From positions 32,168 through 81,478 of the forward strand of contig JBBTSG010000006.1 of the NCBI GenBank assembly GCA_038064775.1: a DNA stretch of 49,311 nucleotides, in the 5' to 3' direction. The position numbers and the translations under genes were made by a program. This document shows, piece after piece, positions 1 to 49,311 of the stretch. This DNA is from Patescibacteria group bacterium. Its GTDB lineage: Bacteria; Patescibacteriota; Minisyncoccia; UBA6257; GWB1-50-10. The notes below the pieces were generated by a model, which was given only the letters and a program-made list of their open reading frames with translations, was not told the origin of the DNA and made no database searches. Numbering within the stretch: the stretch's first letter is position 1; each line of letters begins with the position of its first letter.

Positions 1-39
1 CTCGATAAACAACTCACAAGAGTACCCATCCTAAAGACC

Positions 40-55
40 ATATATATATATATAT
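40..55 (+). repeat. (AT)8 dinucleotide microsatellite
   Basis: acc-ATATATATATATATAT-cgc read directly from the sequence. Confidence 0.95.
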
Positions 56-127
56 CGCGCCCTTCGTTGGCGAGTTTCAAACCTATTTCATAAAGGAGCT
101 AAATTAGATTGGCAGATTCATTGGTGG

Positions 128-916
128 ATGCTAGATGGATTAGAGTTTGTTAAGAAAAATAAATTAAGAGATTTTATTTTTACCGAAGAAGGAGGATTTG
201 TGAGGATGCCGAACGGATTAGAGTTTTGGTTTGACCCTACTAAGTATAACGGCATGATCCACCCTCTTATGTTTAGCGATATGAGATGCGATATAGAGGA
301 AGTAACTACGCTTCAAACTATATTAAAAAATATATCGAACTCGATTATTATTGATGCTGGAGCTGGTTATGGAGATTATGCTTGTGGAATGGCTTTTAAT
401 ACTAATGCGATTGTTTATGCTTTCGAACCAGAACTTGCACTCTATTCCTCTTTGGTTAAAACTGCGCAACACAATAAACTTGATAAAAGAGTTCATTGTT
501 ATAACTTAGCTTTAGCAGATAAGGAAGGATTTTTGGACGTAAAAATTCCTAATCAAAAAATTATTTTTCCTACGACTACCATAGATAATCTTATAGAAAA
601 AGAGAATGTTGAACGAGTTGATTTTATCAAAGCGGACATTGAGGGAGCTGAACTCAATATGTTAAAGGGTTCGGTAGGGTGTCTTAAAAAATTTAAACCT
701 CACTTATTGCTTGAAATCGTTGAAGAACACTCAGAACGAATGGGAAACTCGGTTGATGAATTATTAAAATTTCTACACGAATTTGGTTATGAAAATTGTG
801 CTTACGTGACTGAAAAAGAACAAATATTTATTAATCCGATTGAGGATCTAAAGAAAGTTTTGTCAAAAGAATATAATTTTTTCTTCTGGCATAAAGATAA
901 AAAATTCAATCTTTAA
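128..916 (+). CDS. FkbM family SAM-dependent methyltransferase (likely glycan O-methyltransferase); reading frame stays open upstream to nt 35 and may be frameshifted at an (AT)8 tract
   Basis: IIDAGAGYGDY SAM motif, VYAFEP, LALAD, TTIDNL and VDFIKADIEGAELNMLKG are FkbM hallmarks. Confidence 0.85.
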   Translation: MLDGLEFVKKNKLRDFIFTEEGGFVRMPNGLEFWFDPTKYNGMIHPLMFSDMRCDIEEVTTLQTILKNISNSIIIDAGAGYGDYACGMAFNTNAIVYAFEPELALYSSLVKTAQHNKLDKRVHCYNLALADKEGFLDVKIPNQKIIFPTTTIDNLIEKENVERVDFIKADIEGAELNMLKGSVGCLKKFKPHLLLEIVEEHSERMGNSVDELLKFLHEFGYENCAYVTEKEQIFINPIEDLKKVLSKEYNFFFWHKDKKFNL

Positions 917-1005
917 TTAACAAAGAACCCTTTAAAATAGTAAGGGCATCGTTTATATCCCCCACCTTCAAAAATAAAAAACCTAATGCTGTTTTCAAGG
1001 AAATC

Positions 1006-1515
1006 CTATTTATATGAAACGTGATTAGACATTGATTTACCAAGGAGTAATGGTTTAATAATTTGCCACAGTTTTCTATGTTCCGGAATAATATCTTGAG
1101 GCATCTTCGCAAACCACACCCCGTGCTTTGCGGTTTTTAAAGTGGCGCATGAAAAAAATATTGAAACGCATTTAAAACGTCGACTATCGTATACGATTAC
1201 TCTACGAGCCGAGAGTGATTTGCTATTTTTAATTTTCAATCCCGCCTCCACTCGCGCAGTTCTTTGGCAAGTCGTTAAAAAAGTTTCTCTGGGACTCATA
1301 TAACTTCCGGGAAAGTGCCAGCCCTTAAAATATTTGTCATTCCGATATATTAAAAGCACTTTTCTATTTTGAATTAAAGCAAGCTCCGTTGCCACTGGGA
1401 CATTTTTTCTCATAAGCGATACAAAAACATTTTCTGGAATATTAGGAATTGACGGAAGTCTTTTCAATAATTGTGCCAATGTTTTAATTTCCGCTTTGGT
1501 TAAATGTTTTTGCAT
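1006..1515 (-). CDS. Nudix-fold hydrolase with degenerate Nudix box (GDP-mannose mannosyl hydrolase-like)
   Basis: VLLIYRNDKYFKGWHFPGSYMSPRETFLTTCQRTARVEAGL resembles the Gmm/WcaH region; paralog of 9145-9642. Confidence 0.7.
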   Translation of the reverse strand: MQKHLTKAEIKTLAQLLKRLPSIPNIPENVFVSLMRKNVPVATELALIQNRKVLLIYRNDKYFKGWHFPGSYMSPRETFLTTCQRTARVEAGLKIKNSKSLSARRVIVYDSRRFKCVSIFFSCATLKTAKHGVWFAKMPQDIIPEHRKLWQIIKPLLLGKSMSNHVSYK

Positions 1516-1532
1516 ATTTTCTGGATATAAAA

Positions 1533-2483
1533 CTATATTTTTTCTCCTGTGCGTGTTTTTTTGAGATAAATCGCCCCCCTTTTTAGGAGCTTTATATTAA
1601 GCGATTTGTAATTAGCTTCATACCACCGATATAATTTCTCTATAGCTGTATCAAGTATTGTAAATTTAAAATTAGGCATTGATTTTAACAACTTGCTTAT
1701 GTCGGCGCTGTATTCTCTATCAAGGCCTTTGTTTTGAACCACAATAGGAACCTTATTTTTGCCAAATTTGTTTATTTTATTAGCAATACTTAAAAGATCC
1801 CTAGATTTACCGGTAGCCACATTAAAGACATCTCCCTTAATCTTGGAATTTATAAAAAAATCTATGGTGGCAACCAAATCATCAATATACATATAATCAA
1901 ACTGGACGTTTCGGGCAATTAAGATTGGCAAACCAAAAATGTTCCGCAAAATTGCGTTAGAAATAAACCTGAGATGATATTTTTCATATTTGCCAAAAAC
2001 ACCAAATAGGCGCAAACCAACAATATTTTTCGACGTCGCCAATATATACTTTGAACAAATATATTTTGAAAACCCGTACTCGTCTGACGGAATATGAGCG
2101 CCAAAATATTCTTCACGCATTCTCGGATGATAGTTGTGCACATCATATTCCGCTCCGCTTCCTAAAAATATCATCCGCTCAGCAATATCCAAGCATCGCT
2201 CCAAATTGAAAAACATGCGAATATTCCCTTCTGCCGCTCCTTTCAAATTAACCGTATCTCGCCTACCACCGACGTTTGCGCAGTGTATAATTACTTGTAT
2301 TTTATTTTTTTTAACGTACCGCCGCACCATATCTGCGTCCAATAAATCCAACTCGGTATGAGATGGGGCACTAACTAAATATTTTGCGGAAATAAATTCC
2401 GCAAGATTCCTACCTATGAACCCACGTCCACCAGTAATAAGAATGCGTTTTTTTCTTTTTACTACATTAGTATGACTGCTCAT
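1533..2483 (-). CDS. NAD-dependent epimerase/reductase (extended SDR, GDP-fucose synthase-like)
   Basis: ITGGRGFIG, ELDLLD, IIHCA, GSGAEY, YGFSK (YxxxK), FNVATG. Confidence 0.88.
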   Translation of the reverse strand: MSSHTNVVKRKKRILITGGRGFIGRNLAEFISAKYLVSAPSHTELDLLDADMVRRYVKKNKIQVIIHCANVGGRRDTVNLKGAAEGNIRMFFNLERCLDIAERMIFLGSGAEYDVHNYHPRMREEYFGAHIPSDEYGFSKYICSKYILATSKNIVGLRLFGVFGKYEKYHLRFISNAILRNIFGLPILIARNVQFDYMYIDDLVATIDFFINSKIKGDVFNVATGKSRDLLSIANKINKFGKNKVPIVVQNKGLDREYSADISKLLKSMPNFKFTILDTAIEKLYRWYEANYKSLNIKLLKRGAIYLKKTRTGEKI

Positions 2484-2486
2484 TAT

Positions 2487-3218
2487 CTATATAGCTGTTG
2501 GACCGACGTACTCTACATCTTCAGAATCAAGACGACGATAAGACTTCTCGTTTTTACACTCCTCCTCAACGTGAGCTATTATACCCGGTAATCGGCCCAA
2601 AATAAAAAATGCTTTGCCAAGTCGCCAATTAAATCCAAGCTCGGAAATGATTGCAGCCACTGCCCCATCAACGTTCAATGGTAGCACCTTACCTGTCTGG
2701 CGAAACAGTTCCGACTCAATTTCCCGCGCTCGATTTAAATACTTCATGGAAAGCTTCAATTCTTGCGATTTTTTAAAAAGCGCCGTGGTTCTATGATCCT
2801 CTGTTTTATAAACCTTATGGCCATATCCGGGTAACCGTTCTTTTCTCTGAATTGAGCGCTCTACTATTACCTGTGGCGAATCAGCCGACTGGAAATAAAA
2901 AGCAGCTTTTTCAATCGCGCCACCATGCATGTCTCCTATGGCGAGAATGCCCGCGGCGATGGCCGCATTCTGAGAATTGCCGGTAGAAACTACACTTCTC
3001 GCAACAAATGCTGACGGCACCTCTATTCCATGCTCTACCATGGAAATTAAAATCGCCTCCAGCATCTTAGCCTGGTTTTTAGAGGCCTGTTTTCCCTGTA
3101 AAATAAAGAATATGGTCTCCGCCAAATTTGCATCGTCCACCAATTTAGCCAAACGAACACCTCTTATATAAAACTCCCCGTCTTTATATGAGCTGATTGC
3201 AGTTTTCCATTTCATCAC
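2487..3218 (-). CDS. Citryl-CoA lyase (citrate synthase-like domain of ATP-citrate lyase)
   Basis: EHG..PSAFVAR, GDMHGGA, LPGYGHKVYK.ED.R, PLNVDGAVAA, GRLPGIIAH; about 240 aa stand-alone citrate-synthase fold. Confidence 0.88.
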   Translation of the reverse strand: MMKWKTAISSYKDGEFYIRGVRLAKLVDDANLAETIFFILQGKQASKNQAKMLEAILISMVEHGIEVPSAFVARSVVSTGNSQNAAIAAGILAIGDMHGGAIEKAAFYFQSADSPQVIVERSIQRKERLPGYGHKVYKTEDHRTTALFKKSQELKLSMKYLNRAREIESELFRQTGKVLPLNVDGAVAAIISELGFNWRLGKAFFILGRLPGIIAHVEEECKNEKSYRRLDSEDVEYVGPTAI

Positions 3219-4123
3219 CTTATTTTCCCACGAAGTTTTTCTTTAATCAACGGTGGCACGTCTTCTAAGGTGTTTACCACATAAACTCCGGCGCGTTTTA
3301 AAGAACTTACCTTTGAGGTGTAACTACCCCTTCCTTTCATGACTATCGCGCCAGCATGCCCTAAAACCGTGCCACTCGGAAGCTTTTCTGTGAATTTCCC
3401 GGCAATCAAAGCTATTATTGGTTTTTTGAATTTTGACTTTTTTATAAATCCGGCCAGTTCTTCCTCATAAATTCCGCCCACTTCGCCGAAAATTACTATG
3501 GCGCGCGTATCGTTATCCGTACCAAAGAGTTTAACTATGTCTATAAAATCAGAACCAGAAATTTGATCACCGCCAATACCAATAACAGTGCTTTGACCCA
3601 AACCTGCGTGATTTAATGTAACTGCGATTTCTGCAACCATACCACCACTTTTAGAAATAACTCCAATTCTGCCTGGTTGAAAAATATTTTTTGGATTACT
3701 ACCGCCGATACTCCCTACTTTCCCATAACCCGGAGAAATAATACCGACAGATGATGGACCGATAATAGTTGCTTTGTTTTTTCTAGCCCAAGCAAGAATT
3801 ATCGCGGTATCCATAACCGGCACATGTTCGGTTAAAATATTTATTAGCGGGATTTTATGATTAATAGCTTCAAGCGTGGCATCTTTTACCGCAAGCGCTG
3901 GCACAACAATAAGAGACGTGTTTATGGTTGGATGTAGACGTAAGACATCTTCTACCGTGTCATAAATAGGCACTCCATAAATTATTTGACCACCCTTACC
4001 GGGCGTAACGCCAGCTAGAACCTTAGTACCATAATTCCGCATCCCCTCCATGGCACGCAACCCCTCCTTGCCAGTAATTCCCTGAATAACTACTCTTGTT
4101 TTTTTATTAACGAGAATGCTCAT
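3215..4123 (-). CDS. ATP-citrate lyase/citryl-CoA synthetase CoA-binding subunit (SucD-like); start reassigned to MSILVNKK
   Basis: VIQGITGKEG, GVTPGKGG, IIGPSSVG, SKSGGM, IGIGGD, GEVGG, phospho-His motif LGHAGA. Confidence 0.88.
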   Translation of the reverse strand: MSILVNKKTRVVIQGITGKEGLRAMEGMRNYGTKVLAGVTPGKGGQIIYGVPIYDTVEDVLRLHPTINTSLIVVPALAVKDATLEAINHKIPLINILTEHVPVMDTAIILAWARKNKATIIGPSSVGIISPGYGKVGSIGGSNPKNIFQPGRIGVISKSGGMVAEIAVTLNHAGLGQSTVIGIGGDQISGSDFIDIVKLFGTDNDTRAIVIFGEVGGIYEEELAGFIKKSKFKKPIIALIAGKFTEKLPSGTVLGHAGAIVMKGRGSYTSKVSSLKRAGVYVVNTLEDVPPLIKEKLRGKIR

Positions 4124-5198
4124 AGTTTTTCTTTTTTTTTGACAAATCAACAACTAATTTAGCGGTTTCGGACATTGGCGTCCTTGAATCAAAGATATGA
4201 AAATCATAACCCTCTTTTTCTGCCACGGCCCTTAGCATCTCCTCGGCCTCCTTTTGCCGTGGTCCATCACGCCTTATAACAAAGGGATAGTTCGGCTTTG
4301 GTTTAACGCTTCTTAAGCCATCTAAAAACCCGCGCATTGTTTCATATATATCCGTAAAGTTTGCCGTACCACCTATAACCCAACAGCCCTTGAGTCCTTT
4401 TTGCGCAAGAACACGCTTCGTTAACTCCTCAACTATTTTAGCCGGTGGATTACCGGAATATTCCACATAGTTTGCTGGACGACCGCCATAAAAAAATAAA
4501 GCGTCAATATTTAAAAGAGAGGCACCCCCACCTGATGCAAGAATTGCGATATCTCCATTTAGATTTAGAAAGCTTCGTTCGTTCGGATTTATTTTCTCAT
4601 TATCCAAAATTACTTTTGCGTCACCCGCGATGAATTGACCATTTGAAGTTTTGAGTATCGGGTTAATTTCGGCAAGTAATGCATCCTCATCTAAAAATAA
4701 TTGCCATAAATTCTTAAGTAATAGGGAAAGTGGCGGGATATCCGACGAAACAAAACCGCTTTTCTGTAACGCCTCGCGAAAAAAAAATGGTTGGACGCCA
4801 GAAACCAGATCGATGGGAAATGTTTTTGCTTTTGAAATGCCAGATCCGCCTTTTGTGGAAAGCATTAGAATTGGACTTCGCAACATTAAATCATAACTGA
4901 ACGACGCATAATATTCATTACTTGCCGTGATTTTTTCTTCGACTAGAACGCTGATAATTTTTTTACCGGAAAGACCTCTTCTTAAAAGAACTTTTAATTG
5001 TTTTTTTACTTCCGATTTGGTTTTAGCGAATAATATTCCTCCGGCCTTCTTCCTCTCTCCAAAAAGAACTTGCGCTTTTACAGCATAAGGACCAGCGAAC
5101 CGAATTTTGGTCGCCGGACTACTCGCTATAACTCGACGAGGCGTAGGAATGCTGTATTTTTCAAACAATTCCTTCCCTTGAAACTCATATAATTTCAT
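4107..5198 (-). CDS. ATP-citrate lyase ATP-grasp/citrate-binding subunit (AclB/SucC-like)
   Basis: MKLYEFQGKELF, KAQV, EINP, DAK, SGGGAS, PANYVEYSGNP; GGTANFT and IRRDGP match the ACL citrate-binding motifs (GGIANFT/RRGGP) rather than SucC (GGIVRCD). Confidence 0.85.
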   Translation of the reverse strand: MKLYEFQGKELFEKYSIPTPRRVIASSPATKIRFAGPYAVKAQVLFGERKKAGGILFAKTKSEVKKQLKVLLRRGLSGKKIISVLVEEKITASNEYYASFSYDLMLRSPILMLSTKGGSGISKAKTFPIDLVSGVQPFFFREALQKSGFVSSDIPPLSLLLKNLWQLFLDEDALLAEINPILKTSNGQFIAGDAKVILDNEKINPNERSFLNLNGDIAILASGGGASLLNIDALFFYGGRPANYVEYSGNPPAKIVEELTKRVLAQKGLKGCWVIGGTANFTDIYETMRGFLDGLRSVKPKPNYPFVIRRDGPRQKEAEEMLRAVAEKEGYDFHIFDSRTPMSETAKLVVDLSKKKKNYEHSR

Positions 5199-7003
5199 GG
5201 ATTTGTCTTAGCTTCTTTCTCCAAGTCGGTCACCATTTGTTGTTTTAGTTCCGCGGGATCCAAAAACGGATACATGTCTTCGTATGGTTTGGGCACAAAT
5301 CTGCCATCGGGTAATTTATCCGACATAGTTCTTGGCGCCAATATTTGCCACTCTGGCGTCATTACGTCACAAATTACTGGCCCATCATAACTTAAAACTT
5401 CAGCTATTTTTTCATCAATCCCGTCCACTGAATCGATTCTAACGCCTTTAATTCCGTAAGCCTCCGCTATCTTAAGAGAATCCGGACACCAAAGACCAGT
5501 AGCCGGACTCTCGCCTATTAAATGTTTGTTCATAAAATTAGCTTGACTTAGTCGCATCAATAAATATCCATTGTTATTAAAAATAAAAATCTTAAGTGGT
5601 AAATTATTGTGTTTAACGGTGGCGAGCTCCTGCAAATTCATTTGCAAACTACCATCTCCAGTGATAACAATAGTATTTTTCCTATCATTAGCCACACAAG
5701 CCCCAATTCCGGCTGCCCAGTAACCCATAGTGGAAAATCCACCAGTCGTTAAAAATTTTTGACCTTTCTTTATTTTCCATGTTTGACACGCGACATGAAA
5801 ACAGGAACCGGTATCAACTAAAATCCAATCGTCTTTTGTCGCGGCCGCGGAAAGTTTGTCAGTAAAATAATATGAGTTTACCGGTTTTTCATTCTTGTAA
5901 GAAGGTTGAACAACTGGATACTTAATTCTCCATGCCTTACATACTCTTACCCACCCTCCCCAATCCGGCAATTTTTTATCGGTAATTTCTTCAAGTAACG
6001 TTTGAAGGAATTTTTTTGCCGTGCTCTTTATTTTAAGATCAATTTCAACCCCTGGCTTGTCCAGTTCTTTTTGGTCAACGTCCACAACAATTTTTTTTGC
6101 GTTTCTTCCGAAATCTTTGGGGTTATGTCCAACTAATGACGTGGCTAATCTGCAACCAACAACTACTATTAAATCTGAATTTTGAATCGCAAAATTTGCA
6201 GCTCTTTCCCCATACGTACCCGGCCTACCAACATACAATTTATGCTCGCTATCAATTAAATCTATTGCTAAACGCGCGGTTAAAATTGGAATTTTTAGCA
6301 AATTAATAAGATTCTCGAATTCTCCCTCCGCGCTACCCAATTTTATCCCTTGCCCAACCAAGAGTATTGGTCTTTTTGCACTTAGTAACATTTGGACTAG
6401 TTCTGCGATTTGACCTTTGTCAGACGCGAACTCTTCTTCCGTTTCTTGTTCATTAAAAATCTTTGCCGGTTTTTCCGGAACTTCAGCTCTTTGTATATCC
6501 AACGGCACATCAAGCCAAACCGGACCAGGCCTGCCGTTCATGGCAAGATAATAAGCCTTCTCCAAATAATATAATAAGTTAGCGGGGTTATCGACGGTAA
6601 CAAAAAATTTAACTACGTCTTTTACTAACGGTTTTATGTTTATACCCTGGACTCCAACTTGCCGAATTTTATTTTTTTCCTGATAATCGACAAACGCTAA
6701 ATTCGTCTGTCCAGAAATAATAATCATTGGCGAAGAATCTACCCAGCCGCCAACCACGCCGTTAATAACGTTCACCGCGCCGGGCCCCGCGGTTACCATA
6801 GCAATCGCTGGCTTTTTTTTTAGCCGTCCGTAGGCTTCAGCTGCCATTCCGGCTGCCTGTTCGTGATGAGAACAAATAACCTTAATTTTCTTACTCCTAT
6901 AAATCGCGTCATTTAGAAACATGGATTGCCCACCAGCAACCATAAACACCGCCTCAACTTCTTTTTCTTCAAAAAATTTTAAAATATAATCAGCAACAAT
7001 CAT
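5195..7003 (-). CDS. ThDP-dependent acetolactate-synthase-like enzyme, YerE/ErwE type (branched-sugar acyl transferase)
   Basis: HHEQAAGMAAE, VTAGPG, RPGPVWLDVPLDIQ, TGDGSLQMNLQEL..NNNGY; glycan-locus context. Confidence 0.85.
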   Translation of the reverse strand: MIVADYILKFFEEKEVEAVFMVAGGQSMFLNDAIYRSKKIKVICSHHEQAAGMAAEAYGRLKKKPAIAMVTAGPGAVNVINGVVGGWVDSSPMIIISGQTNLAFVDYQEKNKIRQVGVQGINIKPLVKDVVKFFVTVDNPANLLYYLEKAYYLAMNGRPGPVWLDVPLDIQRAEVPEKPAKIFNEQETEEEFASDKGQIAELVQMLLSAKRPILLVGQGIKLGSAEGEFENLINLLKIPILTARLAIDLIDSEHKLYVGRPGTYGERAANFAIQNSDLIVVVGCRLATSLVGHNPKDFGRNAKKIVVDVDQKELDKPGVEIDLKIKSTAKKFLQTLLEEITDKKLPDWGGWVRVCKAWRIKYPVVQPSYKNEKPVNSYYFTDKLSAAATKDDWILVDTGSCFHVACQTWKIKKGQKFLTTGGFSTMGYWAAGIGACVANDRKNTIVITGDGSLQMNLQELATVKHNNLPLKIFIFNNNGYLLMRLSQANFMNKHLIGESPATGLWCPDSLKIAEAYGIKGVRIDSVDGIDEKIAEVLSYDGPVICDVMTPEWQILAPRTMSDKLPDGRFVPKPYEDMYPFLDPAELKQQMVTDLEKEAKTNP

Positions 7004-7008
7004 CGTTT

Positions 7009-8013
7009 TTATTGGTGTTTTTTTGACAAATTCACGGCTACATCTACAATAACATCTTCTTGACCAGCAACAACTTTTCGTTTTCCTAACTCCATAAAAA
7101 TATCTCTAGCATCAACTCCAAACTCTTCGGCCGCTTTCTTTACATGCGGAGTAAAACCAGAAAACACCCCCGCTAAACCGCTTACAATACTGATCGGGTC
7201 AATCCCTTGGAGGGTTTTCATTATCGGCTTTATTATCTCCTCGCCAGCATCCAAAAGCTTATATAGCTCTACGCCCGTATCTATCCCAGCTTTCTGCATC
7301 AAAGCCATCAAAGCTTCGAGTTGGCAATTACCCGCACCCGCCCCAAATCCCCTCACCGTGCCATCAATAATACTTGCCCCGGACTCTAAAGCGATAAAAG
7401 AATTGGCCACGGCCATACTTAAATTATTATGGGCGTGAAAGCCAACTAGAATTTTTAAATTATCCGCCAAGTGTTTAACCGTTTCCCTAACCATAAGAGT
7501 GGTGGATGAACCAGCCGAATCCATAAGCAACACGCCCTTTACGCCATAGCTTTGCATTTTTTTTGCCTCTTCTAATAATCTTTCTTTCGAAGCCATATGA
7601 TACATCATTAGAACGCCAAAAGCCTCTTTTCTTTTACTAACCACATACTCAATATGCTGCTGGGTAATATCAGCTTCCGTACAATGCGTTCCTACACAAA
7701 CCAAATCTACTCCAGCATCAAGCGCTGGAGCCAAATCATCTTTAATAGTGCCAAATCCAGGAATCAAAAAGGTTCCTAGTTTGGTTTTTTTTAACGCTTC
7801 GCGCGCCGTAGAAATTATTTCCAAATCAGAATAAGCCGAAAGTCCAACCTGAAGAGTTGAAGCACCCAAGCCATTACCGTGTCCAACAATAACAGCGTAG
7901 AGACCAGACCCGTCAACTTTTTCACAATAGCTTTTGATTGTGAGGGGGTTAATTTGGTGCCTTACTGCGTGCGACCCATCCCTTAAAGTGGAATCAAAAA
8001 AAATAGGTTTCAT
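7009..8013 (-). CDS. dmpG: 4-hydroxy-2-oxovalerate aldolase
   Basis: DSTLRDGSHAVRHQ, VGHGNGLGAS, THCTEAD, GFHAHNNL, LGKRKVVAGQED. Confidence 0.93.
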   Translation of the reverse strand: MKPIFFDSTLRDGSHAVRHQINPLTIKSYCEKVDGSGLYAVIVGHGNGLGASTLQVGLSAYSDLEIISTAREALKKTKLGTFLIPGFGTIKDDLAPALDAGVDLVCVGTHCTEADITQQHIEYVVSKRKEAFGVLMMYHMASKERLLEEAKKMQSYGVKGVLLMDSAGSSTTLMVRETVKHLADNLKILVGFHAHNNLSMAVANSFIALESGASIIDGTVRGFGAGAGNCQLEALMALMQKAGIDTGVELYKLLDAGEEIIKPIMKTLQGIDPISIVSGLAGVFSGFTPHVKKAAEEFGVDARDIFMELGKRKVVAGQEDVIVDVAVNLSKKHQ

Positions 8014-8891
8014 TTGTTTTTATATTTTTTTCTGGCGTATTCTTCTGCAACTTGTACGGCTGCGGAGGTTATTATGTCTAAGTTTCCGGAATACTCTGGT
8101 AAAAAATCGCCTAGGCCGGTCACTTCGGTGGTAATGGTAAGACGACCATTTTCGTAAGTCGGCCCCAAAATAAGCTTGTATCCAGACGCATATTTTTTGA
8201 TTTGCGCAATAATTTCTTTTATTTTTTCCTCTATTTCCTTCAATTTTGGCTTTTCAATTTCAGCGTAAATCGTATTGCGCATCCGAACCGGCGGTTCTGC
8301 CGGATTCAAAATAATAACGGCTTTTGCTTTAGGCACCCCGGAGTAATGCTCAATCGCGTCTTTGGTTGTCTGAGTATATTCATCAATGTTTGCTCGCGTA
8401 CCAGGACCAGCTGATTTAGAAGAAATTGTCGCAACGATTTCAATATATTTTATCTCCGGGTGTATTTCCATTAGAACCTTAGCTATTGGCGCCGTGGCTT
8501 GACCGCCACAAGTCACCATATTAATGTTTTCCGCGCCGATACTTTCTTCCAAGTCAATAACCGGAACGCACATTCTGCCAAACCTTGATGGAGTTAAGTC
8601 AATTACAAATTTGCCAAGTTTTTTTAAAATTGGGGCGTTAACCATATGCGCTTTCGCAGAAGTCGTGTCAAAAACAACTTCACAAATATCTGGCTCGTCT
8701 AAAATTACCTGAATTGAATCCGCAGAAGTCCTGATGCCCATCTCTTTTGCTTTTTGAATTCCTTTGGACTTAGCGTCGCGCCCGGCAAAAATACTACATT
8801 CCAAAAGATCAGACCGTCGTATCTTAAATAGCAAGTCCATCCCAATATTGCCAGTACCGATAATGCCTATTTTAACTTTTTTATTTTCCAT
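8010..8891 (-). CDS. dmpF: Acetaldehyde dehydrogenase (acylating)
   Basis: IIGTGNIG, DLTP, NMVTCGGQAT (catalytic Cys), SKSAGPGTRANIDEY, GNLDIITSAA. Confidence 0.93.
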   Translation of the reverse strand: MENKKVKIGIIGTGNIGMDLLFKIRRSDLLECSIFAGRDAKSKGIQKAKEMGIRTSADSIQVILDEPDICEVVFDTTSAKAHMVNAPILKKLGKFVIDLTPSRFGRMCVPVIDLEESIGAENINMVTCGGQATAPIAKVLMEIHPEIKYIEIVATISSKSAGPGTRANIDEYTQTTKDAIEHYSGVPKAKAVIILNPAEPPVRMRNTIYAEIEKPKLKEIEEKIKEIIAQIKKYASGYKLILGPTYENGRLTITTEVTGLGDFLPEYSGNLDIITSAAVQVAEEYARKKYKNK

Positions 8892-9045
8892 TTAATGAAT
8901 CTATATATAATGTGAGCTCCGCACGAAAGCTTCAACGAAAAATTACCAGGTCCTTGCCTTGATTTATAGTCTGTTTTCCAATAATTCCCATTTAAACATA
9001 CAATCAACTAGGTTTCAAGCTGATTCGAAAAAAATCGTCCCACAC

Positions 9046-9074
9046 TTGACAAATCTTTTGTGATACGTTAAGAT
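9046..9074 (+). promoter_or_regulatory. sigma70 promoter of the Nudix gene at 9145
   Basis: TTGACA-N17-TAAGAT. Confidence 0.8.
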
Positions 9075-9144
9075 GTGTCTAGCATTCGGAAGCTTCGATC
9101 GACGTGGCAATCCGAAAAAAACTGAATAAAAGAAAGGTGGAAAA

Positions 9145-9642
9145 ATGCTCGTAGCGCACGAAATAGAACTACTCGTTGCACTTCTTCAAAGGGTCGAATG
9201 GCCGCTGAATCCGAAAATTTTTCGCGCGTTCGTTAATATCGTAGTATCCGTTCCTATTGAACTAGCGGTACTTAATGAACGGGACGAAATCCTTATGTTC
9301 TATCGCAAGGACGAAGAGTACGATGGGAATCATATTCCCGGTACGGTGCTCCGCGATAATGAGACTGTTTCCGATGCAATTGCTCGTTTGCGCAAGAGCG
9401 AAGTAGTCGGCGGCAACATATCGGATCCTATCGACATAGGACACATAGAGATCGTGAAAGGAAATGGTTTTGGCGAGAACCCGACGCGCCATGAAATTTC
9501 TCTCGTTCATGTATCGCGACTCATGGGTCCTTATACAGGGAGTGGAAAATTTTATCTCCTAGACAGATTACCAGAAGATACACTGCCTCATCACCAAAAG
9601 CTAGTCAGTAAAGTTATCGAATATCTGCAAACGCTGAACTGA
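9145..9642 (+). CDS. Nudix-fold hydrolase with degenerate box; paralog of 1006-1515
   Basis: VPIELAV..ILMFYRKDEEYDGNHIPGTVLRDNET; SD AGAAAGGTGG upstream. Confidence 0.7.
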   Translation: MLVAHEIELLVALLQRVEWPLNPKIFRAFVNIVVSVPIELAVLNERDEILMFYRKDEEYDGNHIPGTVLRDNETVSDAIARLRKSEVVGGNISDPIDIGHIEIVKGNGFGENPTRHEISLVHVSRLMGPYTGSGKFYLLDRLPEDTLPHHQKLVSKVIEYLQTLN

Positions 9643-9678
9643 TGGGAGCGGCTGATAATGACTTGATAATTCAAATCC

Positions 9679-9707
9679 GTGGGAGCTAAATTGCTCCCAC
9701 TTTTTTT
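9679..9707. terminator. Intrinsic terminator between convergent genes
   Basis: GTGGGAGC-taaatt-GCTCCCAC followed by T7 on the plus strand. Confidence 0.8.
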
Positions 9708-9728
9708 ATCAAAAAAAAATAGTATTTT

Positions 9729-10973
9729 TTATTTAATTCCGCGCTTTTTTAAAAAAAATCCTGTTATTTCACAAACATAATCAATCATTTTATCTGTCAA
9801 GCCGTGATGTAAGCCAATAAGAAAGGAATTCCCCGTTATAAATTGCGAATTGGCTAGATTGCCAATCTTTCTGTATTTCACATTCGCATAAGCCGGTTGC
9901 TTTATTATATTCCCCGAGAAAAGTGGTCTTGTCTGAATCTTATGGCGCTCCAAATATCTAACCAGCTCATTTCTCGTAAATGGAGCGTCTTTTTTTATCG
10001 TTAGTGGAAAGGCTAACCAATTAACGTTCGTTCGGGGAAATTCTTTCGGTAAAATGAAGTATTCCTCAAATTGTCCAAAAAATTCGTAGAGCCGCTTAAA
10101 ATTATTCCTGCGCAAACTTGTAAAACCTTTCAATCTATTTAACTGCTCTAACCCAAATGCGGCCTGAATCTCGGTAGGCTTGAAATTATATCCTAGTTCC
10201 ACGAAAACGAAGGCGCTATCATACGGTTTACCATCAATCTTAAAAGTGGCTAACCGGGAACGAATGTCTTGATCGTGGCGCGAGATTCCCCTCCCCCAGT
10301 CACGAAACAACCTGGCTCTTTCCCTCAATTTTTTATCGTTGGTCATGAGCATACCGCCCGCCCCGCCAGTTGTTATTAGATGAGAGGCATAAAAACTCGT
10401 AGTCGTAACATCGCTCCATTTCCCCGATGGCTGACCGTTAAATTTCCCGCCAATAGTGTCACAGCTATCTTCAATGAAAACTAATCCATGTTTTTTGCAA
10501 AAACTCCTAATAGTTGGCAAATCCACAAAATTGCCGATCAGATGCGGCGCCATAACCGCCACGGTTTTATTGGAAATAGTTTTCTCTAATTCTTTTGGAT
10601 TTATTTGATAAGTTCCCGGCTCCACATCCACAAACACCGGAACCAAACCAGTTTGGATTATCGGAGCCACGGTCGTATTAAATGTGCACGCCGGGGTAAT
10701 TATCTCAGAACCCTTAGGGAATTTTAAGGCGCAAAGCGCTAAAAGGTTTGCGGAAGAACCAGAATTTACGAAAAGTCCGTACCTTTTTCCATATAATCCC
10801 GCTACCTTATTTTCAAATTCTGCAGTAATTTTTCCGGTTGTTAACCAACCACTTTTTAGTGCTTTATTAACAGCTACTATTTCTTTTTTACTGTATGCGT
10901 CAGTAGTATTCGGCGCATACCAAACCCAATCTTTTCCGGGAATAAATTTTTTACCGCTTATAAGAGAATTCAT
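9729..10973 (-). CDS. E1/RfbH(DdhC)-like PMP-dependent NDP-4-keto-6-deoxyhexose 3-dehydratase, lacking the Fe-S cysteine loop
   Basis: VNSGSSANLLA, SFYASHLIT (His at the Schiff-base Lys site), FRDWGR, GYNFKPTEIQAAFG, TRPLFSGNI.KQP. Confidence 0.85.
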   Translation of the reverse strand: MNSLISGKKFIPGKDWVWYAPNTTDAYSKKEIVAVNKALKSGWLTTGKITAEFENKVAGLYGKRYGLFVNSGSSANLLALCALKFPKGSEIITPACTFNTTVAPIIQTGLVPVFVDVEPGTYQINPKELEKTISNKTVAVMAPHLIGNFVDLPTIRSFCKKHGLVFIEDSCDTIGGKFNGQPSGKWSDVTTTSFYASHLITTGGAGGMLMTNDKKLRERARLFRDWGRGISRHDQDIRSRLATFKIDGKPYDSAFVFVELGYNFKPTEIQAAFGLEQLNRLKGFTSLRRNNFKRLYEFFGQFEEYFILPKEFPRTNVNWLAFPLTIKKDAPFTRNELVRYLERHKIQTRPLFSGNIIKQPAYANVKYRKIGNLANSQFITGNSFLIGLHHGLTDKMIDYVCEITGFFLKKRGIK

Positions 10974-10986
10974 TATTCAATAATGA

Positions 10987-12045
10987 TTAATGCATTTCCG
11001 TTCTGCCTTTTTCGGTCTCTATCGGAACGTGACGCATCCACAGTTTTTCTTTCCACCAATTTTCATTATTGATATACCAATCGATAACTGACCGGAGACC
11101 GCTTTCAAATGAGATTTTTGGCTCCCAACCAAGAACTTTTTTAATTTTATCTACTCCTGCAGTATGCCGAAAAACTTGACCTGGGCGATCCCCAATATTC
11201 ATAGATGAAAAACTGTATTGGACCTTACTGCTTTTATTCTTCATATATTCCATGATAAGATCAGCTATTTTTGAAACAGAGTAATCTTCCCCAGTACCAA
11301 CATTAAAAACCTCACCTTCAACTTTTTCCGCGGGAGCGTGCAAAATTAAATCTATAGCATTAGATAAGTCGTCTACGTAAGTAAAATCCCTTTTGCTATT
11401 ACCTGTGCCGTGTATAGTAAGCGGCTCTCTCAAAATACAGCTGGTGATAAAGCGGGGAATTAACTTCTCAAGATGTTGGTTCGGACCAAACATGTTAAAA
11501 GGGCGGACAATCACTGCCGGAATTTTATAAGTTGATACATAAGAATAAACTAGTCGATCAGCTCCAGCCTTGGCGGCGGCATAAGGACTTGCGGGATTAA
11601 GAGGGTGATCTTCATGCATTTTATCAGTAACCGCCGTACCATAAACTTCACTGGTCGAGATGTGAATAAATCTCTTGATTCTGTCTCTGTGTCGCAAAAC
11701 CGCGTTTGCCACCCGTTGAGTACCAATAACATCCGTCTCAAAAAATCTTTCGTCATCATAAATCGAACGAGCCACATGAGTTTCGGCGGCAAAATGAATA
11801 ACGACATTCGCTCGCGAGACAAGCTCTTCAACGAGTTTGGCATTTTTTACATCTCCATAGACGAAACGAAAATTTGAGGATTCGTGAATCCTTTTTGAAA
11901 TATTATGAATATCTCCCGCATACGTGAGCGCATCGAGAACAATGAAATTATATTTAGGGTATTTATCGAACAGATAAGCGAGTACATTGCTACCAATAAA
12001 TCCGGCAGCCCCAGTTATTAAAATTGTATTTCTGTCAGATATCAT
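10987..12045 (-). CDS. RmlB-like NDP-sugar 4,6-dehydratase (or decarboxylase) with a TSE active-site variant
   Basis: ITGAAGFIGS, DALTYAG, HFAAETHV, HISTSEVYG, PYAAAK, RDFTYVDD, DRPG. Confidence 0.85.
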   Translation of the reverse strand: MISDRNTILITGAAGFIGSNVLAYLFDKYPKYNFIVLDALTYAGDIHNISKRIHESSNFRFVYGDVKNAKLVEELVSRANVVIHFAAETHVARSIYDDERFFETDVIGTQRVANAVLRHRDRIKRFIHISTSEVYGTAVTDKMHEDHPLNPASPYAAAKAGADRLVYSYVSTYKIPAVIVRPFNMFGPNQHLEKLIPRFITSCILREPLTIHGTGNSKRDFTYVDDLSNAIDLILHAPAEKVEGEVFNVGTGEDYSVSKIADLIMEYMKNKSSKVQYSFSSMNIGDRPGQVFRHTAGVDKIKKVLGWEPKISFESGLRSVIDWYINNENWWKEKLWMRHVPIETEKGRTEMH

Positions 12046-12056
12046 TAAAAATGATA

Positions 12057-13091
12057 TTACCTCATACTCTCAAATATATCAAGAATAGACTTAACTCTAT
12101 TGATAAAAAGGTGTCCACCATTCACGATTTTCTCTTGGCCGTTTTTGGCTATGTTTTTCCGTAATAGATCGTGCTTCAAATAAAAATCTATTTTGTTTTT
12201 CATCTCATCATACGAATCGAAAAATTCTGCCTCCTTGCCTTCTTCAAGGAATTCACCAATTTTTGAAGTCCGGCTATGAAGCATGAAAGCGCCGCAAGCA
12301 GGAATTTCAAATGTGCGACAAGCCAAGGTCTCATCGTTGTGTTCCCGCACAAAAGCGAGAGCGATTTTGCTTGAATTCAAAACCTTAGACATATTGCCAC
12401 AAGACGCTTCTTTAAATTGAATACAACCTTTTTTAAAAAGACATGAGCTCTTAGGACATTTCTCCCAACTATTACCATAAATTTTTATATCATAACCCTC
12501 TCCACACAACTTTTCCATATATTCAAATCTATTCTCTTTAGCATAAGTTCCTATAAAAACAATGTCGGCGCCAAGTCGGTCTTTTTCTTCCGGTGTCACT
12601 TCGGTGGGTTTATGACAGTCGGGATCGGCGGCGCAGGTTAAAAAGATAGCTTTTTTAGCTCCAAGTTTTAATAATTCTTTTGAATTCGCGAAATTAAAGA
12701 AAAAATGACAGTCATACAAAGGAATTGATTTATAAAAATAGGTGCTACAGGTTTTTGGAAATAAAACATAATCCGGATACCAAGAAAAAACTTTCGTAAT
12801 ACCGGACAATGCTTTAACGGTTTTTGGTTTAATTAATATGGGTTTAAAGCATAAAATGAAATCGGGTTTAAAGCTCTTGACGCGTTTTATGAGTTCTTTA
12901 TTAAGTTTTCCAGTAAAGAAATAATAAGGGGTCCTAAGGAGGCGATAACTTATTTTATTTATTAAGGATGTATTAAAATATTCTTCTTGACGCACAATAT
13001 CAACCTCAATATTAAGTTTTTTAAGAGCTTTGTAAATAAAATTTATTTCTCCTCCACCTCCAGTCCATTTGCCTGTTAATAATACTTTCAT
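12057..13091 (-). CDS. CgeB-like glycosyltransferase (GT-B fold)
   Basis: DIVFIGT, IKIYGNSW, LNSSKIAL, RTFEIPACGAFML, FLEEGKEAEFF. Confidence 0.85.
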   Translation of the reverse strand: MKVLLTGKWTGGGGEINFIYKALKKLNIEVDIVRQEEYFNTSLINKISYRLLRTPYYFFTGKLNKELIKRVKSFKPDFILCFKPILIKPKTVKALSGITKVFSWYPDYVLFPKTCSTYFYKSIPLYDCHFFFNFANSKELLKLGAKKAIFLTCAADPDCHKPTEVTPEEKDRLGADIVFIGTYAKENRFEYMEKLCGEGYDIKIYGNSWEKCPKSSCLFKKGCIQFKEASCGNMSKVLNSSKIALAFVREHNDETLACRTFEIPACGAFMLHSRTSKIGEFLEEGKEAEFFDSYDEMKNKIDFYLKHDLLRKNIAKNGQEKIVNGGHLFINRVKSILDIFESMR

Positions 13092-13094
13092 GAG

Positions 13095-14342
13095 TTAAGT
13101 GTAATTAATATTATCTCTGTATTTTTTCATTAGACCAATTTTCTCCAACGCAAAAAGTATTCCATTAATATCCTCGTCGTAACTCGTTTTTTCAATAAGT
13201 TTGATTGATTCGAGAGAGAAATTTTTTCTCATCTTTGAATCAACCACAAGGTTATACAAAAACATACTCAGCTGATTAAAATTTCCACATTCAAAAATAA
13301 AACCGTTTTTACCTTCACTAACGCGATCCTTACTTGTTCCAATTACATCAGACACGATAATCGGCAAACCGAAACACATTGCTTCATTAAGGGGCATGGG
13401 GGCGGTATCTCCTAAACCAGAGGGTTGCACGTAAATATCCGCAAGAGCATAATAATTTTCAATTTCCATTTGGTCAACGAAACCGGCGAAATATACTGGC
13501 AGGTTTTTTTCTTTTGCATAAATCTCAAGGCGTTCTCGTAAAACCCCATCCCCCATAAAAACAAGAATTGCGGGTTTAGCGTTTGACTGCTTAAGTTTTT
13601 CTTGGAGTAATTCGTAGGCCATTAAAAGATCAAGCGGTCTTTTTTTGTCTATAAGCTTTCCGGAAAAAAGTATAACTACCGCATTTTCATCAATTCCTAT
13701 TTTTTTTCTAAGCTCTGGTTTCTTTCTTATCAATTTTTCTCTCTTGGCAAAAAAACGATCATTGTCTACGGCGTAGGGAAGTGAAACAAGTTTGTTCTCT
13801 GGAACGCTATAATATTTGTAGAACTTTTTATTTTCAGTACTTATGTAAAAAAATGTGGAAATAAACCTAAAAAGTGATGGAAATATAATTTTTTTTAAAG
13901 CTTTATTAAAATCTGACTTTAAAAGTTCCTGATTTAAAGGACTTTCTCCCCTTAAAAAGACTGGTAGGCCTTTTATAAAAGATGAGATAAGCGCAAGCCA
14001 CATAGTGAAAACTTGCCAACCCATAATCAAAACTGCATCGTGTTTTTTCCTTGATAGCGCGGAAATAACGCCAAGATTAATTAAGCCAAAAAACCGACTA
14101 GAGGTTTTCCAAGGATGAATATTTTTCAAAAATTCATATCTATACCCCTCGAGAAAAGATTTATCCCAAAGAACACTTTTACCAAAACCAGGATCGTAAC
14201 TTTCTTTAACTCCAAAATCCCAACAAAAATAAACCGTAAGATCAATATTCTTTTCTTGCGCTATTTTACGAAACAGTGGTACTTGAAATTCAATAGGATG
14301 TGTTGTTAAGATTGCTAATCTATAAACTTTTTCTTTATGCAT
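13095..14342 (-). CDS. Glycosyltransferase family 4
   Basis: HPIEFQVPLF, YAVDNDRF, FSGKLIDKKRPLDLL, NEAMCFGLPIIVSD. Confidence 0.9.
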   Translation of the reverse strand: MHKEKVYRLAILTTHPIEFQVPLFRKIAQEKNIDLTVYFCWDFGVKESYDPGFGKSVLWDKSFLEGYRYEFLKNIHPWKTSSRFFGLINLGVISALSRKKHDAVLIMGWQVFTMWLALISSFIKGLPVFLRGESPLNQELLKSDFNKALKKIIFPSLFRFISTFFYISTENKKFYKYYSVPENKLVSLPYAVDNDRFFAKREKLIRKKPELRKKIGIDENAVVILFSGKLIDKKRPLDLLMAYELLQEKLKQSNAKPAILVFMGDGVLRERLEIYAKEKNLPVYFAGFVDQMEIENYYALADIYVQPSGLGDTAPMPLNEAMCFGLPIIVSDVIGTSKDRVSEGKNGFIFECGNFNQLSMFLYNLVVDSKMRKNFSLESIKLIEKTSYDEDINGILFALEKIGLMKKYRDNINYT

Positions 14343-14346
14343 AAAA

Positions 14347-15426
14347 TTAGAACAAATCCGCCCAAATCACCATTGCCCGCCTAATTTTATTCCAATACTC
14401 ACCTGGATGAGGTAGTTTACTCGAGATCTCTTTATATAAATCCTTAACATTTGTCCCACTCAGATTCATTTCGTAAACTATCTGCCATAAATTCTCGTTT
14501 ATTTCTAATCCTGATCTCTCTTTTTCCAAATTAACGTATGGATCGCTCGCCCGATCATGCCAAACCACCGGATGACCAGAAGCGGCGCGGTAGTCCAAAA
14601 CATCAATAATCTTCTTCGCAAATACGCCAGCCCAAATATCATCAAATCTGTCATAACCCCACAGCTCGCCCGCTGCGTTTTTGCCCATTAACAGAAAATA
14701 CATTGCGGGCGTAAGTTCGCGCTTCCAAGCTACGTTCATTCCACACATTGGAAAAAAACTCCACCGCGGAATCATACGGTCGTGAAAATAGTGGTCGATA
14801 TGGGGAATTTCCTTCATATTTATTTGGGTCTCGGCATCCACGTCTGGCACGTTTGCCCAAAGACCATGAGAAAGCATTACTCGTTCGGAACCGAGAGGGT
14901 GCTCGAAATTTTTATGTGGGAACCCGCGAGGATTCAAATTGAGCGTCGAAGATACCCATGCCGGCTCCCGAAATTTCCTTTCAAAGAGATTGTGACGGTG
15001 AGTCTCCACGAGATCGTAAATATGATGCGCCTTGAGGTGAGCGCTATAATTCAGGGAAGGATAACAATCGTCGTCCAGAGAAATTATCATATCCGCACCA
15101 AGTTGATAGGCCTTCCAAAAACCGTAGGACTTAATAGAGCTCGAACGCCGCGGGATTATCCAATTGTCTAAACCGAGATCATTTTCAATATCTGCCCAAC
15201 TCAGATGAAGAACATTAAAATCAAGTTTTTTGTCGTCAATTCCAAAGGCCTTAACGGGATTATCCTCAACCACTACCAAAACCACCTCGTTTTTTTTAAA
15301 AATATCCTTCCATTCGTCCAAAAATCTCAAAATTGATTCTTGTCGTATAGTTGGAACAACAACGAATATTCGTGTCGTCGCTTCTTTTTGCTCTTTATGA
15401 GATTTTGTTTTTTGAACGTGAAGCAT
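14347..15426 (-). CDS. Reversibly glycosylated polypeptide (RGP)/UDP-arabinopyranose mutase family (GT75) homolog
   Basis: VVPTIR, SLDDDCYP (DxD), RGFP, SHGLWANVPDVDAETQI, FPMCGMNVAW, PAMYFLLMG, RFDDIWAG, WHDRASDPYVNLEKE occur in the same order as in plant RGP/UAM. Confidence 0.88.
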   Translation of the reverse strand: MLHVQKTKSHKEQKEATTRIFVVVPTIRQESILRFLDEWKDIFKKNEVVLVVVEDNPVKAFGIDDKKLDFNVLHLSWADIENDLGLDNWIIPRRSSSIKSYGFWKAYQLGADMIISLDDDCYPSLNYSAHLKAHHIYDLVETHRHNLFERKFREPAWVSSTLNLNPRGFPHKNFEHPLGSERVMLSHGLWANVPDVDAETQINMKEIPHIDHYFHDRMIPRWSFFPMCGMNVAWKRELTPAMYFLLMGKNAAGELWGYDRFDDIWAGVFAKKIIDVLDYRAASGHPVVWHDRASDPYVNLEKERSGLEINENLWQIVYEMNLSGTNVKDLYKEISSKLPHPGEYWNKIRRAMVIWADLF

Positions 15427-15493
15427 AATTAACTATATAACTTAATCTATTTTAACAGTTAATTTTAAAAATACTATTTTTGGAAATGAATTC

Positions 15494-16741
15494 TTAAAAT
15501 TGTATGAGATGAGATAAGAGATTATTTGAATAATTCTCCCATGTGTATTTAGAAAGAGCTTGCTTCGCTTCATTAGCCGAAATAGATTTTGTATCTAAAG
15601 CAGTTTCAATCACCTTAGCCATAGAAACCGGGTCTGGACTTGCCTTAAAAAGCAATTTGTCTTTGAGTTCGCCTAAATCTCCGGAGAGGTCGTAATCAGT
15701 TGAGCAAATAACTTTTTTACTCAAAGAAAGCCCCTCCATAACAGTAAGATCGAAATCAATCCATGCGGGATGAAAAACAGCCGTGGCGCTTGCATAGAGA
15801 TCTAATAAATCTTCCTCCGCAACAAAACCGCCAAGCACTACATGACTCTCTATGTGAAGTTCTTTAATAAGCGCTTCAAGATTTTCTTTCTCCGGACCTT
15901 TACCACCCACCACAAAATAAATATCATCCCTTTTTTTCGTGAGCTCCGCTATTGTCCGGATGCAAAGATCAATGCGTTTCCCAGGAATTAGCCGACTCAC
16001 ATCAACAAACATCTTAGCGTCGGAAGGAAAACCATATTTCGCTCGCATATCTTTCTTCGGTTTATAATTAAAAAGAGAAGGGTTTATGCCGCTTTTTAAG
16101 TCAATTACGGAGCGACCGTAGAATTGTTCGTTCTCCCAGGCCATCTGCCGAGTCATAGAAAAAGTATAAATAGCCCGGCGTACCACAAAATAATTCATCC
16201 AGGCATGGCACTGCAACACTAACCTAGCGAAAAGTCCTCTTACAGGATTTTCTAAAGGAATGAAAGTTTGGTGCCCAGAAATTGAATTTCTGACCTTGGT
16301 AAAAACTCGATTGAATGGCGCCATATATTTCAGTCCGTCTTCTGGAAAATTAAAAAATGAGGCATAAAGAAAAACAGCGTAAGGAATATTCGTTCCTAAC
16401 GAGGATAAGTAAAGCAATTCCGCGTCAGCAGGATTCTGCCCTAACGTGATGTCCGGCCGGAAAGTTTTAATCTCTTTGCGAAGCTTTAGAATACTCACTA
16501 AAGAAATCCAAATTTTTTGAAGTAAGTGGTCTGGGTAATCACCTTCGTAAAAACTCGTGACAGGAATGTCCGCGTAAGCACCCTTAAAAAGGTTTTTTGT
16601 GCTGTTGCTTTTTACCACTACCATGCGTACCTCGCAGCCAGATTTTGTAAACCATTTGGCGATCTCAAACATCAACCGCTCCGCTCCGCCCTCCTGCACG
16701 AGCGCCTTCCTAAACAAAAGTATTTTTTTCTTTCTACTCAT
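15494..16741 (-). CDS. Glycosyltransferase family 4
   Basis: GGAER, VSRLIPGKRID, GGKGPE, GFV.EEDL, FDLTVMEGL. Confidence 0.85.
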   Translation of the reverse strand: MSRKKKILLFRKALVQEGGAERLMFEIAKWFTKSGCEVRMVVVKSNSTKNLFKGAYADIPVTSFYEGDYPDHLLQKIWISLVSILKLRKEIKTFRPDITLGQNPADAELLYLSSLGTNIPYAVFLYASFFNFPEDGLKYMAPFNRVFTKVRNSISGHQTFIPLENPVRGLFARLVLQCHAWMNYFVVRRAIYTFSMTRQMAWENEQFYGRSVIDLKSGINPSLFNYKPKKDMRAKYGFPSDAKMFVDVSRLIPGKRIDLCIRTIAELTKKRDDIYFVVGGKGPEKENLEALIKELHIESHVVLGGFVAEEDLLDLYASATAVFHPAWIDFDLTVMEGLSLSKKVICSTDYDLSGDLGELKDKLLFKASPDPVSMAKVIETALDTKSISANEAKQALSKYTWENYSNNLLSHLIQF

Positions 16742-16798
16742 ATATTTTTATAATACTTCTTAAATTTTTAAGAACTAAGAAGTTATTATTATGTGAAA

Positions 16799-17809
16799 TT
16801 ATTTTATCTCAGAAATATTTACGATTCGTTTCTCCGCGTCTGAAACCCTAGCCGCTTCAAGAATACGAGCTTGAGCTAAAAGGTCGCCTTCGTAATCTTT
16901 TTTGCCATCCCCTCCTTTTAAAATTTCTCCGCAAAAATCATCGAACATTAATTTAAAATGGTCAGCAGGTTCAACTGTAATTTCTTGTATCTTATCATTT
17001 TTATCAAGGAAAATTTTTGTCGCTATATCTCTAGGAACTGCATACGCTCTTCCCATTCTTAGATATGCTTTACTACCTAAAACACCATACGTGGACTGAA
17101 AATAAGAACCATAAATAGTGGAAGCGAAGGCAGTTTTGTCACCCGAGTAATATAAAACCATATCAGCTTTTACATCAACGCGACTTTCAGGATCAAATTT
17201 CATTTTACATAAAATACTCTTAGGTTCTTCGCCGAAGATCATCCGACTCGCATAAATTGGGTAAGGCCCTTGGTAATTCAACGAACCGCCGCCAAGATTT
17301 TTATTCAATAAATTTACTCCATTACCCGATCCTGGAATTCCAAAACACGCATCAAACCTAATAAGATCGCCTAGTACGTCCTGTTTTATCAACTCTTTTA
17401 CTTTTTCGTGTTGCGGGTGATAGCGAAACATTAACCCCTCAATAATACGAACTCTGTTGTTTTTAGCGGCTTCAACCATTCGCTTTGCAGAGGCGTAAGA
17501 AATTGCGGCTGGTTTTTCGCAAATCACATGTTTCCCGGCCTTAATCGCTTGCATAGACCACTCTTCGTGAAAAGCGTTTGGCAACGAAATATAAATAGCG
17601 TTAATGTCTTTATTCTTTAAAACATCTTCATATGTTCCCCACGCGCTAACTCTAGATTCTTTAGAAACCTCCCTAGTTTTTTCCGGATTTCTTGAACCAA
17701 TCATAACTAACTCAACAAACTCCGAATCCCGCATTGCCGGAAATACATTTTTAATAGCTACGCTAGAACAACCAATCACGCCAAATTTAACTTTTGAGCT
17801 GGTTTTCAT
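16799..17809 (-). CDS. Gfo/Idh/MocA family oxidoreductase (NDP-sugar 3-keto reductase/dehydrogenase-like)
   Basis: FGVIGCS, YISLPNAFH, HVICEKP, MFRYHPQH, LGGGSL. Confidence 0.88.
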   Translation of the reverse strand: MKTSSKVKFGVIGCSSVAIKNVFPAMRDSEFVELVMIGSRNPEKTREVSKESRVSAWGTYEDVLKNKDINAIYISLPNAFHEEWSMQAIKAGKHVICEKPAAISYASAKRMVEAAKNNRVRIIEGLMFRYHPQHEKVKELIKQDVLGDLIRFDACFGIPGSGNGVNLLNKNLGGGSLNYQGPYPIYASRMIFGEEPKSILCKMKFDPESRVDVKADMVLYYSGDKTAFASTIYGSYFQSTYGVLGSKAYLRMGRAYAVPRDIATKIFLDKNDKIQEITVEPADHFKLMFDDFCGEILKGGDGKKDYEGDLLAQARILEAARVSDAEKRIVNISEIK

Positions 17810-17810
17810 T

Positions 17811-18932
17811 TTAAAATGACCGGCAAATTTCTATAAGCGACCGAGCAACATATTTTTTTTCCTCTTCGCTTAAAATCGGCCCGCTCGGAATATAAAAACC
17901 ATTTAAACCGATTTTATTGGCGACAAGACAATCATCGTGATTAGTAAAACCTCCTTTAATAAAAATTTCTTGCGTGTTATAAGGAATAAATCCTTCTCTG
18001 GTTTCTATACCCAATTTTGAAAGCTCTTCAAGAACTGTTTTTCTTTTGCCTTCCGCTTTACCCCGAAGCACCACGTAATACATCCAGTAAACATTTTTAG
18101 CGTAGGGTTTTTCAACGGGTAATTGGATTTCAGGAATGTTCTTGAAAGCGTCATTGTAAAAAGCTGCGATTTCTCTTTTTTTACCGATGATAAAATCTAT
18201 TTTCCCGATTTGAGCTAAACCTAAGGCTGCTTGAAGATTCGTCATCCGGTAGTTGTAGCCAATATCCTGATGCATAAATTTATTTGTCGCGCCAAAAGCT
18301 AATGATTTTAGCATTCTCGCCCGATCAGCTAATTCTTTATTATTCGTGGTAATCATCCCGCCTTCACCGGTTGTAATAATTTTATTGGCATAAAAACTGA
18401 AACAACCAATGTCTCCGAGCGATCCAACTTTCTTACCTTTATATTCCGCGCCATGGGCTTCCGCGCAATCTTCCACAACAAAAAGATTGTGTTTCTTGGC
18501 GATTGCCAAAATTGGATCCATATCCACCGGATGGCCATAAATATGAACCACCATAATAGCTTTTGTCCGCGGTGTAATTTTTTGCTCAATTAGACTAGGA
18601 TCAATATTCCAAGTATCTTTCTCAATGTCAATCGGAATCGGTTTTGCGCCGCAATAATGAACGGCAAAAAAAGTAGCCATGTTTGTAAATGTTTGAACGA
18701 GTACTTCATCGCCCGGCCCGATTTTCAGCGTTGCGAGAGCCAAATGGAGCGCGGTTGTTCCGCTTGTAGTTGTAATCGCATATTCGGTGCTACAATATTT
18801 TGCAAAACTTTTTTCGAAATCGTTAATATAGCTCCCGGAAAAACCGGAAATTTGACCCTTATCCAAAGCATCCATTACAATTTTTTTTTCTTCCTCTCCT
18901 AAAAATGGTTGGGAAACGGGAATTTTCCTCAT
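17811..18932 (-). CDS. DegT/DnrJ PLP aminotransferase (perosamine synthase-like); start reassigned to MRKIPVSQP
   Basis: TSGTTALHLAL, VHIYGHP, EDCAEAHG, SFYANKIITTGEGG (catalytic Lys), YNYRMTNLQAALG; the longer ORF start would run through the upstream terminator. Confidence 0.9.
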   Translation of the reverse strand: MRKIPVSQPFLGEEEKKIVMDALDKGQISGFSGSYINDFEKSFAKYCSTEYAITTTSGTTALHLALATLKIGPGDEVLVQTFTNMATFFAVHYCGAKPIPIDIEKDTWNIDPSLIEQKITPRTKAIMVVHIYGHPVDMDPILAIAKKHNLFVVEDCAEAHGAEYKGKKVGSLGDIGCFSFYANKIITTGEGGMITTNNKELADRARMLKSLAFGATNKFMHQDIGYNYRMTNLQAALGLAQIGKIDFIIGKKREIAAFYNDAFKNIPEIQLPVEKPYAKNVYWMYYVVLRGKAEGKRKTVLEELSKLGIETREGFIPYNTQEIFIKGGFTNHDDCLVANKIGLNGFYIPSGPILSEEEKKYVARSLIEICRSF

Positions 18933-18980
18933 AAAACCCATTATGGCAGAAAGGAGCGAAAAATAAAAGATGTTAAAAAA

Positions 18981-19016
18981 ATCCCCCAGTCTTATTTTAA
19001 GAACTGGGGGTATTTT
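18981..19016 (-). terminator. Intrinsic terminator of the 19015-19791 gene
   Basis: CCCCCAG-TTCTTAAAATAAGA-CTGGGGG followed by ATTTTTT on the minus strand. Confidence 0.7.
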
Positions 19017-19791
19017 ATAGTAATTGGCTTTTGATAAAACCAAGTTTTTTTGCGACCGCGAAAAAGGTTCTAATCTGGTCTTCTTGCTGTTGTAATCTTT
19101 TTTCTACCATCTCCAAAAATCGCGGCCCTTCCTCTTCTGTTTTTTGTTCCGGCGGATATTCAAAATCAATATATACTGCCGAAACTCGAAGCCCTCTAGC
19201 GAAAGCTTCAATCGGAGCGATCGCCTGAAGATAAGGACTAGGAAGTTTTTGCCCATAATTCTTTGAAAAACAATCGACAAAAACTTGAGACGCGTCAGGC
19301 GAATAAGCTTCTGGTCCAAAACTTGGATCAGCAAGAATGCCTGTTAGCTCACAGTAAGTAAAGTTTATTAGCTTCTCTGTCTTTTGCTGAAAAGAAGGAT
19401 AACTTCGCCACGCCTTTTCGCTACGGGACGGAATAACAACATCAGCTTGTCCTGTGATAATCGGAGCAATAATTTCCGGAATGTATTTGATGATTTGAAC
19501 CTTTTCTGGCTCACTCCAAATTATTGCTGAAATCAACTGTTTTTTCTTTTCATCAGCTGCTAGCTCAAATGCCAAGCGCCGTTGTTCCTGAAAACTTCTT
19601 CCCTTGCCGTCTACTACGGTAGCACCGATTGCTTGTAAAACATCGGAAATAATGTTTTCTGGGGAATTATCAATAATCAGTACTTGATATCCTTTTTCAA
19701 TCGCTTGCCTTACAAACTCACAGGCAAGTTTAAACCTTACTTCCTCGATATTCTGATACATCGTCGTCGTAACAACCAATACTCGACCCAT
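19015..19791 (-). CDS. Hypothetical protein, possibly GT-A fold glycosyltransferase-like
   Basis: N-terminal VLVVTTT...VLIIDNS, WSEPEK, ADVVIPSR resemble the GT2 layout; SD AAGGAG upstream. Confidence 0.5.
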   Translation of the reverse strand: MGRVLVVTTTMYQNIEEVRFKLACEFVRQAIEKGYQVLIIDNSPENIISDVLQAIGATVVDGKGRSFQEQRRLAFELAADEKKKQLISAIIWSEPEKVQIIKYIPEIIAPIITGQADVVIPSRSEKAWRSYPSFQQKTEKLINFTYCELTGILADPSFGPEAYSPDASQVFVDCFSKNYGQKLPSPYLQAIAPIEAFARGLRVSAVYIDFEYPPEQKTEEEGPRFLEMVEKRLQQQEDQIRTFFAVAKKLGFIKSQLL

Positions 19792-19853
19792 ATAGATCTC
19801 CTTGTTTTTTCTCTAAAGAATAATGGTGATTTATGTTAAATAAGCTAATTTAG

Positions 19854-19882
19854 ATCTTAGCATAGTAATATTAATTTGTCAA
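19854..19882 (-). promoter_or_regulatory. sigma70 promoter with extended -10
   Basis: TTGACA-N17-TAAGAT preceded by TGc. Confidence 0.8.
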
Positions 19883-19936
19883 TATTAGCAAAAAGGGCCG
19901 TGGGCGTTCGGTCTCTATCTTATTTTTTGCAACAAT

Positions 19937-20668
19937 TTATTTTTTCTCTGCCGCCGCGAAGATGTTTTGAGTGTAAAATCCTGCACTGCCACCAGCTTCA
20001 ATCAAACGGTAAAGCTTTATTTTAAACTCAATGCAAAACCATAAAACATATCGGATAAATGATATTAGGCCGTGAACAACCGGCCGCATCGGATATATCC
20101 GAATATTTTTAAAACCGCAAACCATTAGAACTTGCTTTAAGCTACTGCCGGTAAAACTCACGTCGTGAGTAAAATCGCCGTAGCGCAAACGGCCGCTCAA
20201 TGGACTCTCCGCATTTGGAGTTTTCACAATTAAAACCCCACCGGCCCGCAAAGATTTAAAAACTGAATCCAAAACCAAGAGAACTCCTTCTTTATCAAAA
20301 TGACCAAGAACATCCCTTAAAAAAATTAAATCGTAAAGATTACCTTTATCGCGAATAAATTCTAAAATATTGGCCTCTTTTAAATTTTTGATGCCGAATT
20401 TTCTACCAAGTTCGATTTGCTCTGAACTCACATCAATTCCTTCCGCGTTTTTAAAACCTAGGTCTTGCAACCAGTTTATAAGGGCGCCTTCACCACATCC
20501 CAAGTCAATAATCTTCGCTTCTTTGTTTTCCGGCAAAAATACTGAAAAATATTTTTGCCACGAAGGGAACTGGCTTTTCAAATAATTAAAATCTCTTTCG
20601 CCGTAAAGATTGAGATTGTGAGTCGAAATATATTTTGAATAAAATTTTTCTTTGTAACCGTTTTCCAT
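19937..20668 (-). CDS. Class I SAM-dependent methyltransferase
   Basis: IIDLGCGEG, GIDVS, DLIFLRDVLGH, L..GGVLIVKTPN. Confidence 0.88.
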   Translation of the reverse strand: MENGYKEKFYSKYISTHNLNLYGERDFNYLKSQFPSWQKYFSVFLPENKEAKIIDLGCGEGALINWLQDLGFKNAEGIDVSSEQIELGRKFGIKNLKEANILEFIRDKGNLYDLIFLRDVLGHFDKEGVLLVLDSVFKSLRAGGVLIVKTPNAESPLSGRLRYGDFTHDVSFTGSSLKQVLMVCGFKNIRIYPMRPVVHGLISFIRYVLWFCIEFKIKLYRLIEAGGSAGFYTQNIFAAAEKK

Positions 20669-20711
20669 AATCCTGAAAATAATTATCGCTTTTATAGCAA
20701 TTTTTGCAAAT

Positions 20712-20743
20712 AAAAAAGGCGGGGATTTAATTCCCGCCTTTTT
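20712..20743 (-). terminator. Intrinsic terminator
   Basis: AAAAAGGCGGG-loop-CCCGCCTTTTT. Confidence 0.8.
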
Positions 20744-20746
20744 AAA

Positions 20747-21436
20747 TTAGACGAACGGATAAGGCATGAGTCCAGAATCTTTAAGTTGCAGTTCAATTGT
20801 TTGAATGAACGTTCTCAGAGCCGCAAATCTTGATTTTGCCATTTCAACCGCTCGAGGCAATCTAATCTGAAATCTTGAATCGGTTTCCCATTCAAGAGAA
20901 TGAAAAATATCACGAAGCACGGATTTTGGATTTTTATAATCCGCGGTAGGGTCGCTTAAGAAAAAGACAAAATCCACTGCTGGAAGGTCTGGCTGAAACT
21001 GACCAGAACGAATTACGAGATCCAACTCGATATTTACTAGACGGTCGGCATCCATCAGCGCCACAAGTATCGGACTGTCAGAATCATCATTCTTGCCGCC
21101 GTGTTTTAAAACAGCGTCAATAATTGTTTCTTTATCTGAATCTATAAAAGCCGACTCAGAAGAAAGCCATTCCAAAACCAGATCACGGATTTTATCTGCT
21201 GAAACATCACGCCGCCCAACTTTAAGCCTAGTTTGAAGAACGCGATCAGCGTTATGACAAAGCCCAGCGGCACCAGCAAGATTTCTAAAAACTTCTCCTT
21301 CGGAAACAATATAAGCGTATTGAGCTACTCTTGCCGCATGTTCAAAATCATGACCGCCTCCCGTTATTTTTTCGTCAAGATGGGTTTTACGAACCACTGC
21401 CGCAAGATTTGGAAAAATTTCCCATATCTTTTTCAC
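20747..21436 (-). CDS. HD-domain protein with HN in place of HD
   Basis: GHDFEHAARV, GLCHNADR, KH, DADRL; GTG start with SD AAAGGAG. Confidence 0.75.
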   Translation of the reverse strand: MKKIWEIFPNLAAVVRKTHLDEKITGGGHDFEHAARVAQYAYIVSEGEVFRNLAGAAGLCHNADRVLQTRLKVGRRDVSADKIRDLVLEWLSSESAFIDSDKETIIDAVLKHGGKNDDSDSPILVALMDADRLVNIELDLVIRSGQFQPDLPAVDFVFFLSDPTADYKNPKSVLRDIFHSLEWETDSRFQIRLPRAVEMAKSRFAALRTFIQTIELQLKDSGLMPYPFV

Positions 21437-21442
21437 TATAAA

Positions 21443-22000
21443 TCACTCCTTTCTTTTTTTGGCCCATAGGCCGGTTTTGTATTTTACGTCTCCCACTTTT
21501 TTTAACATCACGAGTTCGATATTACCTTTACCTACAAGCCCGGGAATATTTCCCACATGAATATATCCTGCTTTGAGATAAAGTCGCTGTCCTACAGGAT
21601 TGTCCTTACTTGTGGAAAGATATATTGTCGCAAGGTTCGGAATGCCACAAACTTCTTTTATGTATCGCACCGCAAGTTTATCGCCTTTGATAAGAAGTTT
21701 TATGCCAATGCCTTGCCCCTGCATGTTCTTACTTATGCCAATCATGTTCAAATAAACCGTGCCGTTGGTCGGGGGTTTATTCTCATAGTGAATGAAACCG
21801 ATAATCTTGTCTCCTTGTTTTGCAACAATTACGATTTCATTCTCATCATTAAGAGCTGTTCTAAAAAATCTTCGGCATTTTTCTCTGTCGAAACCCTTCC
21901 CATAATTAAAGTCCTGCGGAAATGTACCTTCGACAACGTCAATAATGCCACGCTCATCTCCCCGGATGGCTAACCGAATTTGAATTCTTCTCTTATTCAC
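21443..22000 (-). CDS. GNAT family N-acetyltransferase
   Basis: IGFIHY, LNMIGISKNMQGQGIGIKLL (motif A), N..GQRLYLKAGY. Confidence 0.85.
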   Translation of the reverse strand: MNKRRIQIRLAIRGDERGIIDVVEGTFPQDFNYGKGFDREKCRRFFRTALNDENEIVIVAKQGDKIIGFIHYENKPPTNGTVYLNMIGISKNMQGQGIGIKLLIKGDKLAVRYIKEVCGIPNLATIYLSTSKDNPVGQRLYLKAGYIHVGNIPGLVGKGNIELVMLKKVGDVKYKTGLWAKKRKE

Positions 22001-22074
22001 GTGCCTTTCCTTTCTTTTGATTCGTTATTATTTAATTAGAAAAATACTAAAAACAGTATAGCAAAGCATTGTTA

Positions 22075-22695
22075 TTATGTCAAGTTTGTAAAGTTTTTGT
22101 TTTTATAATGCTCTTTTCTTAACCAGAATAATTCTTCGGCTTTCTTTTTAGCGAAGGGGGTGACAAACCTTGAAATTCTTGTTTTCAATGTCTTTGTCAT
22201 ATATTTTTCATTATCTTTTTTATTGAATGTCGGGGTTGCCCTGGTTATATCAAGTTGCCCCAACGTGTCTGCTTCCATAAATACCAATTCATCTTTTTGG
22301 TTAAGCTTTTCAAGATTGTCGTGGACAAGAACCAAATGGCATATCCTTTCTTTTTGTCCGGCGCTTAAAAAACTAAATATCGGATCTTGCAAAAGTGCGG
22401 AGATCTTTTCCATACTTATTTGCGCATGCATGATCTTCACATTTTGAATATCTTCTCTTCCTATATAAATTCCCTTTTTGAATAGGTTTGCATACCCCCA
22501 ATCGTGAGCATAAGCAACTACAACAAGAACCGCCCGGTCCAGGTTTAAATCAAGGGTATTTTTAATAATTTCTTTTGTGTAAAAAACGACTGCTTCGGTA
22601 TGTGGCTTATCCCAATTTGGACGTCCTTGTTCGAGTTCCGGAAAAATATTTTTTTTCAAATAAGGTTCAGCTTCCTCAATTGTATTAATTCCCAT
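22075..22695 (-). CDS. HD-domain protein
   Basis: WDKPHTEAV, AYAHDWGY, HA, VHD, EADTLG. Confidence 0.8.
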   Translation of the reverse strand: MGINTIEEAEPYLKKNIFPELEQGRPNWDKPHTEAVVFYTKEIIKNTLDLNLDRAVLVVVAYAHDWGYANLFKKGIYIGREDIQNVKIMHAQISMEKISALLQDPIFSFLSAGQKERICHLVLVHDNLEKLNQKDELVFMEADTLGQLDITRATPTFNKKDNEKYMTKTLKTRISRFVTPFAKKKAEELFWLRKEHYKNKNFTNLT

Positions 22696-22723
22696 AACTA
22701 CGATGATATCGCCTTTGATTAAA

Positions 22724-22751
22724 ATAAAAAAGCCCCCGATAAACTGGGGCT
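22724..22751 (-). terminator. Intrinsic terminator
   Basis: AGCCCC-loop-GGGGCT followed by TTTTTATTTT on the minus strand. Confidence 0.75.
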
Positions 22752-23299
22752 TATTTATTATAATGTTGCTTTATCATCTCCGCGACTTCTCTCGGAGACA
22801 GATCGGTGTTGTCAATGCACAAACTACTAGCAATGCTCGCCGGTACTTTGTCGGAGATGAATTCTTCTCTTAAGACTTCCCGCAATTTTTCAACTTCGAC
22901 AATCTTTCTCGTACCGATGCGGGATGAGCTTATAACCCTTCTCTCAAGCTCTTTCGTTTCACACGAAAGCCGGACTAGACAAAACTCGCCTCCTAAGTCC
23001 TTCATCAAATTAGCCCAAGCTAAGAGTGCATTATTTGAGTGCTCAGTACGAGGCCCGGTATAGTAATTAAAAGTCACTATTAATCCCTTAAGGCCCTTCT
23101 CTGCGGCTGTCTTATAAACAATCATTCGGATGCGATGATTCAATTCTGCGTGAGCGGGGGTTCCTGGATCAAAAATCATCGTGCATAAATCGGCAAAGAG
23201 ATGATTGTGCAGAAACTTGAATCCGGTAATCTCCTGAAGCGCCTTGCCAACAGTAAACTTGCCAACAGCGGGAATGCCATATAGTAAAACCAACTTCAT
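22751..23299 (-). CDS. P-loop kinase (shikimate/nucleoside kinase-like AAA family)
   Basis: LYGIPAVGKFTVG Walker A, FLHNH, ELERRV...SR, IDNTDLSP. Confidence 0.8.
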   Translation of the reverse strand: MKLVLLYGIPAVGKFTVGKALQEITGFKFLHNHLFADLCTMIFDPGTPAHAELNHRIRMIVYKTAAEKGLKGLIVTFNYYTGPRTEHSNNALLAWANLMKDLGGEFCLVRLSCETKELERRVISSSRIGTRKIVEVEKLREVLREEFISDKVPASIASSLCIDNTDLSPREVAEMIKQHYNK

Positions 23300-23339
23300 A
23301 TAACTCTCCTATTAATTTAATTGTTGATGAACTGAACTC

Positions 23340-23367
23340 AGTATAATACGAACTAGAAAATTGTCAA
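23340..23367 (-). promoter_or_regulatory. sigma70 promoter
   Basis: TTGACA-N16-TATACT; SD AGGAG near the start. Confidence 0.75.
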
Positions 23368-23406
23368 GTGTTTAAAAATATTCGAGTATTCCTCGAGTAA
23401 CCTAAT

Positions 23407-23694
23407 TCAAAACTCGTAGTCCACAACGTGCCAATCGGCGATTTCTTTTGTGAAATCAGTAAGTTCCCTATGTGCAGGATGTGCTTGAAATTTAAAAAGC
23501 GCGGCTTCGTCAGGAAAAGTTGCCACCTCAACTACATCCCAGCGTTTTTCTGACGGCGCATATTGTGTCCCGATTTTCCATATGTCTATTTCTTTAATCT
23601 TATCCTTCATGCTATGAAGTAGTGCAACCGCTTGCTCCCGCTCATCCGCAGAAGCAGTTGGACGAAATTTGAACATGACTACATGGCCAATCAT
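23407..23694 (-). CDS. Dabb family (stress-responsive A/B barrel) protein
   Basis: MIGHVVMFKF, FQAHPAH, VDYEF C-terminus. Confidence 0.9.
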   Translation of the reverse strand: MIGHVVMFKFRPTASADEREQAVALLHSMKDKIKEIDIWKIGTQYAPSEKRWDVVEVATFPDEAALFKFQAHPAHRELTDFTKEIADWHVVDYEF

Positions 23695-23698
23695 TAAA

Positions 23699-24784
23699 TT
23701 ATTTAGCGCCTCCCTTAAGTTCGTGCTCCATCATTAAAGCTACGAGGTCGTCAAATTTTGTTTTAGGATTCCAACCCAATTTGGCTTTCGCTTTTGTATA
23801 ATCTCCTCGCAAATCATGAACTTCCGCCGGTCGGAAATAGTCCGGATCAATCTCCACTAAAACTTTGCCGGTTTTTTTGTCTAGGCCTTTTTCTAAAAGT
23901 CCTTGGTCTTGCCAAACAATATCAATACCAGCGTACTTAAAAGCTCTTTCAGCGAATTCCCGAACTGAATGGTTTTCACCCGTCGCAATAACGTAATCAT
24001 CGGCTTCCGGCTGTTGGAGCATCAACCACATTGCTTCAACATATTCGGGTGCGTAACCCCAATCTCTTTTAGCGTCTAAATTTCCTAAGTGAAGTTTTTC
24101 CATCCGACCGCGTTTTATTTCCGCGACAGCTCTTACGATTTTCCGCGTAACAAAATTAATGCCACGACGAGGCGATTCATGATTAAAGAGAATGCCATTT
24201 GCGGCAAAAATATTATAGGACTCGCGGTAATTTATCACAGTGTGGTAAGCGAATGCTTTAGCGCAACCATAAGGGCTTCTTGGGTGAAAAACTGTCTGTT
24301 CGTTTTGCGGCGGCGGGGAAAACCCGAACATTTCTGAACTCGATGCTTGGTAAAATTTAATTTTTGAATTCGGATTCCTTGCTTCGTGATTCCTTACAAG
24401 CTCAAGTAATCTCAATGTTCCAAGACCAGTTACATTCGCAGTGTATTCTGGCATGTCAAAACTAATGCGCACATGTGATTGAGCACCTAAATTGTAAATT
24501 TCATCCGGCGGAAATTTAAATTCGTAAGAGCCATAACGGTTGTAAGATTCAACATTTCCATCAATGAAGCGTGATAAACTATGACTGTCAGCTAAATCGC
24601 CATAATCCCGAAAAAGCACAACACCTTTGCTGTGAAGATCTTTAAGAATGTGATCGATCCGTTCAGTATTAATAGAAGATGAACGGCGAACCACACCCAT
24701 AACCTGGTAACCTTTGTTCAACAAAAATTCCGCCAGATACGATCCGTCTTGACCGGTAATGCCTGTAACGAGGGCGCTTTTCAT
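23699..24784 (-). CDS. gmd: GDP-mannose 4,6-dehydratase
   Basis: [66 protein letters not shown]. Confidence 0.97.
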
Positions 24785-24790
24785 GGCATT

Positions 24791-24858
24791 ATATTATTAA
24801 AAAAACAAAATTCTGTCAAACTAAATTATTGACAGTGATACCTTAGTTATCTTAATAT
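24791..24858. promoter_or_regulatory. Divergent sigma70 promoters for gmd and the C-methyltransferase
   Basis: Minus strand: TTGACA(24814-24819)-N17-TAATAT, 6 nt before the gmd ATG. Plus strand: TTGACA at 24829-24834 with a weaker -10. Confidence 0.65.
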
Positions 24859-24861
24859 AGG

Positions 24862-26100
24862 GTGGATATGCCAGCCATAACTAAATGTCGCTTTTGCAAA
24901 AGCATAAAATTAATTCCTTATCTTGATTTAGGGTTCACTCCGCACTCGGATCATTTTCCAACCCAAGAAGAACTAAAAGAATCGGAAACGTCTTATCCGC
25001 TTGTTGTCGTATTTTGTGGAAAATGCGGTTTAAGCCAACTTTCTTACACGGTTGACCCGCGAGAAATGTATCAGAAAGATTATCTTTATCAATCTTCAGT
25101 TACTAAAACGGGCGTAGAACATTACAATAATTTTGCCCAATCCGTCACAAAAAAACTAAATTTGGGAAAAAAAGATCTTGTGGTGGACGTTGGAAGTAAT
25201 GTCGGAGTTCTTCTCCAAGGGTTTAAAACGGCTGGCACAAAAATTTTAGGCGTAGACCCGGCGCCAAACATCGCGCGTATTGCGAATAAGCGTGGTATTC
25301 GCACTATCCCTGATTTTTTTACGCCTAAAGTTGCGAAAGATGTAGTCAAAAAATACGGTAAAGCGAAGGTTATCGTCGGCACGAATGTTTTCGCGCACGT
25401 GTTCAACCATCATGAATTCGTAAAAGCGGTTAAAATCTTAATGCAAAATAACGGAGTTTTTATTTTTGAATCGCCGCATTTTTCAAACCTTATGGAAAAT
25501 TTAGAATATGATACTGTCTACCATCAGCACCTTCTTTATCTCTCATTAAAACCTGTTATTCAATTTTTCAAGAACTATAAAATGGAGGTTTTTGATGTTG
25601 AAACTAAAAAAATTCACGGCGGTTCTTTTAGAGTTTTTATCGGCAAAAATAGCATCCACCCAATAAATAAAACGGTTAGAGCAATGCTTAAAATGGAATT
25701 AAAAGATAATATTCATTCCCTGCCGAAACTAAAAATCTTCGCCAAGCTTGTAGCAAATCACCGTGTAGAACTAAAAAATCTACTTCGGGACCTGAAACGT
25801 AAAAATAAGAGCATTGCAATTGTAAGCACGCCGGCCAAAGGCATGACGCTTTTAAATTACTGCCGAATTGGCCCGGAACTTATTGATTTTGCGACTGAAA
25901 AATCCGAGCTTAAAATTAACCGTTTCACTCCAGGCACGCACATTCCCATTCTTCCGGACTCCGAACTTTTAAAACGCCAACCTGATTACGCTCTTCTTCT
26001 CGCCTGGAACTTTGCTCCGGAAATTATGAAAAATTTAAGCGATTACAAAAAACGCGGCGGTAAATTTATTGTGCCAATTCCGAAACCTAGTATAATATAA
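24862..26100 (+). CDS. NDP-sugar C-methyltransferase (NovU/TcaB9-like; zinc-binding N-terminus, C-methyltransferase C-terminal domain)
   Basis: CRFC..CGKC Zn site, VDVGSNVG, TNVFAHV, YDTVYHQHL, IHGGSFR, PAKGMTLLNY, LLLAWNFAPEI. Confidence 0.92.
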   Translation: MDMPAITKCRFCKSIKLIPYLDLGFTPHSDHFPTQEELKESETSYPLVVVFCGKCGLSQLSYTVDPREMYQKDYLYQSSVTKTGVEHYNNFAQSVTKKLNLGKKDLVVDVGSNVGVLLQGFKTAGTKILGVDPAPNIARIANKRGIRTIPDFFTPKVAKDVVKKYGKAKVIVGTNVFAHVFNHHEFVKAVKILMQNNGVFIFESPHFSNLMENLEYDTVYHQHLLYLSLKPVIQFFKNYKMEVFDVETKKIHGGSFRVFIGKNSIHPINKTVRAMLKMELKDNIHSLPKLKIFAKLVANHRVELKNLLRDLKRKNKSIAIVSTPAKGMTLLNYCRIGPELIDFATEKSELKINRFTPGTHIPILPDSELLKRQPDYALLLAWNFAPEIMKNLSDYKKRGGKFIVPIPKPSII

Positions 26101-26104
26101 AAAT

Positions 26105-26482
26105 ATGAAAATAGATAAAAAACCGATTAATTTTGAGGACTCGCGAGGATCAATCAGAGACATTATTGTCGGACAAGACGTTGATTCGGTGACAATTATT
26201 ACCTGTAAAAAAGGTTCTGTTCGCGGTAATCACTTTCATAAAAAAAGTTCGCAATATACTTATATAGTTAAGGGGAGTTTTACTTACGCCTCAAAGAAGG
26301 ATAACAATCCTGTAGAAACAATCGAAGTGAAAGAAGGTGATCTTACGTTAAGCATTCCTAATGAACAACACGCTTTTAAGGCTCTTGAAGATTCCGTTCT
26401 TCTCCAGTTATCAAAAGGGCCTCGCCAAGGAGAAAATTACGAAAACGACACTTTTCGCCTAGAAAAACCAATTTTGGAATAA
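26105..26482 (+). CDS. Cupin (FdtA/WxcM-like sugar ketoisomerase/epimerase family)
   Basis: FEDSRGSI, RGNHFHKK, PNEQHAF. Confidence 0.78.
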   Translation: MKIDKKPINFEDSRGSIRDIIVGQDVDSVTIITCKKGSVRGNHFHKKSSQYTYIVKGSFTYASKKDNNPVETIEVKEGDLTLSIPNEQHAFKALEDSVLLQLSKGPRQGENYENDTFRLEKPILE

Positions 26483-26498
26483 GCTTTTCTCGAAAATT

Positions 26499-27089
26499 TT
26501 AGAGAGAGGATATTAAGCCGCGAATTTGATCATTATCCGGCCAATAATTCAAAATAATTTGGCCTATTTCTTTAGCTTTATCCTTTTGTCCGCTTTGTAT
26601 ATACAAATTGAACAAGCCATAAAGTACTGGTGGTAATTTCGGACCGATCATAAAAGCTCGCTCGTAATAATTAAGCGCCTTTTTAAAATCTTCCGGTTTT
26701 TGACCATAATTATTAAAAAGAGTTAAGTACAACTGACCGCCCGTCATTAGATGACGAACATTATTATTTAGAAAAAGGTGTGGCTCAATGTAGCGAACAA
26801 GCTCGCGACTTACTGCTTCTGGTTGTCCTTGCTGACTGGTCAAATTTAAAATGTCATTGCTTAAAAATTTAACCACCTCTTCCGAACCAACCGGCGAATA
26901 AAAATTAAAAACTCTGTCAAAGACGGCTTCAAAATCTTGAATGGTGTGCACGTTCGAAATAGTGCCTAGCGCGGTGATGTATTTGCGGGCTTTCACGAAA
27001 GGTGAGTAAGCGCCGAAATACAAACTCAAAAGAGCAGCGATAATTATCACAATGTACAATATTTTTCTAAATTCTTTTATTATGAACAT
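26499..27089 (-). CDS. Membrane-anchored TPR-like protein; in frame with the upstream ligase gene
   Basis: N-terminal TM helix; KALNYYERAFMIGPK...LFNLY...KAKE helical-repeat pattern. Confidence 0.65.
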   Translation of the reverse strand: MFIIKEFRKILYIVIIIAALLSLYFGAYSPFVKARKYITALGTISNVHTIQDFEAVFDRVFNFYSPVGSEEVVKFLSNDILNLTSQQGQPEAVSRELVRYIEPHLFLNNNVRHLMTGGQLYLTLFNNYGQKPEDFKKALNYYERAFMIGPKLPPVLYGLFNLYIQSGQKDKAKEIGQIILNYWPDNDQIRGLISSL

Positions 27090-27098
27090 AATTAAGAC

Positions 27099-28523
27099 TT
27101 AATTCTGATAAGTATTTTCTTTAAGCTTGTAAGTGGCTAGGGCGAGGACTAAAAACAAATTTATATAAATTGGTAGAACGTCAAAAAGCACTATTCCCTG
27201 CACCAAATAAGCTATCAAAACCGCGAAGAGCAAAGCGAGCTCTGAAGATAAATATTTTTGGTTAGTTAATTCTTTTTCATTGTGATTATTATTCTTTTTC
27301 AGTTGATTATTTTCTCTAAGATTGGTTTTTGTTTTTTTATAGAGTTGGATGAAGAAGATGGTGAAGATACTTAAGAAGCTTAAGAAACCGAAAGCGCCTG
27401 TTTCCACCAGATAATCAAAGTAAATACTGTGAGCACGATCAAACCAAGCGCCAAATCCCTGACTCGGCGTAAAATAGGCGGTATTGAAACGCCGATCAAA
27501 AACCTGAATAAAATTTTCTGGTCCCCAACCGAAAATTGGTCGCGCCTTAAATCCGTCCCAAGCAATTTGCCACATAAGAGCCCGAGTTTTAAATGTGTTC
27601 GCGTCTAAAGAAATGGTAAAAATGCGCGAAGCGGGAAGAGATTTCACAAACGGCGTATCTTGGAATTTTATGAACAAACCTACAACAAGAACAAAAAGAG
27701 TTACCCCAACCAAAAGCCGCTTACGCCAAGCTTGATGAACATAGATGAAGTAACCGAGAAATGCGACAATAGCTACGACGAAACCGAGAAAAGCGCCGCG
27801 GGTCGCAGCAAGATAAAGAACGGCTAAGAAAATTGCGCCAAGACCTGCAAGCGCAAAATTTTCAAAAGACAATTTTTTCTTGCTTCTATTACCAATAAAA
27901 AGCATTGCTAAGTAAAAAAGTATGAAAATGGCATAAGCACCAACATAAGATGAATTTCCAATCGAACCATCGAACCGAAAACCGGGCTGGCTAAATGACG
28001 GTCCGATAAAGTCCTTAAAAGACTGGAAAAACGAGCCGTTTGCCGCCTGATCTATATATTTTAATCCTGCTCCCGCGCCATACGCTGTCATTAGCAAACC
28101 AGTAATAATGGATGACCAAAAAATTTTCCGCCAATCCTTATCGTCGTGGAAAAGCATAATTAAGAGCCAAAAGAAAATTAATAGATGGAGTAATTGTAAA
28201 CCTCCCTCGCCGCGCTCAAAATTAGACCAAAAAGAAAATGACGGATCAACGCCAAAAAGAGAAGCTAAAATAACCGCTAAGACGAAAATCGAAACCGCGA
28301 TTGCAAGCGGCGACTTCAAAAGTTTAATAAATTTTTTCTCATAAATCTCCGCCTCTGGTGAAAGTACAAGACCGAGAAGAAAAGATATGAGCGCAAGATC
28401 AACAGTTGTCCGAAACCAGGTGTACTTACCGACAATAAAAGGAAAAAGCGTGGAAACGGTAACAACCGCAACTGCTAAAACAGAAATAATTAGAAAAAAT
28501 TTTGCCGTCTTAAAATAAGCCAT
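27099..28523 (-). CDS. O-antigen ligase/O-oligosaccharyltransferase family (Wzy_C) membrane protein
   Basis: About 12 TM helices, SFWSNFERGEG, GSIGNSSY, TRGAFLG, R..MW..AW, FGWGPENF, DRAHSIYFD. Confidence 0.88.
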   Translation of the reverse strand: MAYFKTAKFFLIISVLAVAVVTVSTLFPFIVGKYTWFRTTVDLALISFLLGLVLSPEAEIYEKKFIKLLKSPLAIAVSIFVLAVILASLFGVDPSFSFWSNFERGEGGLQLLHLLIFFWLLIMLFHDDKDWRKIFWSSIITGLLMTAYGAGAGLKYIDQAANGSFFQSFKDFIGPSFSQPGFRFDGSIGNSSYVGAYAIFILFYLAMLFIGNRSKKKLSFENFALAGLGAIFLAVLYLAATRGAFLGFVVAIVAFLGYFIYVHQAWRKRLLVGVTLFVLVVGLFIKFQDTPFVKSLPASRIFTISLDANTFKTRALMWQIAWDGFKARPIFGWGPENFIQVFDRRFNTAYFTPSQGFGAWFDRAHSIYFDYLVETGAFGFLSFLSIFTIFFIQLYKKTKTNLRENNQLKKNNNHNEKELTNQKYLSSELALLFAVLIAYLVQGIVLFDVLPIYINLFLVLALATYKLKENTYQN

Positions 28524-28581
28524 ACTTCCAGTTTTTAAATACTATCTAATTAAAGAGTTTTGTTCAAGTAAAAAATTAAAT

Positions 28582-28610
28582 CAAAAAGACCCCTTCTCGG
28601 GGTCTTTTTG
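28582..28610 (-). terminator. Strong intrinsic terminator of the S-layer-like gene
   Basis: CAAAAAGACCCC-N5-GGGGTCTTTTTG. Confidence 0.9.
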
Positions 28611-28654
28611 TTCGATTATATGCTATCGAAAAACTAGAAATCAGTTAAGCAGAA

Positions 28655-31600
28655 TTAGCTACTCGACAAGGTCGTCACCTCAACCGACGGCATTATTCCA
28701 GGAATAACACCATCAATATAGAGACCAGTGGGTACGCTTGCAGAGTTTGTCGGGTTAGACGGGTAACCATAGAGATCACTACCTTTTACGTAGTAAAGAA
28801 GGTTGCCGATCGTCTGAATAGAGAACTTGAAGGTGTTGCCGTTATCCGCCGCAACGTTCGTCTTGATAATCAAGTATCTTGAAGAACCTCCAAGAATCGT
28901 TCGATTTGCTTCAGATGCAGAAATTGTGTATCCGAAAGGAACGCTTGAAGAACCAAGGGAGGTCGCCCATGTAGAAGTGCTGTAGGTGATATCAGCGCTT
29001 GAATTAGACATCTGGGAAGCATACAGCGTGTAAGCGCTAGATGTTGCCGTTGTCGTACCAGCGCCACTATTGTAGAAGGTCATACCCGTAGTGGAAGTTG
29101 AAAGATAAATCGGGGTTGCGCCGTTATTCGTAATCTTAAATGTCGCAACTGTCTGACCAGATGTTAAACCAATTATCTTTGTTGCCACCGTTGGCGAAAC
29201 TCCTGTAACAACAACACTCTGCGGTACAACGAATGAATAGCCGGTAGAAACAACCGTGCTAGCACCGGTACTGATTCCAGGTTGACCTGTCACCGTACCA
29301 GTCGTAAGTCCACTCACTGAACCCTTTACGGTCACATGAGTGCTTGAAGCAATAACGAACGCGAAGCTATTACCAAGGTCATCTATCGTGCCGACCCCAA
29401 CATCAGCTTTCACGTAAATCGTCGTGCCACTAACTGGCACCGGCGCAGTCAAAATATTATCTGACGTACCACCGACGGATGGGAAAGTAACAACGCATTC
29501 ACCGGCAATACAAGTATCAAACTGTCCTTTTGTTAATCCTGCTGGTACAAGATCGCCAGAAAGCGTGATATTCCTTAGAGTCGTCGTTGTTAAACCAGTT
29601 GAACCGGAACTTGTCGCTGTAAGCTTCAAGGAAGTAATTTTTTGCGTTTCATTAGCTGAACTCAATCTAACCGCAAACCACGTTCCTTGAGTTGCGCCAA
29701 CCGAAACCGTTTGGTTATTACTTGGTGTAGCGCCTGCGCCAGTTACGAGGTTCATATTAAGCGAACCGGAAGTAACTATAGTTTGCGCCTGACCACTACC
29801 GGCGAAACTAATATCCGTACCGTTCGTCAAACTATTACCTGTTGTCACGCCAACGGCGGTTATAGCCGATGTTGACGAAGCAACATTGAAAGTGTGTGTG
29901 ACGTTAGCGGATGTGGATGAAGCAACATTAGCCACTAAGTAAAGAGTGATTGGTGTTGCGCGGTTGACCACAATCGGCGATGAGAAATTGAAGTTTGTGG
30001 TAGCGCCGTTTGTCGCTGTTGAAGCGGTTGTTGAAAGAACTGTACCGCCACTCACTGGGTTACCTTTGTACATCACAAGACTAGTAATTCCGGTGTAATT
30101 GGAGTCACTGCTTGAATCTGATACTTTAACGGTCGTCACATTCACGTCTTCACCGCCCGCCGAAGAATTCAAAGTAATAGTGGCGAAAACATAATCGTTC
30201 GTGCCCACCACTACTGATTGGCCGGCAAGTGGCAATGATGCAAGTGTTGTCACCGTAAGAGCGGCTGCTTTAACTGAAAGCGCGAGGCCATCAGTCGCCG
30301 CCACAGTCGGATCAACGAGGTCATTTGTTACTAAACGTTTGGCTTGAATAATATCAAAGGACTTCACTTGATAACTATCAACCGCTGTCGCGGTCGAAGG
30401 AATCGAAGTTTCAACCGTTATAAAGTTATCCACGCCTTGAGTGGCAACCGGATAACTCGACAAGGTAAAGGTAGCTGCCGTAATCGGCGAAACATTGGAA
30501 CCGCCAGTGCTGTAGACAATCGCGCCGTTAAACTTCACATAAACCGTGCCGGTTAATGTTTTAGCGGCTGCAGTCGAAGTCGCAATGTAGAAACTAACCT
30601 GCCGCACTTCCATGTTCTCGCCACTCGGCCTAAAGTTGTATTTCGCTAAGAGAACATTGTTCGCGGAAGGAGTAACCGCCGCGCTTGGCGAATCAATTGT
30701 TCGCGTCAAAGTCGCCGTGCCGGTACCAATCGTCTGGATGTTGAAACCATTACCGATCGGGAACGCGGAGTCATTCGTCGCCGCCGCGCCCGGAATAACG
30801 GAGACACCGGTCGTCACGCCCATCAGATTAATATCGTAGTTGTTGTAAACCACAAGGTTAATTGTTTTTGTCGTGCCGCCGATAAGCTTCGCTTTTACGG
30901 TGAAATTTTTCGTTAACCCCTTATCAATGAAGTAAGCGGGTGTAATCGTAAAGTTTACATACTGGCCCATTGGCTGAGCAGTCGCCAAAATATTACCGGA
31001 TTGATCAAGTAACTGAACATCCGCGTAATCGCCTGCTCCCGCGTTGCCATAGTTATATAAGGTCAAAGCGGAAAAGTTTACTCCTTCATTAGAAGAGGTT
31101 TCTCGAACCTGGAATTTTGTAATTTCCTGTTGGCTCACTGGATCAACACTTAAAGAGCTTGAACCGGTTGAGGTCAAAACATCTAAAGTAGTGGAAGCTA
31201 ACGCGCTCGCGCCACTTACGATGTTCATTCCATTACCAACAATCGGGTAACTACCACCAATTGAAGTTGTGTCAGCCATAATTGCCGACGCCGAATTAAT
31301 GTTAAACGCAACCGTGCCGGTAATAGAACCTGTCACAAGGTTGAATCGCACTGTAAACGAAGTTGACTGTCCTGCCGCAACCATAATCGGGCTGCTTGGG
31401 AAAGTAATACCGATTGTGTTATCAGCGTTAATAGAAGTTATAACATTGCCGTGCCGCACACCCATGGCGTCAATAACGTCAACACCATTAAGAGATGTGT
31501 TCGCGACAAAGCCACTCTTCTGCAAAGTAACGCCTGTCACATTCACTGCTTTAGAACCAGCCGTCAAGTTAACCTTTAAAGCTGGATTGAAAGCTGTTCC

Positions 31601-32113
31601 TGAACCGATTGTTCTTGCCGCTGGCGTATCAACCGCCAAAGAAGCAACTAAATCAGTACCGGAAGGCACAATTACGACTGGCGGAATACCACCAGTACCT
31701 CCTGTTGCTGTACCCACAAAAGCCGCGCGGGTTTTCGGACCGAAGTAACCGACGGAAGGAGTAACTCCCTTCGCCGCCTGCCAAGCCGCCAAAGCCGCCT
31801 TAGTCAAAGAACCAAAGAAGGCTGTCGGGGCCGCGACCTTCAAATAACCGCCGCTAATCAAGGTTTGCTGCAAAGCCGTCACATCTGCTCCTTTGCTACC
31901 CACGGTGAGGTCGCGAGTAAACGTGTAAGAAGATGCTGGGGTGCCGCTGTTACCTTGCAAAGCTGCTATTTGCTGTTGAAGAGCTTGAATTTGCGCGAGC
32001 AAAGCGTTGATATCAACGGATTGAGCGCTTACTGGAACTACTGAACCAGCCAACCAAACCATCGTTGTGATGGAAAGACCGACTGATAAAATTTTACTAG
32101 TTAATTTACTCAT
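28655..32113 (-). CDS. Large secreted S/T/G-rich surface (S-layer-like) protein with N-terminal peptidoglycan-binding domain
   Basis: Signal peptide, LLAQIQALQQQIAALQG coil, FTRDLTVGSKGADVTALQ...GYFGPKT PG_binding_1 motif, beta-rich repeats, strong terminator. Confidence 0.85.
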   Translation of the reverse strand: MSKLTSKILSVGLSITTMVWLAGSVVPVSAQSVDINALLAQIQALQQQIAALQGNSGTPASSYTFTRDLTVGSKGADVTALQQTLISGGYLKVAAPTAFFGSLTKAALAAWQAAKGVTPSVGYFGPKTRAAFVGTATGGTGGIPPVVIVPSGTDLVASLAVDTPAARTIGSGTAFNPALKVNLTAGSKAVNVTGVTLQKSGFVANTSLNGVDVIDAMGVRHGNVITSINADNTIGITFPSSPIMVAAGQSTSFTVRFNLVTGSITGTVAFNINSASAIMADTTSIGGSYPIVGNGMNIVSGASALASTTLDVLTSTGSSSLSVDPVSQQEITKFQVRETSSNEGVNFSALTLYNYGNAGAGDYADVQLLDQSGNILATAQPMGQYVNFTITPAYFIDKGLTKNFTVKAKLIGGTTKTINLVVYNNYDINLMGVTTGVSVIPGAAATNDSAFPIGNGFNIQTIGTGTATLTRTIDSPSAAVTPSANNVLLAKYNFRPSGENMEVRQVSFYIATSTAAAKTLTGTVYVKFNGAIVYSTGGSNVSPITAATFTLSSYPVATQGVDNFITVETSIPSTATAVDSYQVKSFDIIQAKRLVTNDLVDPTVAATDGLALSVKAAALTVTTLASLPLAGQSVVVGTNDYVFATITLNSSAGGEDVNVTTVKVSDSSSDSNYTGITSLVMYKGNPVSGGTVLSTTASTATNGATTNFNFSSPIVVNRATPITLYLVANVASSTSANVTHTFNVASSTSAITAVGVTTGNSLTNGTDISFAGSGQAQTIVTSGSLNMNLVTGAGATPSNNQTVSVGATQGTWFAVRLSSANETQKITSLKLTATSSGSTGLTTTTLRNITLSGDLVPAGLTKGQFDTCIAGECVVTFPSVGGTSDNILTAPVPVSGTTIYVKADVGVGTIDDLGNSFAFVIASSTHVTVKGSVSGLTTGTVTGQPGISTGASTVVSTGYSFVVPQSVVVTGVSPTVATKIIGLTSGQTVATFKITNNGATPIYLSTSTTGMTFYNSGAGTTTATSSAYTLYASQMSNSSADITYSTSTWATSLGSSSVPFGYTISASEANRTILGGSSRYLIIKTNVAADNGNTFKFSIQTIGNLLYYVKGSDLYGYPSNPTNSASVPTGLYIDGVIPGIMPSVEVTTLSSS

Positions 32114-32460
32114 TTTTTGTAATTTTAGAATTTTCTTAAATTTATCGACCTAAATTATTTATCCTTCGATTTCACTCAGAATAATACTGAGCTTGCCGAA
32201 GTATTAAATTTGGTCGCCGACCTTTGATTTTGTCTGGAACGTCTTCCGTCGCTCTCGACTTGCCGCTAATCTAGTGAGGATTATTTAGCAGAAGAGCTAA
32301 ACGAAAAACGGTTGGTAATAATTGGACGTATAAACAAAATCTCGCTAGAGCGAGATAAAACTACTTAAATCGTGGAGAACAAACAGACGCTTGCCGATAA
32401 TTCGGCCGACGTCGCTTGTTTCTTTTGATTAAAGTAGCTTAGCCTCACTCTAAGCTAGAA
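32114..32460 (-). ncRNA. Putative long structured 5' leader of the S-layer-like gene
   Basis: TATAAT at 32464-32469 and multiple stems (TAGCTTAG/CTAAGCTA, CTACTT/AAGTAG, GCCGA/TCGGC, ATCTCGC/GCGAGAT, TTTAGC/GCTAAA). Confidence 0.5.
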
Positions 32461-32573
32461 ATCATTATACAAGCTAGAAAAGTGCTTGAAAGCCCCGCTG
32501 TTGATAAACTGCGCTTTCCTTAGGGTTTCAATAGATATAACGAATAATTGCCCTTGAAGTTACGCTTTTTAGT

Positions 32574-33344
32574 TTAAACCGTCCAAGAAGAAAAAGCGAA
32601 TATAATAACCATTAAAATCGTAAAAAAAGCCGCTTCTTCAAAAACTAGGGTCCGGTTCAATAAACCGCGCTCCCGGACGATAAAAAGATCGCGGCTTATG
32701 GCGGTAAAAAGCGTAAGTAGCGCGGCGGAGTTTAAAAAACCTAGTGGCAAAAAAGCAATAAACCAGCCAACTTGAAAAACAAGAAAAGCTAACGCGTAAC
32801 TCCCCCCAAGAATTATTTTTTTTGACAAGAAACCGAAAAAAACGAAATCCTCGCGGAAAGAAAGACCGATTAAAAGCATTAGGCCAACGGCAAAGAAAAA
32901 GTTTTGAGGCAACAGGTAATAAAAAATATAAGCAGTGATTACTAGCAGGGTTTTAAAAATATTAAAAACCAAAAAACGGTTGTTGAAAAATCTTTGATTC
33001 AAACCCAACCAAAGAAAAAGAAGACCGCTCCAAAAAATAACGATAAACGGGGAATTAATAAAAAAAGTAAAAAAGTTCCAAACACCTTCGAACTTATAAA
33101 GATTATTCAGCTCGAGAAAAACCAAGCTTAAAAAAAATAAAAACCAGAAAGAAAAACTAATACCTTCACTACTGCCTTTCTCGGAAAAATAAATCAGGAT
33201 AGCAACAAGAAAAAATAAAAAGACCGGCCAAAAACCGAAACCGACTTGCGTTAACCAAAAAAGAATAATTCCGTAGAAAAAAGCTTTAAACAGTAACTTC
33301 CACGTTATTTGTTTGGTTAAGAGAAATGTTAACTTTTTTACCAT
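32574..33344 (-). CDS. Hypothetical multi-pass membrane protein
   Basis: 256 aa, almost entirely hydrophobic (F/L-rich), about 8 TM segments. Confidence 0.7.
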
Positions 33345-35964
33345 CTTTCACTAAACCTCTAATCATTTTATCAGCTAAAGCATCAATAATCACTTTTTGA
33401 ATCAGCCGCTTGATTGGCCGAGCGCCGTATTCTTTATCAAAACCGTTTTTAACTAAGTATTCTTTAACCGCCGGTTTTATTGTGAGTTCAATTCGGCGTT
33501 CGGCTAATTTTTCAGTCAGTTTCTGAAGTTGGATATCAACGATTTTCCCGATATCAGCGGGTGTAAGCGCGTTAAAGATGACGGTTTCATCAAGGCGATT
33601 TAAAAATTCTGGCCGGAATGTTTCACGTAACGCTCGCCGCGCTTTTTCCCGATACTCTTCTTCTTTCGATTTTAATTCCTCTTTATCTCCTTGGGCAAAA
33701 CCTAAACCCGACATTTCGTGGAAATAATTACTGCCGACATTAGAAGTTAAAATCACAACCGCGTTCCGAAAATTAACAAGCCGCCCTTTGCCGTCGGTTA
33801 AGCGGCCGTTATCCAAAACTTGCAGTAAAACATTGAAAACTTCCGGGTGAGCTTTTTCAATTTCATCAAATAGGATCAAGCTATAAGGCCGATGCCGAAT
33901 GATTTCTGTAAGTTGGCCGCCTTCCTCAAAACCAACGTAACCCGGCGGCGAACCAATAAGCCGGGAAACAGCGTGCCGTTCCATATATTCCGACATATCA
34001 ATCCGAATAAGGGCTTTTTCGTCATTGAACATAAATTCCGCAAGTGCACGCGCTAATTCTGTTTTACCAACGCCAGTTGGTCCCAAAAACATAAATGAGC
34101 CAGACGGCCGGTCTTCCGGCGCAAGGCCGGCGCGCGATCGGCGCAACGCCCGCGCAACAGCGTTAATTGCTTCGCCCTGACCAATCACTCTCACGCCAAG
34201 CTCTTCTTCTAATCGGCTTAATTTTTTTACTTCCGATTCAAGCATTCGAGAAACCGGAATACCCGTCCAACGAGAAACTACGGAAGCAATATCTTCTTCG
34301 TTAATACTTTCTTTAATAAAACGGCGATTGCTTACAGGAATTTTTTTGCTGCTAGATTTCTTTTTTGATTTTATTTCTCCGCCTATGTGTTTTTTTTCAA
34401 AAGCGGCAGCTTCCTTTTCAGCGGCCGGCAGTTCGCCGTAAACAATTTGCGCCACTCGTTCTAAATTACCGTCTCGTTCCGCCACTTCCGCTTCCCGTTT
34501 CAAATTCTCCACTTTCTTTCTCAAGTTATTAAAATTGTCTTGCTGAATTTTTTCGGCGTGCCAGCCGGCAGATAATTCGTCGTTTTCCTCCCGTAAGCGG
34601 TTTAATTCTTTTTCTACTTCCTTGAGGCGCGGCGATTTTGTTTTTGATTTTGCTTTTTCTTTCAACAATGCCGAGCGTTCCACTTCAAGTTTTACGATAC
34701 TCCGCCGCAATTTATCGAGTTCCGCCGGCACGCTATCGCTTTCAAGTCGCTGAGCAGCCGAGGCCTCGTCAATCAAATCCACCGCTTTATCGGGCAAAAA
34801 ACGGTCGGTAATGTAGCGGGCGGATAAATTCACCGCCGCCATAATCGCTTCATCGCTTATTTTTAGCCCGTGATGCATTTCATATTTTTCTTTAAGTCCA
34901 CGCAAAATAGCAACCGAATCTTCGAGCGTTGGTTCTTCAACCACAATCGGTTGGAAACGGCGCTCAAGCGCGGCGTCTTTTTCAATATATTTTTGATATT
35001 CTTTTAGTGTTGTGGCGCCAATCGCGTGAAGATCGCCACGGGAGAGCGCCGGTTTCAATAAATTACCGGCGTCAATTGCCCCCTCAGCCGCGCCTGCCCC
35101 TACGATCATATGAATTTCATCGATAAAAAGAAGAAGTCGGCCGGCTGATTGCTGAACTTCCCGCAAAAATGCTTTTAAACGGTCTTCAAATTCACCGCGA
35201 AATTTCGTGCCAGCAATCAAAGCGCCTAAATCGAGCATAATAATCTCTTTTCCCTTCAAAGATTCAGGCACGTCACCGGAAATAATTCTCTGCGCCAAAC
35301 CTTCCACAATTGCTGTTTTTCCAACGCCCGGCTCGCCGATTAAAACCGGATTATTTTTTGTTCGTCGGGAAAGAATTTGCATCAACCGCCGCAATTCTTC
35401 CTCACGGCCAATTACCGGATCAAGCTTGCCGTCTTTCGCCCGTTCGGTTAAGTTCACGGCATATTTATCAAGTACTTGAAATTTTGATTCCGGCGTTTCA
35501 TCGGTCACCCGCACCGAACCACGCAGTTGGGCTAAAATTCGTATTAATATTTCCCGTTTTACGCCAAAACGGCTCAAAATTTCTTGCGCCGCGGAAGGCA
35601 CGTCAATTAAAGCAAGAATTAAGTGTTCGCAAGAAATGAAATCGTCTTTTTGTTTTAAAGCAATTTCACCCGCTCGATCTAAAACTTTCATCAGTTCCGG
35701 CGAAAGATAAAGTTGATTAACTGTTCCACCGCCCGCGAAAATTTTAGGAAGCGCGTTCAAATCCCGATCAAGTTCTTTTTCAAGTTCGGCGAGATTCATA
35801 TTCGCTTTTAGAAGCATTGGCCGGACAAGAGTGGATTCATCACCCAAAAGAGTAACTAAAAGATGAAGCGCTTTCAGTTCGCCGTGATGATGGCGGCCGA
35901 CTAAATCTTGGGCCGCTTGAAGTGCTTCTTGGGCCTTAATTGTAAAGCGATGGAATTGTGGCAT
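33286..35964 (-). CDS. clpB: ATP-dependent chaperone ClpB
   Basis: [26 protein letters not shown], coiled-coil M domain, [33 protein letters not shown]. Confidence 0.95.
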
Positions 35965-36006
35965 AGTTTTTATTAATTATACCAAGATTATATTATTATA
36001 ACAAAA

Positions 36007-36033
36007 TTAGCAAACTAGTGTGTAGATTGCTAA
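36007..36033. promoter_or_regulatory. CIRCE (HrcA operator) overlapping the clpB promoter
   Basis: TTAGCAAAC-N9-GATTGCTAA versus consensus TTAGCACTC-N9-GAGTGCTAA; TGtTATAAT extended -10 at 35995-36003 on the minus strand. Confidence 0.78.
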
Positions 36034-36059
36034 TGGTGGAAATATTAATTAATTTCTAT

Positions 36060-37346
36060 TTATTCCGAAGTCGGCCGCTCGGCAAGCGTAATACTTAAAG
36101 TAATAACGTCTTTCCCCCGTTCCACTTTTAGATTCAACGTGTCGCCGATTGAATATTCTTGGACTATATTGCTTAAGGTTTTTTCTTTGTTAATTTTTTC
36201 GCCGTTCACTTCCAAAATAATATCTTCCGCCTTCAAGCCGGCTTTTTCCGCTGGCGAACCGGGCACAATCGCGGGACCGTCAGGCGTTCCCCGCACAAGA
36301 GCGCCATTTTGAACCGGTAAATTTTGTTTTTTTGCTAAACCCTCATCAATCATCAGATAGCGCACGCCGAGATAAGGTGTTTTTATGCTGCCGGTTTTTT
36401 TCACCGATTCAATCGCCCGCTTCACTTGATTTATAGGAATTGTAAAGCCAATGTTCTGGGCGCCCGAGACAACCGCTGTGTTAATGCCGATCACTTCACC
36501 TTTCAAGTTCAAAAGCGGACCGCCGGAATTGCCAGGGTTAATTGCCGCGTCCGTTTGAAAAACTCCTTGAATTGTCTCCGAGCCAAATTCGCCACCGCCA
36601 GCCGTCACTGTTCGTGAAAGGCCGGAAATCACGCCAACTGAAACAGTGTTACGAAATTCGCCTAAAGCGTTACCAATCGCGATTGCTGTTTGACCAAGTT
36701 TCACACTATCAGAGTTGCCAATTATTGCGGCTTTTAGGCCAGTTGCTGAAATTTTTATAAGCGCAATATCGTTTGTTGTGTCACGCGCTAAAACTTTAGC
36801 GTCATATTTTTTGCCGTCGTTTGTGAGCACCGTATAATCCGCGTTTTTGTCGTAAACCACATGTTTGTTAGTGGCAATTAAGCCTTCTTCGCTCACAATA
36901 AAACCACTACCGCCGCCCACTTCTTTTTTTTGCGTTCCTTTTTCACATGGCTGCGAAAATTGGAAACCCTGGCCAGGCAGACCGCCGTTACCGCCAAAAA
37001 ATTGCTTAAACTCCGGCGGTAAATTAGAAAAAGGATCGTAACCGCAATTCTCAATTACCGGTAAATCTTTTGAAATGACGATTGAAACAACTGATGGCGA
37101 AGCGGTTTCAACCGAGCGAATCACCGCTTCTTCATAATCAATAGTCGGTTTGTAGAGTGGAATTTCTTTTATGGGCGATCCGCCAGCTGGCGGATTAGGC
37201 GCGGTCGTTATAGCGCCGCCTTTTAGATAATTTAATAAATCGTCTAAAATATTCGCCTGCGCTAATCTTGAAGAAACAAGCGAACCAAAAAATCCGCCAA
37301 CAATCGCGGCAATAATTATAAAAACTAAAAGTTTTTTATTATTCAT
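36060..37346 (-). CDS. degP: DegP/HtrA serine protease with one PDZ domain
   Basis: GGGSGFIV, TNKHVV, DIALIKI, FQTDAAINPGNSGGPL, PDZ (GSPAEKAGLKAEDII). Confidence 0.93.
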   Translation of the reverse strand: MNNKKLLVFIIIAAIVGGFFGSLVSSRLAQANILDDLLNYLKGGAITTAPNPPAGGSPIKEIPLYKPTIDYEEAVIRSVETASPSVVSIVISKDLPVIENCGYDPFSNLPPEFKQFFGGNGGLPGQGFQFSQPCEKGTQKKEVGGGSGFIVSEEGLIATNKHVVYDKNADYTVLTNDGKKYDAKVLARDTTNDIALIKISATGLKAAIIGNSDSVKLGQTAIAIGNALGEFRNTVSVGVISGLSRTVTAGGGEFGSETIQGVFQTDAAINPGNSGGPLLNLKGEVIGINTAVVSGAQNIGFTIPINQVKRAIESVKKTGSIKTPYLGVRYLMIDEGLAKKQNLPVQNGALVRGTPDGPAIVPGSPAEKAGLKAEDIILEVNGEKINKEKTLSNIVQEYSIGDTLNLKVERGKDVITLSITLAERPTSE

Positions 37347-37351
37347 ATTTT

Positions 37352-37403
37352 GTAATTATTCGTAGCAATTCGCAGATTCGGATGTTATCCGTAGATTCGT
37401 ATC
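37352..37403 (-). repeat. Degenerate 8-nt tandem-like repeats (consensus TACGAATM) in the SIMPL-degP spacer
   Basis: TACGAATC, TACGGATA, TCCGAATC, TGCGAATT and TACGAATA within about 50 bp. Confidence 0.55.
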
Positions 37404-37406
37404 GGC

Positions 37407-38180
37407 TTATTTTATTTCGTACCTTAAATTAACCGTTACTTGGATTTCTTGTGAACCCGGTTGAATTACAGGCGCTGGCGCCGCCCCGCCTAAACCAAAA
37501 GTTTCTTTAGCTGAGTAATAAGGAACTGGCGAATAACCTTCATCAATTGAAAGCAATCGGCCGATTGAAAAACCGCCGGAAGTCGCAATTACTTCCGCTT
37601 TTTCTTTTGCCTTTGAAATCGCTTCTGCCCGCGCCTGGTTTTGCAACGCATTTGAATCATCAATCGTAAAATTCAAGCTTGATACGGTATTCGCGCCGTT
37701 TAGAACAACGCCCGAAAGCGCCTCGCCAATTTTTGAAAAATCCCGCACTTTAACGCTCACCGTTTGATTAATTGAGTAACCGACAATTTCCGCGGGCGGA
37801 CAAGACACTGAACCACTTGTTTCCGGATGATTACAGCTGTAAGTTAGGTAACGCGGCGTAAGCGAATAATTTTCGGTTTTAATGTCTTTATCCGCCACTC
37901 CTTCGCTTTTCACAAACGCGATTGCCTTATTAACCTTAGTGGTGTTTTCATTCGTTAACGCCGCAATGTCTTTACCGCCTTCGGTTAAAACACCGAAAGA
38001 AAATTCAGCAACGTCCGGCACGGCGGTTACTTTCCCTTCGCCCGAAACTGAAAAACTCCGGAAAGACGACGGTTCGATTGATTTTGAATAAGTGTCGGCG
38101 AAACTCCACGCCGCGAAAGCCGAAACTAAACTTACAACTATAAGCGCCCCACCTAAATAATTTTTTATTTTATCATTCAT
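37407..38180 (-). CDS. SIMPL domain protein (DUF541/YggE-like)
   Basis: VSGEGKVTAVPDVA, VKVRD, GAN.VSSL.F, A..KAKEKA, IQPG.QEI.VTV...Y. Confidence 0.92.
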   Translation of the reverse strand: MNDKIKNYLGGALIVVSLVSAFAAWSFADTYSKSIEPSSFRSFSVSGEGKVTAVPDVAEFSFGVLTEGGKDIAALTNENTTKVNKAIAFVKSEGVADKDIKTENYSLTPRYLTYSCNHPETSGSVSCPPAEIVGYSINQTVSVKVRDFSKIGEALSGVVLNGANTVSSLNFTIDDSNALQNQARAEAISKAKEKAEVIATSGGFSIGRLLSIDEGYSPVPYYSAKETFGLGGAAPAPVIQPGSQEIQVTVNLRYEIK

Positions 38181-38298
38181 AATTTAATTATATTATATCT
38201 GCGCTGAAAATAAAAAATCCCCAAAGGCCAAAAGGTCTAAGGGAATTCAAGGTTGAAAGAACAGAATTAAAGAACAAAGGACGAAAGGGTCAAGCCAG

Positions 38299-38319
38299 CC
38301 CGCCTGCGGAACGGGCAGG
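38299..38319. repeat. GC-rich REP-like palindromic element abutting the stop codon
   Basis: CCTGCCCGTTCCGCAGGCGGG (minus strand) can form two alternative stems, CCTGC/GCAGG and GCCCG/CGGGC. Confidence 0.55.
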
Positions 38320-38949
38320 TTACGGAACAACCACCTGATGGCGATCGTCGGCAGACCAAACGTTCGAGTTCTCAAACCGGTGCACGCTCACCTCGAGCGC
38401 GTCGTCCGAGTGCACGTCCACGTAGGCAACGAAGAACTGGTTATTACTTTCAAAGAGGAAAAATGTTCCATAACCTTCTCCTCTTAGCCAATTCTTGTGG
38501 CGTTTCACAAACTGCTTGATCTGAGCTTGGGTGAGGCAGAATTTGGTCAAGTCAGAGTCGAGAGATCCGAACATTTTGGAGAAGGTCGCGTCTTCATTCA
38601 TTTCATAAACCTGAAGGGCGGTTTCTTTGGTTGGCGCTCCTTTTTGATCGGTGCCGTAGTTATTGAAATCGGAGTCAATCCAGCTGAAAAGGTCTTTCGC
38701 TTTCGCGAGAGTTTTTGTGCCGTCTTCGGAGTCAAGAATAATAGATTCTCCTTCGGAAATTAGTTTGAGAATCGGGTGTAACAGTTCGGAAAAAATTTCG
38801 CCGAACTTCACCTGTAATTCTTTGCCTTTTTTCAAAACGGTTTGCGCTCCAGTTCTTGAAGGATTAAGTTTAATTAGCTTATCCTCGACTACACGGAGAA
38901 TTTGTTTCTTTTGGTTTGATGTCATCATAAGTTTTTCTTTCGTACTCAT
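38320..38949 (-). CDS. Hypothetical protein (apparently CPR-type family)
   Basis: Own promoter and SD AAAGGAG; C-terminal FFVAYV...LEVSV.RFE...VW...R..VVVP; no function recognised. Confidence 0.65.
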   Translation of the reverse strand: MSTKEKLMMTSNQKKQILRVVEDKLIKLNPSRTGAQTVLKKGKELQVKFGEIFSELLHPILKLISEGESIILDSEDGTKTLAKAKDLFSWIDSDFNNYGTDQKGAPTKETALQVYEMNEDATFSKMFGSLDSDLTKFCLTQAQIKQFVKRHKNWLRGEGYGTFFLFESNNQFFVAYVDVHSDDALEVSVHRFENSNVWSADDRHQVVVP

Positions 38950-39043
38950 GTGATCATCTCCTTTCTTTATTTTATGCCAATCGTTCGTTTCCTACTTTTT
39001 TTCGGAAAATCCCGAAATGGCGGTTGGTAAATAAACTAGAAGT

Positions 39044-39072
39044 AATTTATCACGCTATTTGATATTTGTCAA
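39044..39072 (-). promoter_or_regulatory. sigma70 promoter with extended -10
   Basis: TTGACA-N17-TAAATT preceded by TGa. Confidence 0.75.
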
Positions 39073-39075
39073 TCA

Positions 39076-39137
39076 CGTTAGAAATCCGCTTTGCTGAAGG
39101 CACGGCGGCAGCCGCTAGAAGCGGCTTATTTCTAACG
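39076..39137. repeat. 62-bp element with 10-bp terminal inverted repeats overlapping the iscS-like stop codon
   Basis: CGTTAGAAAT...ATTTCTAACG with internal hairpin AGCCGC/GCGGCT. Confidence 0.65.
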
Positions 39138-40437
39138 GAATCAATATTTCCAAAACTTTTTTTAAATCAGCTATTTTTGTCTCTCTACCGAAACTAAACC
39201 GCAAACTGCTCATAATCCTCTCTTGCTCTAATCCGATTGCGGTTAAAACATGCGAAAGTTTAGTCGCCCGCGCGGAACAAGCCGAACCGGCGGAAACCGC
39301 CACGCCCACTTTATCAAGTTTTATAAGCATTTCGTCCGCGAGCGTGCCCGGCAAATAAACATTTAAAATATGGGGCGCGGACTTATCATCAATCGGTCCG
39401 TTTACGGCGAGTGCCGGAAAAATTTTCTCGAGTCGCGCGAGAAAATATTTTTTTAATTTTTCAGTTTTGAGACAATTTTGCTTGCGGCGCGCGGAGACAA
39501 GTTCAACCGCTTTGCCGAAACCGACAATTAGCGGTGTATTTTCCGTTCCCGACCGCAAACCAAATTCCTGCCCGCCGCCGGTAATAATCGGCTTTATCTC
39601 TTTTTTAATCTTTTCCCGAAGGTAGAGCGCGCCAATGCCTTTCGGGCCATAAATTTTGTGGGCGGAGAGCGTCATTAAATCAACGCCTAATTTTTTAACG
39701 TCACAATCGAAAAACTGAAACGCTTGAACGGCGTCAATATGGAATAAGGGGTAAGAAGAAAGAAGATTTTTCTCTAAGAAAAGTGTCTCGGAGCCCGAGC
39801 GGGCACGGTCTCCGACGAAGTCGGAGGAGCGAGGGCGAGAGTCAAGCGGGCGAGCGAGCGGCTGGGCGAGCGAGACCCCGTCTTTTTGTGAGATAAATTT
39901 TCTTTCTTTGAATTCGGAAATTATCTTTGAAATTTCCGCAATCGGCTGGACCGTGCCAATTTCATTATTCACATACATTACCGATACCAAAATTGTTTTA
40001 TCGTTTAAAGCTGATTTCAATTTATTTAAATCGACTAAACCTTCACGGCTAACCGGTAAATAGATAACATCAAATCCGTCGCGCTCCAAGTCGCGAGCCG
40101 TTTCCAAAACCGATTCATGCTCAATCGCCAAAATTATAATCCGTGAATCTTTCGGTTTATCTTTAAGCGCGCCGCGCAACGCCAAGTTATTCGCTTCCGT
40201 TGCCGAACCGGTAAAAATTATTTCCCGAAATCCGGCGGCCGCCGGACGCCCGATCGCTTTCGCGATTACCTCCCGGCTTTCATCAATCGCTTTAATCGCT
40301 TCTTGGCCAAAACGGTGAAGTGAACCAGCGTTGCCAAAATTTTCTAGAAAATAAGGCATCATCGCTTTCAAAACCGCGGGGTGAACCGGCGTTGAAGCGG
40401 CATAATCAAGATAAATATTGTTTGTTTTAACTCTCAT
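39115..40437 (-). CDS. iscS: Cysteine desulfurase (IscS/NifS group I) with in-frame insertions
   Basis: YLDYAASTP, FTGSATEANN, NNEIGTVQP, HIDAVQA, SAHKIYGPKG (PLP Lys), RSGTEN, SAGSACS (catalytic Cys). Confidence 0.92.
   Translation of the reverse strand: MRVKTNNIYLDYAASTPVHPAVLKAMMPYFLENFGNAGSLHRFGQEAIKAIDESREVIAKAIGRPAAAGFREIIFTGSATEANNLALRGALKDKPKDSRIIILAIEHESVLETARDLERDGFDVIYLPVSREGLVDLNKLKSALNDKTILVSVMYVNNEIGTVQPIAEISKIISEFKERKFISQKDGVSLAQPLARPLDSRPRSSDFVGDRARSGSETLFLEKNLLSSYPLFHIDAVQAFQFFDCDVKKLGVDLMTLSAHKIYGPKGIGALYLREKIKKEIKPIITGGGQEFGLRSGTENTPLIVGFGKAVELVSARRKQNCLKTEKLKKYFLARLEKIFPALAVNGPIDDKSAPHILNVYLPGTLADEMLIKLDKVGVAVSAGSACSARATKLSHVLTAIGLEQERIMSSLRFSFGRETKIADLKKVLEILIPLEISRF
39785..39876. 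repeat. GC-rich structured in-frame insertion inside the iscS-like gene
   Basis: About 74% GC, bounded by GTCTCG/CGAGAC, internal hairpins CTCCGAC-GAA-GTCGGAG and GCCC-GAGC-GGGC, repeated GCGAG. Confidence 0.75.
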
Positions 40438-40445
40438 TTATGAGG

Positions 40446-40496
40446 ATTATAGCTATATATTCTCTATTTGACAAAATTATTATAGTATGCTATACT
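40446..40496. promoter_or_regulatory. Divergent sigma70 promoters sharing one TTGACAA -35 heptamer
   Basis: Plus strand: TTGACA(40468-40473)-N17-TATACT. Minus strand: TTGTCA(40469-40474)-N17-TATAAT, 8 nt before the iscS ATG. Confidence 0.82.
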
Positions 40497-40535
40497 TTAA
40501 ACAGTAAATTAATACTCACTAATTTCGAGGTAAAT

Positions 40536-41267
40536 ATGTTTGATTTGATTGATTTAAAACGCGGTCATGGAAAACTTTTTGCAAATAAAGACAAAAGGGT
40601 TTCGATGACCATTCATGTGGCGATATTCAATAAAAGTCGGGATAAAATTCTTCTTGTTCACGATCTCGGCGGTAGCGAAAACGGATTAAAAATCGGCGGA
40701 GTAAAGCCAGAGCGTTGGGTGCTTATCACTGGCAAAGTTCATGCCGGCGAAACGCCTTACGAAGCGGCGAATCGGGAAACACGAGAAGAAGGAAATCTTT
40801 TAATAGAAGATGTGCCTTTCTTTATTTCTCGCCTGCCAGCGCTTACCGAAAAAAAAGGAAAAGAAGAAAGCATTCATATGGAGATTTTTTTTATCGGGGA
40901 ATTGAAAAATTCTAATGAAAAACTTCCTGAAAAAACCTTTCCTGTCCGCGACCCTCTTCGCCACGTGGTTGAGGGGTATTGGCACTCTATTGATGACTTA
41001 CCTACTGACGAAGAAGCTCGTCGGTCATGCTATTTATTTGACCAAGCTAAACTAGAAAGAAAACCTATCGAGCAGCTGGAAGAATTACCTTATTTTTCCA
41101 TAGACAAAGAAACGGTTTTCCCAATCTCACCTCCTCACCTCCGATTTATTCGAAATAAAGGAATTTGTGACTCGCCAGAAGAACTTGATTCTAAAATACA
41201 AAATCTTCTAGCAATAGCCAAAACTTCCTTTTTCCGGTTGCCGTTAATTCCCAAAACCTCCTTGTAA
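40536..41267 (+). CDS. Nudix hydrolase; start reassigned to MFDLIDLK
   Basis: GKVHAGETPYEAANRETREEG Nudix box; SD CGAGGT; the promoter lies inside the longer ORF. Confidence 0.8.
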   Translation: MFDLIDLKRGHGKLFANKDKRVSMTIHVAIFNKSRDKILLVHDLGGSENGLKIGGVKPERWVLITGKVHAGETPYEAANRETREEGNLLIEDVPFFISRLPALTEKKGKEESIHMEIFFIGELKNSNEKLPEKTFPVRDPLRHVVEGYWHSIDDLPTDEEARRSCYLFDQAKLERKPIEQLEELPYFSIDKETVFPISPPHLRFIRNKGICDSPEELDSKIQNLLAIAKTSFFRLPLIPKTSL

Positions 41268-41282
41268 TTACAAGGGGGTTTT
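41253..41282. terminator. Bidirectional terminator between convergent genes
   Basis: AAAACCTCCTTGT-AATT-ACAAGGGGGTTTT. Confidence 0.7.
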
Positions 41283-41749
41283 TATTTTTCTTCTTTTTTT
41301 TCAAGCAGCTCGTAAACGTTAATCTTTCTCAAAATTATTAAAATAATTAATAAGCTCACCGTCGCGATCGCGGCGAAGCTAGTAAGTCCAATGCCGCACA
41401 AAACGCCGATTGCCGCCACAAACCAAACGGAAGCGGCCGTAGTAAGGCCACGAACGTGAATTCCTTGCTGGATAATAATTCCCGCGCCCAAAAAACCGAT
41501 GCCAACCACGATGTTCGCGATCACATTCAAAGAACCGCTATTATTTGAAATAACCTGATCCAAATTAGAAGTAGCGACTAGATACGGCAAAGTTAAACCG
41601 ATTAGAGAAAAAATCGCCGCGCCGGAGGCAACCATTATATCAGTGCGGACACCAGCTTCTTTACCAACCATTTCCCGTTCAAAGCCGATTAAAGCGCCAA
41701 GTAGGGCTGCGATTCCTAATCTCAATATCATTTCTCCAGTGGTAAGCAT
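41282..41749 (-). CDS. MgtC/SapB family membrane protein
   Basis: LGALIGFERE, AGVRT, GIGFLGAGII, GLTTAASVW. Confidence 0.93.
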   Translation of the reverse strand: MLTTGEMILRLGIAALLGALIGFEREMVGKEAGVRTDIMVASGAAIFSLIGLTLPYLVATSNLDQVISNNSGSLNVIANIVVGIGFLGAGIIIQQGIHVRGLTTAASVWFVAAIGVLCGIGLTSFAAIATVSLLIILIILRKINVYELLEKKEEK

Positions 41750-41767
41750 TAGATTAATTATACAAAA

Positions 41768-42349
41768 TTATTGATAGTTTGGCCGATCTTCTTCTATTTT
41801 TAACTGGAAATTTGCGTAGCGGGCTAAAGCAAAAAGAAAGCTGGAAAGCCGGTTAAAAAACTGAAGCAATTCCGGCGTGAGACGCTTAATTTCAGAATTG
41901 TAACCGACCGCCTCACGTTCAGCGCGCCGAATAATTGTCCGGCCAAAATCAAACATTGCCGAAATTTCACTGCCGCCCGGAATAATAAAATGTTTTAATT
42001 CACTGACTTGCTGATCAATCAAACTAATCTTCCCCTCAATTTTTTCAGTTGTGGCAGATGTAATTTTCGGACTTTTTGGATAAGCGAAGGCGATGGCGGC
42101 CACTTCCGCCTGGGCGATAAAAAGAAGTTGCTGGATTTCTTTGATAACGTTTTCAAGGTTCAGCGGATCGCCTTTCTCAAAACTAAAATTTTTCTCTTTG
42201 TTGATTTTCGCCCGACAAAGCCCAAGCCAAGAATTTAATTCATCAAGCGTTCCTAAAATAGCCATCGCCGGATCAGTTTTTGAAAACTTTTTCTCGCCAA
42301 TCTGGCTTTCGCCCTGATCGCCCTTACCAGTAAAAAATTTTGTCTTCAT
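41768..42349 (-). CDS. PduO-type ATP:cob(I)alamin adenosyltransferase
   Basis: TGKGDQGES, GTLDELNSWLG, FIIPGGS, RTIIRRAER, NRLSSFLF. Confidence 0.9.
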   Translation of the reverse strand: MKTKFFTGKGDQGESQIGEKKFSKTDPAMAILGTLDELNSWLGLCRAKINKEKNFSFEKGDPLNLENVIKEIQQLLFIAQAEVAAIAFAYPKSPKITSATTEKIEGKISLIDQQVSELKHFIIPGGSEISAMFDFGRTIIRRAEREAVGYNSEIKRLTPELLQFFNRLSSFLFALARYANFQLKIEEDRPNYQ

Positions 42350-42380
42350 TACATTTTTAATTTTAACAGAGTTATAAAGA

Positions 42381-42407
42381 AAAAACCCCGCAGTTGCGGG
42401 GATTTTT
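42381..42407 (-). terminator. Intrinsic terminator
   Basis: CCCCGCA/TGCGGGG stem with T-tract. Confidence 0.78.
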
Positions 42408-42427
42408 CTAACGAACTAAAAAACTTT

Positions 42428-42649
42428 CTACAGACCATTTATGTCTTGATCGATATTGTCAAAACCACTATCTACACTACCAACATCAATACCGCTTAAA
42501 TCATTGCTAATATTTACCGTGCTGTCCGGCGCGGTTTGTAAATTAGCCCTCGGATCAATTGAAGGAACGGAATTTGAGCTTTTCATAAACCACCAAACGA
42601 GCAAAACAACGACTAAAATAATTAACCAAATAATTGTGTTCTTTTTCAT
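42428..42649 (-). CDS. Small single-pass membrane protein
   Basis: MKKN + hydrophobic helix + acidic S/D-rich tail; co-transcribed with the upstream secreted protein. Confidence 0.65.
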   Translation of the reverse strand: MKKNTIIWLIILVVVLLVWWFMKSSNSVPSIDPRANLQTAPDSTVNISNDLSGIDVGSVDSGFDNIDQDINGL

Positions 42650-42650
42650 A

Positions 42651-43406
42651 TTATTGATTGCTGGTTGAAGTTGCGGTTGAAGTTGCGGTTGAAGTCGCCT
42701 CTTTGTCTTCGTCTACGCGGGGAATTTTAGCGAGGGTCGTCGCTGCGTTATGAACAGCGTCGCGAGCGGCAACGACTAATTTTTGTACCGCGTTTAAATC
42801 ACTTTTAAGTGTTTCGCGAGTGCTCTTAACAAGACTTTGGAGATCGCTCATCGTTGAGCTTGAAATAACGGTTGGCAAATTAATCGGATAAGTTTTTGCG
42901 AGCTGGGCTTTCACCGCTGTTTGCGCCGTTGTAATTGCGCTCTGCGCGGCGGTAATTGCTGTTCGCGCCGCGGTTACGTCATTACCACGAGCTTGAACTT
43001 TGTCCGTGCGACTCACGATTCTTGTGAGCACGCTATTTAGCTTATCTAAAACATTGCTAAAATGATTAGCTGAACGTTGATTTAAATCATTCAGATTGTT
43101 TTGAAGTCGATTTAAAACTTCTTTCTTGCGAGTGTCTTTGATTTGCTCAACTTTTGATTTAAAAGTTTCTCGCTCTTTTTCAATCTTTTGTCCGACTGTT
43201 GCTTTAAGCGTTTTCACGTCCGATTGGAACTTTTCCTTAAGCGATTCCATTACTTCACGCGATTGCGCCTTAACATTCTGCACGCTCGTCTTATAATCAC
43301 CGCGCATTTTATTCAACTCATCACGATAGGGTTTTGTTGATGTCTGAGCACTCACGAAAAACGCGAGCCCAAAAAACAACGCAACCGCTAAAACTGATTT
43401 CTTCAT
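42651..43406 (-). CDS. Secreted helical/coiled-coil hypothetical protein with an (ATST)3 tail
   Basis: Signal peptide MKKSVLAVALFFGLAFFVSA; heptad-rich body; 12-nt tandem repeat x3 at 42663-42698. Confidence 0.72.
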   Translation of the reverse strand: MKKSVLAVALFFGLAFFVSAQTSTKPYRDELNKMRGDYKTSVQNVKAQSREVMESLKEKFQSDVKTLKATVGQKIEKERETFKSKVEQIKDTRKKEVLNRLQNNLNDLNQRSANHFSNVLDKLNSVLTRIVSRTDKVQARGNDVTAARTAITAAQSAITTAQTAVKAQLAKTYPINLPTVISSSTMSDLQSLVKSTRETLKSDLNAVQKLVVAARDAVHNAATTLAKIPRVDEDKEATSTATSTATSTSNQ

Positions 43407-43481
43407 ATAATTTTTATTTTATTATGGATTGACCTTTATATTTACTTACTTAAGTATAACGCATTCAAACACGCAATGTTT

Positions 43482-44783
43482 CTAGGAATAGATTTTCCCC
43501 CGTAAATAATTTTTTAATTCGGCGATTTTCACTCTTTCTTGTTTTGCCGTGTCGCGATCGCGGACGGTTACATCTCCATTATCCAAACTATCAAAATCAA
43601 CGGTGATACAATAGGGCGTGCCGATTTCGTCTTGGGAATAATAGCGTTTGCCGATATTCCCCCGCTCGTCCCAAGCAATGTTTCCGCCGGCTGGCGGATC
43701 TTTTTTCAAATCAGTGTAAATTTTTCTGGCAAGCTCAACTAATTTCGGTTTATTCGCCAAAAGCGGAAACACCGCCGCTTTGAACGGCGCGAGACGCGGG
43801 TGAAGCTTTAAAAATACCCGATCTTTTTCTTCCGTGTAAGCATCTACCAAGAAAAATAAAGCGGCCCGATCCACGCCACCGGAGGTCTCAATTATAAACG
43901 GTAAAAATCTTTCCTTGGTTTCTTCATCAAAATAAGTAAGGTCCTTTTTTGAAAATTCCTGATGCCGGCGAAGATCAAAGTCACCCCGGTGATGGATACC
44001 TTCCATTTCCCGCCATTCATTATCAACACGATATTCAATATCAAAAGCCGCTTGGGCGTAATGCGCCAACTTTTCATGTTCTTTGAAACGCAAATTATTT
44101 TTGCTCATCCCCAAGTTTTTGTACCAATCCATTCTTTTTTCTTTCCAGTTTTCTAAAACCTTCATTGATTCTTTTTTGTCAGGCCGCACATAATATTGAA
44201 GTTCCATTTGTTCAAACTCGCGGGAACGGAATGTAAAATCACCTGGCGTAATTTCATTCCTGAAAGCTTTGCCGATTTGCGCGATGCCAAACGGCAATTT
44301 AACGCGGGTGGAGTCCAAAACGTTTTTAAAATTAACGTGCACGCCTTGAGTAATCTCGCCCCGCAGATATGTTTTTGTTTTTTCGCCTTCAACCACGCCA
44401 AGATAAGTTTCAACCATTAGATTAAAAGTTTTCGGTTCGGTAAGCGCACCGCCGCAATCAGGGCATTTATTTTTATCTACCTGGTCGGCTCGAAAACGGT
44501 GATGGCATTTTTTGCATTCCACAAGCGGATCGGAAAAAGAATCCAAATGACCCGAAGCTTCCCAAACTTTCGGATTCATGATTATTGCGGCATCCATTCC
44601 CACAATTTCATCGTTTTCCCGAACAACCGATTTCCAAAACTCATTTTTAATATTCCGCTTTAGTTCAACGCCAAGCGGGCCGTAATCCCAAGTGCCGGCC
44701 AATCCGCCGTAAATTTCCGATCCGGGATAAATAAACCCCCGTCTTTTTGCTAACGCCGAAATTTTTTCTAAAGCATTTGCCAT
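43482..44783 (-). CDS. glyQS: Glycine-tRNA ligase (homodimeric alpha2 type)
   Basis: SEIYGGLAGTWDYGPLG, YLRGEITQG, GKAFRNEI, RSREFEQMEL, IETSGGVDR, GKRYYSQDEIGTP. Confidence 0.96.
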   Translation of the reverse strand: MANALEKISALAKRRGFIYPGSEIYGGLAGTWDYGPLGVELKRNIKNEFWKSVVRENDEIVGMDAAIIMNPKVWEASGHLDSFSDPLVECKKCHHRFRADQVDKNKCPDCGGALTEPKTFNLMVETYLGVVEGEKTKTYLRGEITQGVHVNFKNVLDSTRVKLPFGIAQIGKAFRNEITPGDFTFRSREFEQMELQYYVRPDKKESMKVLENWKEKRMDWYKNLGMSKNNLRFKEHEKLAHYAQAAFDIEYRVDNEWREMEGIHHRGDFDLRRHQEFSKKDLTYFDEETKERFLPFIIETSGGVDRAALFFLVDAYTEEKDRVFLKLHPRLAPFKAAVFPLLANKPKLVELARKIYTDLKKDPPAGGNIAWDERGNIGKRYYSQDEIGTPYCITVDFDSLDNGDVTVRDRDTAKQERVKIAELKNYLRGKIYS

Positions 44784-44788
44784 AATAC

Positions 44789-46717
44789 CTAAGGAATAAC
44801 TCTGCCCGCGTCTTGACCAACCGTTCGATCGTCCGGCAGAGCAGTTGTGATTGTAATATCGCTTGCGTTTAACTCAAGTCCGGTAAAATCATCAACCGCC
44901 TTTAATATTGTATCGCTTAAAATATTTTTATACCTACCAACCTCCGTCACGTTCGGCGTCGCCCGCACTTGGAAAATCGCTTCAACCGGATTGCTTAGCA
45001 CGCCTTTTGTGGCCGGAATACGATCAATTGTCCAAACTATTTCCTGCGTTCGATCGTTGTATAATGGCACGGTATCAATATTACTTTTCACAAGACCGGT
45101 CCAAGCAACGCCGCCGGCTAAAGAAGCGTGAATTTCAATATTTTTAATATCCGTTGAAAAATTTTTAATAAGCCAGTGAATTGTGTAATCAGTTGGCTGA
45201 TTAACTTTTGGCGGTAAAACGCCATTATTCACAAAACCAGAAAGGGCATCGCGATAAAAAGCTTGAGCGCTAACCGTTGCAAAGCCGCTTACTTTTATAT
45301 CGGACGCGGCGACCACTGAAGTTTCGGAGGCGGCAAGATAATAAGGCACCGAAGGCGATGTAAGAGTCGCGTTCACTTTCAGGTAAAAATTTTTGTCGTT
45401 TAAGTGTTTAATCGGAAAATCTTTTTTCAGACCAACGTTGATTTTTACTTCGCCGGAGGCACCCGCATCAAGTAATTTAAAATTGGGAAGATTAGCCGCA
45501 TTCCAAGAAACAGTGTTTGTAATAGAATTTAGAGCGCCGTCGGTCTTCATGGTTCCAAAATCAAATAACTCACCGGCGAGCGAAACGTTCAAAACCGTAT
45601 CGGCCAAAGCAATGCCGCTGTTGTTTTGATAATTAATTGTGTAAGTTAGTTGGTCGCCAATGCGGGCAATATAATCGGTTTGGTGATTAACAGCGATTGC
45701 GAGCGTAACAGGTGACGGAGCAAGATCAACGCTTACTGCCTGCTCAAAAATCGGGTAATCCCGACCTAAAAAACCGGCGGAAACCGTAACTGGAATCGCA
45801 AATTGTTGATCGGTTATGCCCGTGACCAATCCCTTTATTTCCAAATCCCCGCTCGAACCAGCGTTTAACTCGCCCAAACGCCAAACATTATTCAAAGAAT
45901 CGGGCGCTAAACTGGCGGAAATAAATTTGAAAGTTGTCGGATAATTCAAAACAAGAGAAACGTTTGGGAAATCAAAATTGGAAATATTTTTATAACGCAC
46001 TTCAAGCGTGAAGGCAGAACCTTGAACAACGTGGTCCGGCTTCACAATCTCAACGCTCACGCCAGGAGACTTAATAAGAATTTCTTTTGTTTGGCTGGTC
46101 TCAAATCGGGACCGGCCGCCCGCGCCGTAAGAAAAAGTAATATTTATTTTTTGAAGCGAATTTACTTCGCCGGTTGGTAAAAATTTAAAAGTTTTTTTAG
46201 CAAAACTGCCACTACCGACATCACCCACATCTTCGTTAACGAGCATGCTTTGATTACTATTTAAACCGCCTCCTAAATAAACCAAGCCGATTGGTAAGTT
46301 TAGCGTAAAAGACGCTTGGTTAAATAAAATATCTGATTGATTAGTAACTTGAAGCGTTAAATCAAAAGGCACGCCACGAGAAATTTCGTTAGGAGCCACC
46401 ACTTCAAGGTTAGCGCCCTTCGCGCTTCGACCAAGATTTAAAAGAAAAATAGCGAACACAACAATAATAATCACGGCTAGCGCGGCGCCAAAAAAAAGCG
46501 CTGACTTTGGTAAAGCGGAAAAAAATGAATTTTTCGTGTTTTTTAGCGGCTCTTCTGAATTTTCCTCCGACCAATTTTCATTAATCAGATGTTTTGTTTC
46601 TTCGTTAGTTGACGAATTCTGCGACGAAACAAACCGCGATTTTTTTTGAAATTCGCCGCTACTGTCACCTTTAAATCTTTTTTGGTAAAGCTTTTTTTCT
46701 AAATCTTCTAAAGCCAT
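44789..46717 (-). CDS. Membrane-anchored protein with DUF11/Ig-like repeats; start reassigned to MALEDLEKKLY
   Basis: Single TM after a charged N-terminus; repeated Ig-like modules (GDQLTYTINYQN, NNVWRLGEL, YTIHW.IKN). Confidence 0.7.
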   Translation of the reverse strand: MALEDLEKKLYQKRFKGDSSGEFQKKSRFVSSQNSSTNEETKHLINENWSEENSEEPLKNTKNSFFSALPKSALFFGAALAVIIIVVFAIFLLNLGRSAKGANLEVVAPNEISRGVPFDLTLQVTNQSDILFNQASFTLNLPIGLVYLGGGLNSNQSMLVNEDVGDVGSGSFAKKTFKFLPTGEVNSLQKINITFSYGAGGRSRFETSQTKEILIKSPGVSVEIVKPDHVVQGSAFTLEVRYKNISNFDFPNVSLVLNYPTTFKFISASLAPDSLNNVWRLGELNAGSSGDLEIKGLVTGITDQQFAIPVTVSAGFLGRDYPIFEQAVSVDLAPSPVTLAIAVNHQTDYIARIGDQLTYTINYQNNSGIALADTVLNVSLAGELFDFGTMKTDGALNSITNTVSWNAANLPNFKLLDAGASGEVKINVGLKKDFPIKHLNDKNFYLKVNATLTSPSVPYYLAASETSVVAASDIKVSGFATVSAQAFYRDALSGFVNNGVLPPKVNQPTDYTIHWLIKNFSTDIKNIEIHASLAGGVAWTGLVKSNIDTVPLYNDRTQEIVWTIDRIPATKGVLSNPVEAIFQVRATPNVTEVGRYKNILSDTILKAVDDFTGLELNASDITITTALPDDRTVGQDAGRVIP

Positions 46718-46739
46718 ATAATTTCCTAAGTAGTAGTGC

Positions 46740-47270
46740 TTAGAAATATAATAACTTATTCCGAGGAAATTTAACACGACAATCAGAACACAAAAAATTC
46801 TGATCGGCCAAAGAAAAAGCTGTAACGTTTTTTAAACCGCAAATTTCACAGCGAGCGCTTAAAGAATCATATCCTAAAATTTTCAAAAAATTTCCGAGTT
46901 TTACCCGGCCTTCTTTTATGGCGCGGCTTAAGGAATACCAAAGGTTTAAATCAGGATTTAACTCCGGCACAATTGATTTTGTAAGAAAAATAAGTTCAAG
47001 CCCAAGCTCATAACTTCTTATCCGTTTTTTTATCTCCGGCGCGCTTTGCGCTAAAACATCCGTAATAATAAAACCGCCTTTTTTTGCGAGTCGCACGGTC
47101 ACTAAATTTAAAACATTTAAGTGGGGCGAAAATTTAGAAAGAAAACGGTGACCGCTTACCACTTTCGCTCTCAACCGGCCTAAATCTTTAGTGTAGAGAT
47201 CGGCCACTAAATCGTGTTCTTTCCGAGGCTTCACGCCTAAAATAATTGCTTCAGTAAGGTATTCTTTCAT
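46740..47270 (-). CDS. recO: DNA repair protein RecO (short form); start reassigned to MKEYLTEA
   Basis: AIILG...EHD...LYTKDLGRL.A OB fold, K.SPHL, CEICG...C..C Zn finger. Confidence 0.82.
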   Translation of the reverse strand: MKEYLTEAIILGVKPRKEHDLVADLYTKDLGRLRAKVVSGHRFLSKFSPHLNVLNLVTVRLAKKGGFIITDVLAQSAPEIKKRIRSYELGLELIFLTKSIVPELNPDLNLWYSLSRAIKEGRVKLGNFLKILGYDSLSARCEICGLKNVTAFSLADQNFLCSDCRVKFPRNKLLYF

Positions 47271-47272
47271 TT

Positions 47273-48742
47273 TTATTTTTTTGGTGTTTTCCAAAAACCC
47301 AATCGGAAACGACCGCCCAACATTAGCCGCGTTTCAGCTTCAAGCGCGGGCAAACTGCCAAAAAGTAAAATTGTTGCCGGCGTTAAAAGCCACTGCAAAA
47401 AGTAGATGAAATAAAATTTTATGCTGAAACCTTTGAGTCGCGGCAAAAGAATTAGAATGCTAAGCCAAGCCGAAACAATAATACCGATAACACTAAAGTT
47501 CATTAAAAAGCCTGTCACTCGCGGCAGATTATAAGAAAAAACGCTTCGGTTAAATTCCGCGCCGCCCAAAAGCACTGGTAAAAAACCGAAAAGAAAAATA
47601 ATAAAAGAACTAGCTGCCCAAGAAAAAGAACCTTCAAAAAGCACAAAAACCCACAAAATTTTTCTGCGAAACGAAATCATTTTATTATTTAAAAAATTGC
47701 TGAAAACATAAGCAATATTCTCTACTCCCCACGCCCAACGTCGCTGTTGTTTGTAAAGATTTTGCATGGCTTTCATAAAACTTCCTCCGGAAACCGCGTC
47801 CATATAAATCGGGTAATAAAGCGGCACTGAACGCCAATCGCCTTTATAGTGGAGAAAACATTGGAAAAAAATCCTTGAATCTTCTGAAACAATATTGACG
47901 TTCCAAAAACCGACTTCGTGAAGAGCTTGAAGCGGCATACTGTGCGAAGAAAAAGTTATTAATTGTTCTGGGCGAGCTTGCTGCATAAATTGCCAGAAAG
48001 TCGAAGTAAAAGCGATAAGCCGGGCAAAAGGCGAAACATCGTGAATATTATTTATGAAAAGTGGAACGGGCTGAAAACTCGAGCGATTGCCTTTCTCTGA
48101 ACTAAAAAATTGATAAGTGAGAATAGCAAAATAATCGCCTCCCGGCCTTGTGTCAATATCAAAAACCGAAACCAAAACATTTTGAAAATTTAAATTTTTT
48201 GGCTCAATTATTGTTCTAATCGCTTCTTTCGCCGCCCAAGTTTCGTTTGAGCCCTTGCCCGGCAATTCCCCCGGCAGATTTTGCGGATGTTTTGTCACTA
48301 AAAATCCGCCGAACTCTTTTTTAAATTCTTCTTCAATTTTTAAAGCTACGCGCGCGTCTTCTTTAAAACCGCGCTCTTCGGTTGCAAGCACAACAAATAA
48401 TTTATCTTTGGGATAATTGGCTTTCACCAAACTTAAAAAACTTTCCCGGACAAGATCGTAGGATTCCTGATACATTGGGAAAATAATAAGGTGGCGAATA
48501 TTGCTCCAAGCTAAATTTGAAGATTGAAGTTTAGTGAGCCAGTCAATTTTCAAATTCGCCCGCAACTTCAAAAAAGAAAAACGGAGATGGAGCAAAAGAT
48601 AAAGTGTCCGCAAAAGCCAAAAAAGATCGTAAAGCACAATAAAAATCGCGACCGTAAGCGGCGTAAGATATGACAAAATAACAAGCGTTATAAGAACAAG
48701 CCAAACCGTAAGCCCCGGTAAAATTTCAAAAAACCGGTACAT
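47273..48742 (-). CDS. Membrane-bound glycosyltransferase family 2
   Basis: IFPMYQE, GKGSNE, VFDID (DxD), SEDSRIF, QQRRWAW (QxxRW), flanking TM helices. Confidence 0.9.
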   Translation of the reverse strand: MYRFFEILPGLTVWLVLITLVILSYLTPLTVAIFIVLYDLFWLLRTLYLLLHLRFSFLKLRANLKIDWLTKLQSSNLAWSNIRHLIIFPMYQESYDLVRESFLSLVKANYPKDKLFVVLATEERGFKEDARVALKIEEEFKKEFGGFLVTKHPQNLPGELPGKGSNETWAAKEAIRTIIEPKNLNFQNVLVSVFDIDTRPGGDYFAILTYQFFSSEKGNRSSFQPVPLFINNIHDVSPFARLIAFTSTFWQFMQQARPEQLITFSSHSMPLQALHEVGFWNVNIVSEDSRIFFQCFLHYKGDWRSVPLYYPIYMDAVSGGSFMKAMQNLYKQQRRWAWGVENIAYVFSNFLNNKMISFRRKILWVFVLFEGSFSWAASSFIIFLFGFLPVLLGGAEFNRSVFSYNLPRVTGFLMNFSVIGIIVSAWLSILILLPRLKGFSIKFYFIYFLQWLLTPATILLFGSLPALEAETRLMLGGRFRLGFWKTPKK

Positions 48743-48751
48743 ATTTTTACC

Positions 48752-49153
48752 TTAGTAAAGAATTAGGCCTAGAAAATGATCGATTGAATAGCCGCCCGCG
48801 CCCAAAGTGGCTAATGCGAGCGCGGAGGCAAGAATTAACAAATCAAATTCGTAGCCACCAACTAATCCTTTTCGCCAATTCAGTTTTATAATTATCACGA
48901 TAAATTCGATCGCGACGATAAACGCGAAAATTTGCGTGAGAAAACCGAAAATTAGAAAAATTCCGCCGACAAATTCCGTAAGCGCCACAACCGTTGCCCA
49001 AAACATCCCGAGCTTAAAAATTTTGCCTATCCATTCGGCGGTGCCGCGCAAATTTTTAATTTTTGGCCAACCGTGGGCGATAAGAATCAAGCCCAAAACT
49101 AACCGTAAAACAAAAATTCCCCAATCACTAAAAACAAATAAAAAGTTGATCAT
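48752..49153 (-). CDS. DoxX family membrane protein
   Basis: LRLVLG..LIAHGWPK, EFVGG.FL..G, GGYEFDL, GAGGYSID. Confidence 0.92.
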   Translation of the reverse strand: MINFLFVFSDWGIFVLRLVLGLILIAHGWPKIKNLRGTAEWIGKIFKLGMFWATVVALTEFVGGIFLIFGFLTQIFAFIVAIEFIVIIIKLNWRKGLVGGYEFDLLILASALALATLGAGGYSIDHFLGLILY

Positions 49154-49180
49154 TTGGTTACATTATAGCCAAATTTTGGC

Positions 49181-49223
49181 AAAAAAAAAGCGCCGATATC
49201 AATTATTTAATTATCGGCGCTTT
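49181..49223 (-). terminator. Intrinsic terminator of an element entering from the right edge
   Basis: AAAGCGCCGATA-loop-TATCGGCGCTTT plus T-run. Confidence 0.85.
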
Positions 49224-49252
49224 AGAGCTCTCGTTACGCTTTGGATTGAACC

Positions 49253-49311
49253 TTAGGCGGCTACCTGGAGAATTTGAATTGCTCTTTGGTTCGCCTCGCG
49301 CCGGCTCGTAA
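49253..49311 (-). other. Truncated 3' end of an unknown element: ssrA-tag-like reading frame or a protein C-terminus
   Basis: Frame reads TSRRE-ANQRAIQILQVAA*; cut by the window edge. Confidence 0.35.

Follow-up and report, generated by a model that had tools for sequence, protein, structure and literature searches.

An AT-repeat tract of variable length in the 5' coding region of an FkbM-family methyltransferase gene, a candidate contingency locus in a groundwater CPR bacterium

A perfect run of eight AT dinucleotides lies at the left edge of a 49,311-nt stretch of Patescibacteria DNA (hereafter the window, meaning the whole stretch that was analysed), at a point where two open reading frames overlap and one of them continues into an FkbM-family methyltransferase ORF. 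Does this run switch the enzyme on and off, as the sequence-only reading of the locus had proposed, or does it mark a gene that has been lost? The tract itself, the logic of its frames, the continuous N-terminus of homologues and a polymorphism in tract length all support the former, and we put the probability that the locus is a slipped-strand contingency locus acting by frameshift at about 0.6.

The AT tract and its reading frames

The exact bounds of the (AT)8 run are window positions 40–55, where the sequence-only reading had placed it, and translation bore out what had been said of the two frames. Frame 1 is readable from base 1 (LDKQLTRVPILKTIYIYISRPSLASFKPIS*) and is terminated by a TAA at 91–93, and frame 2, closed by a TAA at 32–34, is uninterrupted from position 35 through ATG 128 and along a 262-aa ORF. 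The features of the region, in window coordinates, are the following.

1–39, plus strand: frame-1 codons 18–30 (LDKQLTRVPILKT) of the full-length methyltransferase gene, homologous to residues 28–39 of the homologue P0002 and with 91% nucleotide identity to the locus L002
40–55, plus strand: (AT)8, the frame-setting simple sequence repeat (SSR); (AT)14 in the contigs L001 and L007, (AT)8 in L010, and the presumed ancestral Y-x-Y codons TAC TTC TAT in L002
56–127, plus strand: frame-2 codons RALRWRVSNLFHKGAKLDWQIHWW, the rest of the N-terminal extension, aligned to P0002, P0004, L003 and L005
91–93, plus strand: TAA closing the 47-aa OFF-state peptide in frame 1, with n mod 3 = 2
128–916, plus strand: 262-aa ORF annotated by gene callers, the C-terminal 81% of the full protein, with the FkbM/class I SAM-methyltransferase domain
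917–1023, strand not assigned: 3' flank of the inserted FkbM cassette, with a synteny break against the relative cluster L011

None of 100 dinucleotide-preserving shuffles contained an (AT)8 run, a first-order Markov model gives about 1e-5 such tracts expected per window, and the longest other dinucleotide run within the 49-kb window has 4 units. No similar repeat was present in the 6.8 kb beyond the left edge of the window or in any related locus that was retrieved. Simulation over n = 4–19 showed that repeat numbers of 6, 9, 12, 15 and 18 join the frames into a protein of 320–328 aa, while every n not divisible by 3 produces a peptide of 45–59 aa (47 aa at n = 8 and 51 aa at n = 14). This agrees with the earlier claim that (AT)9 or (AT)6 would unite the frames and (AT)8 would not. 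Since frame 2 contains no start codon between the TAA at 32–34 and ATG 128, positions 56–127 are translated only when the tract is in phase. An AGGAG is present beside the frame-1 TAA, at 93–97, and the same bases encode K-G-A in the intact homologue P0002. The Rfam gathering scan of the whole window gave 0 matches, and therefore no known RNA element lies at the tract site.

The start of frame 1, which the sequence-only reading had expected to the left of the window, was found in the Logan contig L001 (run ERR3858118). This contig also encodes the 262-aa protein and adds 6.8 kb leftward, with window base 1 corresponding to L001 6792. Frame 1 begins at ATG L001 6741, 51 nt left of the window and the first start codon following a stop, and the left edge of the window falls within the 5' end of a methyltransferase gene of ~322 codons. 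The best promoter-like site of the region, TTGACA-17-TAGTAT (L001 6686–6714), ends 27 nt before this ATG. Frame 1 might instead have been the tail of a separate upstream gene, a caveat already raised in the sequence-only reading. This was rejected because all other genes leftward of the window are on the opposite strand; moreover, the 63-aa ORF adjoining on the left has no family match and overlaps the remnant of an old NUDIX 3' end. The 47- or 51-aa stub shares homology with the N-terminal part of intact FkbM proteins, and frame 1 is thus not a complete gene of its own.

The protein, its homologues and its gene cluster

The 262-aa ORF matches the FkbM domain PF05050 with 65.6 bits (cut-off 22.7) and TIGR01444 with 81 bits (cut-off 37.7), and the invariant D-x-G-A-x-x-G columns are present as IDAGAGYGD. 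The AlphaFold model of P0002 (mean pLDDT 81, pTM 0.79) has a Rossmann core with pLDDT above 90, and among PDB entries it is closest to the FkbM structure 2py6 (E 4.7e-10). Both the sequence and the predicted fold place the protein in the FkbM family. The PDB fold search accounts for the catalytic core and not for the N-terminal helices, of which the model contains four (pLDDT 60–73). The tract site falls within the predicted helix 36–51, and the 262-aa form would begin inside the predicted helix 57–76.

Homologues were searched with the hypothetical in-frame fusion of both frames as the query. The sequence-only reading had suggested checking whether homologues carry the longer N-terminus or begin at MLDG. 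P0002 (329 aa, 76% identity, covering 98% of the fusion) and P0004 (336 aa, 35% identity, covering 95%) carry the long N-terminus in a single ORF. Since P0002 is one continuous ORF across both frames, NFLRREFPRWLDKQFTRVPILK-YFY-RAFRWRISSLFHKGAKLDWQIHWWMLDG, which unites the frame-1 and frame-2 peptides of the window and reads K-YFY-R at the tract site, homologues do not begin at MLDG. The corresponding DNA is AAG TAC TTC TAT CGT in P0002 versus AAG ACC (AT)8 CGC in the window. Gene calling gave short proteins for two further homologous loci, L003 and L005 (P0005 and P0003, respectively), yet the DNA of these loci encodes the extension in frame. Because all four homologues (P0002, P0004, L003 and L005) have [Y/H]-x-[Y/H] at this site, the tract most likely arose when a Tyr-x-Tyr motif expanded in this lineage; TAT ATA TAT (Tyr-Ile-Tyr) is already a short TA run and may have been its origin.

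Most family members have 100–160 residues before the Pfam domain, compared with 135 in the fused form and 75 in the 262-aa form. Between the tract and ATG 128, the 24 codons differ from L002 by 7 synonymous and 3 non-synonymous changes, giving an omega of 0.065 in frame 2 only; shifted-frame controls for the same segment gave values of 0.7–1.1 and contained stops. Nucleotide identity to L002 is 91% and 86% in the two parts of the extension and 74% in the rest of the gene. The 60-residue extension has a net charge of +10 and is 18% aromatic, and the rest of the protein has a net charge of -10. This composition is consistent with a membrane-interface anchor that would bring the enzyme to a lipid-linked glycan, and the extension is presumably needed for function. 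The family and the gene neighbourhood point to a surface glycan as the acceptor, which would be O-methylated.

Several features of the extension in homologues deserve separate mention. Its dS against L002 is low (0.24 and 0.82, versus 2.1 for 128–916), possibly owing to recombination, a second constraint at the DNA or RNA level, or small-sample noise. In L005 (3943–4014) a single ATG lies upstream, and at an A4 run it is put one base out of phase with the conserved extension; with A5, MIHEAKILNFLRN... would be restored, and the first in-frame start is TTG 4011. In L003 (1–172) the extension is in frame, with no ATG, GTG or TTG ahead of TTG 172. Either non-canonical starts are used at these irregular 5' ends or 5' disruption is recurrent in the subfamily. 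Without a clean extension start in L003 and L005, the extension may be dispensable or often disrupted.

The gene lies within a glycan cluster of more than 25 kb that encodes GT2 and GT4 glycosyltransferases, an RmlC-like isomerase, DegT aminotransferases, sugar dehydratases and epimerases, together with a sugar C-methyltransferase, a protein of the RGP family and a Wzy_C protein. The related cluster L011 (83–88% nucleotide identity) has no methyltransferase, and its NUDIX gene is followed by GT2 only 9 nt later. For this reason, the methyltransferase and its promoter are interpreted as a 1,205-nt cassette inserted in antisense orientation into the NUDIX 3' end (window -170..1023, equivalent to L001 6622–7826 and L006 4493–5697). 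The cassette has a GC content of 32%, versus 40% for the window. The antisense NUDIX gene (1006–1515) takes its final 5 codons and its stop from the cassette, and the old NUDIX tail persists beside GT2, inside the 63-aa ORF. Neither a target-site duplication nor a mobile-element gene was seen at the cassette. Judged by the comparison with L011, the methyltransferase is an accessory gene and not a core one.

Other genes of the window add to the picture of this genome. Its ClpB is 75–77% identical to proteins named Candidatus Jorgensenbacteria, Paceibacterota or Patescibacteria. Positions 2487–8891 (minus strand) hold an ATP-citrate-lyase-like trio (ATP-grasp_2 plus Citrate_bind; CoA_binding plus Ligase_CoA; the C-terminal half of citrate synthase), and the same stretch encodes a TPP enzyme, a DmpG-like aldolase (HMGL-like plus DmpG_comm) and a DmpF-like acetaldehyde dehydrogenase. 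This unusual enzyme set, inside the glycan cluster of a CPR genome, is conserved in L011 and may contribute a branched or acylated substituent to a sugar. The reversibly glycosylated polypeptide (RGP) family homologue of the cluster (PF03214, which we take to be the plant UDP-arabinopyranose mutase family) occupies 14347–15426 (minus strand), and an RGP-family gene also lies directly 3' of the intact FkbM homologue, at L002 1331–1903. RGP-family genes near FkbM may be a clue to the methylated sugar. Positions 28655–32113 (minus strand) encode a protein of 1,152 aa, probably a large component of the surface or cell wall, in which a peptidoglycan-binding domain at the N-terminus is the one domain that could be recognised; GC content peaks here within the window, reaching 48.5% in the 30–32 kb bin.

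Tract length among near-identical copies

The sequence-only reading had called for a check on variation in repeat length, and such variation was found among four assemblies of otherwise near-identical DNA.

Window copy: (AT)8, the reference
L001 (Logan, run ERR3858118): (AT)14, differing from the window by 2 SNPs and one 12-nt indel (the tract) in 10.9 kb
L007 (Logan, run ERR3858116): (AT)14, with 5,476 nt identical to the window up to the tract, where the contig ends
L010 (ENA ERZ1292635, contig Hain_H43_02um_R3): (AT)8, with both flanks spanned in one contig

The four copies represent two alleles (n = 8, 8, 14 and 14), and all have n mod 3 = 2. Because only an n divisible by 3 yields the full protein of 320–328 aa, all four assembled copies are out of frame (OFF), and an ON allele was found in 0 of 4. 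On the evidence of these copies, the tract is hypermutable relative to its background.

Further searches were made for other alleles. Exact look-up of the ON proteins (n = 6, 9, 12, 15, 18 and 21) and of the OFF peptides in a collection of 15 billion proteins returned none, and the homologue search with the fused form gave no near-identical full-length match. In the GTDB representative genomes and the JGI metagenome contigs, patterns of the tract-flanking DNA with a variable gap retrieved nothing, and locus searches seeded with the fused ON protein retrieved no relative. Look-ups through neighbouring genes (NUDIX and epimerase) recovered only the same two Logan contigs.

The contig name of L010 places the lineage in Hainich well H43. 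Run accessions ERR3858113–15 belong to the AquaDiva groundwater project, and ERR3858116 and ERR3858118, being adjacent to them, are most likely AquaDiva runs as well.

The positions at which contigs break may hint at heterogeneity within samples. L007 begins (5460–5490) with the 31-mer CC(AT)14C, and Logan assemblies are presumably built with k = 31. A unitig would have to start here if the node ACC(AT)14 were followed by C in copies with n = 14 and by A in copies with n of at least 15. The first 55 bases of the window consist of 39 nt followed by the whole (AT)8 and end at the last base of the tract, and 55 is what we take to be the default final k of metaSPAdes. If the window edge is a contig end, its first 55-mer would be the vertex at which the paths for n = 8 and for n of at least 9 part. 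Both break points would fit the coexistence of longer alleles (at least 15 and at least 9 units, respectively) in the reads. Version 3.13 of metaSPAdes was used to assemble the Hainich samples (PMC8672522).

The proposed switch and its alternatives

According to the proposed mechanism, an ancestral Tyr-x-Tyr motif would have grown into a perfect (AT)n tract 90 bases into the coding sequence, where slipped-strand mispairing at replication would add or remove AT units. A repeat number divisible by 3 would keep the basic, helical extension of ~60 residues in frame with the catalytic domain, and with any other number translation would stop after 45–59 residues. The tract would thereby turn an accessory enzyme ON or OFF in a stochastic, heritable and in principle reversible way, and this enzyme presumably methylates the surface glycan made by the surrounding cluster. 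ON cells should then occur, and switching should be frequent and reversible.

Three properties expected of a phase-variable locus were found here. The tract is a perfect SSR, far above background, inside a coding sequence; a change in unit number toggles between a full-length and a truncated product in simulation, with the frame validated by P0002 and P0004; and the repeat number is polymorphic between near-identical genomes (8 versus 14). As for the coexistence of ON and OFF states, the four assemblies carry OFF consensus alleles only, while the contig ends would fit longer coexisting alleles, and we therefore describe the locus as a candidate that may work like a contingency locus.

The only serious rival, which we consider unlikely, is a recent pseudogene: expansion of the AT run would have knocked out the gene, and the tract would now drift neutrally with no functional ON state. 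It has to be taken seriously because every copy is OFF and no simulated ON protein occurs in the 15-billion collection. An ON allele is likewise missing from the other accessible collections; moreover, the gene is dispensable, as its absence from the relative L011 implies, and damaged or unclear 5' ends are also found in the L003 and L005 genes related to it. Nevertheless, no stop and no other indel interrupts either coding segment or the 262-codon remainder, and the tract is perfectly pure at 8 as well as at 14 units. Its location, in the 5' part of the coding sequence for an enzyme that modifies a surface glycan, is the one that is classical for contingency loci. The contig breaks suggest alleles at least one unit longer, and alleles with n = 9 or 15 would be ON. 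The low omega against L002 (0.065–0.08) also argues against gene loss, although it is compatible with a very recent one.

It is rather improbable that the functional product is the short protein from ATG 128 or ATG 206, with the upstream part serving as a leader or short uORF and the tract at most tuning translation. Gene callers picked ATG 128 in all assemblies, the entire Pfam domain lies downstream of it, and a GGAGG (191–195) stands 10 nt ahead of ATG 206; furthermore, the homologue calls P0003 and P0005 begin at positions equivalent to ATG 128 / ATG 206. However, ATG 128 has no usable Shine-Dalgarno sequence, since the GGTGG directly abuts the ATG, and in P0002 the same bases specify the internal residues H-W-W-M, and those of the GGAGG specify G-G. 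Both L003 and L005 DNA carries the extension in frame, 5' of the starts that were called, and the extension is better conserved than the remainder of the gene (86–91% versus 74% nucleotide identity). The methionine at the ATG 206 position is not kept in P0004 or P0005.

We regard as highly improbable a recoding event by which OFF alleles leak full-length enzyme, through RNA polymerase slipping by one AT unit on a hybrid made up of A and U alone, or through a -2 nt ribosomal slip on AUAUAU, where the tRNAs could pair again without mismatch. Such a locus would be leaky and not binary. Both alleles belong to the n mod 3 = 2 class, which would be rescued by a -2 ribosomal slip or by insertion of one unit into the transcript, but the chance of two alleles sharing a phase is about 1/3. 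In E. coli, two-nucleotide transcription deletions are enriched in dinucleotide repeats (PMC5574713), which favours transcriptional slippage at such a tract; these are deletions, however, and would not rescue n mod 3 = 2. Neither a stimulatory structure nor a known slippery heptamer is present.

An assembly or sequencing artefact hiding an intact gene with an in-frame repeat number is scarcely credible. Low-complexity AT runs are error-prone and L010 has only 3x coverage, but n = 8 was recovered independently in the window and in L010 (ENA Hainich; metaSPAdes-made assemblies, PMC8672522) and n = 14 in Logan contigs from two runs. The 16-nt tract is shorter than every k used, and by graph reasoning a 28-nt tract cannot collapse to 16 nt in a k = 21/33/55 or k = 31 graph, as a collapse at k = 21 would give 11 units.

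A further candidate was a promoter-spacer switch. In Haemophilus influenzae hifA/hifB, (TA)n lies between the -35 and -10 boxes of divergent promoters and alters their spacing and hence transcription. The present tract shares this repeat unit and is also flanked by divergently transcribed genes, with the GT2 start 264 nt away. Unlike the hif tract, it begins 90 nt inside the coding sequence counted from ATG L001 6741 and lies ~115 nt downstream of the predicted -10 element, and it would therefore act by frameshift and not by promoter spacing; the spacer switch was rejected, since the tract is downstream of both the start codon and the best promoter-like site and homologues translate across this position.

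The contingency-locus reading has close counterparts among known systems. Intragenic SSR contingency loci in surface-glycan modification are known from the capsule and LOS genes of Campylobacter jejuni (PMC8437040, PMC6321876). In both cases a hypermutable repeat inside the coding sequence of an accessory polysaccharide-decorating enzyme sets the frame by its number, and the gene belongs to a variable glycan cluster. However, Campylobacter uses poly-G tracts instead of an AT dinucleotide tract, and its ON and OFF states and their phenotypes, including phage resistance, have been shown experimentally, whereas here only OFF alleles are seen, known from sequence. Campylobacter is also a host-adapted pathogen, in contrast to the uncultured groundwater CPR bacterium studied here. 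The type III mod gene of Mycoplasma mycoides subsp. capri, which is OFF with (AG)12 and ON with (AG)10 (PMC3498834), is similar in having a dinucleotide repeat in the coding region of a methyltransferase gene, in a small-genome organism, and in that the sequenced allele is out of frame, (AG)12 ending mod just past the tract. The mod enzyme, however, is a DNA methyltransferase of a restriction-modification system, whereas FkbM-family enzymes act in small-molecule or sugar methylation, and an active in-frame (AG)10 clone was isolated in M. mycoides, whereas no in-frame allele was found here.

In the literature searched, no paper pairs "phase-variable" with "candidate phyla radiation", none of the listed papers on SSR phase variation mentions Patescibacteria, and nothing relevant was found on phase variation in CPR/Patescibacteria or groundwater. 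The mechanism is thus of a known kind, in a new host group. For the fuller claim, that this is a working contingency locus in which (AT)n switches surface-glycan methylation, as bet-hedging of an ultra-small episymbiont against phages or for host attachment, we see the odds as even.

Gene callers in every assembly annotated the 262-aa protein and overlooked the frameshifted 5' end and the repeat, and similar switches in metagenome-assembled genomes have therefore probably been systematically overlooked. The Hainich read sets (ENA PRJEB36505) are public, so that the contingency reading is open to test on existing data. Repeat-driven phase variation is regarded as a hallmark of pathogens and commensals that are adapted to a host and exposed to immune or phage pressure. 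If the reading is true, this strategy would extend to free-living or episymbiotic ultra-small bacteria, and surface-glycan methylation would be a trait under fluctuating selection in them, through phage receptors or host-cell recognition.

Follow-up and report, generated by a model that had tools for sequence, protein, structure and literature searches.

Gene content and organization of the locus

The erwiniose-type gene unit occupies positions 1006 to 12045, on the minus strand, of the 49-kb window (the whole stretch of DNA analysed) (Table 1). All genes named in an earlier, sequence-only reading of this DNA were found where that reading had placed them, and its assignments of dmpF, dmpG, a YerE-type enzyme, AclB-like and SucD-like proteins, citryl-CoA lyase (Ccl), an SDR reductase, an E1-like enzyme, and a 4,6-dehydratase were borne out by profile and structure matches. 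The best named homologues of the ClpB encoded in the window all belonged to Patescibacteria, Jorgensenbacteria, or Paceibacterota, which supports the CPR origin that had been proposed for this DNA.

Table 1. Features of the erwiniose-type gene unit, with positions in the window
Feature	Position	Strand	Matches and remarks
NDP-hexose 4,6-dehydratase, RmlB-like	10987..12045	-	Pfam GDP_Man_Dehyd 243 bits; TIGR01181 319 bits
E1/RfbH-like PMP-dependent 3-dehydratase, variant without Fe-S cysteines	9729..10973	-	NF011936 403 bits; 3bcx
Opposite-strand ORF, 165 aa, degenerate NUDIX-like paralogue	9145..9642	+	resembles ORF 1006-1515
Acylating acetaldehyde dehydrogenase (DmpF/BphJ/ErwJ-like)	8010..8891	-	TIGR03215 385 bits; Pfam AcetDehyd-dimer 168 bits
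4-Hydroxy-2-oxovalerate aldolase (DmpG/BphI/ErwI-like), predicted-4R signature	7009..8013	-	TIGR03217 377 bits
YerE/ErwE/JanthE-like ThDP carboligase, putatively branch-forming	5195..7003	-	JanthE 8rph 387 bits
CcsA, citryl-CoA synthetase large subunit, AclB-like	4107..5198	-	Pfam ATP-grasp_2 112 bits, Citrate_bind 78 bits; 6hxq_B
CcsB, citryl-CoA synthetase small subunit, SucD-like, 302 aa	3215..4123	-	Pfam CoA_binding, Ligase_CoA; GHAGA
Ccl, citryl-CoA lyase	2487..3215	-	NF004869 255 bits; 6hxp 227 bits
SDR reductase, candidate ErwF/YerF-type branch ketoreductase	1533..2483	-	Pfam Epimerase 93 bits, RmlD_sub_bind
NUDIX-like protein, last gene of unit	1006..1515	-	Pfam NUDIX 32 bits

The genes from dmpF through the NUDIX-like gene are tightly spaced. 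The dmpF/dmpG, ThDP gene/ccsA, ccsA/ccsB, and ccsB/ccl pairs overlap by 4, 4, 17, and 1 nt, respectively, while gaps of 5, 3, and 17 nt separate dmpG from the ThDP gene, ccl from the SDR gene, and the SDR gene from the NUDIX-like gene. The tight minus-strand coupling described in the sequence-only reading thus extends from dmpF to the SDR gene but not to the E1-like gene, which is separated from dmpF by an 837-nt gap. The operon is interrupted there by the plus-strand ORF, which has no Pfam match and is followed by a terminator-like hairpin (9679 to 9700). This ORF is missing from L163, a locus from an independent sample with the same gene order (84% nucleotide identity), in which the NUDIX-like protein occupies the same place (82% identity). 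As the order is the same in L163 and the dmpF-dmpG-ThDP core recurs in about 76 of 80 related loci, the gene arrangement is not due to chance.

Glycosyltransferase genes adjoin the branched-sugar operon in the window. The window also contains an aminotransferase/oxidoreductase pair (16799 to 19043) and a GNAT gene (21443 to 22000), the product of which is a likely acetyl-CoA user; the amino-sugar pathway of the window needs acetyl-CoA.

Precedent and recurrence of the sugar cassette

The sugar part of the window is an already known gene set. In the erwiniose cluster of Pectobacterium atrosepticum SCRI1043, which Steitz et al. 2022 proposed and in part demonstrated in vitro, the BphI-like ErwI and the BphJ-like ErwJ are clustered with ErwE and ErwF, together with 3,6-dideoxy-4-keto-sugar genes (PMC9306805). 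The enzyme set is the same as in the window (YerE-like ThDP carboligase, aldolase, acylating dehydrogenase, NAD(P)H reductase, and 4-keto-3,6-dideoxyhexose genes), as is the proposed chemistry, in which a hexose gains a C4 branch to give a C10 sugar. Indeed, the route put forward in the sequence-only reading, from acetyl-CoA via acetaldehyde and 4-hydroxy-2-oxovalerate to a C4 branch that is then reduced, matches the published ErwJ/ErwI/ErwE/ErwF scheme (PMC9306805). Its association of MyGE with caryophyllose differs from the paper cited, which has MyGE making gastriose (PMC9306805). In contrast to the erwiniose cluster, in which the 4,6-dehydratase is CDP-type, the window has an RmlB-like 4,6-dehydratase, an E1-like enzyme without Fe-S cysteines, neither a cytidylyltransferase nor an E3 gene, a citryl-CoA synthetase/lyase trio inside the operon, and a CPR bacterium as host.

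The cassette was surveyed in 80 metagenome loci encoding homologues of the ThDP enzyme (58 to 71% identity). DmpG was present in 76 of these, and in approximately 76 dmpG immediately precedes the ThDP gene. DmpF was found in 61 loci, the 4,6-dehydratase in 51, the E1-like gene in 49, and an NTP-transferase in 38. Homologues of the SDR reductase (41 to 52% identity) directly follow the ThDP gene in L083, L084, L107, L118, L159, and L162, among others.

The ThDP enzyme and its predicted donor

Among solved structures, the ThDP enzyme matched JanthE of Janthinobacterium sp. HH01 best (8rph, 387 bits), compared with 245 bits for PpYerE and approximately 230 bits for AHAS, and it has a C-terminal extension in common with JanthE. 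Its score against the AHAS equivalog model TIGR00118 (361 bits) was below the cut-off of 538, and the RFDDR motif of AHAS, which JanthE also lacks, is replaced by RLATSLVG. A biosynthetic AHAS identity was rejected on these grounds; judged by its sequence, the enzyme is YerE-like, in agreement with the sequence-only reading. Its ThDP motif is the canonical GDG, whereas that of JanthE is CDG. YerE of Y. pseudotuberculosis, a YerE-like ThDP lyase, uses pyruvate as the donor, and JanthE is promiscuous, accepting pyruvate and longer 2-oxo acids. ErwE accepts 4-hydroxy-2-oxopentanoate, taking the (R)-donor, and rejects pyruvate (PMC9306805). The comparison of the window enzyme with ErwE draws on the published properties of ErwE.

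Both DmpF and DmpG exceeded the cut-offs of their equivalog models (282 for TIGR03215 and 286 for TIGR03217). As in the catabolic DmpFG/BphIJ enzymes (PDB 1nvm), the genes are adjacent and overlapping, and the fold, the catalytic residues (R17, D18, H21, H200, and H202 of DmpG), and the DmpG communication domain are all retained. However, the context in the window is biosynthetic, the predicted direction is reversed, and the two positions that decide between 4S and 4R products differ, with both the Leu88 and the Tyr291 of the catabolic enzyme replaced by Phe. Among the cassette aldolases, Phe is present at the Tyr291 position in 70 of 70, and Phe or Tyr at the Leu88 position in 66 of 70. The Phe/Phe pair is a natural parallel to L87W/Y290F, an engineered double variant of BphI that switched from 4S to 4R. 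As Phe at the Tyr291 position is common to all 70, the cassette aldolases are predicted to make the (4R) donor, the one preferred by ErwE.

Acceptor-sugar genes

The 4,6-dehydratase scored below the cut-off (365) of the dTDP-glucose 4,6-dehydratase model TIGR01181 (319 bits) but reached only 82 bits against the CDP-glucose 4,6-dehydratase model. By these scores it is RmlB-like and not CDP-type, and it shares only 23 to 30% identity with its counterparts in most of the other cassette loci.

The E1-like enzyme scored slightly below the NF011936 cut-off of 423. Its closest relative overall and best solved structure is E1 of Y. pseudotuberculosis (3bcx, 294 bits), a CDP-6-deoxy-L-threo-D-glycero-4-hexulose 3-dehydrase, followed by the GDP-4-keto-6-deoxymannose 3-dehydratase ColD (184 bits). 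All three are PMP/PLP-dependent 3-dehydratases in which His replaces the aminotransferase Lys; the equivalent of His220 is kept in the window enzyme. However, three of the four Fe-S cysteines of E1 (Cys251, Cys253, and Cys261) are missing. ColD likewise lacks the [2Fe-2S] cysteines of E1 and functions without E3. Because its [2Fe-2S] cysteines are missing, the window enzyme may also work without an E3 reductase. Neither a nucleotidyltransferase gene nor an E3 reductase gene was found in the 49-kb window, which, together with the missing cysteines, makes the acceptor sugar and its nucleotide uncertain.

Identity and distribution of the citrate-cleavage trio

The best solved structures for CcsA and Ccl were the Hydrogenobacter thermophilus citryl-CoA synthetase large subunit (6hxq_B) and citryl-CoA lyase (6hxp), respectively. 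Ccl exceeded the NF004869 cut-off of 212 and retains the HGGA, GYGHKVYK, and NVDGA motifs, while CcsB carries the phosphohistidine motif GHAGA. On this evidence, the three co-operonic genes encode a true citryl-CoA synthetase and lyase. The trio also looks functional, given that its best structural matches are to the H. thermophilus enzymes and that the catalytic and phosphohistidine motifs are present. H. thermophilus has the same split into three genes (6hxq, 6hxp), although CcsA is shorter in the window (363 versus 429 aa). In Hydrogenobacter, CcsAB and Ccl serve the reductive TCA cycle; window-type trios, in contrast, are found in glycan or amino-sugar operons. The organisms that carry such trios are reported to have very limited central metabolism.

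With matches in 340 species genomes, the trio is a general CPR/DPANN module, usually found in glmS-ccsAB-ccl-GNAT/glmU-like operons and also commonly partnered by YvcK-like genes. The acetyl-CoA generator noted in the sequence-only reading is part of the sugar operon, but calling it dedicated overstates the case. Fusion to the sugar cassette was observed in only four related genomes and in two gene orders, with the trio between the ThDP and SDR genes (the window and L163) or downstream of both (L002/L082 and L083). In distance trees, the four fused trios cluster with one another, and the cassettes of these loci group together with that of L162, which is nested inside the trio-fused clade and has no trio. 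No linked trio was present in 78 of the 80 cassette loci examined. As neither these loci nor L162 has a linked trio, the cassette works without one nearby. The citrate part is thus real but narrow, and the expected recurrent linkage of citrate-cleavage and sugar genes holds within one small clade only.

Proposed pathway and alternative explanations

We consider it moderately likely that this CPR (Parcubacteria-type) bacterium carries here an operon for an erwiniose-type acyl-branched sugar, which in its lineage has become fused to the CPR citrate-cleavage module. CcsAB would use ATP to convert citrate to citryl-CoA, which Ccl would cleave to acetyl-CoA and oxaloacetate. DmpF would reduce acetyl-CoA to acetaldehyde, and DmpG would condense the latter with pyruvate to (4R)-4-hydroxy-2-oxopentanoate. 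The ThDP enzyme would decarboxylate this donor and attach the resulting C4 unit at position C4 of an NDP-4-keto-3,6-dideoxyhexose, supplied by the RmlB-like 4,6-dehydratase together with the E1-like 3-dehydratase that lacks the Fe-S cluster. Finally, the SDR would reduce the branch ketone, yielding a C10 sugar with a 1,3-dihydroxybutyl branch, to be used by the glycosyltransferases encoded alongside. Gene identities, operon structure, cassette conservation, and trio distribution are established by the data; the direction of flux and the identities of donor and acceptor are what we infer. The trio probably supplies the acetyl-CoA of the sugar operon, a role that fits its position elsewhere in CPR, next to genes for acetyl-CoA-consuming sugar steps. 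Citrate cleavage may be a CPR-wide source of acetyl-CoA for envelope sugars.

Alternatively, the trio could be a general housekeeping source of acetyl-CoA and oxaloacetate, serving amino-sugar N-acetylation and everything else in the cell. A local rearrangement would then have brought it to or into the sugar operon, and it would not be linked to DmpF or the branched sugar in any particular way. This reading is possible, if rather unlikely. It would agree with the presence of the trio in 340 species genomes, nearly always unlinked to the cassette, with glmS, GNAT, YvcK-like, and GlmU-like genes as its commonest partners, with the trio-less cassette of L162 in the same clade, and with other likely acetyl-CoA users in the window (the GNAT and the aminotransferase/oxidoreductase pair). 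However, in the window and L163 the trio separates, with overlapping codons, the ThDP gene from the reductase gene that goes with it, the linkage has outlasted rearrangement and divergence to 63 to 71% protein identity, and DmpF is the sole acetyl-CoA-dependent enzyme of that transcription unit. We infer that acetyl-CoA from the trio goes to DmpF and not into a pool shared by the whole cell.

A unit that is catabolic or works towards citrate, with DmpG and DmpF breaking down 4-hydroxy-2-oxovalerate to pyruvate and acetyl-CoA, and with Ccl and CcsAB condensing the latter with oxaloacetate to yield citrate and ATP, is the least probable of the explanations considered. The equivalog cut-offs exceeded by DmpFG were built on catabolic enzymes, BphI kinetically favours cleavage, and the reactions catalysed by CCS and CCL, which belong to the succinyl-CoA-synthetase and citrate-synthase families, are reversible in principle. 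Yet no meta-cleavage pathway genes are located nearby, the cassette is embedded in glycan loci with E1, 4,6-dehydratase, and glycosyltransferase genes, the stereo-determining residues are unlike those of the three catabolic enzymes aligned (1nvm, 8ih7, and 4lrs), and the ThDP enzyme would be left without a role. It is also improbable that the ThDP enzyme uses another donor, either pyruvate, giving a yersiniose-type C2 branch, or the oxaloacetate released by Ccl, with DmpFG present for another purpose. Donor specificity is not readable from this sequence, and the closest solved relative is the promiscuous JanthE; against this stand the ErwE precedent, which rejects pyruvate, and the position of dmpG directly upstream of the ThDP gene whether or not the trio is present.

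Organization of the operon

The run of genes named in the sequence-only reading is present on the minus strand between positions 1006 and 12045, as identified by Pfam, NCBIfam, and PDB comparisons (see the table below). From dmpF to the downstream NUDIX-like gene, neighboring genes either overlap by 1 to 17 nt (4 nt between dmpF and dmpG) or are separated by 3 to 17 nt. The spacing described earlier needs correction at one junction, as an 837-nt gap parts the E1-like gene from dmpF. This gap holds a plus-strand open reading frame (ORF) with its own terminator-like hairpin; the ORF is missing in L163, the most closely related locus. An Rfam scan of positions 1 to 13000 (E ≤ 1) detected no riboswitch or other RNA in the gap, and a promoter scan was uninformative (33 promoter-like sites versus 28.6 ± 5.4 expected). 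The dmpF-to-SDR unit is bracketed by a pair of NUDIX-like ORFs that have diverged from each other and whose NUDIX boxes are degenerate; the plus-strand member of the pair breaks into the operon. The operon of L083, a Ryanbacteria metagenome-assembled genome (MAG), opens with a related 243-amino-acid (aa) NUDIX protein.

Judged by sequence, the host of the window is a member of the CPR/Patescibacteria. The best named homologs of its ClpB were all from Patescibacteria, Jorgensenbacteria, or Paceibacterota, and the closest named relatives of the operon were Ryanbacteria MAGs.

Features of the operon and the adjoining glycan locus, with the matches identifying them
Feature	Position	Strand	Match or remark
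NUDIX-like protein	1006-1515	-	Pfam NUDIX, 32 bits
SDR	1533-2483	-	Pfam Epimerase, 93 bits
Ccl	2487-3215	-	NF004869, 255 bits (cut-off 212)
CcsB	3215-4123	-	Pfam CoA_binding and Ligase_CoA
CcsA	4107-5198	-	Pfam ATP-grasp_2 and Citrate_bind
ThDP enzyme, 602 aa	5195-7003	-	JanthE (8rph), 387 bits
DmpG	7009-8013	-	TIGR03217, 377 bits (cut-off 286)
DmpF	8010-8891	-	TIGR03215, 385 bits (cut-off 282)
NUDIX-like ORF in E1-dmpF gap	9145-9642	+	degenerate NUDIX box
Terminator-like hairpin	9679-9700		follows the plus-strand ORF
E1/RfbH-like 3-dehydratase	9729-10973	-	E1 structure 3bcx, 294 bits
RmlB-like NDP-hexose 4,6-dehydratase	10987-12045	-	TIGR01181, 319 bits (cut-off 365)
RGP-family ORF	14347-15426	-	PF03214, 131 bits
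Further sugar genes	16799-19043, 21443-22000, 23699-26482		see text
Protein of 1152 aa	28655-32113	-	peptidoglycan-binding domain

A YerE-like carboligase and its proposed acceptor sugar

The chain proposed earlier from acetyl-CoA onward is the erwiniose scheme already published for Pectobacterium atrosepticum (Steitz et al. 2022, PMC9306805). The branched-sugar pathway is a further member of a kind for which the scheme was put forward in 2022, with part of it demonstrated in vitro. The P. atrosepticum cluster encodes ErwE (YerE-like ThDP enzyme), ErwF (reductase), ErwI (BphI-like aldolase), and ErwJ (BphJ-like acetaldehyde dehydrogenase), together with the genes for CDP-4-keto-3,6-dideoxyglucose; ErwE takes 4-hydroxy-2-oxopentanoate, using the (R)-donor, and refuses pyruvate (PMC9306805). 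Like this cluster, the window encodes a YerE-like ThDP carboligase and, directly upstream of it, a BphI-like aldolase and a BphJ-like acylating acetaldehyde dehydrogenase. The operon SDR is a candidate for the branch-ketone reductase, and its homologs lie 3' of the ThDP gene in many related loci.

The features of the ThDP enzyme fit the YerE-like class rather than acetohydroxyacid synthase (AHAS), as had been predicted. In the PDB comparison, in which the solved structures JanthE and PpYerE served as proxies for the ErwE, YerE, and MyGE sequences, JanthE scored highest (387 bits), followed by PpYerE (245 bits) and AHAS (about 230 bits). A biosynthetic AHAS (IlvB/G/I) was ruled out by three observations: the AHAS equivalog model TIGR00118 scored 361 bits, under its cut-off of 538; the AHAS motif RFDDR is replaced by RLATSLVG; and the neighboring genes are all sugar genes, with no branched-chain amino acid gene context. 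The enzyme also shares a C-terminal extension with JanthE.

On the acceptor side, the erwiniose set is represented in the window by a 4,6-dehydratase and an E1-like 3-dehydratase, while no NDP-sugar nucleotidyltransferase or E3 reductase gene was found in the 49 kb (Pfam, ORFs of at least 100 aa outside larger genes). However, E3 was not among the recurrent neighbors of 80 related loci either, and its absence from the window therefore does not discriminate between readings. The E1-like enzyme retains His at the position of E1 His220, a site confirmed by the H220K mutant entry 3bb8, but of the E1 cysteines that form the [2Fe-2S] site (C193, C251, C253, and C261), it keeps only C193. The same three cysteines are lost in L163, L002/L082, L083, L162, and L149, whereas the full set of four is present in about 37 of the 50 E1-like sequences compared. 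This clade may represent an E3-independent, ColD-like variant. The adjacent 4,6-dehydratase is RmlB-like and not of the CDP type, and a ColD-like, reductase-independent 3-deoxygenation of a non-CDP sugar would be plausible.

Predicted aldolase stereochemistry

Alignment of 70 aldolases from such cassettes (dmpF-dmpG-ThDP enzyme genes with reductase and 3,6-dideoxy-4-keto-sugar genes) to DmpG (1nvm) showed that the catalytic residues R17, D18, H21, H200, and H202 are all kept. Tyr291 is replaced by Phe in every sequence, and Leu88 is replaced by Phe or Tyr in 66 of them; the window DmpG has Phe at both positions. The counterparts of these residues in BphI, Leu87 and Tyr290, are the two that set stereochemistry: Y290F abolishes 4S control, and L87W/Y290F or L87N/Y290F variants become 4R specific (PMC3962088). 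The window enzyme carries a naturally occurring equivalent of the changes engineered into 4R-selective BphI. All three catabolic structures with printed alignments (8ih7, 1nvm, and 4lrs) have Leu and Tyr at these sites. Because the Phe/Phe-type positions coincide with the BphI switch residues, the cassette aldolases look like natural synthases of (4R)-4-hydroxy-2-oxopentanoate, which supports a biosynthetic direction of the cassette. The 4R-type signature also lends indirect support to 4-hydroxy-2-oxopentanoate as the donor and to a C4-branched hexose as the product. A catabolic meta-cleavage DmpFG/BphIJ pair was rejected on the lack of the 4S-type Leu88/Tyr291 and on a context that is a glycan locus rather than aromatic catabolism. 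The Phe/Phe enzymes of the cassettes may offer pyruvate aldolases with natural 4R selectivity, and the accompanying ThDP enzymes join the few catalysts able to form chiral tertiary alcohols.

Distribution of the sugar cassette

A search of metagenomes using aligned ThDP homologs recovered 262 relatives, of which the best 80 (58 to 71% identity) were examined. In these 80 loci, DmpG lay directly upstream of the ThDP gene in 76 cases. DmpF was found in 61, a 4,6-dehydratase in 51, an E1-like gene in 49, an NTP-transferase in 38, and a family-2 glycosyltransferase in 35, and two types of SDR directly followed the ThDP gene in 24 and 17 loci. Named sources of the cassette included CPR phyla, Omnitrophota, Desulfotomaculaceae, and Mobilitalea, the last three being names carried by close ThDP homologs, and some contigs were from human gut metagenomes. 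Outside the CPR, the dmpF-dmpG-ThDP cassette with E1 was seen on the human gut metagenome contigs L133 and L152 and in L096, L104, and others. The erwiniose-type cassette is thus widespread across CPR, Omnitrophota, Firmicutes-like MAGs, and gut contigs, and branched sugars of this class are therefore probably far commoner on cell surfaces than one would expect from the few structures solved so far.

Citrate cleavage genes and their fusion to the cassette

The ccsA-ccsB-ccl trio is a credible citryl-CoA synthetase (large and small subunits) and citryl-CoA lyase. Both Pfam domains of CcsA scored over their cut-offs, with Hydrogenobacter thermophilus CcsA (6hxq_B) as the best solved structure, and CcsB has the GHAGA phosphohistidine motif. 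Ccl is a stand-alone lyase of the citrate synthase fold, in which the HGGA, GYGHKVYK, and NVDGA motifs (catalytic His/His/Asp) align; its best solved structure was H. thermophilus 6hxp (227 bits). Assignments as malate-CoA ligase/malyl-CoA lyase or as succinyl-CoA synthetase were ruled out by the Citrate_bind match, the Ccl score above the NF004869 cut-off, and top structural matches to CCS and CCL.

With each species represented by a single genome, a scan returned 340 loci with a CcsA relative. Among the best 80, the order ccsA-ccsB-ccl was nearly universal, and 72 carried a CPR, DPANN, or unclassified MAG label. The linkage of the trio to the sugar cassette expected from the earlier reading was found in four genomes but was rare in both surveys: only L002 (a Ryanbacteria MAG) among these 80 CcsA loci had the ThDP/DmpFG cassette, and just two of the best 80 of the 262 cassette loci carried the trio, namely L082, whose DNA is identical to that of L002, and L083, which is from another Ryanbacteria MAG. 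Targeted look-ups of the loci with the closest ThDP enzymes found showed exactly the window gene order in L163 (91% identity) and a cassette lacking the trio in L162 (78%). The fusion thus occurs in two orders: the window and L163 have ThDP-trio-SDR, and L002 and L083 have ThDP-SDR-trio. In neighbor-joining trees, the four fused trios formed one group; the ThDP enzymes and DmpG of the fused genomes also grouped, with L162 nested among them. In the simplest history suggested by these trees and gene orders, the trio would have been fused to the cassette once, the fused operon rearranged internally once, and the trio lost or relocated once. The embedded citrate module is a lineage-restricted variant.

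Linkage of citrate cleavage to amino sugar genes

The association of CcsAB/Ccl with amino sugar genes across CPR and DPANN is the most interesting result of this analysis. When genes flanking the trio were clustered in the best 80 CPR/DPANN trio loci, GlmS was found in 27, sharing the strand of the trio in 22 of them and typically lying 0 to 26 nt upstream of ccsA. A GNAT acetyltransferase was present in 10, usually 5 to 36 nt downstream of ccl, and CofD/YvcK-like and GlmU-like genes (NTP-transferase plus hexapeptide acyltransferase) lay downstream of the trio in 21 and 12 loci, respectively. These operons join a glucosamine-6-phosphate-making enzyme, candidate N-acetyltransferases, and an acetyl-CoA generator. 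The glmS-trio-GNAT/GlmU-like arrangement resembles a GlcNAc synthesis unit with an acetyl-CoA generator of its own. This pairing supports the idea that a minimal organism draws acetyl-CoA for making sugars from citrate, as a theme general to the CPR.

Same-strand GlmS-trio operons were seen in many CPR lineages (L004, L005, L014, L017, L023 to L026, L032, L034, L035, and L037, and further in L041, L042, L046, L049, and L066), most of which have the trio close to position 10001. The trio was followed there by GNAT, or by a CofD/YvcK-like and then a GlmU-like gene. Among the papers accessible to our literature search, none linked citryl-CoA synthetase or lyase to CPR or DPANN organisms or described the glmS-trio-GNAT/GlmU-like operon; one paper noted aclAB enrichment in Saccharimonadia.

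Proposed route and alternative explanations

Which genes are present, how the operon is laid out, and how its parts are distributed among genomes are observations, whereas the direction of flux, the substrates, and a specific feeding of DmpF by the trio are inferred. CcsAB and Ccl would convert citrate to acetyl-CoA and oxaloacetate, DmpF would reduce acetyl-CoA to acetaldehyde, and DmpG would condense acetaldehyde with pyruvate to (4R)-4-hydroxy-2-oxopentanoate. The ThDP enzyme would then place a 3-hydroxybutanoyl branch on C4 of an NDP-4-keto-3,6-dideoxyhexose, the SDR would reduce the branch ketone, and the adjoining glycosyltransferases would transfer the finished sugar. We regard this route as the best-supported model and hold it with moderate confidence. 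Oxaloacetate, the second product of Ccl, could itself provide the aldol nucleophile, because class II pyruvate aldolases decarboxylate oxaloacetate via the same pyruvate enolate (PMC5065237). It is a speculative extension that this decarboxylation on DmpG pulls the otherwise unfavorable condensation. A bolder reading is that citrate cleavage supplies acetyl-CoA for envelope sugars across CPR and DPANN and that, in a Ryanbacteria-like clade, it is wired into an erwiniose-type operon in which one citrate yields both halves of the C5 donor, acetaldehyde via DmpF and pyruvate enolate on DmpG. Taken as a whole, we consider this bolder reading tentative and rather unlikely.

The trio may instead supply acetyl-CoA to the cell in general and simply lie in the operon, which we regard as a serious possibility, if still a doubtful one; it differs from the best-supported model mainly in degree. 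The earlier claim of a dedicated citrate-derived supply divides along this line: a role in sugar synthesis fits the glmS, GNAT, and GlmU-like neighbors, but the supply appears as a general CPR theme and not as one specific to this operon. Overall, the earlier interpretation is supported in part. No other acetyl-CoA supply genes occurred among the recurrent neighbor clusters of the 80 cassette loci. Use of a different donor by the ThDP enzyme is very unlikely, given the aldolase encoded beside it and the donor preference of ErwE. Operation of the unit in the catabolic direction, or toward citrate, would agree with the cleavage direction favored by BphI but conflicts with the Phe/Phe signature, and is the least probable of these alternatives.

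If one citrate does provide both halves, the operon would perform a 4R-selective aldol synthesis in which decarboxylation provides the drive, so overcoming the unfavorable equilibrium of the catabolic enzyme. The fused operon would comprise a compact route of seven enzymes, running from citrate to a precursor of the branched sugar, and lends itself to reconstitution in vitro. A very limited central metabolism is reported for CPR and DPANN organisms. If they obtain acetyl-CoA for amino sugars and further glycans of the envelope through the trio, citrate scavenged from the host would be a key dependency and also a handle for cultivation.

The wider glycan locus

Several unusual sugars are probably made by the glycan locus of the window, as judged from its gene content. 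Further segments of the locus encode a GFO/IDH/MocA oxidoreductase and a DegT aminotransferase (a pair of the 3-amino sugar type), a GNAT protein, a GDP-mannose 4,6-dehydratase, an NDP-hexose C-methyltransferase, and an FdtA-like cupin. Among the glycosyltransferases lies an ORF of the reversibly glycosylated polypeptide (RGP) family, which is best known from plants. The gene for the 1152-aa protein, whose sole Pfam match is its peptidoglycan-binding domain, lies where the window is richest in GC (48.5% versus about 40%).

Follow-up and report, generated by a model that had tools for sequence, protein, structure and literature searches.

The window, by which we mean the whole stretch of 49,311 nucleotides of Patescibacteria DNA analysed here, carries on its minus strand three co-directional ORFs with overlapping stops and starts (ORF listing), referred to below as the trio:

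4107..5198, minus strand: beta subunit of a citryl-CoA synthetase-type ligase, 363 aa, with an ATP-grasp domain and an ACL/CCS-type citrate-binding domain
4353..4373, minus strand: GGTANFT motif, beta residues 276-282
4260..4274, minus strand: RRDGP motif, beta residues 309-313
3215..4123, minus strand: alpha subunit, 302 aa from ATG (312 aa from an alternative TTG start at 4153), with CoA-binding and CoA-ligase domains
3347..3361, minus strand: phosphohistidine loop GHAGA, alpha residues 255-259
2487..3215, minus strand: free citryl-CoA lyase, 242 aa from ATG (243 aa from an alternative GTG start at 3218), with a citrate-synthase-fold catalytic domain
2916..2930, minus strand: lyase motif MHGGA, part of a His/His/Asp set
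2805..2828, minus strand: lyase motif GYGHKVYK, same set
2664..2675, minus strand: lyase motif NVDG, same set

At the boundary between alpha and lyase, which reads AGGTGATG, the two ORFs lie in different frames and share either four nucleotides (GTGA) or one (TGA/ATG); the separate lyase with a 4-nt GTGA overlap in another frame, as claimed in the original prediction, can be read there directly. An indel of one base within a fused gene would also leave an alpha stop and a lyase start overlapping in different frames, so one may ask whether a sequencing or assembly error has shifted the frame at 3215-3218 and interrupted the aclA of a two-subunit ACL. We found 382 related loci in species genomes, and in all 74 complete loci, which come from various other species and assemblers, alpha and lyase are two ORFs, never fused, in the order beta-alpha-lyase. 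The same 4-nt overlap is found in the closest relatives (L031 and L032, with 1 nt in L002; independent assemblies), alpha lacks the linker of ~50-70 aa between the halves of AclA (608 aa), and the N-terminus of the lyase is normal, its alignment starting at residue 5 of H. thermophilus CCL. The unfused loci and the kept overlap effectively refute the artefact, the likelihood of which we consider negligible, and the split into AclB-like, SucD-like and free lyase genes is genuine.

Family placement of the three subunits

The beta subunit matches the Pfam families ATP-grasp_2 (PF08442, 112.5 bits) and Citrate_bind (PF16114, 78.2 bits) and reaches 169.3 bits with the SucC profile, below its cut-off of 370. 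Its top PDB match is CcsA of H. thermophilus (6hxq_B, 162.5 bits), and Foldseek matches of its AF2 model (pLDDT 89.9) are SCS beta, CcsA and ACL beta, SCS beta ranking first by fold. The compactness of this subunit, noted in the original prediction, is borne out by the alignment, in which the linker from the ATP-grasp to the C-terminal domain lacks ~32-40 residues relative to relatives of ~400 aa, a feature of the whole clade. Residues G249, N280, T282 and R310 align with G309, N346, T348 and R379 of human ACLY and vary little or not at all among the related sequences. The citrate-binding residues of human ACLY were reportedly described by Sun and co-workers in 2010 (PDB 3MWD), and we take positions of the N346/T348 type to be among them. 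In alignments of CPR, CcsA and AclB beta sequences, A279 and T282 never vary and N280 is kept in at least 90%, and R309, R310, G312 and P313 are invariant in both beta alignments. The GGTANFT and RRDGP motifs, which had been taken as ACL-type, are indeed present; they do not distinguish the protein from CCS, as the equivalent positions of H. thermophilus CcsA read GGTANNT and VRRNGP.

The alpha subunit matches CoA_binding (PF02629) and Ligase_CoA (PF00549) and falls below the cut-offs of both SucD profiles (287.8 bits vs 336, and 288.6 vs 353.2). Its PDB scores are highest for SCS alpha (281 bits), followed by CcsB (210, where a genuine CcsB reaches 429) and AclA (155), and in the alpha tree it lies outside the CcsB clade. 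The Pfam match of the lyase, Citrate_synt, covers profile positions 147-355 of 357, corresponding to the C-terminal catalytic part only, and the NCBIfam profile NF004869 'citryl-CoA lyase' scores 254.7 bits, above its cut-off of 212. Among PDB entries, H. thermophilus CCL (6hxp) matches at 226.9 bits (E 2e-66), compared with 83 and 63 bits for citrate synthases and the AclA C-terminus; the corresponding identities are 49% for this CCL, 31-33% for citrate synthases and 28% for the AclA C-terminus. The MHGGA, GYGHKVYK and NVDG motifs align with the same motifs of 6hxp and of citrate synthases, and presumably provide the catalytic His/His/Asp. Consistently, the lyase falls in a clade with the characterised CCLs of H. 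thermophilus and Nitrospirae (100/100 against citrate synthases). It is a member of the citryl-CoA lyase family, predicted to cleave its substrate to acetyl-CoA and oxaloacetate.

When the beta tree is rooted on SCS, the CPR/DPANN sequences group with AclB (99/96), and the Aquificae/Nitrospirae CcsA are left out of this clade; the trio beta is the sister of the AclB clade rather than a member of it, with AU tests that are borderline, and lies outside the SCS clade (100/100). Placed subunit by subunit against SCS, CCS/CCL and ACL, the lyase goes with CCLs, beta beside AclB, and alpha outside CcsB, while AclA, on very long branches in the alpha and lyase trees, is left without a resolved position. 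Beta and alpha are therefore not orthologous with the CcsA and CcsB of Aquificae and Nitrospirae (beta tree; alpha tree and scores) and form a separate lineage, which is probably CCS-like in its working. Because beta lies outside the CcsA clade and alpha outside the CcsB clade, function is transferred here over a long distance. Domains, cut-offs and trees nevertheless argue for a synthetase of the citrate rather than the succinate type, accompanied by a free citryl-CoA lyase, in line with the original prediction.

The trio had further been proposed as an intermediate between CCS/CCL and fused ACL. In such a history, ACL would have originated when the stop codon of alpha was lost in a beta-alpha-lyase operon with the same gene order. 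This idea is partly supported, because beta is sister to ACL beta and the gene order runs parallel to that of aclB-aclA (L114), whereas ccsA of H. thermophilus is not adjacent to ccsB. The exact ANFT motif, the scores of the beta C-terminal domain alone (85.7 bits for Chlorobium AclB vs 79.9 for CcsA) and the overlap of 1-4 nt that joins alpha and lyase point the same way, and a tree constrained to join CcsA with CPR and to leave AclB outside is worse by 12.1 lnL (p-AU 0.029). However, the data do not reject a grouping of AclB with CcsA (p-AU 0.061), the groups of both AU tests having been picked post hoc from the tree, and the branches to AclB and to CcsA are long in the beta tree. The alpha and lyase trees leave ACL unplaced, being sister does not make a group an ancestor, trees do not fix the direction of fusion versus fission, and none of the 74 loci is in a fused or near-fused state. 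We therefore consider this evolutionary scenario rather unlikely. It concerns history, and is compatible with a function in citrate cleavage.

Proposed acetyl-CoA supply and the surrounding sugar genes

The trio is embedded in a longer operon, DmpF-DmpG-ThDP-beta-alpha-lyase-SDR, in which neighbouring genes overlap or are separated by at most 5 nt, and which lies in a glycan locus together with further sugar genes:

10987..12045, minus strand: RmlB-like 4,6-dehydratase (ORF list)
9729..10973, minus strand: RfbH/E1-like 3-dehydratase (NF011936 RfbH, 402.6 bits, slightly under the cut-off of 423)
8010..8891, minus strand: DmpF-like acetylating acetaldehyde dehydrogenase (TIGR03215, 385.5 bits, above cut-off), ErwJ counterpart
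7009..8013, minus strand: DmpG-like 4-hydroxy-2-oxovalerate aldolase (TIGR03217, 377.2 bits, above cut-off), ErwI counterpart
5195..7003, minus strand: YerE/ErwE/JanthE-like ThDP carboligase, 602 aa (Pfam TPP_enzyme_N, _M and _C)
1533..2483, minus strand: SDR-family NAD-dependent epimerase/reductase, 316 aa (Pfam Epimerase)

The ThDP carboligase, whose stop overlaps the beta start by 4 nt, matches JanthE (8rph, 387 bits) and then PpYerE (5ahk, 245 bits) in the PDB; JanthE takes 4-hydroxy-2-oxovalerate as donor (PMC12188165). The SDR gene starts 3 nt downstream of the lyase and keeps this position in L002, L031, L032 and L034, where the whole seven-gene layout is repeated. By analogy with the erwiniose pathway, it is a candidate side-chain reductase of the ErwF/YerF type (PMC9306805), and the RfbH-like and RmlB-like enzymes would make the deoxy-keto-sugar acceptor. 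A GNAT acetyltransferase gene lies within the same glycan locus. The roles of ErwJ and ErwI, which run in the synthetic direction in the published scheme of Pectobacterium atrosepticum, and the origin of acetaldehyde from acetyl-CoA are taken from the same source (Steitz et al. 2022, PMC9306805). The likeness to ErwE, ErwI and ErwJ is drawn from their described functions and from profiles and PDB relatives. DmpF and DmpG are reversible, and the opposite direction is possible in principle.

The genome itself (605 kb, 95% complete) yielded no PFOR, PDH, PFL, ACS (AMP-binding), Pta or AckA, the sole E1_dh match being a split transketolase, and our search for Krebs-cycle enzymes, which covered aconitase and malate dehydrogenase (MDH; Ldh/Mdh C-domain), returned neither. 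No hexapeptide (GlmU-like) match was found in it, no citrate transporter was identified, and no route for oxaloacetate was found (no MDH). With PFOR, aconitase, MDH and others missing, the trio is not an rTCA enzyme, and the reversible acetaldehyde dehydrogenase of the operon is the only other recognisable route to acetyl-CoA. In the absence of Krebs-cycle partners and of another acetyl-CoA route, production of acetyl-CoA from citrate taken up by the cell is the most likely task of the trio.

CPR bacteria commonly have this gene set, which has in part been noted earlier, a 2022 preprint having already grouped CPR/DPANN sequences with CCS/CCL. It is present in 13 of 401 sampled Patescibacteria; PFOR occurs in 3 of these 13 genomes, all of one family, compared with 187 of the 388 genomes that lack the trio, a difference short of significance (one-sided p ~0.06, among related genomes). 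Directly upstream of beta, 15 of the 74 loci have glmS, 13 an archaeal-type gene resembling GlmU and 3 a gene with a GlmU-type acetyltransferase domain (31/74 in all), and 39/74 have some gene of the hexosamine pathway no more than 8 kb from the trio. Coming from other lineages, these neighbourhoods support the proposed use of acetyl-CoA independently.

Taken together, we consider it probable that the trio performs a two-enzyme, ATP-dependent cleavage of citrate, by which imported citrate is converted to acetyl-CoA for the branched-sugar pathway of the operon. Citrate specificity is predicted here by homology; the direction of the reaction, the import of citrate and the coupling to the sugar pathway we infer. 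Beta and alpha would act as citryl-CoA synthetase: ATP would phosphorylate the alpha-subunit histidine (GHAGA), the phosphate would move to citrate held in the beta C-terminal domain (G249, N280, T282, R310), and CoA would displace it to give citryl-CoA, which the free citrate-synthase-fold lyase (His/His/Asp) would split into acetyl-CoA and oxaloacetate. The acetyl-CoA would then feed the ErwJ-like dehydrogenase, giving acetaldehyde, the ErwI-like aldolase would join acetaldehyde and pyruvate to 4-hydroxy-2-oxopentanoate, and the ErwE/JanthE-like ThDP enzyme would place this compound onto a 3,6-dideoxy-4-keto sugar, resulting in an erwiniose-type branched sugar. Supply of acetyl-CoA from citrate for envelope glycans is the best reading, for which the gene neighbourhoods are circumstantial evidence.

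The same chemistry could in principle act on a different hydroxy-acid, such as citramalate (giving acetyl-CoA and pyruvate), 2-methylcitrate or malate. The lineage is distant from the assayed enzymes, the genome yielded no citrate source and no oxaloacetate sink, and cleavage of citramalate would yield exactly the two precursors of 4-hydroxy-2-oxopentanoate, the substrates of ErwJ and ErwI. Known citramalyl-CoA and malyl-CoA lyases have other folds. All four residues aligned to the citrate site of ACLY are kept in beta, however, and the lyase, whose score exceeds the curated cut-off for citryl-CoA lyases, shares 49% identity with a CCL that has been assayed, which makes another substrate improbable. 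In public databases these genes frequently appear as an ordinary SucCD with a citrate synthase, truncated or degenerate, behind it. At JGI several homologues carry the name 'succinyl-CoA synthetase beta subunit', and SCS chains are indeed the best matches of alpha and the first Foldseek rank of beta. Such an annotation is very improbable given a beta subunit with PF16114 and ANFT/RRxGP instead of SCS-type motifs, which is excluded from the SCS clade and, like alpha, falls under the curated cut-offs, and a lyase whose catalytic motifs are intact and whose family is conserved as stand-alone proteins; nor were aconitase or malate dehydrogenase, the two Krebs-cycle enzymes searched for, found in the genome.

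Finally, ACL-type reactions are close to equilibrium, and the trio might run in reverse in vivo, converting acetyl-CoA and oxaloacetate via citryl-CoA to citrate and ATP. The acetyl-CoA could come from cleavage of the DmpF/DmpG type, which classically yields it, and the three PFOR-containing trio genomes would also fit. We regard this direction as about as improbable as the SucCD annotation: in the genome we see neither a source of 4-hydroxy-2-oxovalerate, acetyl-CoA or oxaloacetate nor an enzyme that uses citrate, the glmS/GlmU neighbourhoods indicate consumption of acetyl-CoA, and the operon is one of glycan biosynthesis, for which the published erwiniose scheme gives ErwJ and ErwI as synthetic.

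Comparison with known citrate-cleaving systems

The original prediction read the split layout as lying between CCS/CCL and fused ACL. For the layout itself this does not hold, as a plan of three polypeptides is the known CCS/CCL architecture and the lyase clusters with characterised CCLs; the trio represents this architecture in a CPR/DPANN lineage of its own, in which beta is shortened and alpha resembles SucD. As in CCS/CCL of H. thermophilus and Aquificae, there are three separate polypeptides, with a beta combining ATP-grasp and PF16114, an alpha with the phosphohistidine loop, and a lyase of ~250 aa with the citrate-synthase fold. In contrast to CCS/CCL, the trio beta has 363 aa with a linker deletion (vs 416-429 aa) and belongs to another clade, the alpha is not CcsB-like and lacks the CcsB C-terminal extension, and the genes form a tight beta-alpha-lyase operon, whereas in the CCS/CCL locus L116 an aconitase lies between ccsB and ccl. 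The settings differ as well, a glycan operon with no rTCA cycle in the one case and autotrophic carbon fixation in the other.

With the two-subunit ACL (AclB/AclA; Chlorobium limicola 6HXJ, Nitrospira), the trio shares the predicted overall reaction, the domain order beta, alpha, lyase, and identical ANFT and RRxGP citrate motifs in a beta that is sister to AclB. AclA, however, is a single protein of 608 aa (Nitrospira), while alpha and lyase of the trio are separate in 74/74 loci and distant from AclA in sequence (28% identity of the lyase to its C-terminus; 155 bits for alpha). The trio shares with SCS (SucC/SucD) the fold and the subunit plan, and alpha scores 236-281 bits against archaeal and Thermus SCS alphas, about the same as these score among themselves. 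It differs from SCS in the citrate-binding type of its beta C-terminal domain, in the placement of beta outside the SCS clade, in the scores of both subunits under the curated SucC/SucD cut-offs, and in a lyase gene that always comes after it.

The erwiniose genes ErwJ/I/E/F are alike in that an acetaldehyde dehydrogenase, a pyruvate aldolase, a YerE-like ThDP enzyme and a reductase correspond to those flanking the trio, that 3,6-dideoxy-4-keto-sugar genes adjoin, and that acetyl-CoA is the entry metabolite. The description of the published cluster names no citrate-cleaving genes (PMC9306805), whereas a small CPR clade has the trio placed between its ErwE-like and ErwF-like genes.

More tentatively, one may speculate that the CPR/DPANN beta-alpha-lyase represents a third citrate-cleaving lineage, an unfused and collinear sister of ACL that serves anabolically as the main or only source of acetyl-CoA, channelled into envelope glycans. 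If so, these ultra-small symbionts would obtain acetyl-CoA, perhaps exclusively, from citrate of the host or environment, making citrate a predicted nutritional dependency, and would spend it on N-acetylation of GlcN-1-P in most lineages and on the four-carbon sugar branch here. The trio would then be a prokaryotic counterpart of eukaryotic cytosolic ACLY in its role, which may likewise be the supply of citrate-derived acetyl-CoA for biosynthesis and acetylation outside the Krebs cycle. In structure ACLY is different, being a single fused polypeptide of ~1100 aa with 20% identity to the beta model (Foldseek) and scores of 34-48 bits (phmmer).

Layout of the three genes and the separate lyase

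The beta, alpha and lyase genes (here called the trio) occupy the middle of a row of seven tightly packed genes on the minus strand, in which neighbours overlap or are separated by 5 nt at most.

Genes of the seven-gene row
8891-1533, minus strand: the whole row, in the order DmpF-DmpG-ThDP-beta-alpha-lyase-SDR
First of the row, minus strand: DmpF-like acetylating acetaldehyde dehydrogenase
Second of the row, minus strand: DmpG-like 4-hydroxy-2-oxovalerate aldolase
Directly before the trio, minus strand: ThDP enzyme, 602 aa
5198..4107, minus strand: beta, 363 aa; Pfam ATP-grasp_2 and PF16114 ('ATP citrate lyase citrate-binding')
4123..3215, minus strand: alpha, 302 aa from ATG; Pfam CoA_binding and Ligase_CoA
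3215..2487, minus strand: lyase, 242 aa; citrate synthase fold, C-terminal catalytic part only
Last of the row, after the lyase, minus strand: SDR-family reductase/epimerase

The original prediction had described three genes, two motifs in beta and an overlap between alpha and lyase, and all of these were recovered in the ORFs, the Pfam and NCBIfam matches and the motif positions. The motifs GGTANFT and RRDGP lie at beta residues 276-282 and 309-313, and the junction of the alpha stop and the lyase start is AGGTGATG, giving an overlap of either 4 nt (GTGA) or 1 nt (TGA/ATG). Alpha retains an intact GHAGA phosphohistidine loop and the lyase an intact set of His/His/Asp motifs. The lyase passes the NCBIfam citryl-CoA lyase model (254.7 bits, curated cut-off 212), and beta and alpha score well under the curated SucC and SucD cut-offs. 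In alignment numbering, beta G249, N280, T282 and R310 correspond to human ACLY G309, N346, T348 and R379, which are citrate ligands in ACLY. These four columns are invariant or almost so over the CPR, CcsA and AclB sequences.

A scan for related loci, using one genome per prokaryotic species, yielded 382 loci, the best 80 of which were inspected; 74 contain all three genes. In each of these 74 the order beta-alpha-lyase is kept on one strand, and in none of them could an alpha-lyase fusion be read. A contig of another sample, whose beta is 85% identical, carries the same three separate ORFs, and in that contig and two more distant ones the ORFs of the trio overlap by 4 nt or 1 nt. A frameshift or assembly artefact is therefore ruled out, and the predicted split between alpha and lyase is genuine, being conserved in 74/74 loci and in closely related independent contigs. 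The idea that the trio has a further conserved partner gene within it or next to it, such as a transporter, was also rejected: in 14 loci other genes separate the subunits, and these genes are mutually unrelated except for two small ORFs common to three Daviesbacteria loci.

The latter two ORFs overlap each other and are found between alpha and lyase (L092:5191-5731, L110:10157-10697 and L112:2300-2831); they are about 96 and 103 aa long and 56-89% identical across the loci, and may constitute a toxin-antitoxin-like pair. The inserted 350-aa ORF of another related locus, L019, had no Pfam match. In a Microgenomates locus (L100:8001-9257) the script-derived coordinates of the beta ORF hold one in-frame stop, which may be genuine or may reflect recoding, misassembly or a flaw in the extension step of the script.

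The trio is not rare. It is present in 13 of 401 Patescibacteria species in an even sample (about 3%), with relatives in the Parcubacteria (Ryan-, Colwell-, Nomura-, Wildermuth-, Andersenbacteria and others) and, outside them, in Microgenomates (Davies- and Woykebacteria) and Nanoarchaeia. The trio of one Nanoarchaeia MAG (L089) falls very near those of Woykebacteria (L091) and of L094, with branch lengths of 0.1-0.3 in all three trees, a closeness that indicates either a recent CPR-DPANN transfer or mis-binning.

Relationship to citryl-CoA synthetase, ATP-citrate lyase and succinyl-CoA synthetase

Three enzyme systems come into question as relatives: citryl-CoA synthetase (CcsA/CcsB) with citryl-CoA lyase (CCS/CCL), ATP-citrate lyase (AclB/AclA; ACL) and succinyl-CoA synthetase (SCS). 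Among solved structures, the lyase matches the citryl-CoA lyase of H. thermophilus (6hxp) with 227 bits, as compared with about 80 for citrate synthases and 63 for the C-terminus of AclA. Beta matches H. thermophilus CcsA best (6hxq_B, 162 bits, over both domains), followed by Thermus SCS beta (134 bits) and Chlorobium AclB (104 bits). Alpha scores highest, at 236-281 bits, to the SCS alpha of archaea and Thermus, with CcsB at 210 and AclA at 155; a genuine CcsB scores 429 bits against 6hxq_A, twice the score of the window's alpha. AlphaFold modelled beta with confidence (pLDDT 89.9), but the fold does not discriminate between CCS, ACL and SCS, because SCS beta, CcsA and ACL beta all match the model alike (E < 1e-21, TM about 0.6). 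The original prediction had read GGTANFT and RRDGP as marks of ACL, and this reading failed: H. thermophilus CcsA carries GGTANNT and VRRNGP, so that the motifs mark a citrate-type C-terminal domain common to CCS and ACL.

Each subunit was placed by phylogeny, as had been proposed. In the lyase tree, the CPR/DPANN sequences and the characterised CCLs (H. thermophilus and Leptospirillum-type Nitrospirae) form one clade, separated from citrate synthases at 100/100; the window's lyase shares 49% identity with H. thermophilus CCL and 28% with the C-terminus of Nitrospira AclA. In the beta tree, rooted on SCS beta, the CcsA of Aquificae and Nitrospirae form a single clade (100/100), whose sister (99/96) comprises AclB together with the CPR/DPANN beta, the latter monophyletic at 72/74. 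AU tests on this placement, with groups picked after the tree had been seen, were borderline (AclB+CcsA, p = 0.061; CcsA+CPR minus AclB, p = 0.029). In the alpha tree, CPR alpha falls into a polytomy with SCS alpha and CcsB, and AclA is distant. The compactness of beta is a derived trait: forms of ~355-365 aa make up a derived clade (100/100) among forms of ~380-430 aa; the compact forms have cleanly lost about 32-40 residues from the linker that joins the ATP-grasp domain to the C-terminal domain. An SCS accompanied by a truncated citrate synthase is ruled out by the presence of PF16114 in beta, by the sub-cut-off SucC/SucD scores and by the position of beta outside the SCS clade.

Proposed acetyl-CoA supply and the neighbouring sugar genes

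The organism's own genome (605 kb, 95% complete) shows no PFOR, acetate kinase, Pta or PFL, and no AMP-forming acyl-CoA synthetase domain, aconitase or Ldh/Mdh C-terminal domain; its sole E1_dh match is a split transketolase. As judged from its gene content, the trio is the only recognisable acetyl-CoA route in the genome, apart from the reversible DmpF. A role in an rTCA/TCA cycle is ruled out, since the genome gave no match to aconitase, MDH or PFOR. Among the 401 sampled species, PFOR is present in 3/13 genomes with the trio and in 187/388 without it, which is a trend only and not significant. Neither a citrate transporter nor an oxaloacetate sink was identified. The split transketolase lies outside the window (contig C20 of the genome, G000:C20:34473-36702) as two ORFs of 286 and 329 aa, between which lies a 122-aa ORF containing a hydrophobic stretch; the transketolase sits in a GAPDH-RpiB-Rpe-Tkt-sugar kinase row, and the E1_dh-like match is its N-terminal half.

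The genes around the trio resemble those for erwiniose. The ThDP enzyme has as its best PDB match JanthE (8rph, 387 bits; PpYerE, 245 bits), a YerE-like enzyme that takes 4-hydroxy-2-oxovalerate (PMC12188165). In Pectobacterium atrosepticum, the acetaldehyde dehydrogenase ErwJ makes acetaldehyde out of acetyl-CoA, the aldolase ErwI joins acetaldehyde and pyruvate into 4-hydroxy-2-oxopentanoate, the ThDP enzyme ErwE adds this onto CDP-4-keto-3,6-dideoxyglucose, and ErwF reduces the product to erwiniose (Steitz et al., PMC9306805). The window has the same gene set, and for the acceptor sugar it also has an RfbH-like and an RmlB-like gene; the trio is placed between the ErwE-like and ErwF-like genes. 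This layout is found only in the immediate clade, that is, the window and the loci L002, L031, L032 and L034; the beta of the first three form a clade with that of the window (support 99), and L034 is the sister of the window in all three trees. By analogy, these erwiniose-type genes are most likely the acetyl-CoA sink.

With this in mind, one may propose a model in which citrate, presumably from the host or environment, would be converted with ATP and CoA into citryl-CoA on beta/alpha, and the lyase would cleave it into acetyl-CoA and oxaloacetate. The ErwJ-like enzyme would then reduce acetyl-CoA, whose carbon would enter the branch of an erwiniose-type sugar. More speculatively, oxaloacetate might be decarboxylated to pyruvate for the aldolase; class II pyruvate aldolases of the DmpG-type family decarboxylate oxaloacetate.

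About 16 kb from the trio, the same glycan locus holds a GNAT acetyltransferase (21443-22000, minus strand) and, beside it, a DegT-type sugar aminotransferase (17811-19043, minus strand), which would be a second acetyl-CoA consumer, through an N-acetylated amino sugar. Two small genes, Nudix-like or Nudix-sized, flank the branched-sugar/citrate module (1006-1515, minus strand; 9145-9642, plus strand); the former has a Pfam NUDIX match and the latter does not, and the L031 module also has a Nudix gene after it.

Elsewhere, the neighbours are of a different kind. Among the 74 complete loci (from the best 80 of 382), the position immediately upstream of beta is taken by glmS in 15 (797 bits against the GlmS model), by a GlmU-like nucleotidyltransferase/acetyltransferase of archaeal type in 13 and by a stand-alone GlmU-type acetyltransferase domain in 3; a GlmU-like gene follows the lyase on the same strand in 8, and 39 of the 74 have a glmS/GlmU-type gene within 8 kb of the trio. 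With ~800 genes in a genome, adjacency to any particular one would be expected by chance at about 0.1%. The glmS linkage belongs to Parcubacteria and the GlmU linkage to Microgenomates and Nanoarchaeia; these are separate arrangements that both point, circumstantially, to one acetyl-CoA-consuming pathway. In the window's own genome glmS (G000:C4:2831-4663) is not beside the trio, and GlmU-like or hexapeptide acetyltransferases had no match there (tblastn, PF00132).

Implications and comparison with known systems

Most of central metabolism is missing in CPR bacteria and DPANN archaea, which must draw on their hosts. A conserved, predicted citrate-to-acetyl-CoA module, tied by circumstantial evidence to acetyl-CoA-using steps of envelope sugars, leads to the prediction that these organisms require citrate from their hosts and derive the acetyl groups of their cell wall from it. 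Depending on the source, the trio genes are widely mis-annotated as 'hypothetical protein', 'succinyl-CoA synthetase', 'ATP-grasp domain-containing protein' or aclAB, and such labels can lead to rTCA carbon fixation being called too often in metagenomes.

The CCS/CCL type is already known, and its occurrence in CPR is already in a 2022 preprint, which states that sequences from CPR and DPANN carrying SCS or CS annotations form monophyletic groups with CCS or CCL; another paper lists aclAB among genes enriched in some CPR MAGs. Our analysis adds a rooted, AU-tested beta tree, defines the deletion of the compact beta, counts neighbourhoods across 74 species-level loci and lists the acetyl-CoA routes missing from the genome.

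The original prediction had called the trio an intermediate between CCS/CCL and fused ACL. The motif argument for this falls away, and the idea itself is partly supported: the trio appears to be a separate lineage with CCS/CCL-like architecture, a beta that is nearer ACL and sister to AclB, and a gene order collinear with aclB-aclA. As an unfused operon of this kind, it should be useful in studying the assembly of ACL and, in the end, of eukaryotic ACLY. The trio resembles CCS/CCL in architecture and, by prediction, in function, although neither its beta nor its alpha is orthologous to the CCS counterpart (CcsA and CcsB, respectively), and its genes are contiguous, unlike those of H. thermophilus, in which ccsA lies apart from ccsB.

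Follow-up and report, generated by a model that had tools for sequence, protein, structure and literature searches.

The window, i.e., the whole stretch of 49,311 nucleotides that was analysed, carries a gene for an E1/RfbH-like 3-dehydratase among genes predicted to generate and branch a deoxy-keto sugar. The cluster comprises the following genes (with the basis of each assignment in brackets):

1006..1515, minus strand: second degenerate-Nudix paralogue, at the operon end (Pfam, motif check)
1533..2483, minus strand: SDR, candidate side-chain or C4 ketoreductase in a YerF/ErwF-like slot (Pfam/NCBIfam)
2487..5198, minus strand: citryl-CoA lyase, SucD-like and SucC-like (Citrate_bind) proteins, an ATP-citrate-lyase-like trio (Pfam/NCBIfam)
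5195..7003, minus strand: acetolactate-synthase-like ThDP enzyme, YerE/ErwE-like, candidate for attaching the acyl group at C4 of the 4-keto-3,6-dideoxy sugar (Pfam/NCBIfam)
7009..8013, minus strand: 4-hydroxy-2-oxovalerate aldolase, ErwI/BphI/DmpG-like, predicted source of the branch donor (TIGR03217, 377 against a cut-off of 286)
8010..8891, minus strand: acetylating acetaldehyde dehydrogenase, ErwJ/BphJ/DmpF-like (TIGR03215, 385.5 against a cut-off of 282)
9145..9642, plus strand: small Nudix-fold protein with a degenerate Nudix box (Pfam, motif check)
9729..10973, minus strand: E1/RfbH-like PMP-dependent NDP-4-keto-6-deoxyhexose 3-dehydratase of a Cys-less clade (Pfam/NCBIfam/PDB searches, AlphaFold2, Foldseek)
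10987..12045, minus strand: RmlB-type NDP-glucose 4,6-dehydratase, probable substrate supplier, 13 bp upstream of the 3-dehydratase gene (NCBIfam, PDB search)
12057..13091, minus strand: Glyco_trans_1_2 glycosyltransferase, retained upstream of the two dehydratase genes in relatives (Pfam, related loci)

Sugars are deoxygenated at C-3 by two routes, either through the radical chemistry of E1 and SpnQ, which employs an iron-sulfur cluster and a reductase, or through the reaction of ColD, whose cost is met by an amino donor. The first half of the reaction, via a PMP ketimine and a Δ-3,4-glucoseen, is common to all three enzymes. Within a family made up mostly of aminotransferases, the sugar dehydratases are recognised by a His in the Schiff-base position. 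According to a 2022 review, E1, ColD and SpnQ are the only well-characterised 3-dehydratases (PMC8987622).

The 3-dehydratase-like open reading frame (9729-10973, minus strand) is intact, starts with ATG and encodes 414 amino acids. Pfam places the product in DegT_DnrJ_EryC1 (1.3e-90), and a PDB sequence search returned E1 of Yersinia pseudotuberculosis (DdhC/RfbH/AscC; CDP-6-deoxy-L-threo-D-glycero-4-hexulose 3-dehydrase, 3BCX/3BB8) as the best match (3bcx, 2.4e-86), followed by ColD (GDP-4-keto-6-deoxy-D-mannose 3-dehydratase, 2GMS/3B8X; 5.5e-53). The AlphaFold2 model (pLDDT 95.5) likewise has E1 3bcx as its top Foldseek match (TM 0.89, 38% identity), and the corresponding values for ColD are TM 0.83 and about 30% identity. 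Both the sequence search and the predicted fold thus bear out the E1 scaffold that an earlier note had proposed. The same note had the protein following Yersinia E1 closely; E1 is indeed the closest solved relative, but the identity amounts to only 38-39%, and the score against the NCBIfam RfbH equivalog NF011936 (402.6 bits) falls under the 423-bit cut-off. The quoted motifs are all present. Those shared with E1 are FRDWGR, YD..F, GYN.K.T..QAA.G and TR.LF.GN, and the 414-residue protein has FRDWGR at position 223, YDSAF at 251, GYNFKPTEIQAAFG at 261, TRPLFSGNIIKQP at 348, SFYASHLIT at 193 and the loop RGISRHDQDIRSRLA at 228; SFYANKIIT is found in a Lys-type DegT aminotransferase encoded at 17811-19043.

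Catalytic histidine and missing iron-sulfur site

Three features of the protein bear on its chemistry:

10380..10385, minus strand: Ser197-His198, with His at the Schiff-base Lys site and Ser before it (PDB/clade alignments)
10248..10292, minus strand: loop RGISRHDQDIRSRLA in place of the E1 iron-sulfur loop RDCYCAPGCDNTCKKRF, three residues shorter and Cys-free (alignments)
10461..10463, minus strand: Cys171 (in IEDSCD), equivalent of the E1 ligand C193 (alignments)

His198 pairs with His220 of E1 in the HMMER alignment, the 3bb8 H220K mutant confirming the numbering, so that the catalytic His is located where the earlier note had put it. In an alignment of 54 clade sequences its column is invariant, and the preceding Ser is conserved in at least 90%.

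The [2Fe-2S] ligands of E1 we take, from Smith et al. 2008, to be C193, C251, C253 and C261 (C-X57-C-X-C-X7-C), a numbering that was checked via the H220K entry and the positions of D194, Y217 and F345 in the PDB alignment. Equivalents of C251, C253 and C261, i.e., three of the four ligands, are missing from the 414-residue protein: the E1 stretch DCYCAPGCDNTC pairs with the Cys-free GISRHDQD and a three-residue gap. Model confidence is lower in this replacement loop (block mean pLDDT 76). The claim that the [2Fe-2S] Cys loop is absent therefore stands for these three residues, but the equivalent of the fourth ligand, C193, is kept as Cys171. ColD binds no cluster and also has a Cys at this site, and hence Cys171 is no indicator of a cluster; the position is Ala in several clade members and lies outside the columns conserved to at least 90%, among which there is no Cys column. 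The product of 9729-10973 is thus confirmed as a 3-dehydratase-like protein of the predicted E1 fold without the iron-sulfur site of E1. Given this loss, removal of the 3-OH probably takes place without iron or a partner reductase.

The surroundings of the cofactor differ from E1 in further respects, with Ser instead of Ala before the catalytic His, Leu instead of His at position 221, Phe instead of Tyr at 280 and Leu instead of Phe at 345. ColD shares the Ser-His pair (S187-H188) with the 414-residue protein, whereas the HGW.R motif and Glu 194 of the ColD block are missing here. At positions 221 (Leu/Ile in the clade) and 345 E1 and ColD both carry His and Phe, respectively, so that the active site cannot be equated with that of ColD. 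The Tyr/Phe contrast at 280 was considered as a second marker of the iron-sulfur state; it fails in other Cys-less lineages and is therefore given little weight.

The Cys-less clade and the search for a partner reductase

The Cys-less loop is kept in all of the 120 nearest homologues (59-79% identity) and is therefore neither a chance event nor a sequencing artefact. These homologues come from many lineages, the nearest being metagenome-assembled genomes of Minisyncoccia and other Patescibacteria. Among the best 150 clusters at 50% identity about 39 have a Cys-less loop, and they group together, without interruption, in a neighbour-joining tree, where the 414-residue protein is placed on the E1 side and outside the ColD-like block. 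Judged by these sequences, the E1 lineage contains a large, conserved branch, common in Patescibacteria and predicted to lack the cluster, of which the protein is a member; a view of it as a singular protein had missed this. No characterised Cys-less E1 homologue was found in the literature. A more distant structure, PDB 9wvy (1e-41, remoter than ColD), bears the name “putative NDP-4-keto-6-deoxyglucose-3-dehydratase”, and a literature search on this name returned nothing.

Ser precedes the catalytic His in 34 of 39 members of the Cys-less clade, in all 11 ColD-like sequences and in 16 of 30 from other Cys-less lineages, yet in only 5 of 73 Fe-S E1s, which carry Ala. Such a correlation does not establish a mechanism; as a sequence pattern, it makes turnover on an amino donor in the manner of ColD plausible. 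Within the replacement loop, His233 and Asp234 are conserved among close homologues. The R-H-D motif is confined to a narrow subclade, and the acidic loops of the wider clade vary (e.g., IGNNSEDLVERF).

A reductase partner was sought in the window by two approaches. Pfam was run over all ORFs of at least 150 residues and two non-overlapping small ORFs (cupin, Dabb protein), leaving out a 159-residue ORF (31269-31748, plus strand) nested on the opposite strand of an 1152-residue gene, and detected no E3-like reductase, ferredoxin or flavodoxin. An HMM made from 22 E3-like ORFs had no match in any stop-to-stop frame of at least 60 residues in the window, which covers the ORFs outside the Pfam set. 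The absence of an E3 reductase from the window, as stated in the earlier note, agrees with both searches. The same HMM found an E3 in none of 16 distinct Cys-less loci versus 12 of 28 full-flank Fe-S E1 loci, where it lies within 6 kb of the gene (Fisher p about 0.002, a rough value, as the test assumes an independence that the loci do not have). One match in a Cys-less locus (105 bits, 9 kb away, opposite strand) is a generic FNR-family protein and was set aside because true E3s score 366-488 bits, and one control locus was too short to be of use. Fusions of E3 to E1-like proteins were also looked for: the N-terminal extensions checked start as SDR/Rossmann-type sequences, with no ferredoxin/FNR motif, and three are SDR domains according to Pfam. 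The fusions seen in the clade join the protein to SDR 4,6-dehydratase-like domains or to RmlC- plus RmlD-like domains. Since 16 of the 28 genuine Fe-S E1 genes with full flanks have no E3 inside 6 kb either, and SpnQ runs on general reductases, a missing neighbour proves little alone.

Sugar nucleotide and branching module

The product of the adjoining gene at 10987..12045 scores 319 bits with TIGR01181 versus 81-82 bits with the CDP-glucose and GDP-mannose models, and of its 11 PDB matches with E<=1e-40 the ten best are dTDP-glucose 4,6-dehydratases, the eleventh being 6bwl (“Pal”). An RmlB-type gene adjoins the 3-dehydratase gene in all close relatives. In contrast, E1 pairs with a DdhB-type dehydratase, and a DdhA-type cytidylyltransferase occurs in 58 of 80 Fe-S E1 loci versus none of the 16 Cys-less loci; neither the window nor the related loci contain CDP-glucose genes. 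As there is no nucleotidyltransferase in the 49-kb window, only the dehydratase type speaks to the carrier, and it suggests that the substrate is probably dTDP- or UDP-linked. The earlier note had instead considered GDP-4-keto-6-deoxymannose from Gmd, as would suit ColD. Gmd is encoded 12.7 kb away in a separate unit, next to a C-methyltransferase and a cupin of its own, and related loci keep the RmlB-type neighbour but not Gmd with the 3-dehydratase gene; the gene context thus gives this substrate no support. A dTDP-linked substrate, as predicted here, and the lack of a dedicated E3 gene are features shared with SpnQ (TDP-4-keto-2,6-dideoxy-D-glucose 3-dehydrase of the spinosyn pathway); unlike the 414-residue protein, SpnQ has the [2Fe-2S] motif and needs ferredoxin/flavodoxin reductase systems.

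In Yersinia, the acceptor of the branching reaction is CDP-linked and is made by the Fe-S enzyme E1 together with E3 (ddh genes). E1 occupies the same pathway slot as proposed here, in that it too feeds ThDP branching enzymes (YerE/ErwE). The window shares a module with the erwiniose and yersiniose clusters (YerE/YerF; ErwE/F/I/J; PMC9306805): genes for a ThDP enzyme and an SDR and, as for erwiniose, for a BphI-like aldolase and its BphJ-like acetaldehyde dehydrogenase partner accompany the deoxy-keto-sugar genes. It differs in that an RmlB-type dehydratase and a Cys-less enzyme stand in the place of E1/E3 and an ATP-citrate-lyase-like trio is inserted. Acyl-branching modules use a 4-keto-3,6-dideoxyhexose acceptor, and the known acyl-branched sugars of the erwiniose/yersiniose type are all 3,6-dideoxy; for Pectobacterium the same CDP-linked acceptor has been proposed, the genes making it being only predicted (PMC9306805).

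Homologues of the ThDP enzyme adjoin RfbH-like genes in five related loci and Fe-S E1 in 27 of 80 loci, and the module of ThDP enzyme, aldolase and acetaldehyde dehydrogenase directly adjoins a classical Fe-S E1 in four metagenome loci. Since this module is found beside Fe-S E1 elsewhere and beside the Cys-less gene here, the two enzyme types appear to fill the same pathway slot. By analogy, the branched sugar of the window is predicted to be an erwiniose-type acyl-branched 3,6-dideoxyhexose, which suggests that candidate-phyla bacteria carry erwiniose-like surface sugars. An SDR gene follows the RfbH-like gene in three further loci, and the family of the Nudix-fold protein encoded at 9145..9642 is enriched beside Cys-less RfbH-like genes. 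The ATP-citrate-lyase-like trio is absent from all related loci examined; it possibly supplies acetyl-CoA.

Proposed reaction and competing explanations

We lean, with moderate confidence, towards a functional PMP-dependent NDP-4-keto-6-deoxy-D-hexose 3-dehydratase of the E1 fold, which works without cluster and E3, turns over in a ColD-like manner and feeds the branching module. The reaction we infer would begin with dTDP- (or UDP-) 4-keto-6-deoxyglucose provided by the RmlB-type dehydratase. PMP would form a ketimine at sugar C4, His198 would take the C4' proton, and the 3-OH would leave to yield the Δ-3,4-glucoseen adduct. As no cluster is present to deliver electrons, ColD-like resolution of the adduct is most likely: hydrolysis would release PLP and an enamine sugar, which would tautomerise and, on losing ammonia, become NDP-4-keto-3,6-dideoxyglucose; PMP would be restored at the expense of an amino acid donor, e.g., L-glutamate as for ColD. 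The product would then serve as acceptor for the neighbouring ThDP enzyme, which would attach an acyl branch taken from 4-hydroxy-2-oxopentanoate, the predicted product of the aldolase/acetaldehyde dehydrogenase pair next to it, and so produce an erwiniose-like sugar of a surface glycan. ColD orthologues are found in Campylobacter jejuni HS:5/HS:11, where the 4-keto deoxygenated product was seen as an M-16 species (PMC10440746), and SpnQ demonstrates that this scaffold can support half-reactions dependent on glutamate (PMC8987622).

The latter observation can also be turned against net 3-deoxygenation, since SpnQ without a reductase, given PLP and glutamate, displays 4-aminotransferase activity (PMC8987622). 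The 414-residue protein might thus be a His-based aminotransferase that forms a 4-amino-4,6-dideoxy sugar, or it might release a 3,4-unsaturated or isomerised keto sugar; most of the family are aminotransferases, and positions 221 and 345 depart from both E1 and ColD. We regard this as unlikely, as the dehydratase-hallmark His is invariant in the clade, and the window already has a distinct gene, at 17811-19043, for a Lys-type DegT aminotransferase. Moreover, the ThDP partners, which are conserved, require a keto sugar as acceptor and the known sugars of this kind are all 3,6-dideoxy (PMC9306805), the same branching module pairs with a true E1 elsewhere, and the fusions to RmlC/RmlD-like domains call for a 4-keto product.

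The altered active site (Leu/Ile 221, Leu 345 and the new acidic/basic loop), possibly with help from the degenerate-Nudix proteins found alongside, could even define the clade as a fourth, mechanistically distinct class of 3-dehydratases, which would act on dTDP-/UDP-substrates and resolve the adduct unlike E1/SpnQ and ColD. This reading we consider doubtful; if true, small-genome bacteria such as Patescibacteria would make 3,6-dideoxy and acyl-branched sugars without iron-sulfur or flavin electron transfer.

It is quite improbable that the enzyme is a 3-dehydratase that has no cluster of its own and still needs two external electrons, whether these come straight from a general ferredoxin or flavodoxin or pass via a metal site in which Cys171 and non-Cys residues of the R-H-D loop act as ligands. 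The fold is closer to E1 than to ColD, His233 and Asp234 are conserved among close homologues, 16 Fe-S E1 loci have no nearby E3, and SpnQ runs on general cellular reductase pairs without a dedicated E3 (PMC8987622). Yet in E1 and SpnQ it is the enzyme's own [2Fe-2S] cluster that forms the conduit to PMP; of its four ligands the present protein has lost three, and the clade has no conserved Cys. The narrow distribution of R-H-D and the varied loops of the wider clade leave no common set of non-Cys ligands, and the replacement of Cys171 by Ala in several members argues in the same direction.

A two-protein, Fe-S-free deoxygenation, in which a neighbouring or fused SDR transfers a hydride from NAD(P)H onto the glucoseen-PMP adduct, might be read from the SDR genes following the 3-dehydratase-like gene in the window and in three other loci, as well as from the clade members fused to SDR domains. 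We judge it very unlikely: SDRs with high GDP_Man_Dehyd and RmlB scores are already accounted for as 4,6-dehydratases, and the others are YerF/ErwF/RmlD-type ketoreductases, which every such pathway needs. To our knowledge, hydride reduction of a PMP-glucoseen adduct has no precedent. Finally, a decayed, non-catalytic relic of E1, as the loss of a cofactor site essential in E1 might imply, is hardly credible in view of the intact ORF, the high-confidence fold, 31 invariant columns in the 54-sequence alignment (the catalytic His and PMP-binding core among them), homologues of 59-79% identity in many lineages and a conserved operon position.

Characterising one member of the clade would reveal whether ColD-type chemistry evolved, or was retained, on an E1 scaffold, and would point to the residues that decide between reduction and hydrolysis, Ser versus Ala before the catalytic His being a candidate. 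It could also provide an oxygen-tolerant, partner-free route to NDP-4-keto-3,6-dideoxyglucose, from which 3,6-dideoxy and acyl-branched sugars could be made chemoenzymatically. The annotation of many related database proteins could be corrected at the same time: the labels of the clade are inconsistent, some members being termed “E1” in IMG and generic aminotransferases in NCBI.

Scaffold and cluster ligands of the RfbH-like protein

The ORF at 9729-10973(-) is intact, begins with ATG 13 bp after the end of the gene that precedes it and encodes a protein of 414 amino acids. This RfbH-like protein belongs to the DegT/DnrJ/EryC1 family (Pfam, 1.3e-90) and reaches 402.6 bits with the NCBIfam RfbH equivalog, slightly under the curated cut-off of 423. 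Among solved structures, the sequence search ranks Yersinia E1 (DdhC/RfbH) best (3bcx, 2.4e-86), far ahead of the cluster-free GDP-sugar 3-dehydratase ColD (5.5e-53). An AlphaFold2 model, computed from a 54-sequence clade alignment, has a mean pLDDT of 95.5 and a pTM of 0.93, and with this model Foldseek also retrieves E1 first (TM 0.89, 38% identity) and ColD lower (TM 0.83, about 30%). Both searches thus bear out the E1 scaffold put forward in the earlier note; the close resemblance to E1 described there amounts to roughly 38% identity. All sequence motifs listed there were found, among them SFYANKIIT of the Lys-type aminotransferase encoded at 17811-19043. The latter, a LegC/PseC-like DegT enzyme, is paired with a GFO/IDH/MocA oxidoreductase, the two genes together spanning 16799-19043(-); such pairs typically make a 3-amino or 2,3-diamino sugar, and this one has no connection with the RfbH-like protein.

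The expected catalytic His at the Schiff-base position is present: the HMMER alignment places SFYASHLIT opposite E1 SFYPAHHIT and His198 opposite E1 His220, and the mutant entry 3bb8 (H220K), with Lys in this column, confirms the register. Residue counting along the same alignment yields C193, C251, C253 and C261 of E1, which we take to be the cluster motif C-X57-C-X-C-X7-C that was reportedly described with the E1 structure. Opposite E1 RDCYCAPGCDNTCKKRF stands RGISRHDQDIRSRLA, a loop that is three residues shorter, harbours no Cys and is the sole softer stretch of the model (block mean pLDDT 76). The lack of Cys described in the earlier note holds for the loop; at the C193 position, Cys171 is retained. 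This residue is uninformative with regard to a cluster, since cluster-free ColD also has Cys there and several clade members have Ala.

A clade without the [2Fe-2S] loop

The RfbH-like protein is a member of a clade and no isolated oddity. The catalytic His is found in 120 of the 120 nearest homologues (59-79% identity), and the C-x-C...C motif in none of the 83 loops displayed through their FRDWGR pattern, which the other 37 homologues do not match; most of these loops read GISRHDEKIRSRLATFKIDGKPYDS, and two contain one stray Cys. An exhaustive search at E<=1e-30 among 50%-identity representatives yielded 2309 clusters, the best 150 of which were aligned with E1 and ColD, and 148 near-full-length rows were classified. 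The C-x-C...C motif occurs in 73 rows (72 representatives and the E1 reference), while 39 rows including the RfbH-like protein form a contiguous block without it in a neighbour-joining tree, characterized by the signature S-C/A-D-Y-H-(I/L/V/M)-L and an acidic WGR...SED...RF loop. The ColD-like block comprises 11 rows (ten representatives and the ColD reference) with HGW.R and Glu at position 194, and further Cys-less lineages are scattered between these groups. Among the 31 invariant columns of the 54-sequence alignment is His198, and no Cys column in it is conserved to at least 90%. Judged by these alignments, a Cys-ligated cluster is effectively excluded in the Cys-less clade.

The nearest loci stem from Patescibacteria MAGs (Minisyncoccia, Jorgensenbacteria, Wolfebacteria, Brennerbacteria and Saccharibacteria), and L001/L018 have in common with the window the gene order large PG_binding protein, Wzy, TPR, methyltransferase, GT4, GT, RmlB-like and RfbH-like. 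A related bacterium is the probable source of the window. In other members of the clade, the protein is joined to 4,6-dehydratase-like SDR domains or RmlC+RmlD-like domains; these fusions again tie the clade to deoxysugar pathways and speak for chemistry of the dTDP type. Several unrelated Fe-S E1 homologues (P0167, P0181, P0208, P0209, P0228, P0238, P0239 and P0258) carry inteins exactly before the first Fe-S ligand (E1 Cys251: WGRD|C...HN|CWC); the Cys-less protein P0124 has an intein at another site.

The absence of an E3 reductase from the window was borne out. Pfam, applied to all ORFs of at least 150 aa other than a 159-aa ORF (31269-31748(+)) inside a 1152-aa gene on the opposite strand, and to the cupin and Dabb small ORFs, detected no Fer2, FNR-type, ferredoxin, flavodoxin or sugar nucleotidyltransferase domain, and an E3 HMM found no match in any stop-to-stop frame of at least 60 aa, including the ORFs outside the Pfam scan. 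The HMM was built from E3-like ORFs picked by their ferredoxin and FNR motifs and was run against every ORF of all loci; 80 metagenome loci that contain genuine Fe-S E1 genes served as controls. Of the 28 full-flank control loci, 12 have E3 (366-488 bits) at a distance of 2-3 kb on the upstream side of E1; neither the window nor any of the 16 distinct Cys-less loci contains it (Fisher p about 0.002, indicative only, as the loci are non-independent). An FNR-family match in L014 was rejected as E3, being weak (105 bits), 9 kb distant and on the opposite strand. The DdhA-type cytidylyltransferase motif is present in 58 of the 80 Fe-S E1 loci versus 0 of the 16 Cys-less loci. A missing E3 neighbour is supporting rather than decisive evidence, since 16 of the 28 full-flank loci with a canonical Fe-S E1 (among L024-L103) also lack E3 within 6 kb, and the Fe-S dTDP-sugar enzyme SpnQ draws on general reductases (PMC8987622). 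Many E1s may likewise rely on distant or general reductases.

The branching module and the likely substrate

The genes that bear on product and substrate are:

10987-12045, RmlB-type 4,6-dehydratase, upstream of the RfbH-like gene (TIGR01181, 319 bits)
Downstream, 4-hydroxy-2-oxovalerate aldolase (TIGR03217, 377 versus cut-off 286)
Downstream, acetylating acetaldehyde dehydrogenase (TIGR03215, 385 versus cut-off 282)
Downstream, acetolactate-synthase-like ThDP enzyme
Downstream, SDR
23699-24784, Gmd, 12.7 kb from the RfbH-like gene (TIGR01472, 512.8 bits)

The stretch 1533-8891(-) is an erwiniose-type acyl-branch module matching ErwF/E/I/J, the set to which Steitz et al. attributed the synthesis of erwiniose, in which a ThDP enzyme couples 4-hydroxy-2-oxopentanoate to a 4-keto-3,6-dideoxyhexose (PMC9306805); the window has the same set of aldolase, acetaldehyde dehydrogenase, ThDP enzyme and SDR. 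In relatives, an SDR follows the RfbH-like gene, accompanied by a ThDP enzyme of the ALS-like type or, alternatively, by a split transketolase. The ThDP/aldolase/dehydrogenase module directly adjoins a classical Fe-S E1 in L055, L067, L073 and L097, and therefore the Cys-less enzyme fills the slot of E1. This shared slot is the strongest evidence that the RfbH-like protein makes a 4-keto-3,6-dideoxy product, and the module suggests that the source genome, a probable Patescibacteria, makes a C4-acyl-branched 3,6-dideoxyhexose.

Inserted in the sugar operon at 2487-5198(-) are a citryl-CoA lyase (NF004869, 254.7 versus cut-off 212), a SucD-like protein and a SucC-like protein with Citrate_bind. 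This ATP-citrate-lyase-like trio, found in none of the related loci, might supply acetyl-CoA (and oxaloacetate to pyruvate) for the branch donor. Two paralogous small Nudix-fold proteins with a degenerate Nudix box (no RE..EE) are encoded at 9145-9642(+) and 1006-1515(-). Members of this family (L001 11340-12647, L005 11339-11899, L008 11225-11812 and several in L009) adjoin the RfbH-like gene in about 6 of the 16 distinct Cys-less loci versus 1 of 80 Fe-S E1 loci, and are absent in several close relatives. An RGP/GT75-family protein (reversibly glycosylated polypeptide/UDP-arabinopyranose mutase family, Pfam 8e-38) is encoded within a bacterial glycan operon at 14347-15426(-), flanked by two GT4 glycosyltransferases.

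GDP-4-keto-6-deoxymannose, earlier suggested as the substrate, is not supported, since Gmd is distant, has its own partners and, among the related loci, occurs together with the RfbH-like gene only in L015. Divergently from Gmd run the genes for a TylC3-type sugar C-methyltransferase (24862-26100(+)) and a small cupin resembling FdtA (26105-26482(+)); with Gmd they probably make up a second and separate path to a 6-deoxy GDP-sugar that bears a methyl branch. The pair of RmlB-type and RfbH-like genes is kept in every close relative (69-76% of self-score in 8 of 9 distinct close loci, 46% in the short contig L007). The RmlB-type product reaches only 81-82 bits with the CDP-glucose and GDP-mannose models, and of its 11 PDB matches at E<=1e-40, 10, among them the ten best, are dTDP-glucose 4,6-dehydratases and one is 6bwl, whose deposited name is "Pal". 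The substrate would more likely be a 4-keto-6-deoxyglucose linked to dTDP or UDP. The region 20747-23299(-), which separates the sugar operon from Gmd, encodes two proteins with weak HD-domain matches, a GNAT acetyltransferase and a protein of 182 aa that matches nucleotide-kinase-like P-loop families, and these only weakly.

Candidate chemistry and comparison with known enzymes

According to a 2022 review, only E1, ColD and SpnQ are well characterised, and urdamycin and ossamycin homologues were identified with no in vitro study (PMC8987622); in Campylobacter, the enzymes for 3,6-dideoxyheptose are orthologous to ColD, with 62-67% identity (PMC10440746). In the literature searched, we found no published study of a Cys-less E1 homologue. 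The RfbH-like protein departs from E1 in cluster, E3 and CDP context, and from ColD in clade membership and association with Gmd; we file it as a putative E1-lineage 3-dehydratase without cluster. Deoxygenation without Fe-S is unsurprising in principle, because ColD exists. Large and with inconsistent annotations, the Cys-less clade can be tested directly and could reveal residues that switch the scaffold between reduction and hydrolysis.

The path up to the delta-3,4-glucoseen-PMP adduct is common to E1, ColD and SpnQ and needs the catalytic His (PMC8987622). In the RfbH-like protein, the adduct would be resolved as in ColD, by hydrolysis and loss of ammonia, with PMP regenerated from glutamate. 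To our knowledge, this is the only known way onward from the adduct in the absence of a cluster. Directly ahead of the catalytic His stands a Ser that corresponds to ColD Ser187, one of the two residues altered in the H188K/S187N variant (3gr9), a pair of changes that reportedly turns ColD into an aminotransferase. Ser precedes the His in 34 of 39 rows of the clade, 11 of 11 ColD-like proteins, 16 of 30 members of other Cys-less lineages and 5 of the 73 Fe-S E1s, which have Ala; its presence fits a putative ColD-like route. Yet, position 221 is Leu, Ile or Val in the clade and position 345 is Leu, whereas both E1 and ColD have His and Phe, respectively. The predicted active site is thus not simply ColD-like, and a distinct variant of the deoxygenation chemistry is possible.

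Follow-up and report, generated by a model that had tools for sequence, protein, structure and literature searches.

Furanose residues in bacterial surface glycans are normally credited to the flavoenzyme Glf. What, then, is a relative of the plant RGP/UDP-arabinopyranose mutase (UAM) proteins, members of family GT75, doing among the glycan genes of a Patescibacteria group bacterium? We addressed this question for a 359-amino-acid uninterrupted ORF that spans exactly positions 14347–15426, on the minus strand, of a 49,311-nucleotide stretch of DNA (GCA_038064775.1 JBBTSG010000006.1:32168-81478), which in its entirety we refer to as the window. An earlier note, made from the sequence of the window, had delimited this ORF, assigned it to the RGP/GT75 family along its whole length, and proposed that its product either supplies an NDP-furanose or acts as a transferase. 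A profile search bore out the assignment: the ORF matched the Pfam model RGP (PF03214) with 130.9 bits (E 8e-38, with a gathering cutoff of 23.8), residues 20–358 corresponding to profile positions 6–336 of 342, and RGP was the only Pfam family that it matched. When the ORF was scanned with NCBIfam, no model matched.

The predicted fold pointed to the same family. The AlphaFold2 model of the protein (input alignment of 30 sequences) had a mean pLDDT of 93.3 and a pTM of 0.91, with low confidence only in the first ~18 residues, and its structural matches, given next, assign it the GT75 fold (a GT-A-like Rossmann N-terminal domain, a unique core, and a C-terminal helical region). The top seven Foldseek matches of this model in the PDB were exclusively MtdL and rice UAM2 (OsUAM2), with MtdL entries at E values of 9e-23 (the best match) and ~1e-22 and a TM score of 0.73, and OsUAM2 (8cid) at an E value of 1.4e-20 and TM scores of 0.72–0.75. 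The matches that followed were generic GT-A enzymes with E values of 1e-6 or higher and TM scores of 0.43 or lower. By profile, by fold, and by the catalytic residues described below, the product of 14347–15426 is a genuine full-length GT75/RGP protein. Glf/UGM shares with it the reaction type proposed here (NDP-pyranose to NDP-furanose) and the usual surface-glycan-cluster setting, but is a flavoenzyme that uses FAD and has an unrelated fold, with no sequence or structural similarity to the query. The Pfam scan of window ORFs turned up no Glf, and UGM was absent from the Foldseek matches of the query.

Bacterial members of GT75 have been characterized before. MtdL (Marinactinospora, A201A pathway; PDB 7xpr and related entries) and Hyg20 (Streptomyces, hygromycin A) are GDP-L-galactose/GDP-L-fucose pyranose mutases, and MtdL, the best structural match of the query, is a Mn2+-dependent, flavin-free enzyme that is likewise bacterial. 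Its published structure assigns D111 and H287 as Mn2+ ligands, R159 as the nucleophile, D195 and D260 as catalytic (with D260 the proposed general base), R257 as the residue that binds the beta-phosphate, and R289 to loop A, and mutating the catalytic residues of MtdL, or their equivalents in AtRGP2, abolishes mutase activity (PMC9937993). We aligned the query with MtdL and with plant and algal proteins, for which the references were database entries retrieved with an approximate Arabidopsis RGP1 query; the retrieved entries alone were used, and those of class 1 included Raphanus UAM2, Miscanthus UAM1, and the proteins of Physcomitrium and Chlamydomonas eustigma. Conservation was counted over 255 full-length prokaryotic GT75 homologues, and the window coordinates of every motif, all on the minus strand, were checked by translation.

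Each motif that the earlier note had listed was present and aligned with its counterpart in the class-1 plant and algal UAMs (RGP1-3, OsUAM1/3), which are co-linear with the query over its full length. Starting from the N terminus, PTIR (15343-15354) aligned with the class-1 proteins, and DDDC (D118–D120 and C121; 15064–15075), the predicted DXD for Mn2+/diphosphate, aligned with MtdL D109–D111 and the plant DDDC; D118 and D119 were present in 249 of the 255 prokaryotic homologues and D120 in 254. PRGFP (14917–14931) contains R167, identified from alignments and the literature as the counterpart of the autoglycosylated or nucleophilic Arg (OsUAM1 R158, MtdL R159), and both R167 and G168 were kept in all 255, as was D195 of the third DxD, D195-V-D197 (14836–14844), which aligned with MtdL D195 and AtRGP2 D182. 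The sugar-pocket strand FPMCGMN (14734–14754), identical in class-1 plant UAMs and replaced by CPVNSQN in MtdL, had C228 in 220 homologues, G229 in 198, M230 in 252, and N231 in 251. R260-F-D-D263 (14638–14649) aligned with MtdL R257 and D260, the Arg that binds the beta-phosphate and the Asp proposed as general base, R260 being found in 251 of 255 homologues and D263 in every one. Finally, H290-D-R292 (14551–14559) provides, by alignment, the Mn2+-coordinating His and the loop-A Arg (MtdL H287 and R289), and H290 was present in 254.

The remaining segments SHGLW..PDVDAETQ, PAMYFLLMG, RFDDIWAG, and HDRASDPYVNLEKE also aligned with class-1 plant and algal UAMs, so that the patterns common to the two comprise, besides PTIR, DDDC, RG[YF]P, and FPMCGMN, the longer SHGLW-N-PD-DA-TQ, PAMYF-LMG, R-DD-WAG, and H--AS-P-VNL-KE. 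Four positions that have been mutagenized in AtRGP2 are occupied by the same residues in the query (S91 by S96, G216 by G229, D182 by D195, and D246 by D263). All of the residues required in the mutagenesis of MtdL or AtRGP2 (in MtdL numbering D109/D111, R159, D195, R257, D260, and H287) have identical counterparts in the query, as do D110 and R289 of MtdL, and the counterparts of the required residues were 98–100% conserved among the 255 prokaryotic homologues. Judged from these alignments, the predicted catalytic set of a mutase is complete in the query and near-invariant across its clade, apart from a second Arg of the plant enzymes.

That exception concerns a pair of arginines that the earlier note had partly confused. 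It had correctly stated that the Arg of plant RGYP is kept, as R167 of the query, and had added that the autoglycosylated Arg was the one in plant FSLREG and had been replaced; the two arginines were swapped in that statement. In OsUAM1, Arg158 is the autoglycosylation site, and Arg165 is a second Arg that is essential for mutase activity in the rice and barley enzymes (PMC6861824), and MtdL R159, within PRGFP, has been equated with the plant autoglycosylated Arg (PMC9937993). Counting along rice UAM2 (8cid) places the D of DYD, at position 182, 24 residues after the RGYP Arg, and this spacing assigns Arg158 to RGYP and Arg165 to FSLREG. The autoglycosylated Arg is thus the one that the query retains, which strengthens the case for its catalytic competence, and the missing residue is the counterpart of Arg165.

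Both plants (RGYPFSLR) and MtdL (RGFPFHAR; R166) have an Arg at +7 from the nucleophile. The query loop that aligns with plant FSLR(165)EG, HKNFEH (residues 171–176; 14899–14916, minus strand), has none: within RGFPHKNFEH, K172 lies at +5, F at +7, and H176 at +9, leaving Arg165 without a counterpart. Of the 255 prokaryotic homologues, 198 had an Arg in the loop (at +7 in 91 and at +9 in 92) and 57, including the query, had none. In the sub-clade of the query (33 homologues with at least 50% identity), the residue at +9 was R in 21 and K, D, H, E, I, or Q in the others, a mixture suggesting that this position is only weakly constrained there. Going by these patterns, the second Arg may be dispensable in members with an Arg-less loop, or such members may be non-mutases. 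In the query, K172 or R182 might conceivably stand in for it.

If the query were a non-mutase, it might resemble the class-2 RGPs, acting as a non-catalytic structural or regulatory partner, or its gene might be decaying. Plants do retain inactive paralogues, with AtRGP5 and OsUAM2 lacking mutase activity (PMC9937993, PMC6861824), and these class-2 proteins have the same fold and length as the query, whose missing Arg165 counterpart would also fit such a role. However, the catalytically inactive OsUAM2, which is 25% identical to the query, has DDN in place of DDD, Thr in place of the phosphate-binding Arg, and Arg in place of the Mn-binding His. DDD, R260, and H290, features that class-2 proteins have lost, are all present in the query, which is in this respect unlike the inactive type. 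Moreover, the window contains no second GT75 gene that might encode a catalytic partner, and the intact ORF, its identical occurrence on several contigs, and its high predicted fold confidence speak against decay. We therefore consider a class-2-like or decaying gene distinctly improbable.

The earlier note had also called the protein plant-type, a term that we found apt for its architecture and misleading for its descent. A profile of the prokaryotic homologues aligned end-to-end with rice UAM2, its best sequence-profile match (147 bits), and with MtdL over the core only (128.8 bits). The query itself likewise aligned with MtdL over the core only (query residues 90–343; 29% identity over 241 residues), the N-terminal nucleotide-binding region being unalignable by HMMER. 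It is this full-length alignment with rice UAM2, as opposed to a core-only alignment with MtdL, that makes "plant-type" fair as a description of architecture. The pocket also differs from that of MtdL, with S96 and C228-G229-M230 in the query where MtdL has D87 and N227-S228-Q229. At the base- and sugar-contacting positions, where MtdL has T13, N42, and S86-D87, the query has P25, N56, and S95-S96, and it does not share the full set of residues that marks the MtdL/Hyg20 subgroup, from which its clade is also separate. At the same time, identity to the class-1 plant and algal UAMs was only ~32% over ~329 aligned positions, the DGD of those proteins gives way to D-N in the query, with a one-residue deletion (EDNP), and plant D90 is replaced by S95. 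The settings differ as well: class-1 UAMs are cytosolic or Golgi-associated plant wall enzymes, MtdL and Hyg20 serve actinomycete antibiotic clusters, and the query gene lies in an operon-like run of surface-glycan genes of a CPR bacterium.

A phylogeny, which the earlier note had suggested as a check alongside the profile search, separated the query from plants. In a neighbour-joining tree, the prokaryotic GT75 proteins formed their own clade (93/100 bootstrap) and plants and algae fell apart from it (100/100); the outgroup was one partial MtdL sequence, so the tree cannot be read for which of the two, plants or MtdL, is the sister group of the prokaryotic proteins. The nearest relatives of the query were other Patescibacteria. 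The clade is neither small nor confined to one lineage. A word-indexed search returned 834 homologues at E ≤ 1e-5, nearly all of them unnamed, and searching 1.84 billion representative proteins exhaustively with a profile returned 2,266 clusters at E ≤ 1e-3, of which 623 reached E ≤ 1e-30. Among GTDB species genomes we confirmed 156 GT75 loci and retained 79, and all 79 were from MAGs, spread over at least 10 phyla: 19 from CPR, 15 from Gammaproteobacteria, 13 from Planctomycetota, 10 from Chloroflexota, and the rest from Acidobacteriota, Bacteroidota/Melioribacteraceae, Actinomycetota, Dormibacterota, and others, plus one Thermoplasmata archaeon. The rarity implied by the earlier note was therefore overstated, also because MtdL and Hyg20 have already been characterized biochemically and structurally (PMC9937993) and GT75 proteins from bacteria and archaea are already included in CAZy (PMC9937993, PMC6861824). 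Our literature search found no characterized prokaryotic GT75 protein from a surface-glycan cluster; the only characterized ones that it found were MtdL and Hyg20, from antibiotic pathways.

These results also bear on whether the gene might have been acquired recently from a plant or alga, bringing with it the function of a UDP-L-Arap mutase. Such a transfer would account for the full-length architecture and for the resemblance of DDDC, FPMCGMN, and S96 to class-1 plant UAMs, but it is difficult to reconcile with the low identity to those proteins and with a separate clade that spans CPR, Planctomycetota, Gammaproteobacteria, Chloroflexota, Acidobacteriota, and an archaeon. The GC content of the gene (0.43), moreover, differs little from the 0.405 of the window. 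With its own clade, its spread over phyla, and its near-window GC content, a recent plant transfer is very unlikely, and we give it almost no weight.

The genomic setting is that of a surface glycan. The ClpB encoded in the window is 70–77% identical to proteins of Jorgensenbacteria, Paceibacterota, and other Patescibacteria, which identifies the host as a CPR bacterium, and the identical GT75 protein occurs with the same neighbors on independent contigs of Hainich groundwater metagenomes. As the earlier note had described, the gene sits between two GT4 genes in a surface-glycan cluster (1533–28523, minus strand). On the minus strand with it, a GT4 of 415 amino acids lies upstream, 67 nucleotides away (15494–16741), a second GT4 of 415 amino acids lies downstream after a 4-nucleotide gap (13095–14342), both matching Pfam Glycos_transf_1/Glyco_transf_4, and a Glyco_trans_1_2/WaaS-CpsH-like glycosyltransferase of 344 amino acids, recognized by Pfam and NCBIfam, follows after 3 nucleotides (12057–13091). 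The GT75 gene is thus part of a same-strand, operon-like GT4-GT75-GT4-GT block. In the closest relative (contig L082, 59% identity), the GT4-GT75-GT4-Glyco_trans_1_2 block recurs within a similar cluster; across the other family loci, searches for orthologues of the two GT4 genes gave weak matches only, and synteny was limited to that relative. The wider cluster encodes Wzy_C, Gmd, methyltransferases, GNAT, two DegT-family enzymes (aminotransferases), a GFO/IDH/MocA oxidoreductase, an RfbH-like enzyme, a TPP enzyme, and an SDR of the dTDP-glucose-4,6-dehydratase type (241 bits to 6bi4), among others. Scanning the surroundings of the GT75 gene for promoters, terminators, and RBSs gave counts near the shuffled background, with no clear Shine-Dalgarno sequence.

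A gene flanked by glycosyltransferase genes might itself encode mainly a glycosyltransferase, for which self-glycosylation of R167 would serve as a primer or carrier, or which would transfer sugar to a protein arginine or a growing glycan. GT75 proteins do have a GT-A-like fold with a DXD and undergo Arg autoglycosylation, and AtRGP2 supplied with UDP-Glc shows transferase activity only and no mutase activity (PMC9937993); the lack of the second Arg, essential for the plant mutases, would also be compatible with such a role. Yet glycosylation of an external acceptor is known for no GT75 member (PMC9937993, PMC6861824), and autoglycosylation has been seen in both characterized groups as part of the mutase cycle or as a side reaction (PMC9937993). 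The residues that are invariant in the clade are, in addition, exactly the mutase set, and the UDP-L-Arap pathway encoded beside a relative of the query, described below, fits the supply of substrate to a mutase. The suggestion of the earlier note that the protein acts as a transferase gained no specific support, and we regard it as unlikely.

To learn what the family at large accompanies, we surveyed the genes lying no more than 6 kb from the GT75 gene at ~60 genome loci. GT2-family genes were the most common neighbors (24 loci, mostly directly downstream and on the same strand), followed by SDR epimerases/dehydratases (15 loci), and GT4, a second GT2, a GT1-like protein, an ABC-2 exporter pair, WecG/TagA, and methyltransferases also recurred. 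The recurrent neighbors of GT75 genes thus have cell-surface glycan functions. None of the SDR neighbors reached an NCBIfam equivalog cutoff, and these proteins were generically GalE/RmlB-like; the UXS of the L058 locus alone could be named, from its PDB matches. That locus was more informative about substrate: at L058, the GT75 gene is directly followed by genes for UXS (the decarboxylase of UDP-glucuronate, which scored 399 bits with human UXS1), a GalE/WbgU-type 4-epimerase, and a UGDH-like (UDP-glucose-dehydrogenase-like) protein, so that this homologue adjoins a complete route to UDP-L-arabinopyranose, the substrate of the plant enzymes. Short UGDH-like ORFs also precede the GT75 gene in the close CPR relatives L002 and L083.

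Genes of this kind are absent from the window, where neither UDP-Ara nor UDP-Gal has an obvious pathway, and the GT75 gene has no GT2-type furanosyltransferase gene beside it. GT4 enzymes are not known to act as furanosyltransferases. The leading candidate substrates are UDP-L-arabinopyranose and UDP-galactopyranose, which we rank first on the strength of the plant-like pocket (S96 and C228-G229-M230) and the relative beside the UDP-L-Arap pathway. Second in rank comes a 6-deoxyhexose linked to GDP or dTDP, which the Gmd or RmlB-like enzymes of the cluster would make. Two further indications were tried and set aside. The choice between UDP and GDP could not be read from the positions that the MtdL paper tested and linked to base choice (T13, N42, and S86), at which the query combines a plant-like residue (P25) with two MtdL-like ones (N56 and S95), and the MtdL-like "TD" pair of the L058 homologue, beside a UDP-xylose/UDP-arabinose pathway, indicates that these base positions are not predictive. 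Nor was a GDP-sugar route through Gmd upheld by the rest of the family, as no Gmd orthologue lay within 10 kb of the GT75 gene at ~60 other loci, making Gmd no conserved partner.

Of the functions proposed for the protein, the supply of an NDP-furanose, also put forward in the earlier note, is the best supported. We infer that the GT75 gene product is probably a cytosolic, flavin-independent NDP-pyranose/furanose mutase that depends on Mn2+ or another divalent metal and feeds a surface glycan. What keeps our confidence from being higher is mainly the absence of the Arg165 counterpart; of the features that define the active plant enzymes, it is the only one missing from the query. By analogy with MtdL and the plant UAMs, Mn2+ held by D118–D120 and H290 would bind the diphosphate of the NDP-pyranose, with the beta-phosphate held by R260 and R292. 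D263, aided by D195, would activate R167 for attack on C1, giving a transient Arg–sugar adduct, after which the sugar ring would open and reclose through O4, and the NDP-furanose would be released. One of the glycosyltransferases presumed to be co-transcribed (either GT4 or Glyco_trans_1_2) would add the furanose residue to a CPR cell-surface glycan.

The query is a further member, and its clade a further clade, of a known family and not a new kind of enzyme, and the advance is incremental in that family, fold, and mechanism had already been described for MtdL, Hyg20, and the plant members. What is added is a candidate flavin-free GT75 alternative to Glf that is widespread in uncultivated bacteria and typically embedded in surface-glycan loci. 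Cofactor biosynthesis in CPR/Patescibacteria is generally considered limited. If the enzymes of the clade are active, CPR bacteria should be expected to carry furanose-containing glycans, and NDP-furanoses, which are hard to synthesize, could be made with cofactor-free enzymes drawn from the clade. The clade would also shed light on how the arabinofuranose pathway of the plant cell wall arose. A bolder combination, in which this MAG-only clade is the main furanose route in many uncultivated lineages including CPR and the Arg-less query acts on a substrate outside UDP-Ara/Gal and GDP-Fuc/Gal, with the corollary that plant UAM descends from the clade, strikes us as speculative and unlikely. In that combined reading, the cluster of the query is taken to make deoxy, amino, and possibly branched sugars.

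Two smaller observations concern quaternary structure and annotation. At the positions corresponding to the dimer-interface residues L295, L298, and V302 of MtdL and F280, L283, and Y287 of AtRGP2, the query has Y297, L300, and R304, of which two of the three are hydrophobic. If the enzymes of the clade prove active, annotation pipelines should name them, since NCBIfam has no model for them; entries of the clade are at present mostly annotated as "hypothetical protein".

A plant-like pathway to UDP-L-arabinofuranose is encoded within one operon at L058 (9986-13700), a locus of the prokaryotic GT75 clade in a Gammaproteobacteria metagenome-assembled genome. There the GT75 gene, whose loop (RGYPYLSR) is plant-like, is directly followed by a UDP-glucuronate decarboxylase (399 bits against human UXS1), and then by a GalE/WbgU-type 4-epimerase and a short ORF resembling UDP-glucose dehydrogenase (12897-13700). 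ORFs of this kind, resembling UDP-glucose/GDP-mannose dehydrogenases, turn up repeatedly close to GT75, as also at the loci L002 (3280-4104), L008 (4498-5199) and L083 (5826-6350). They are unusually short, at 233-274 aa by our own ORF calls, and their matches to Ugd structures of 390-480 aa are confined to the N-terminal and central regions. Assembly or ORF calling may have cut them short, or the short form may be genuine. All 79 GTDB species-representative loci carrying the clade that we kept from a scan of genome contigs (L001-L079) come from metagenome-assembled genomes; the lack of cultured isolates among them is a possible reason that no member of the clade has ever been assayed.

In the window, the first 18 residues of the GT75 ORF (MLHVQKTKSHKEQKEATT; window 15373-15426) lack a counterpart in most homologues, which start near residue 19, and approximately this same segment is modeled with low confidence. 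A similar lysine-rich N-terminal extension is present in the 59%-identical relative. No clear Shine-Dalgarno sequence was seen upstream of the GT75 ATG.

Elsewhere in the sugar cluster, six genes resembling those of central metabolism (2487-8891, minus strand) are flanked by an RfbH-like gene on one side and an SDR gene on the other. Three of them, encoding a citrate-synthase C-terminal-like protein, a CoA-ligase and an ATP-grasp_2 plus citrate-binding protein, together look like an ATP-citrate-lyase or citryl-CoA-like system; the others encode a TPP-dependent acetolactate-synthase-like enzyme, an HMGL/DmpG-like aldolase and a DmpF-like acetaldehyde dehydrogenase. The contig of the closest relative also carries genes for a TPP enzyme and a DegT protein, there adjoining the block of glycosyltransferase genes that contains GT75. 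The six genes may serve to build a branched-chain or an acylated sugar, in the manner of yersiniose and YerE, which, if true, would be unusual in a CPR genome.

A sugar C-methyltransferase (Methyltransf_13/14) gene followed by one for a 125-aa FdtA/WxcM-like cupin of the 3,4-ketoisomerase type (24862-26482) occupies the plus strand, whereas the rest of the cluster is on the other strand; this pair suggests a C-methylated or 3-amino deoxysugar. Also within the cluster, a GNAT acetyltransferase is encoded between two HD-domain proteins (20747-22695, minus strand). The gene at 28655-32113 (minus strand) encodes a 1,152-aa protein whose sole Pfam match is an N-terminal peptidoglycan-binding domain, and it lies in the GC-richest part of the window (0.44-0.49, compared with 0.40 overall).
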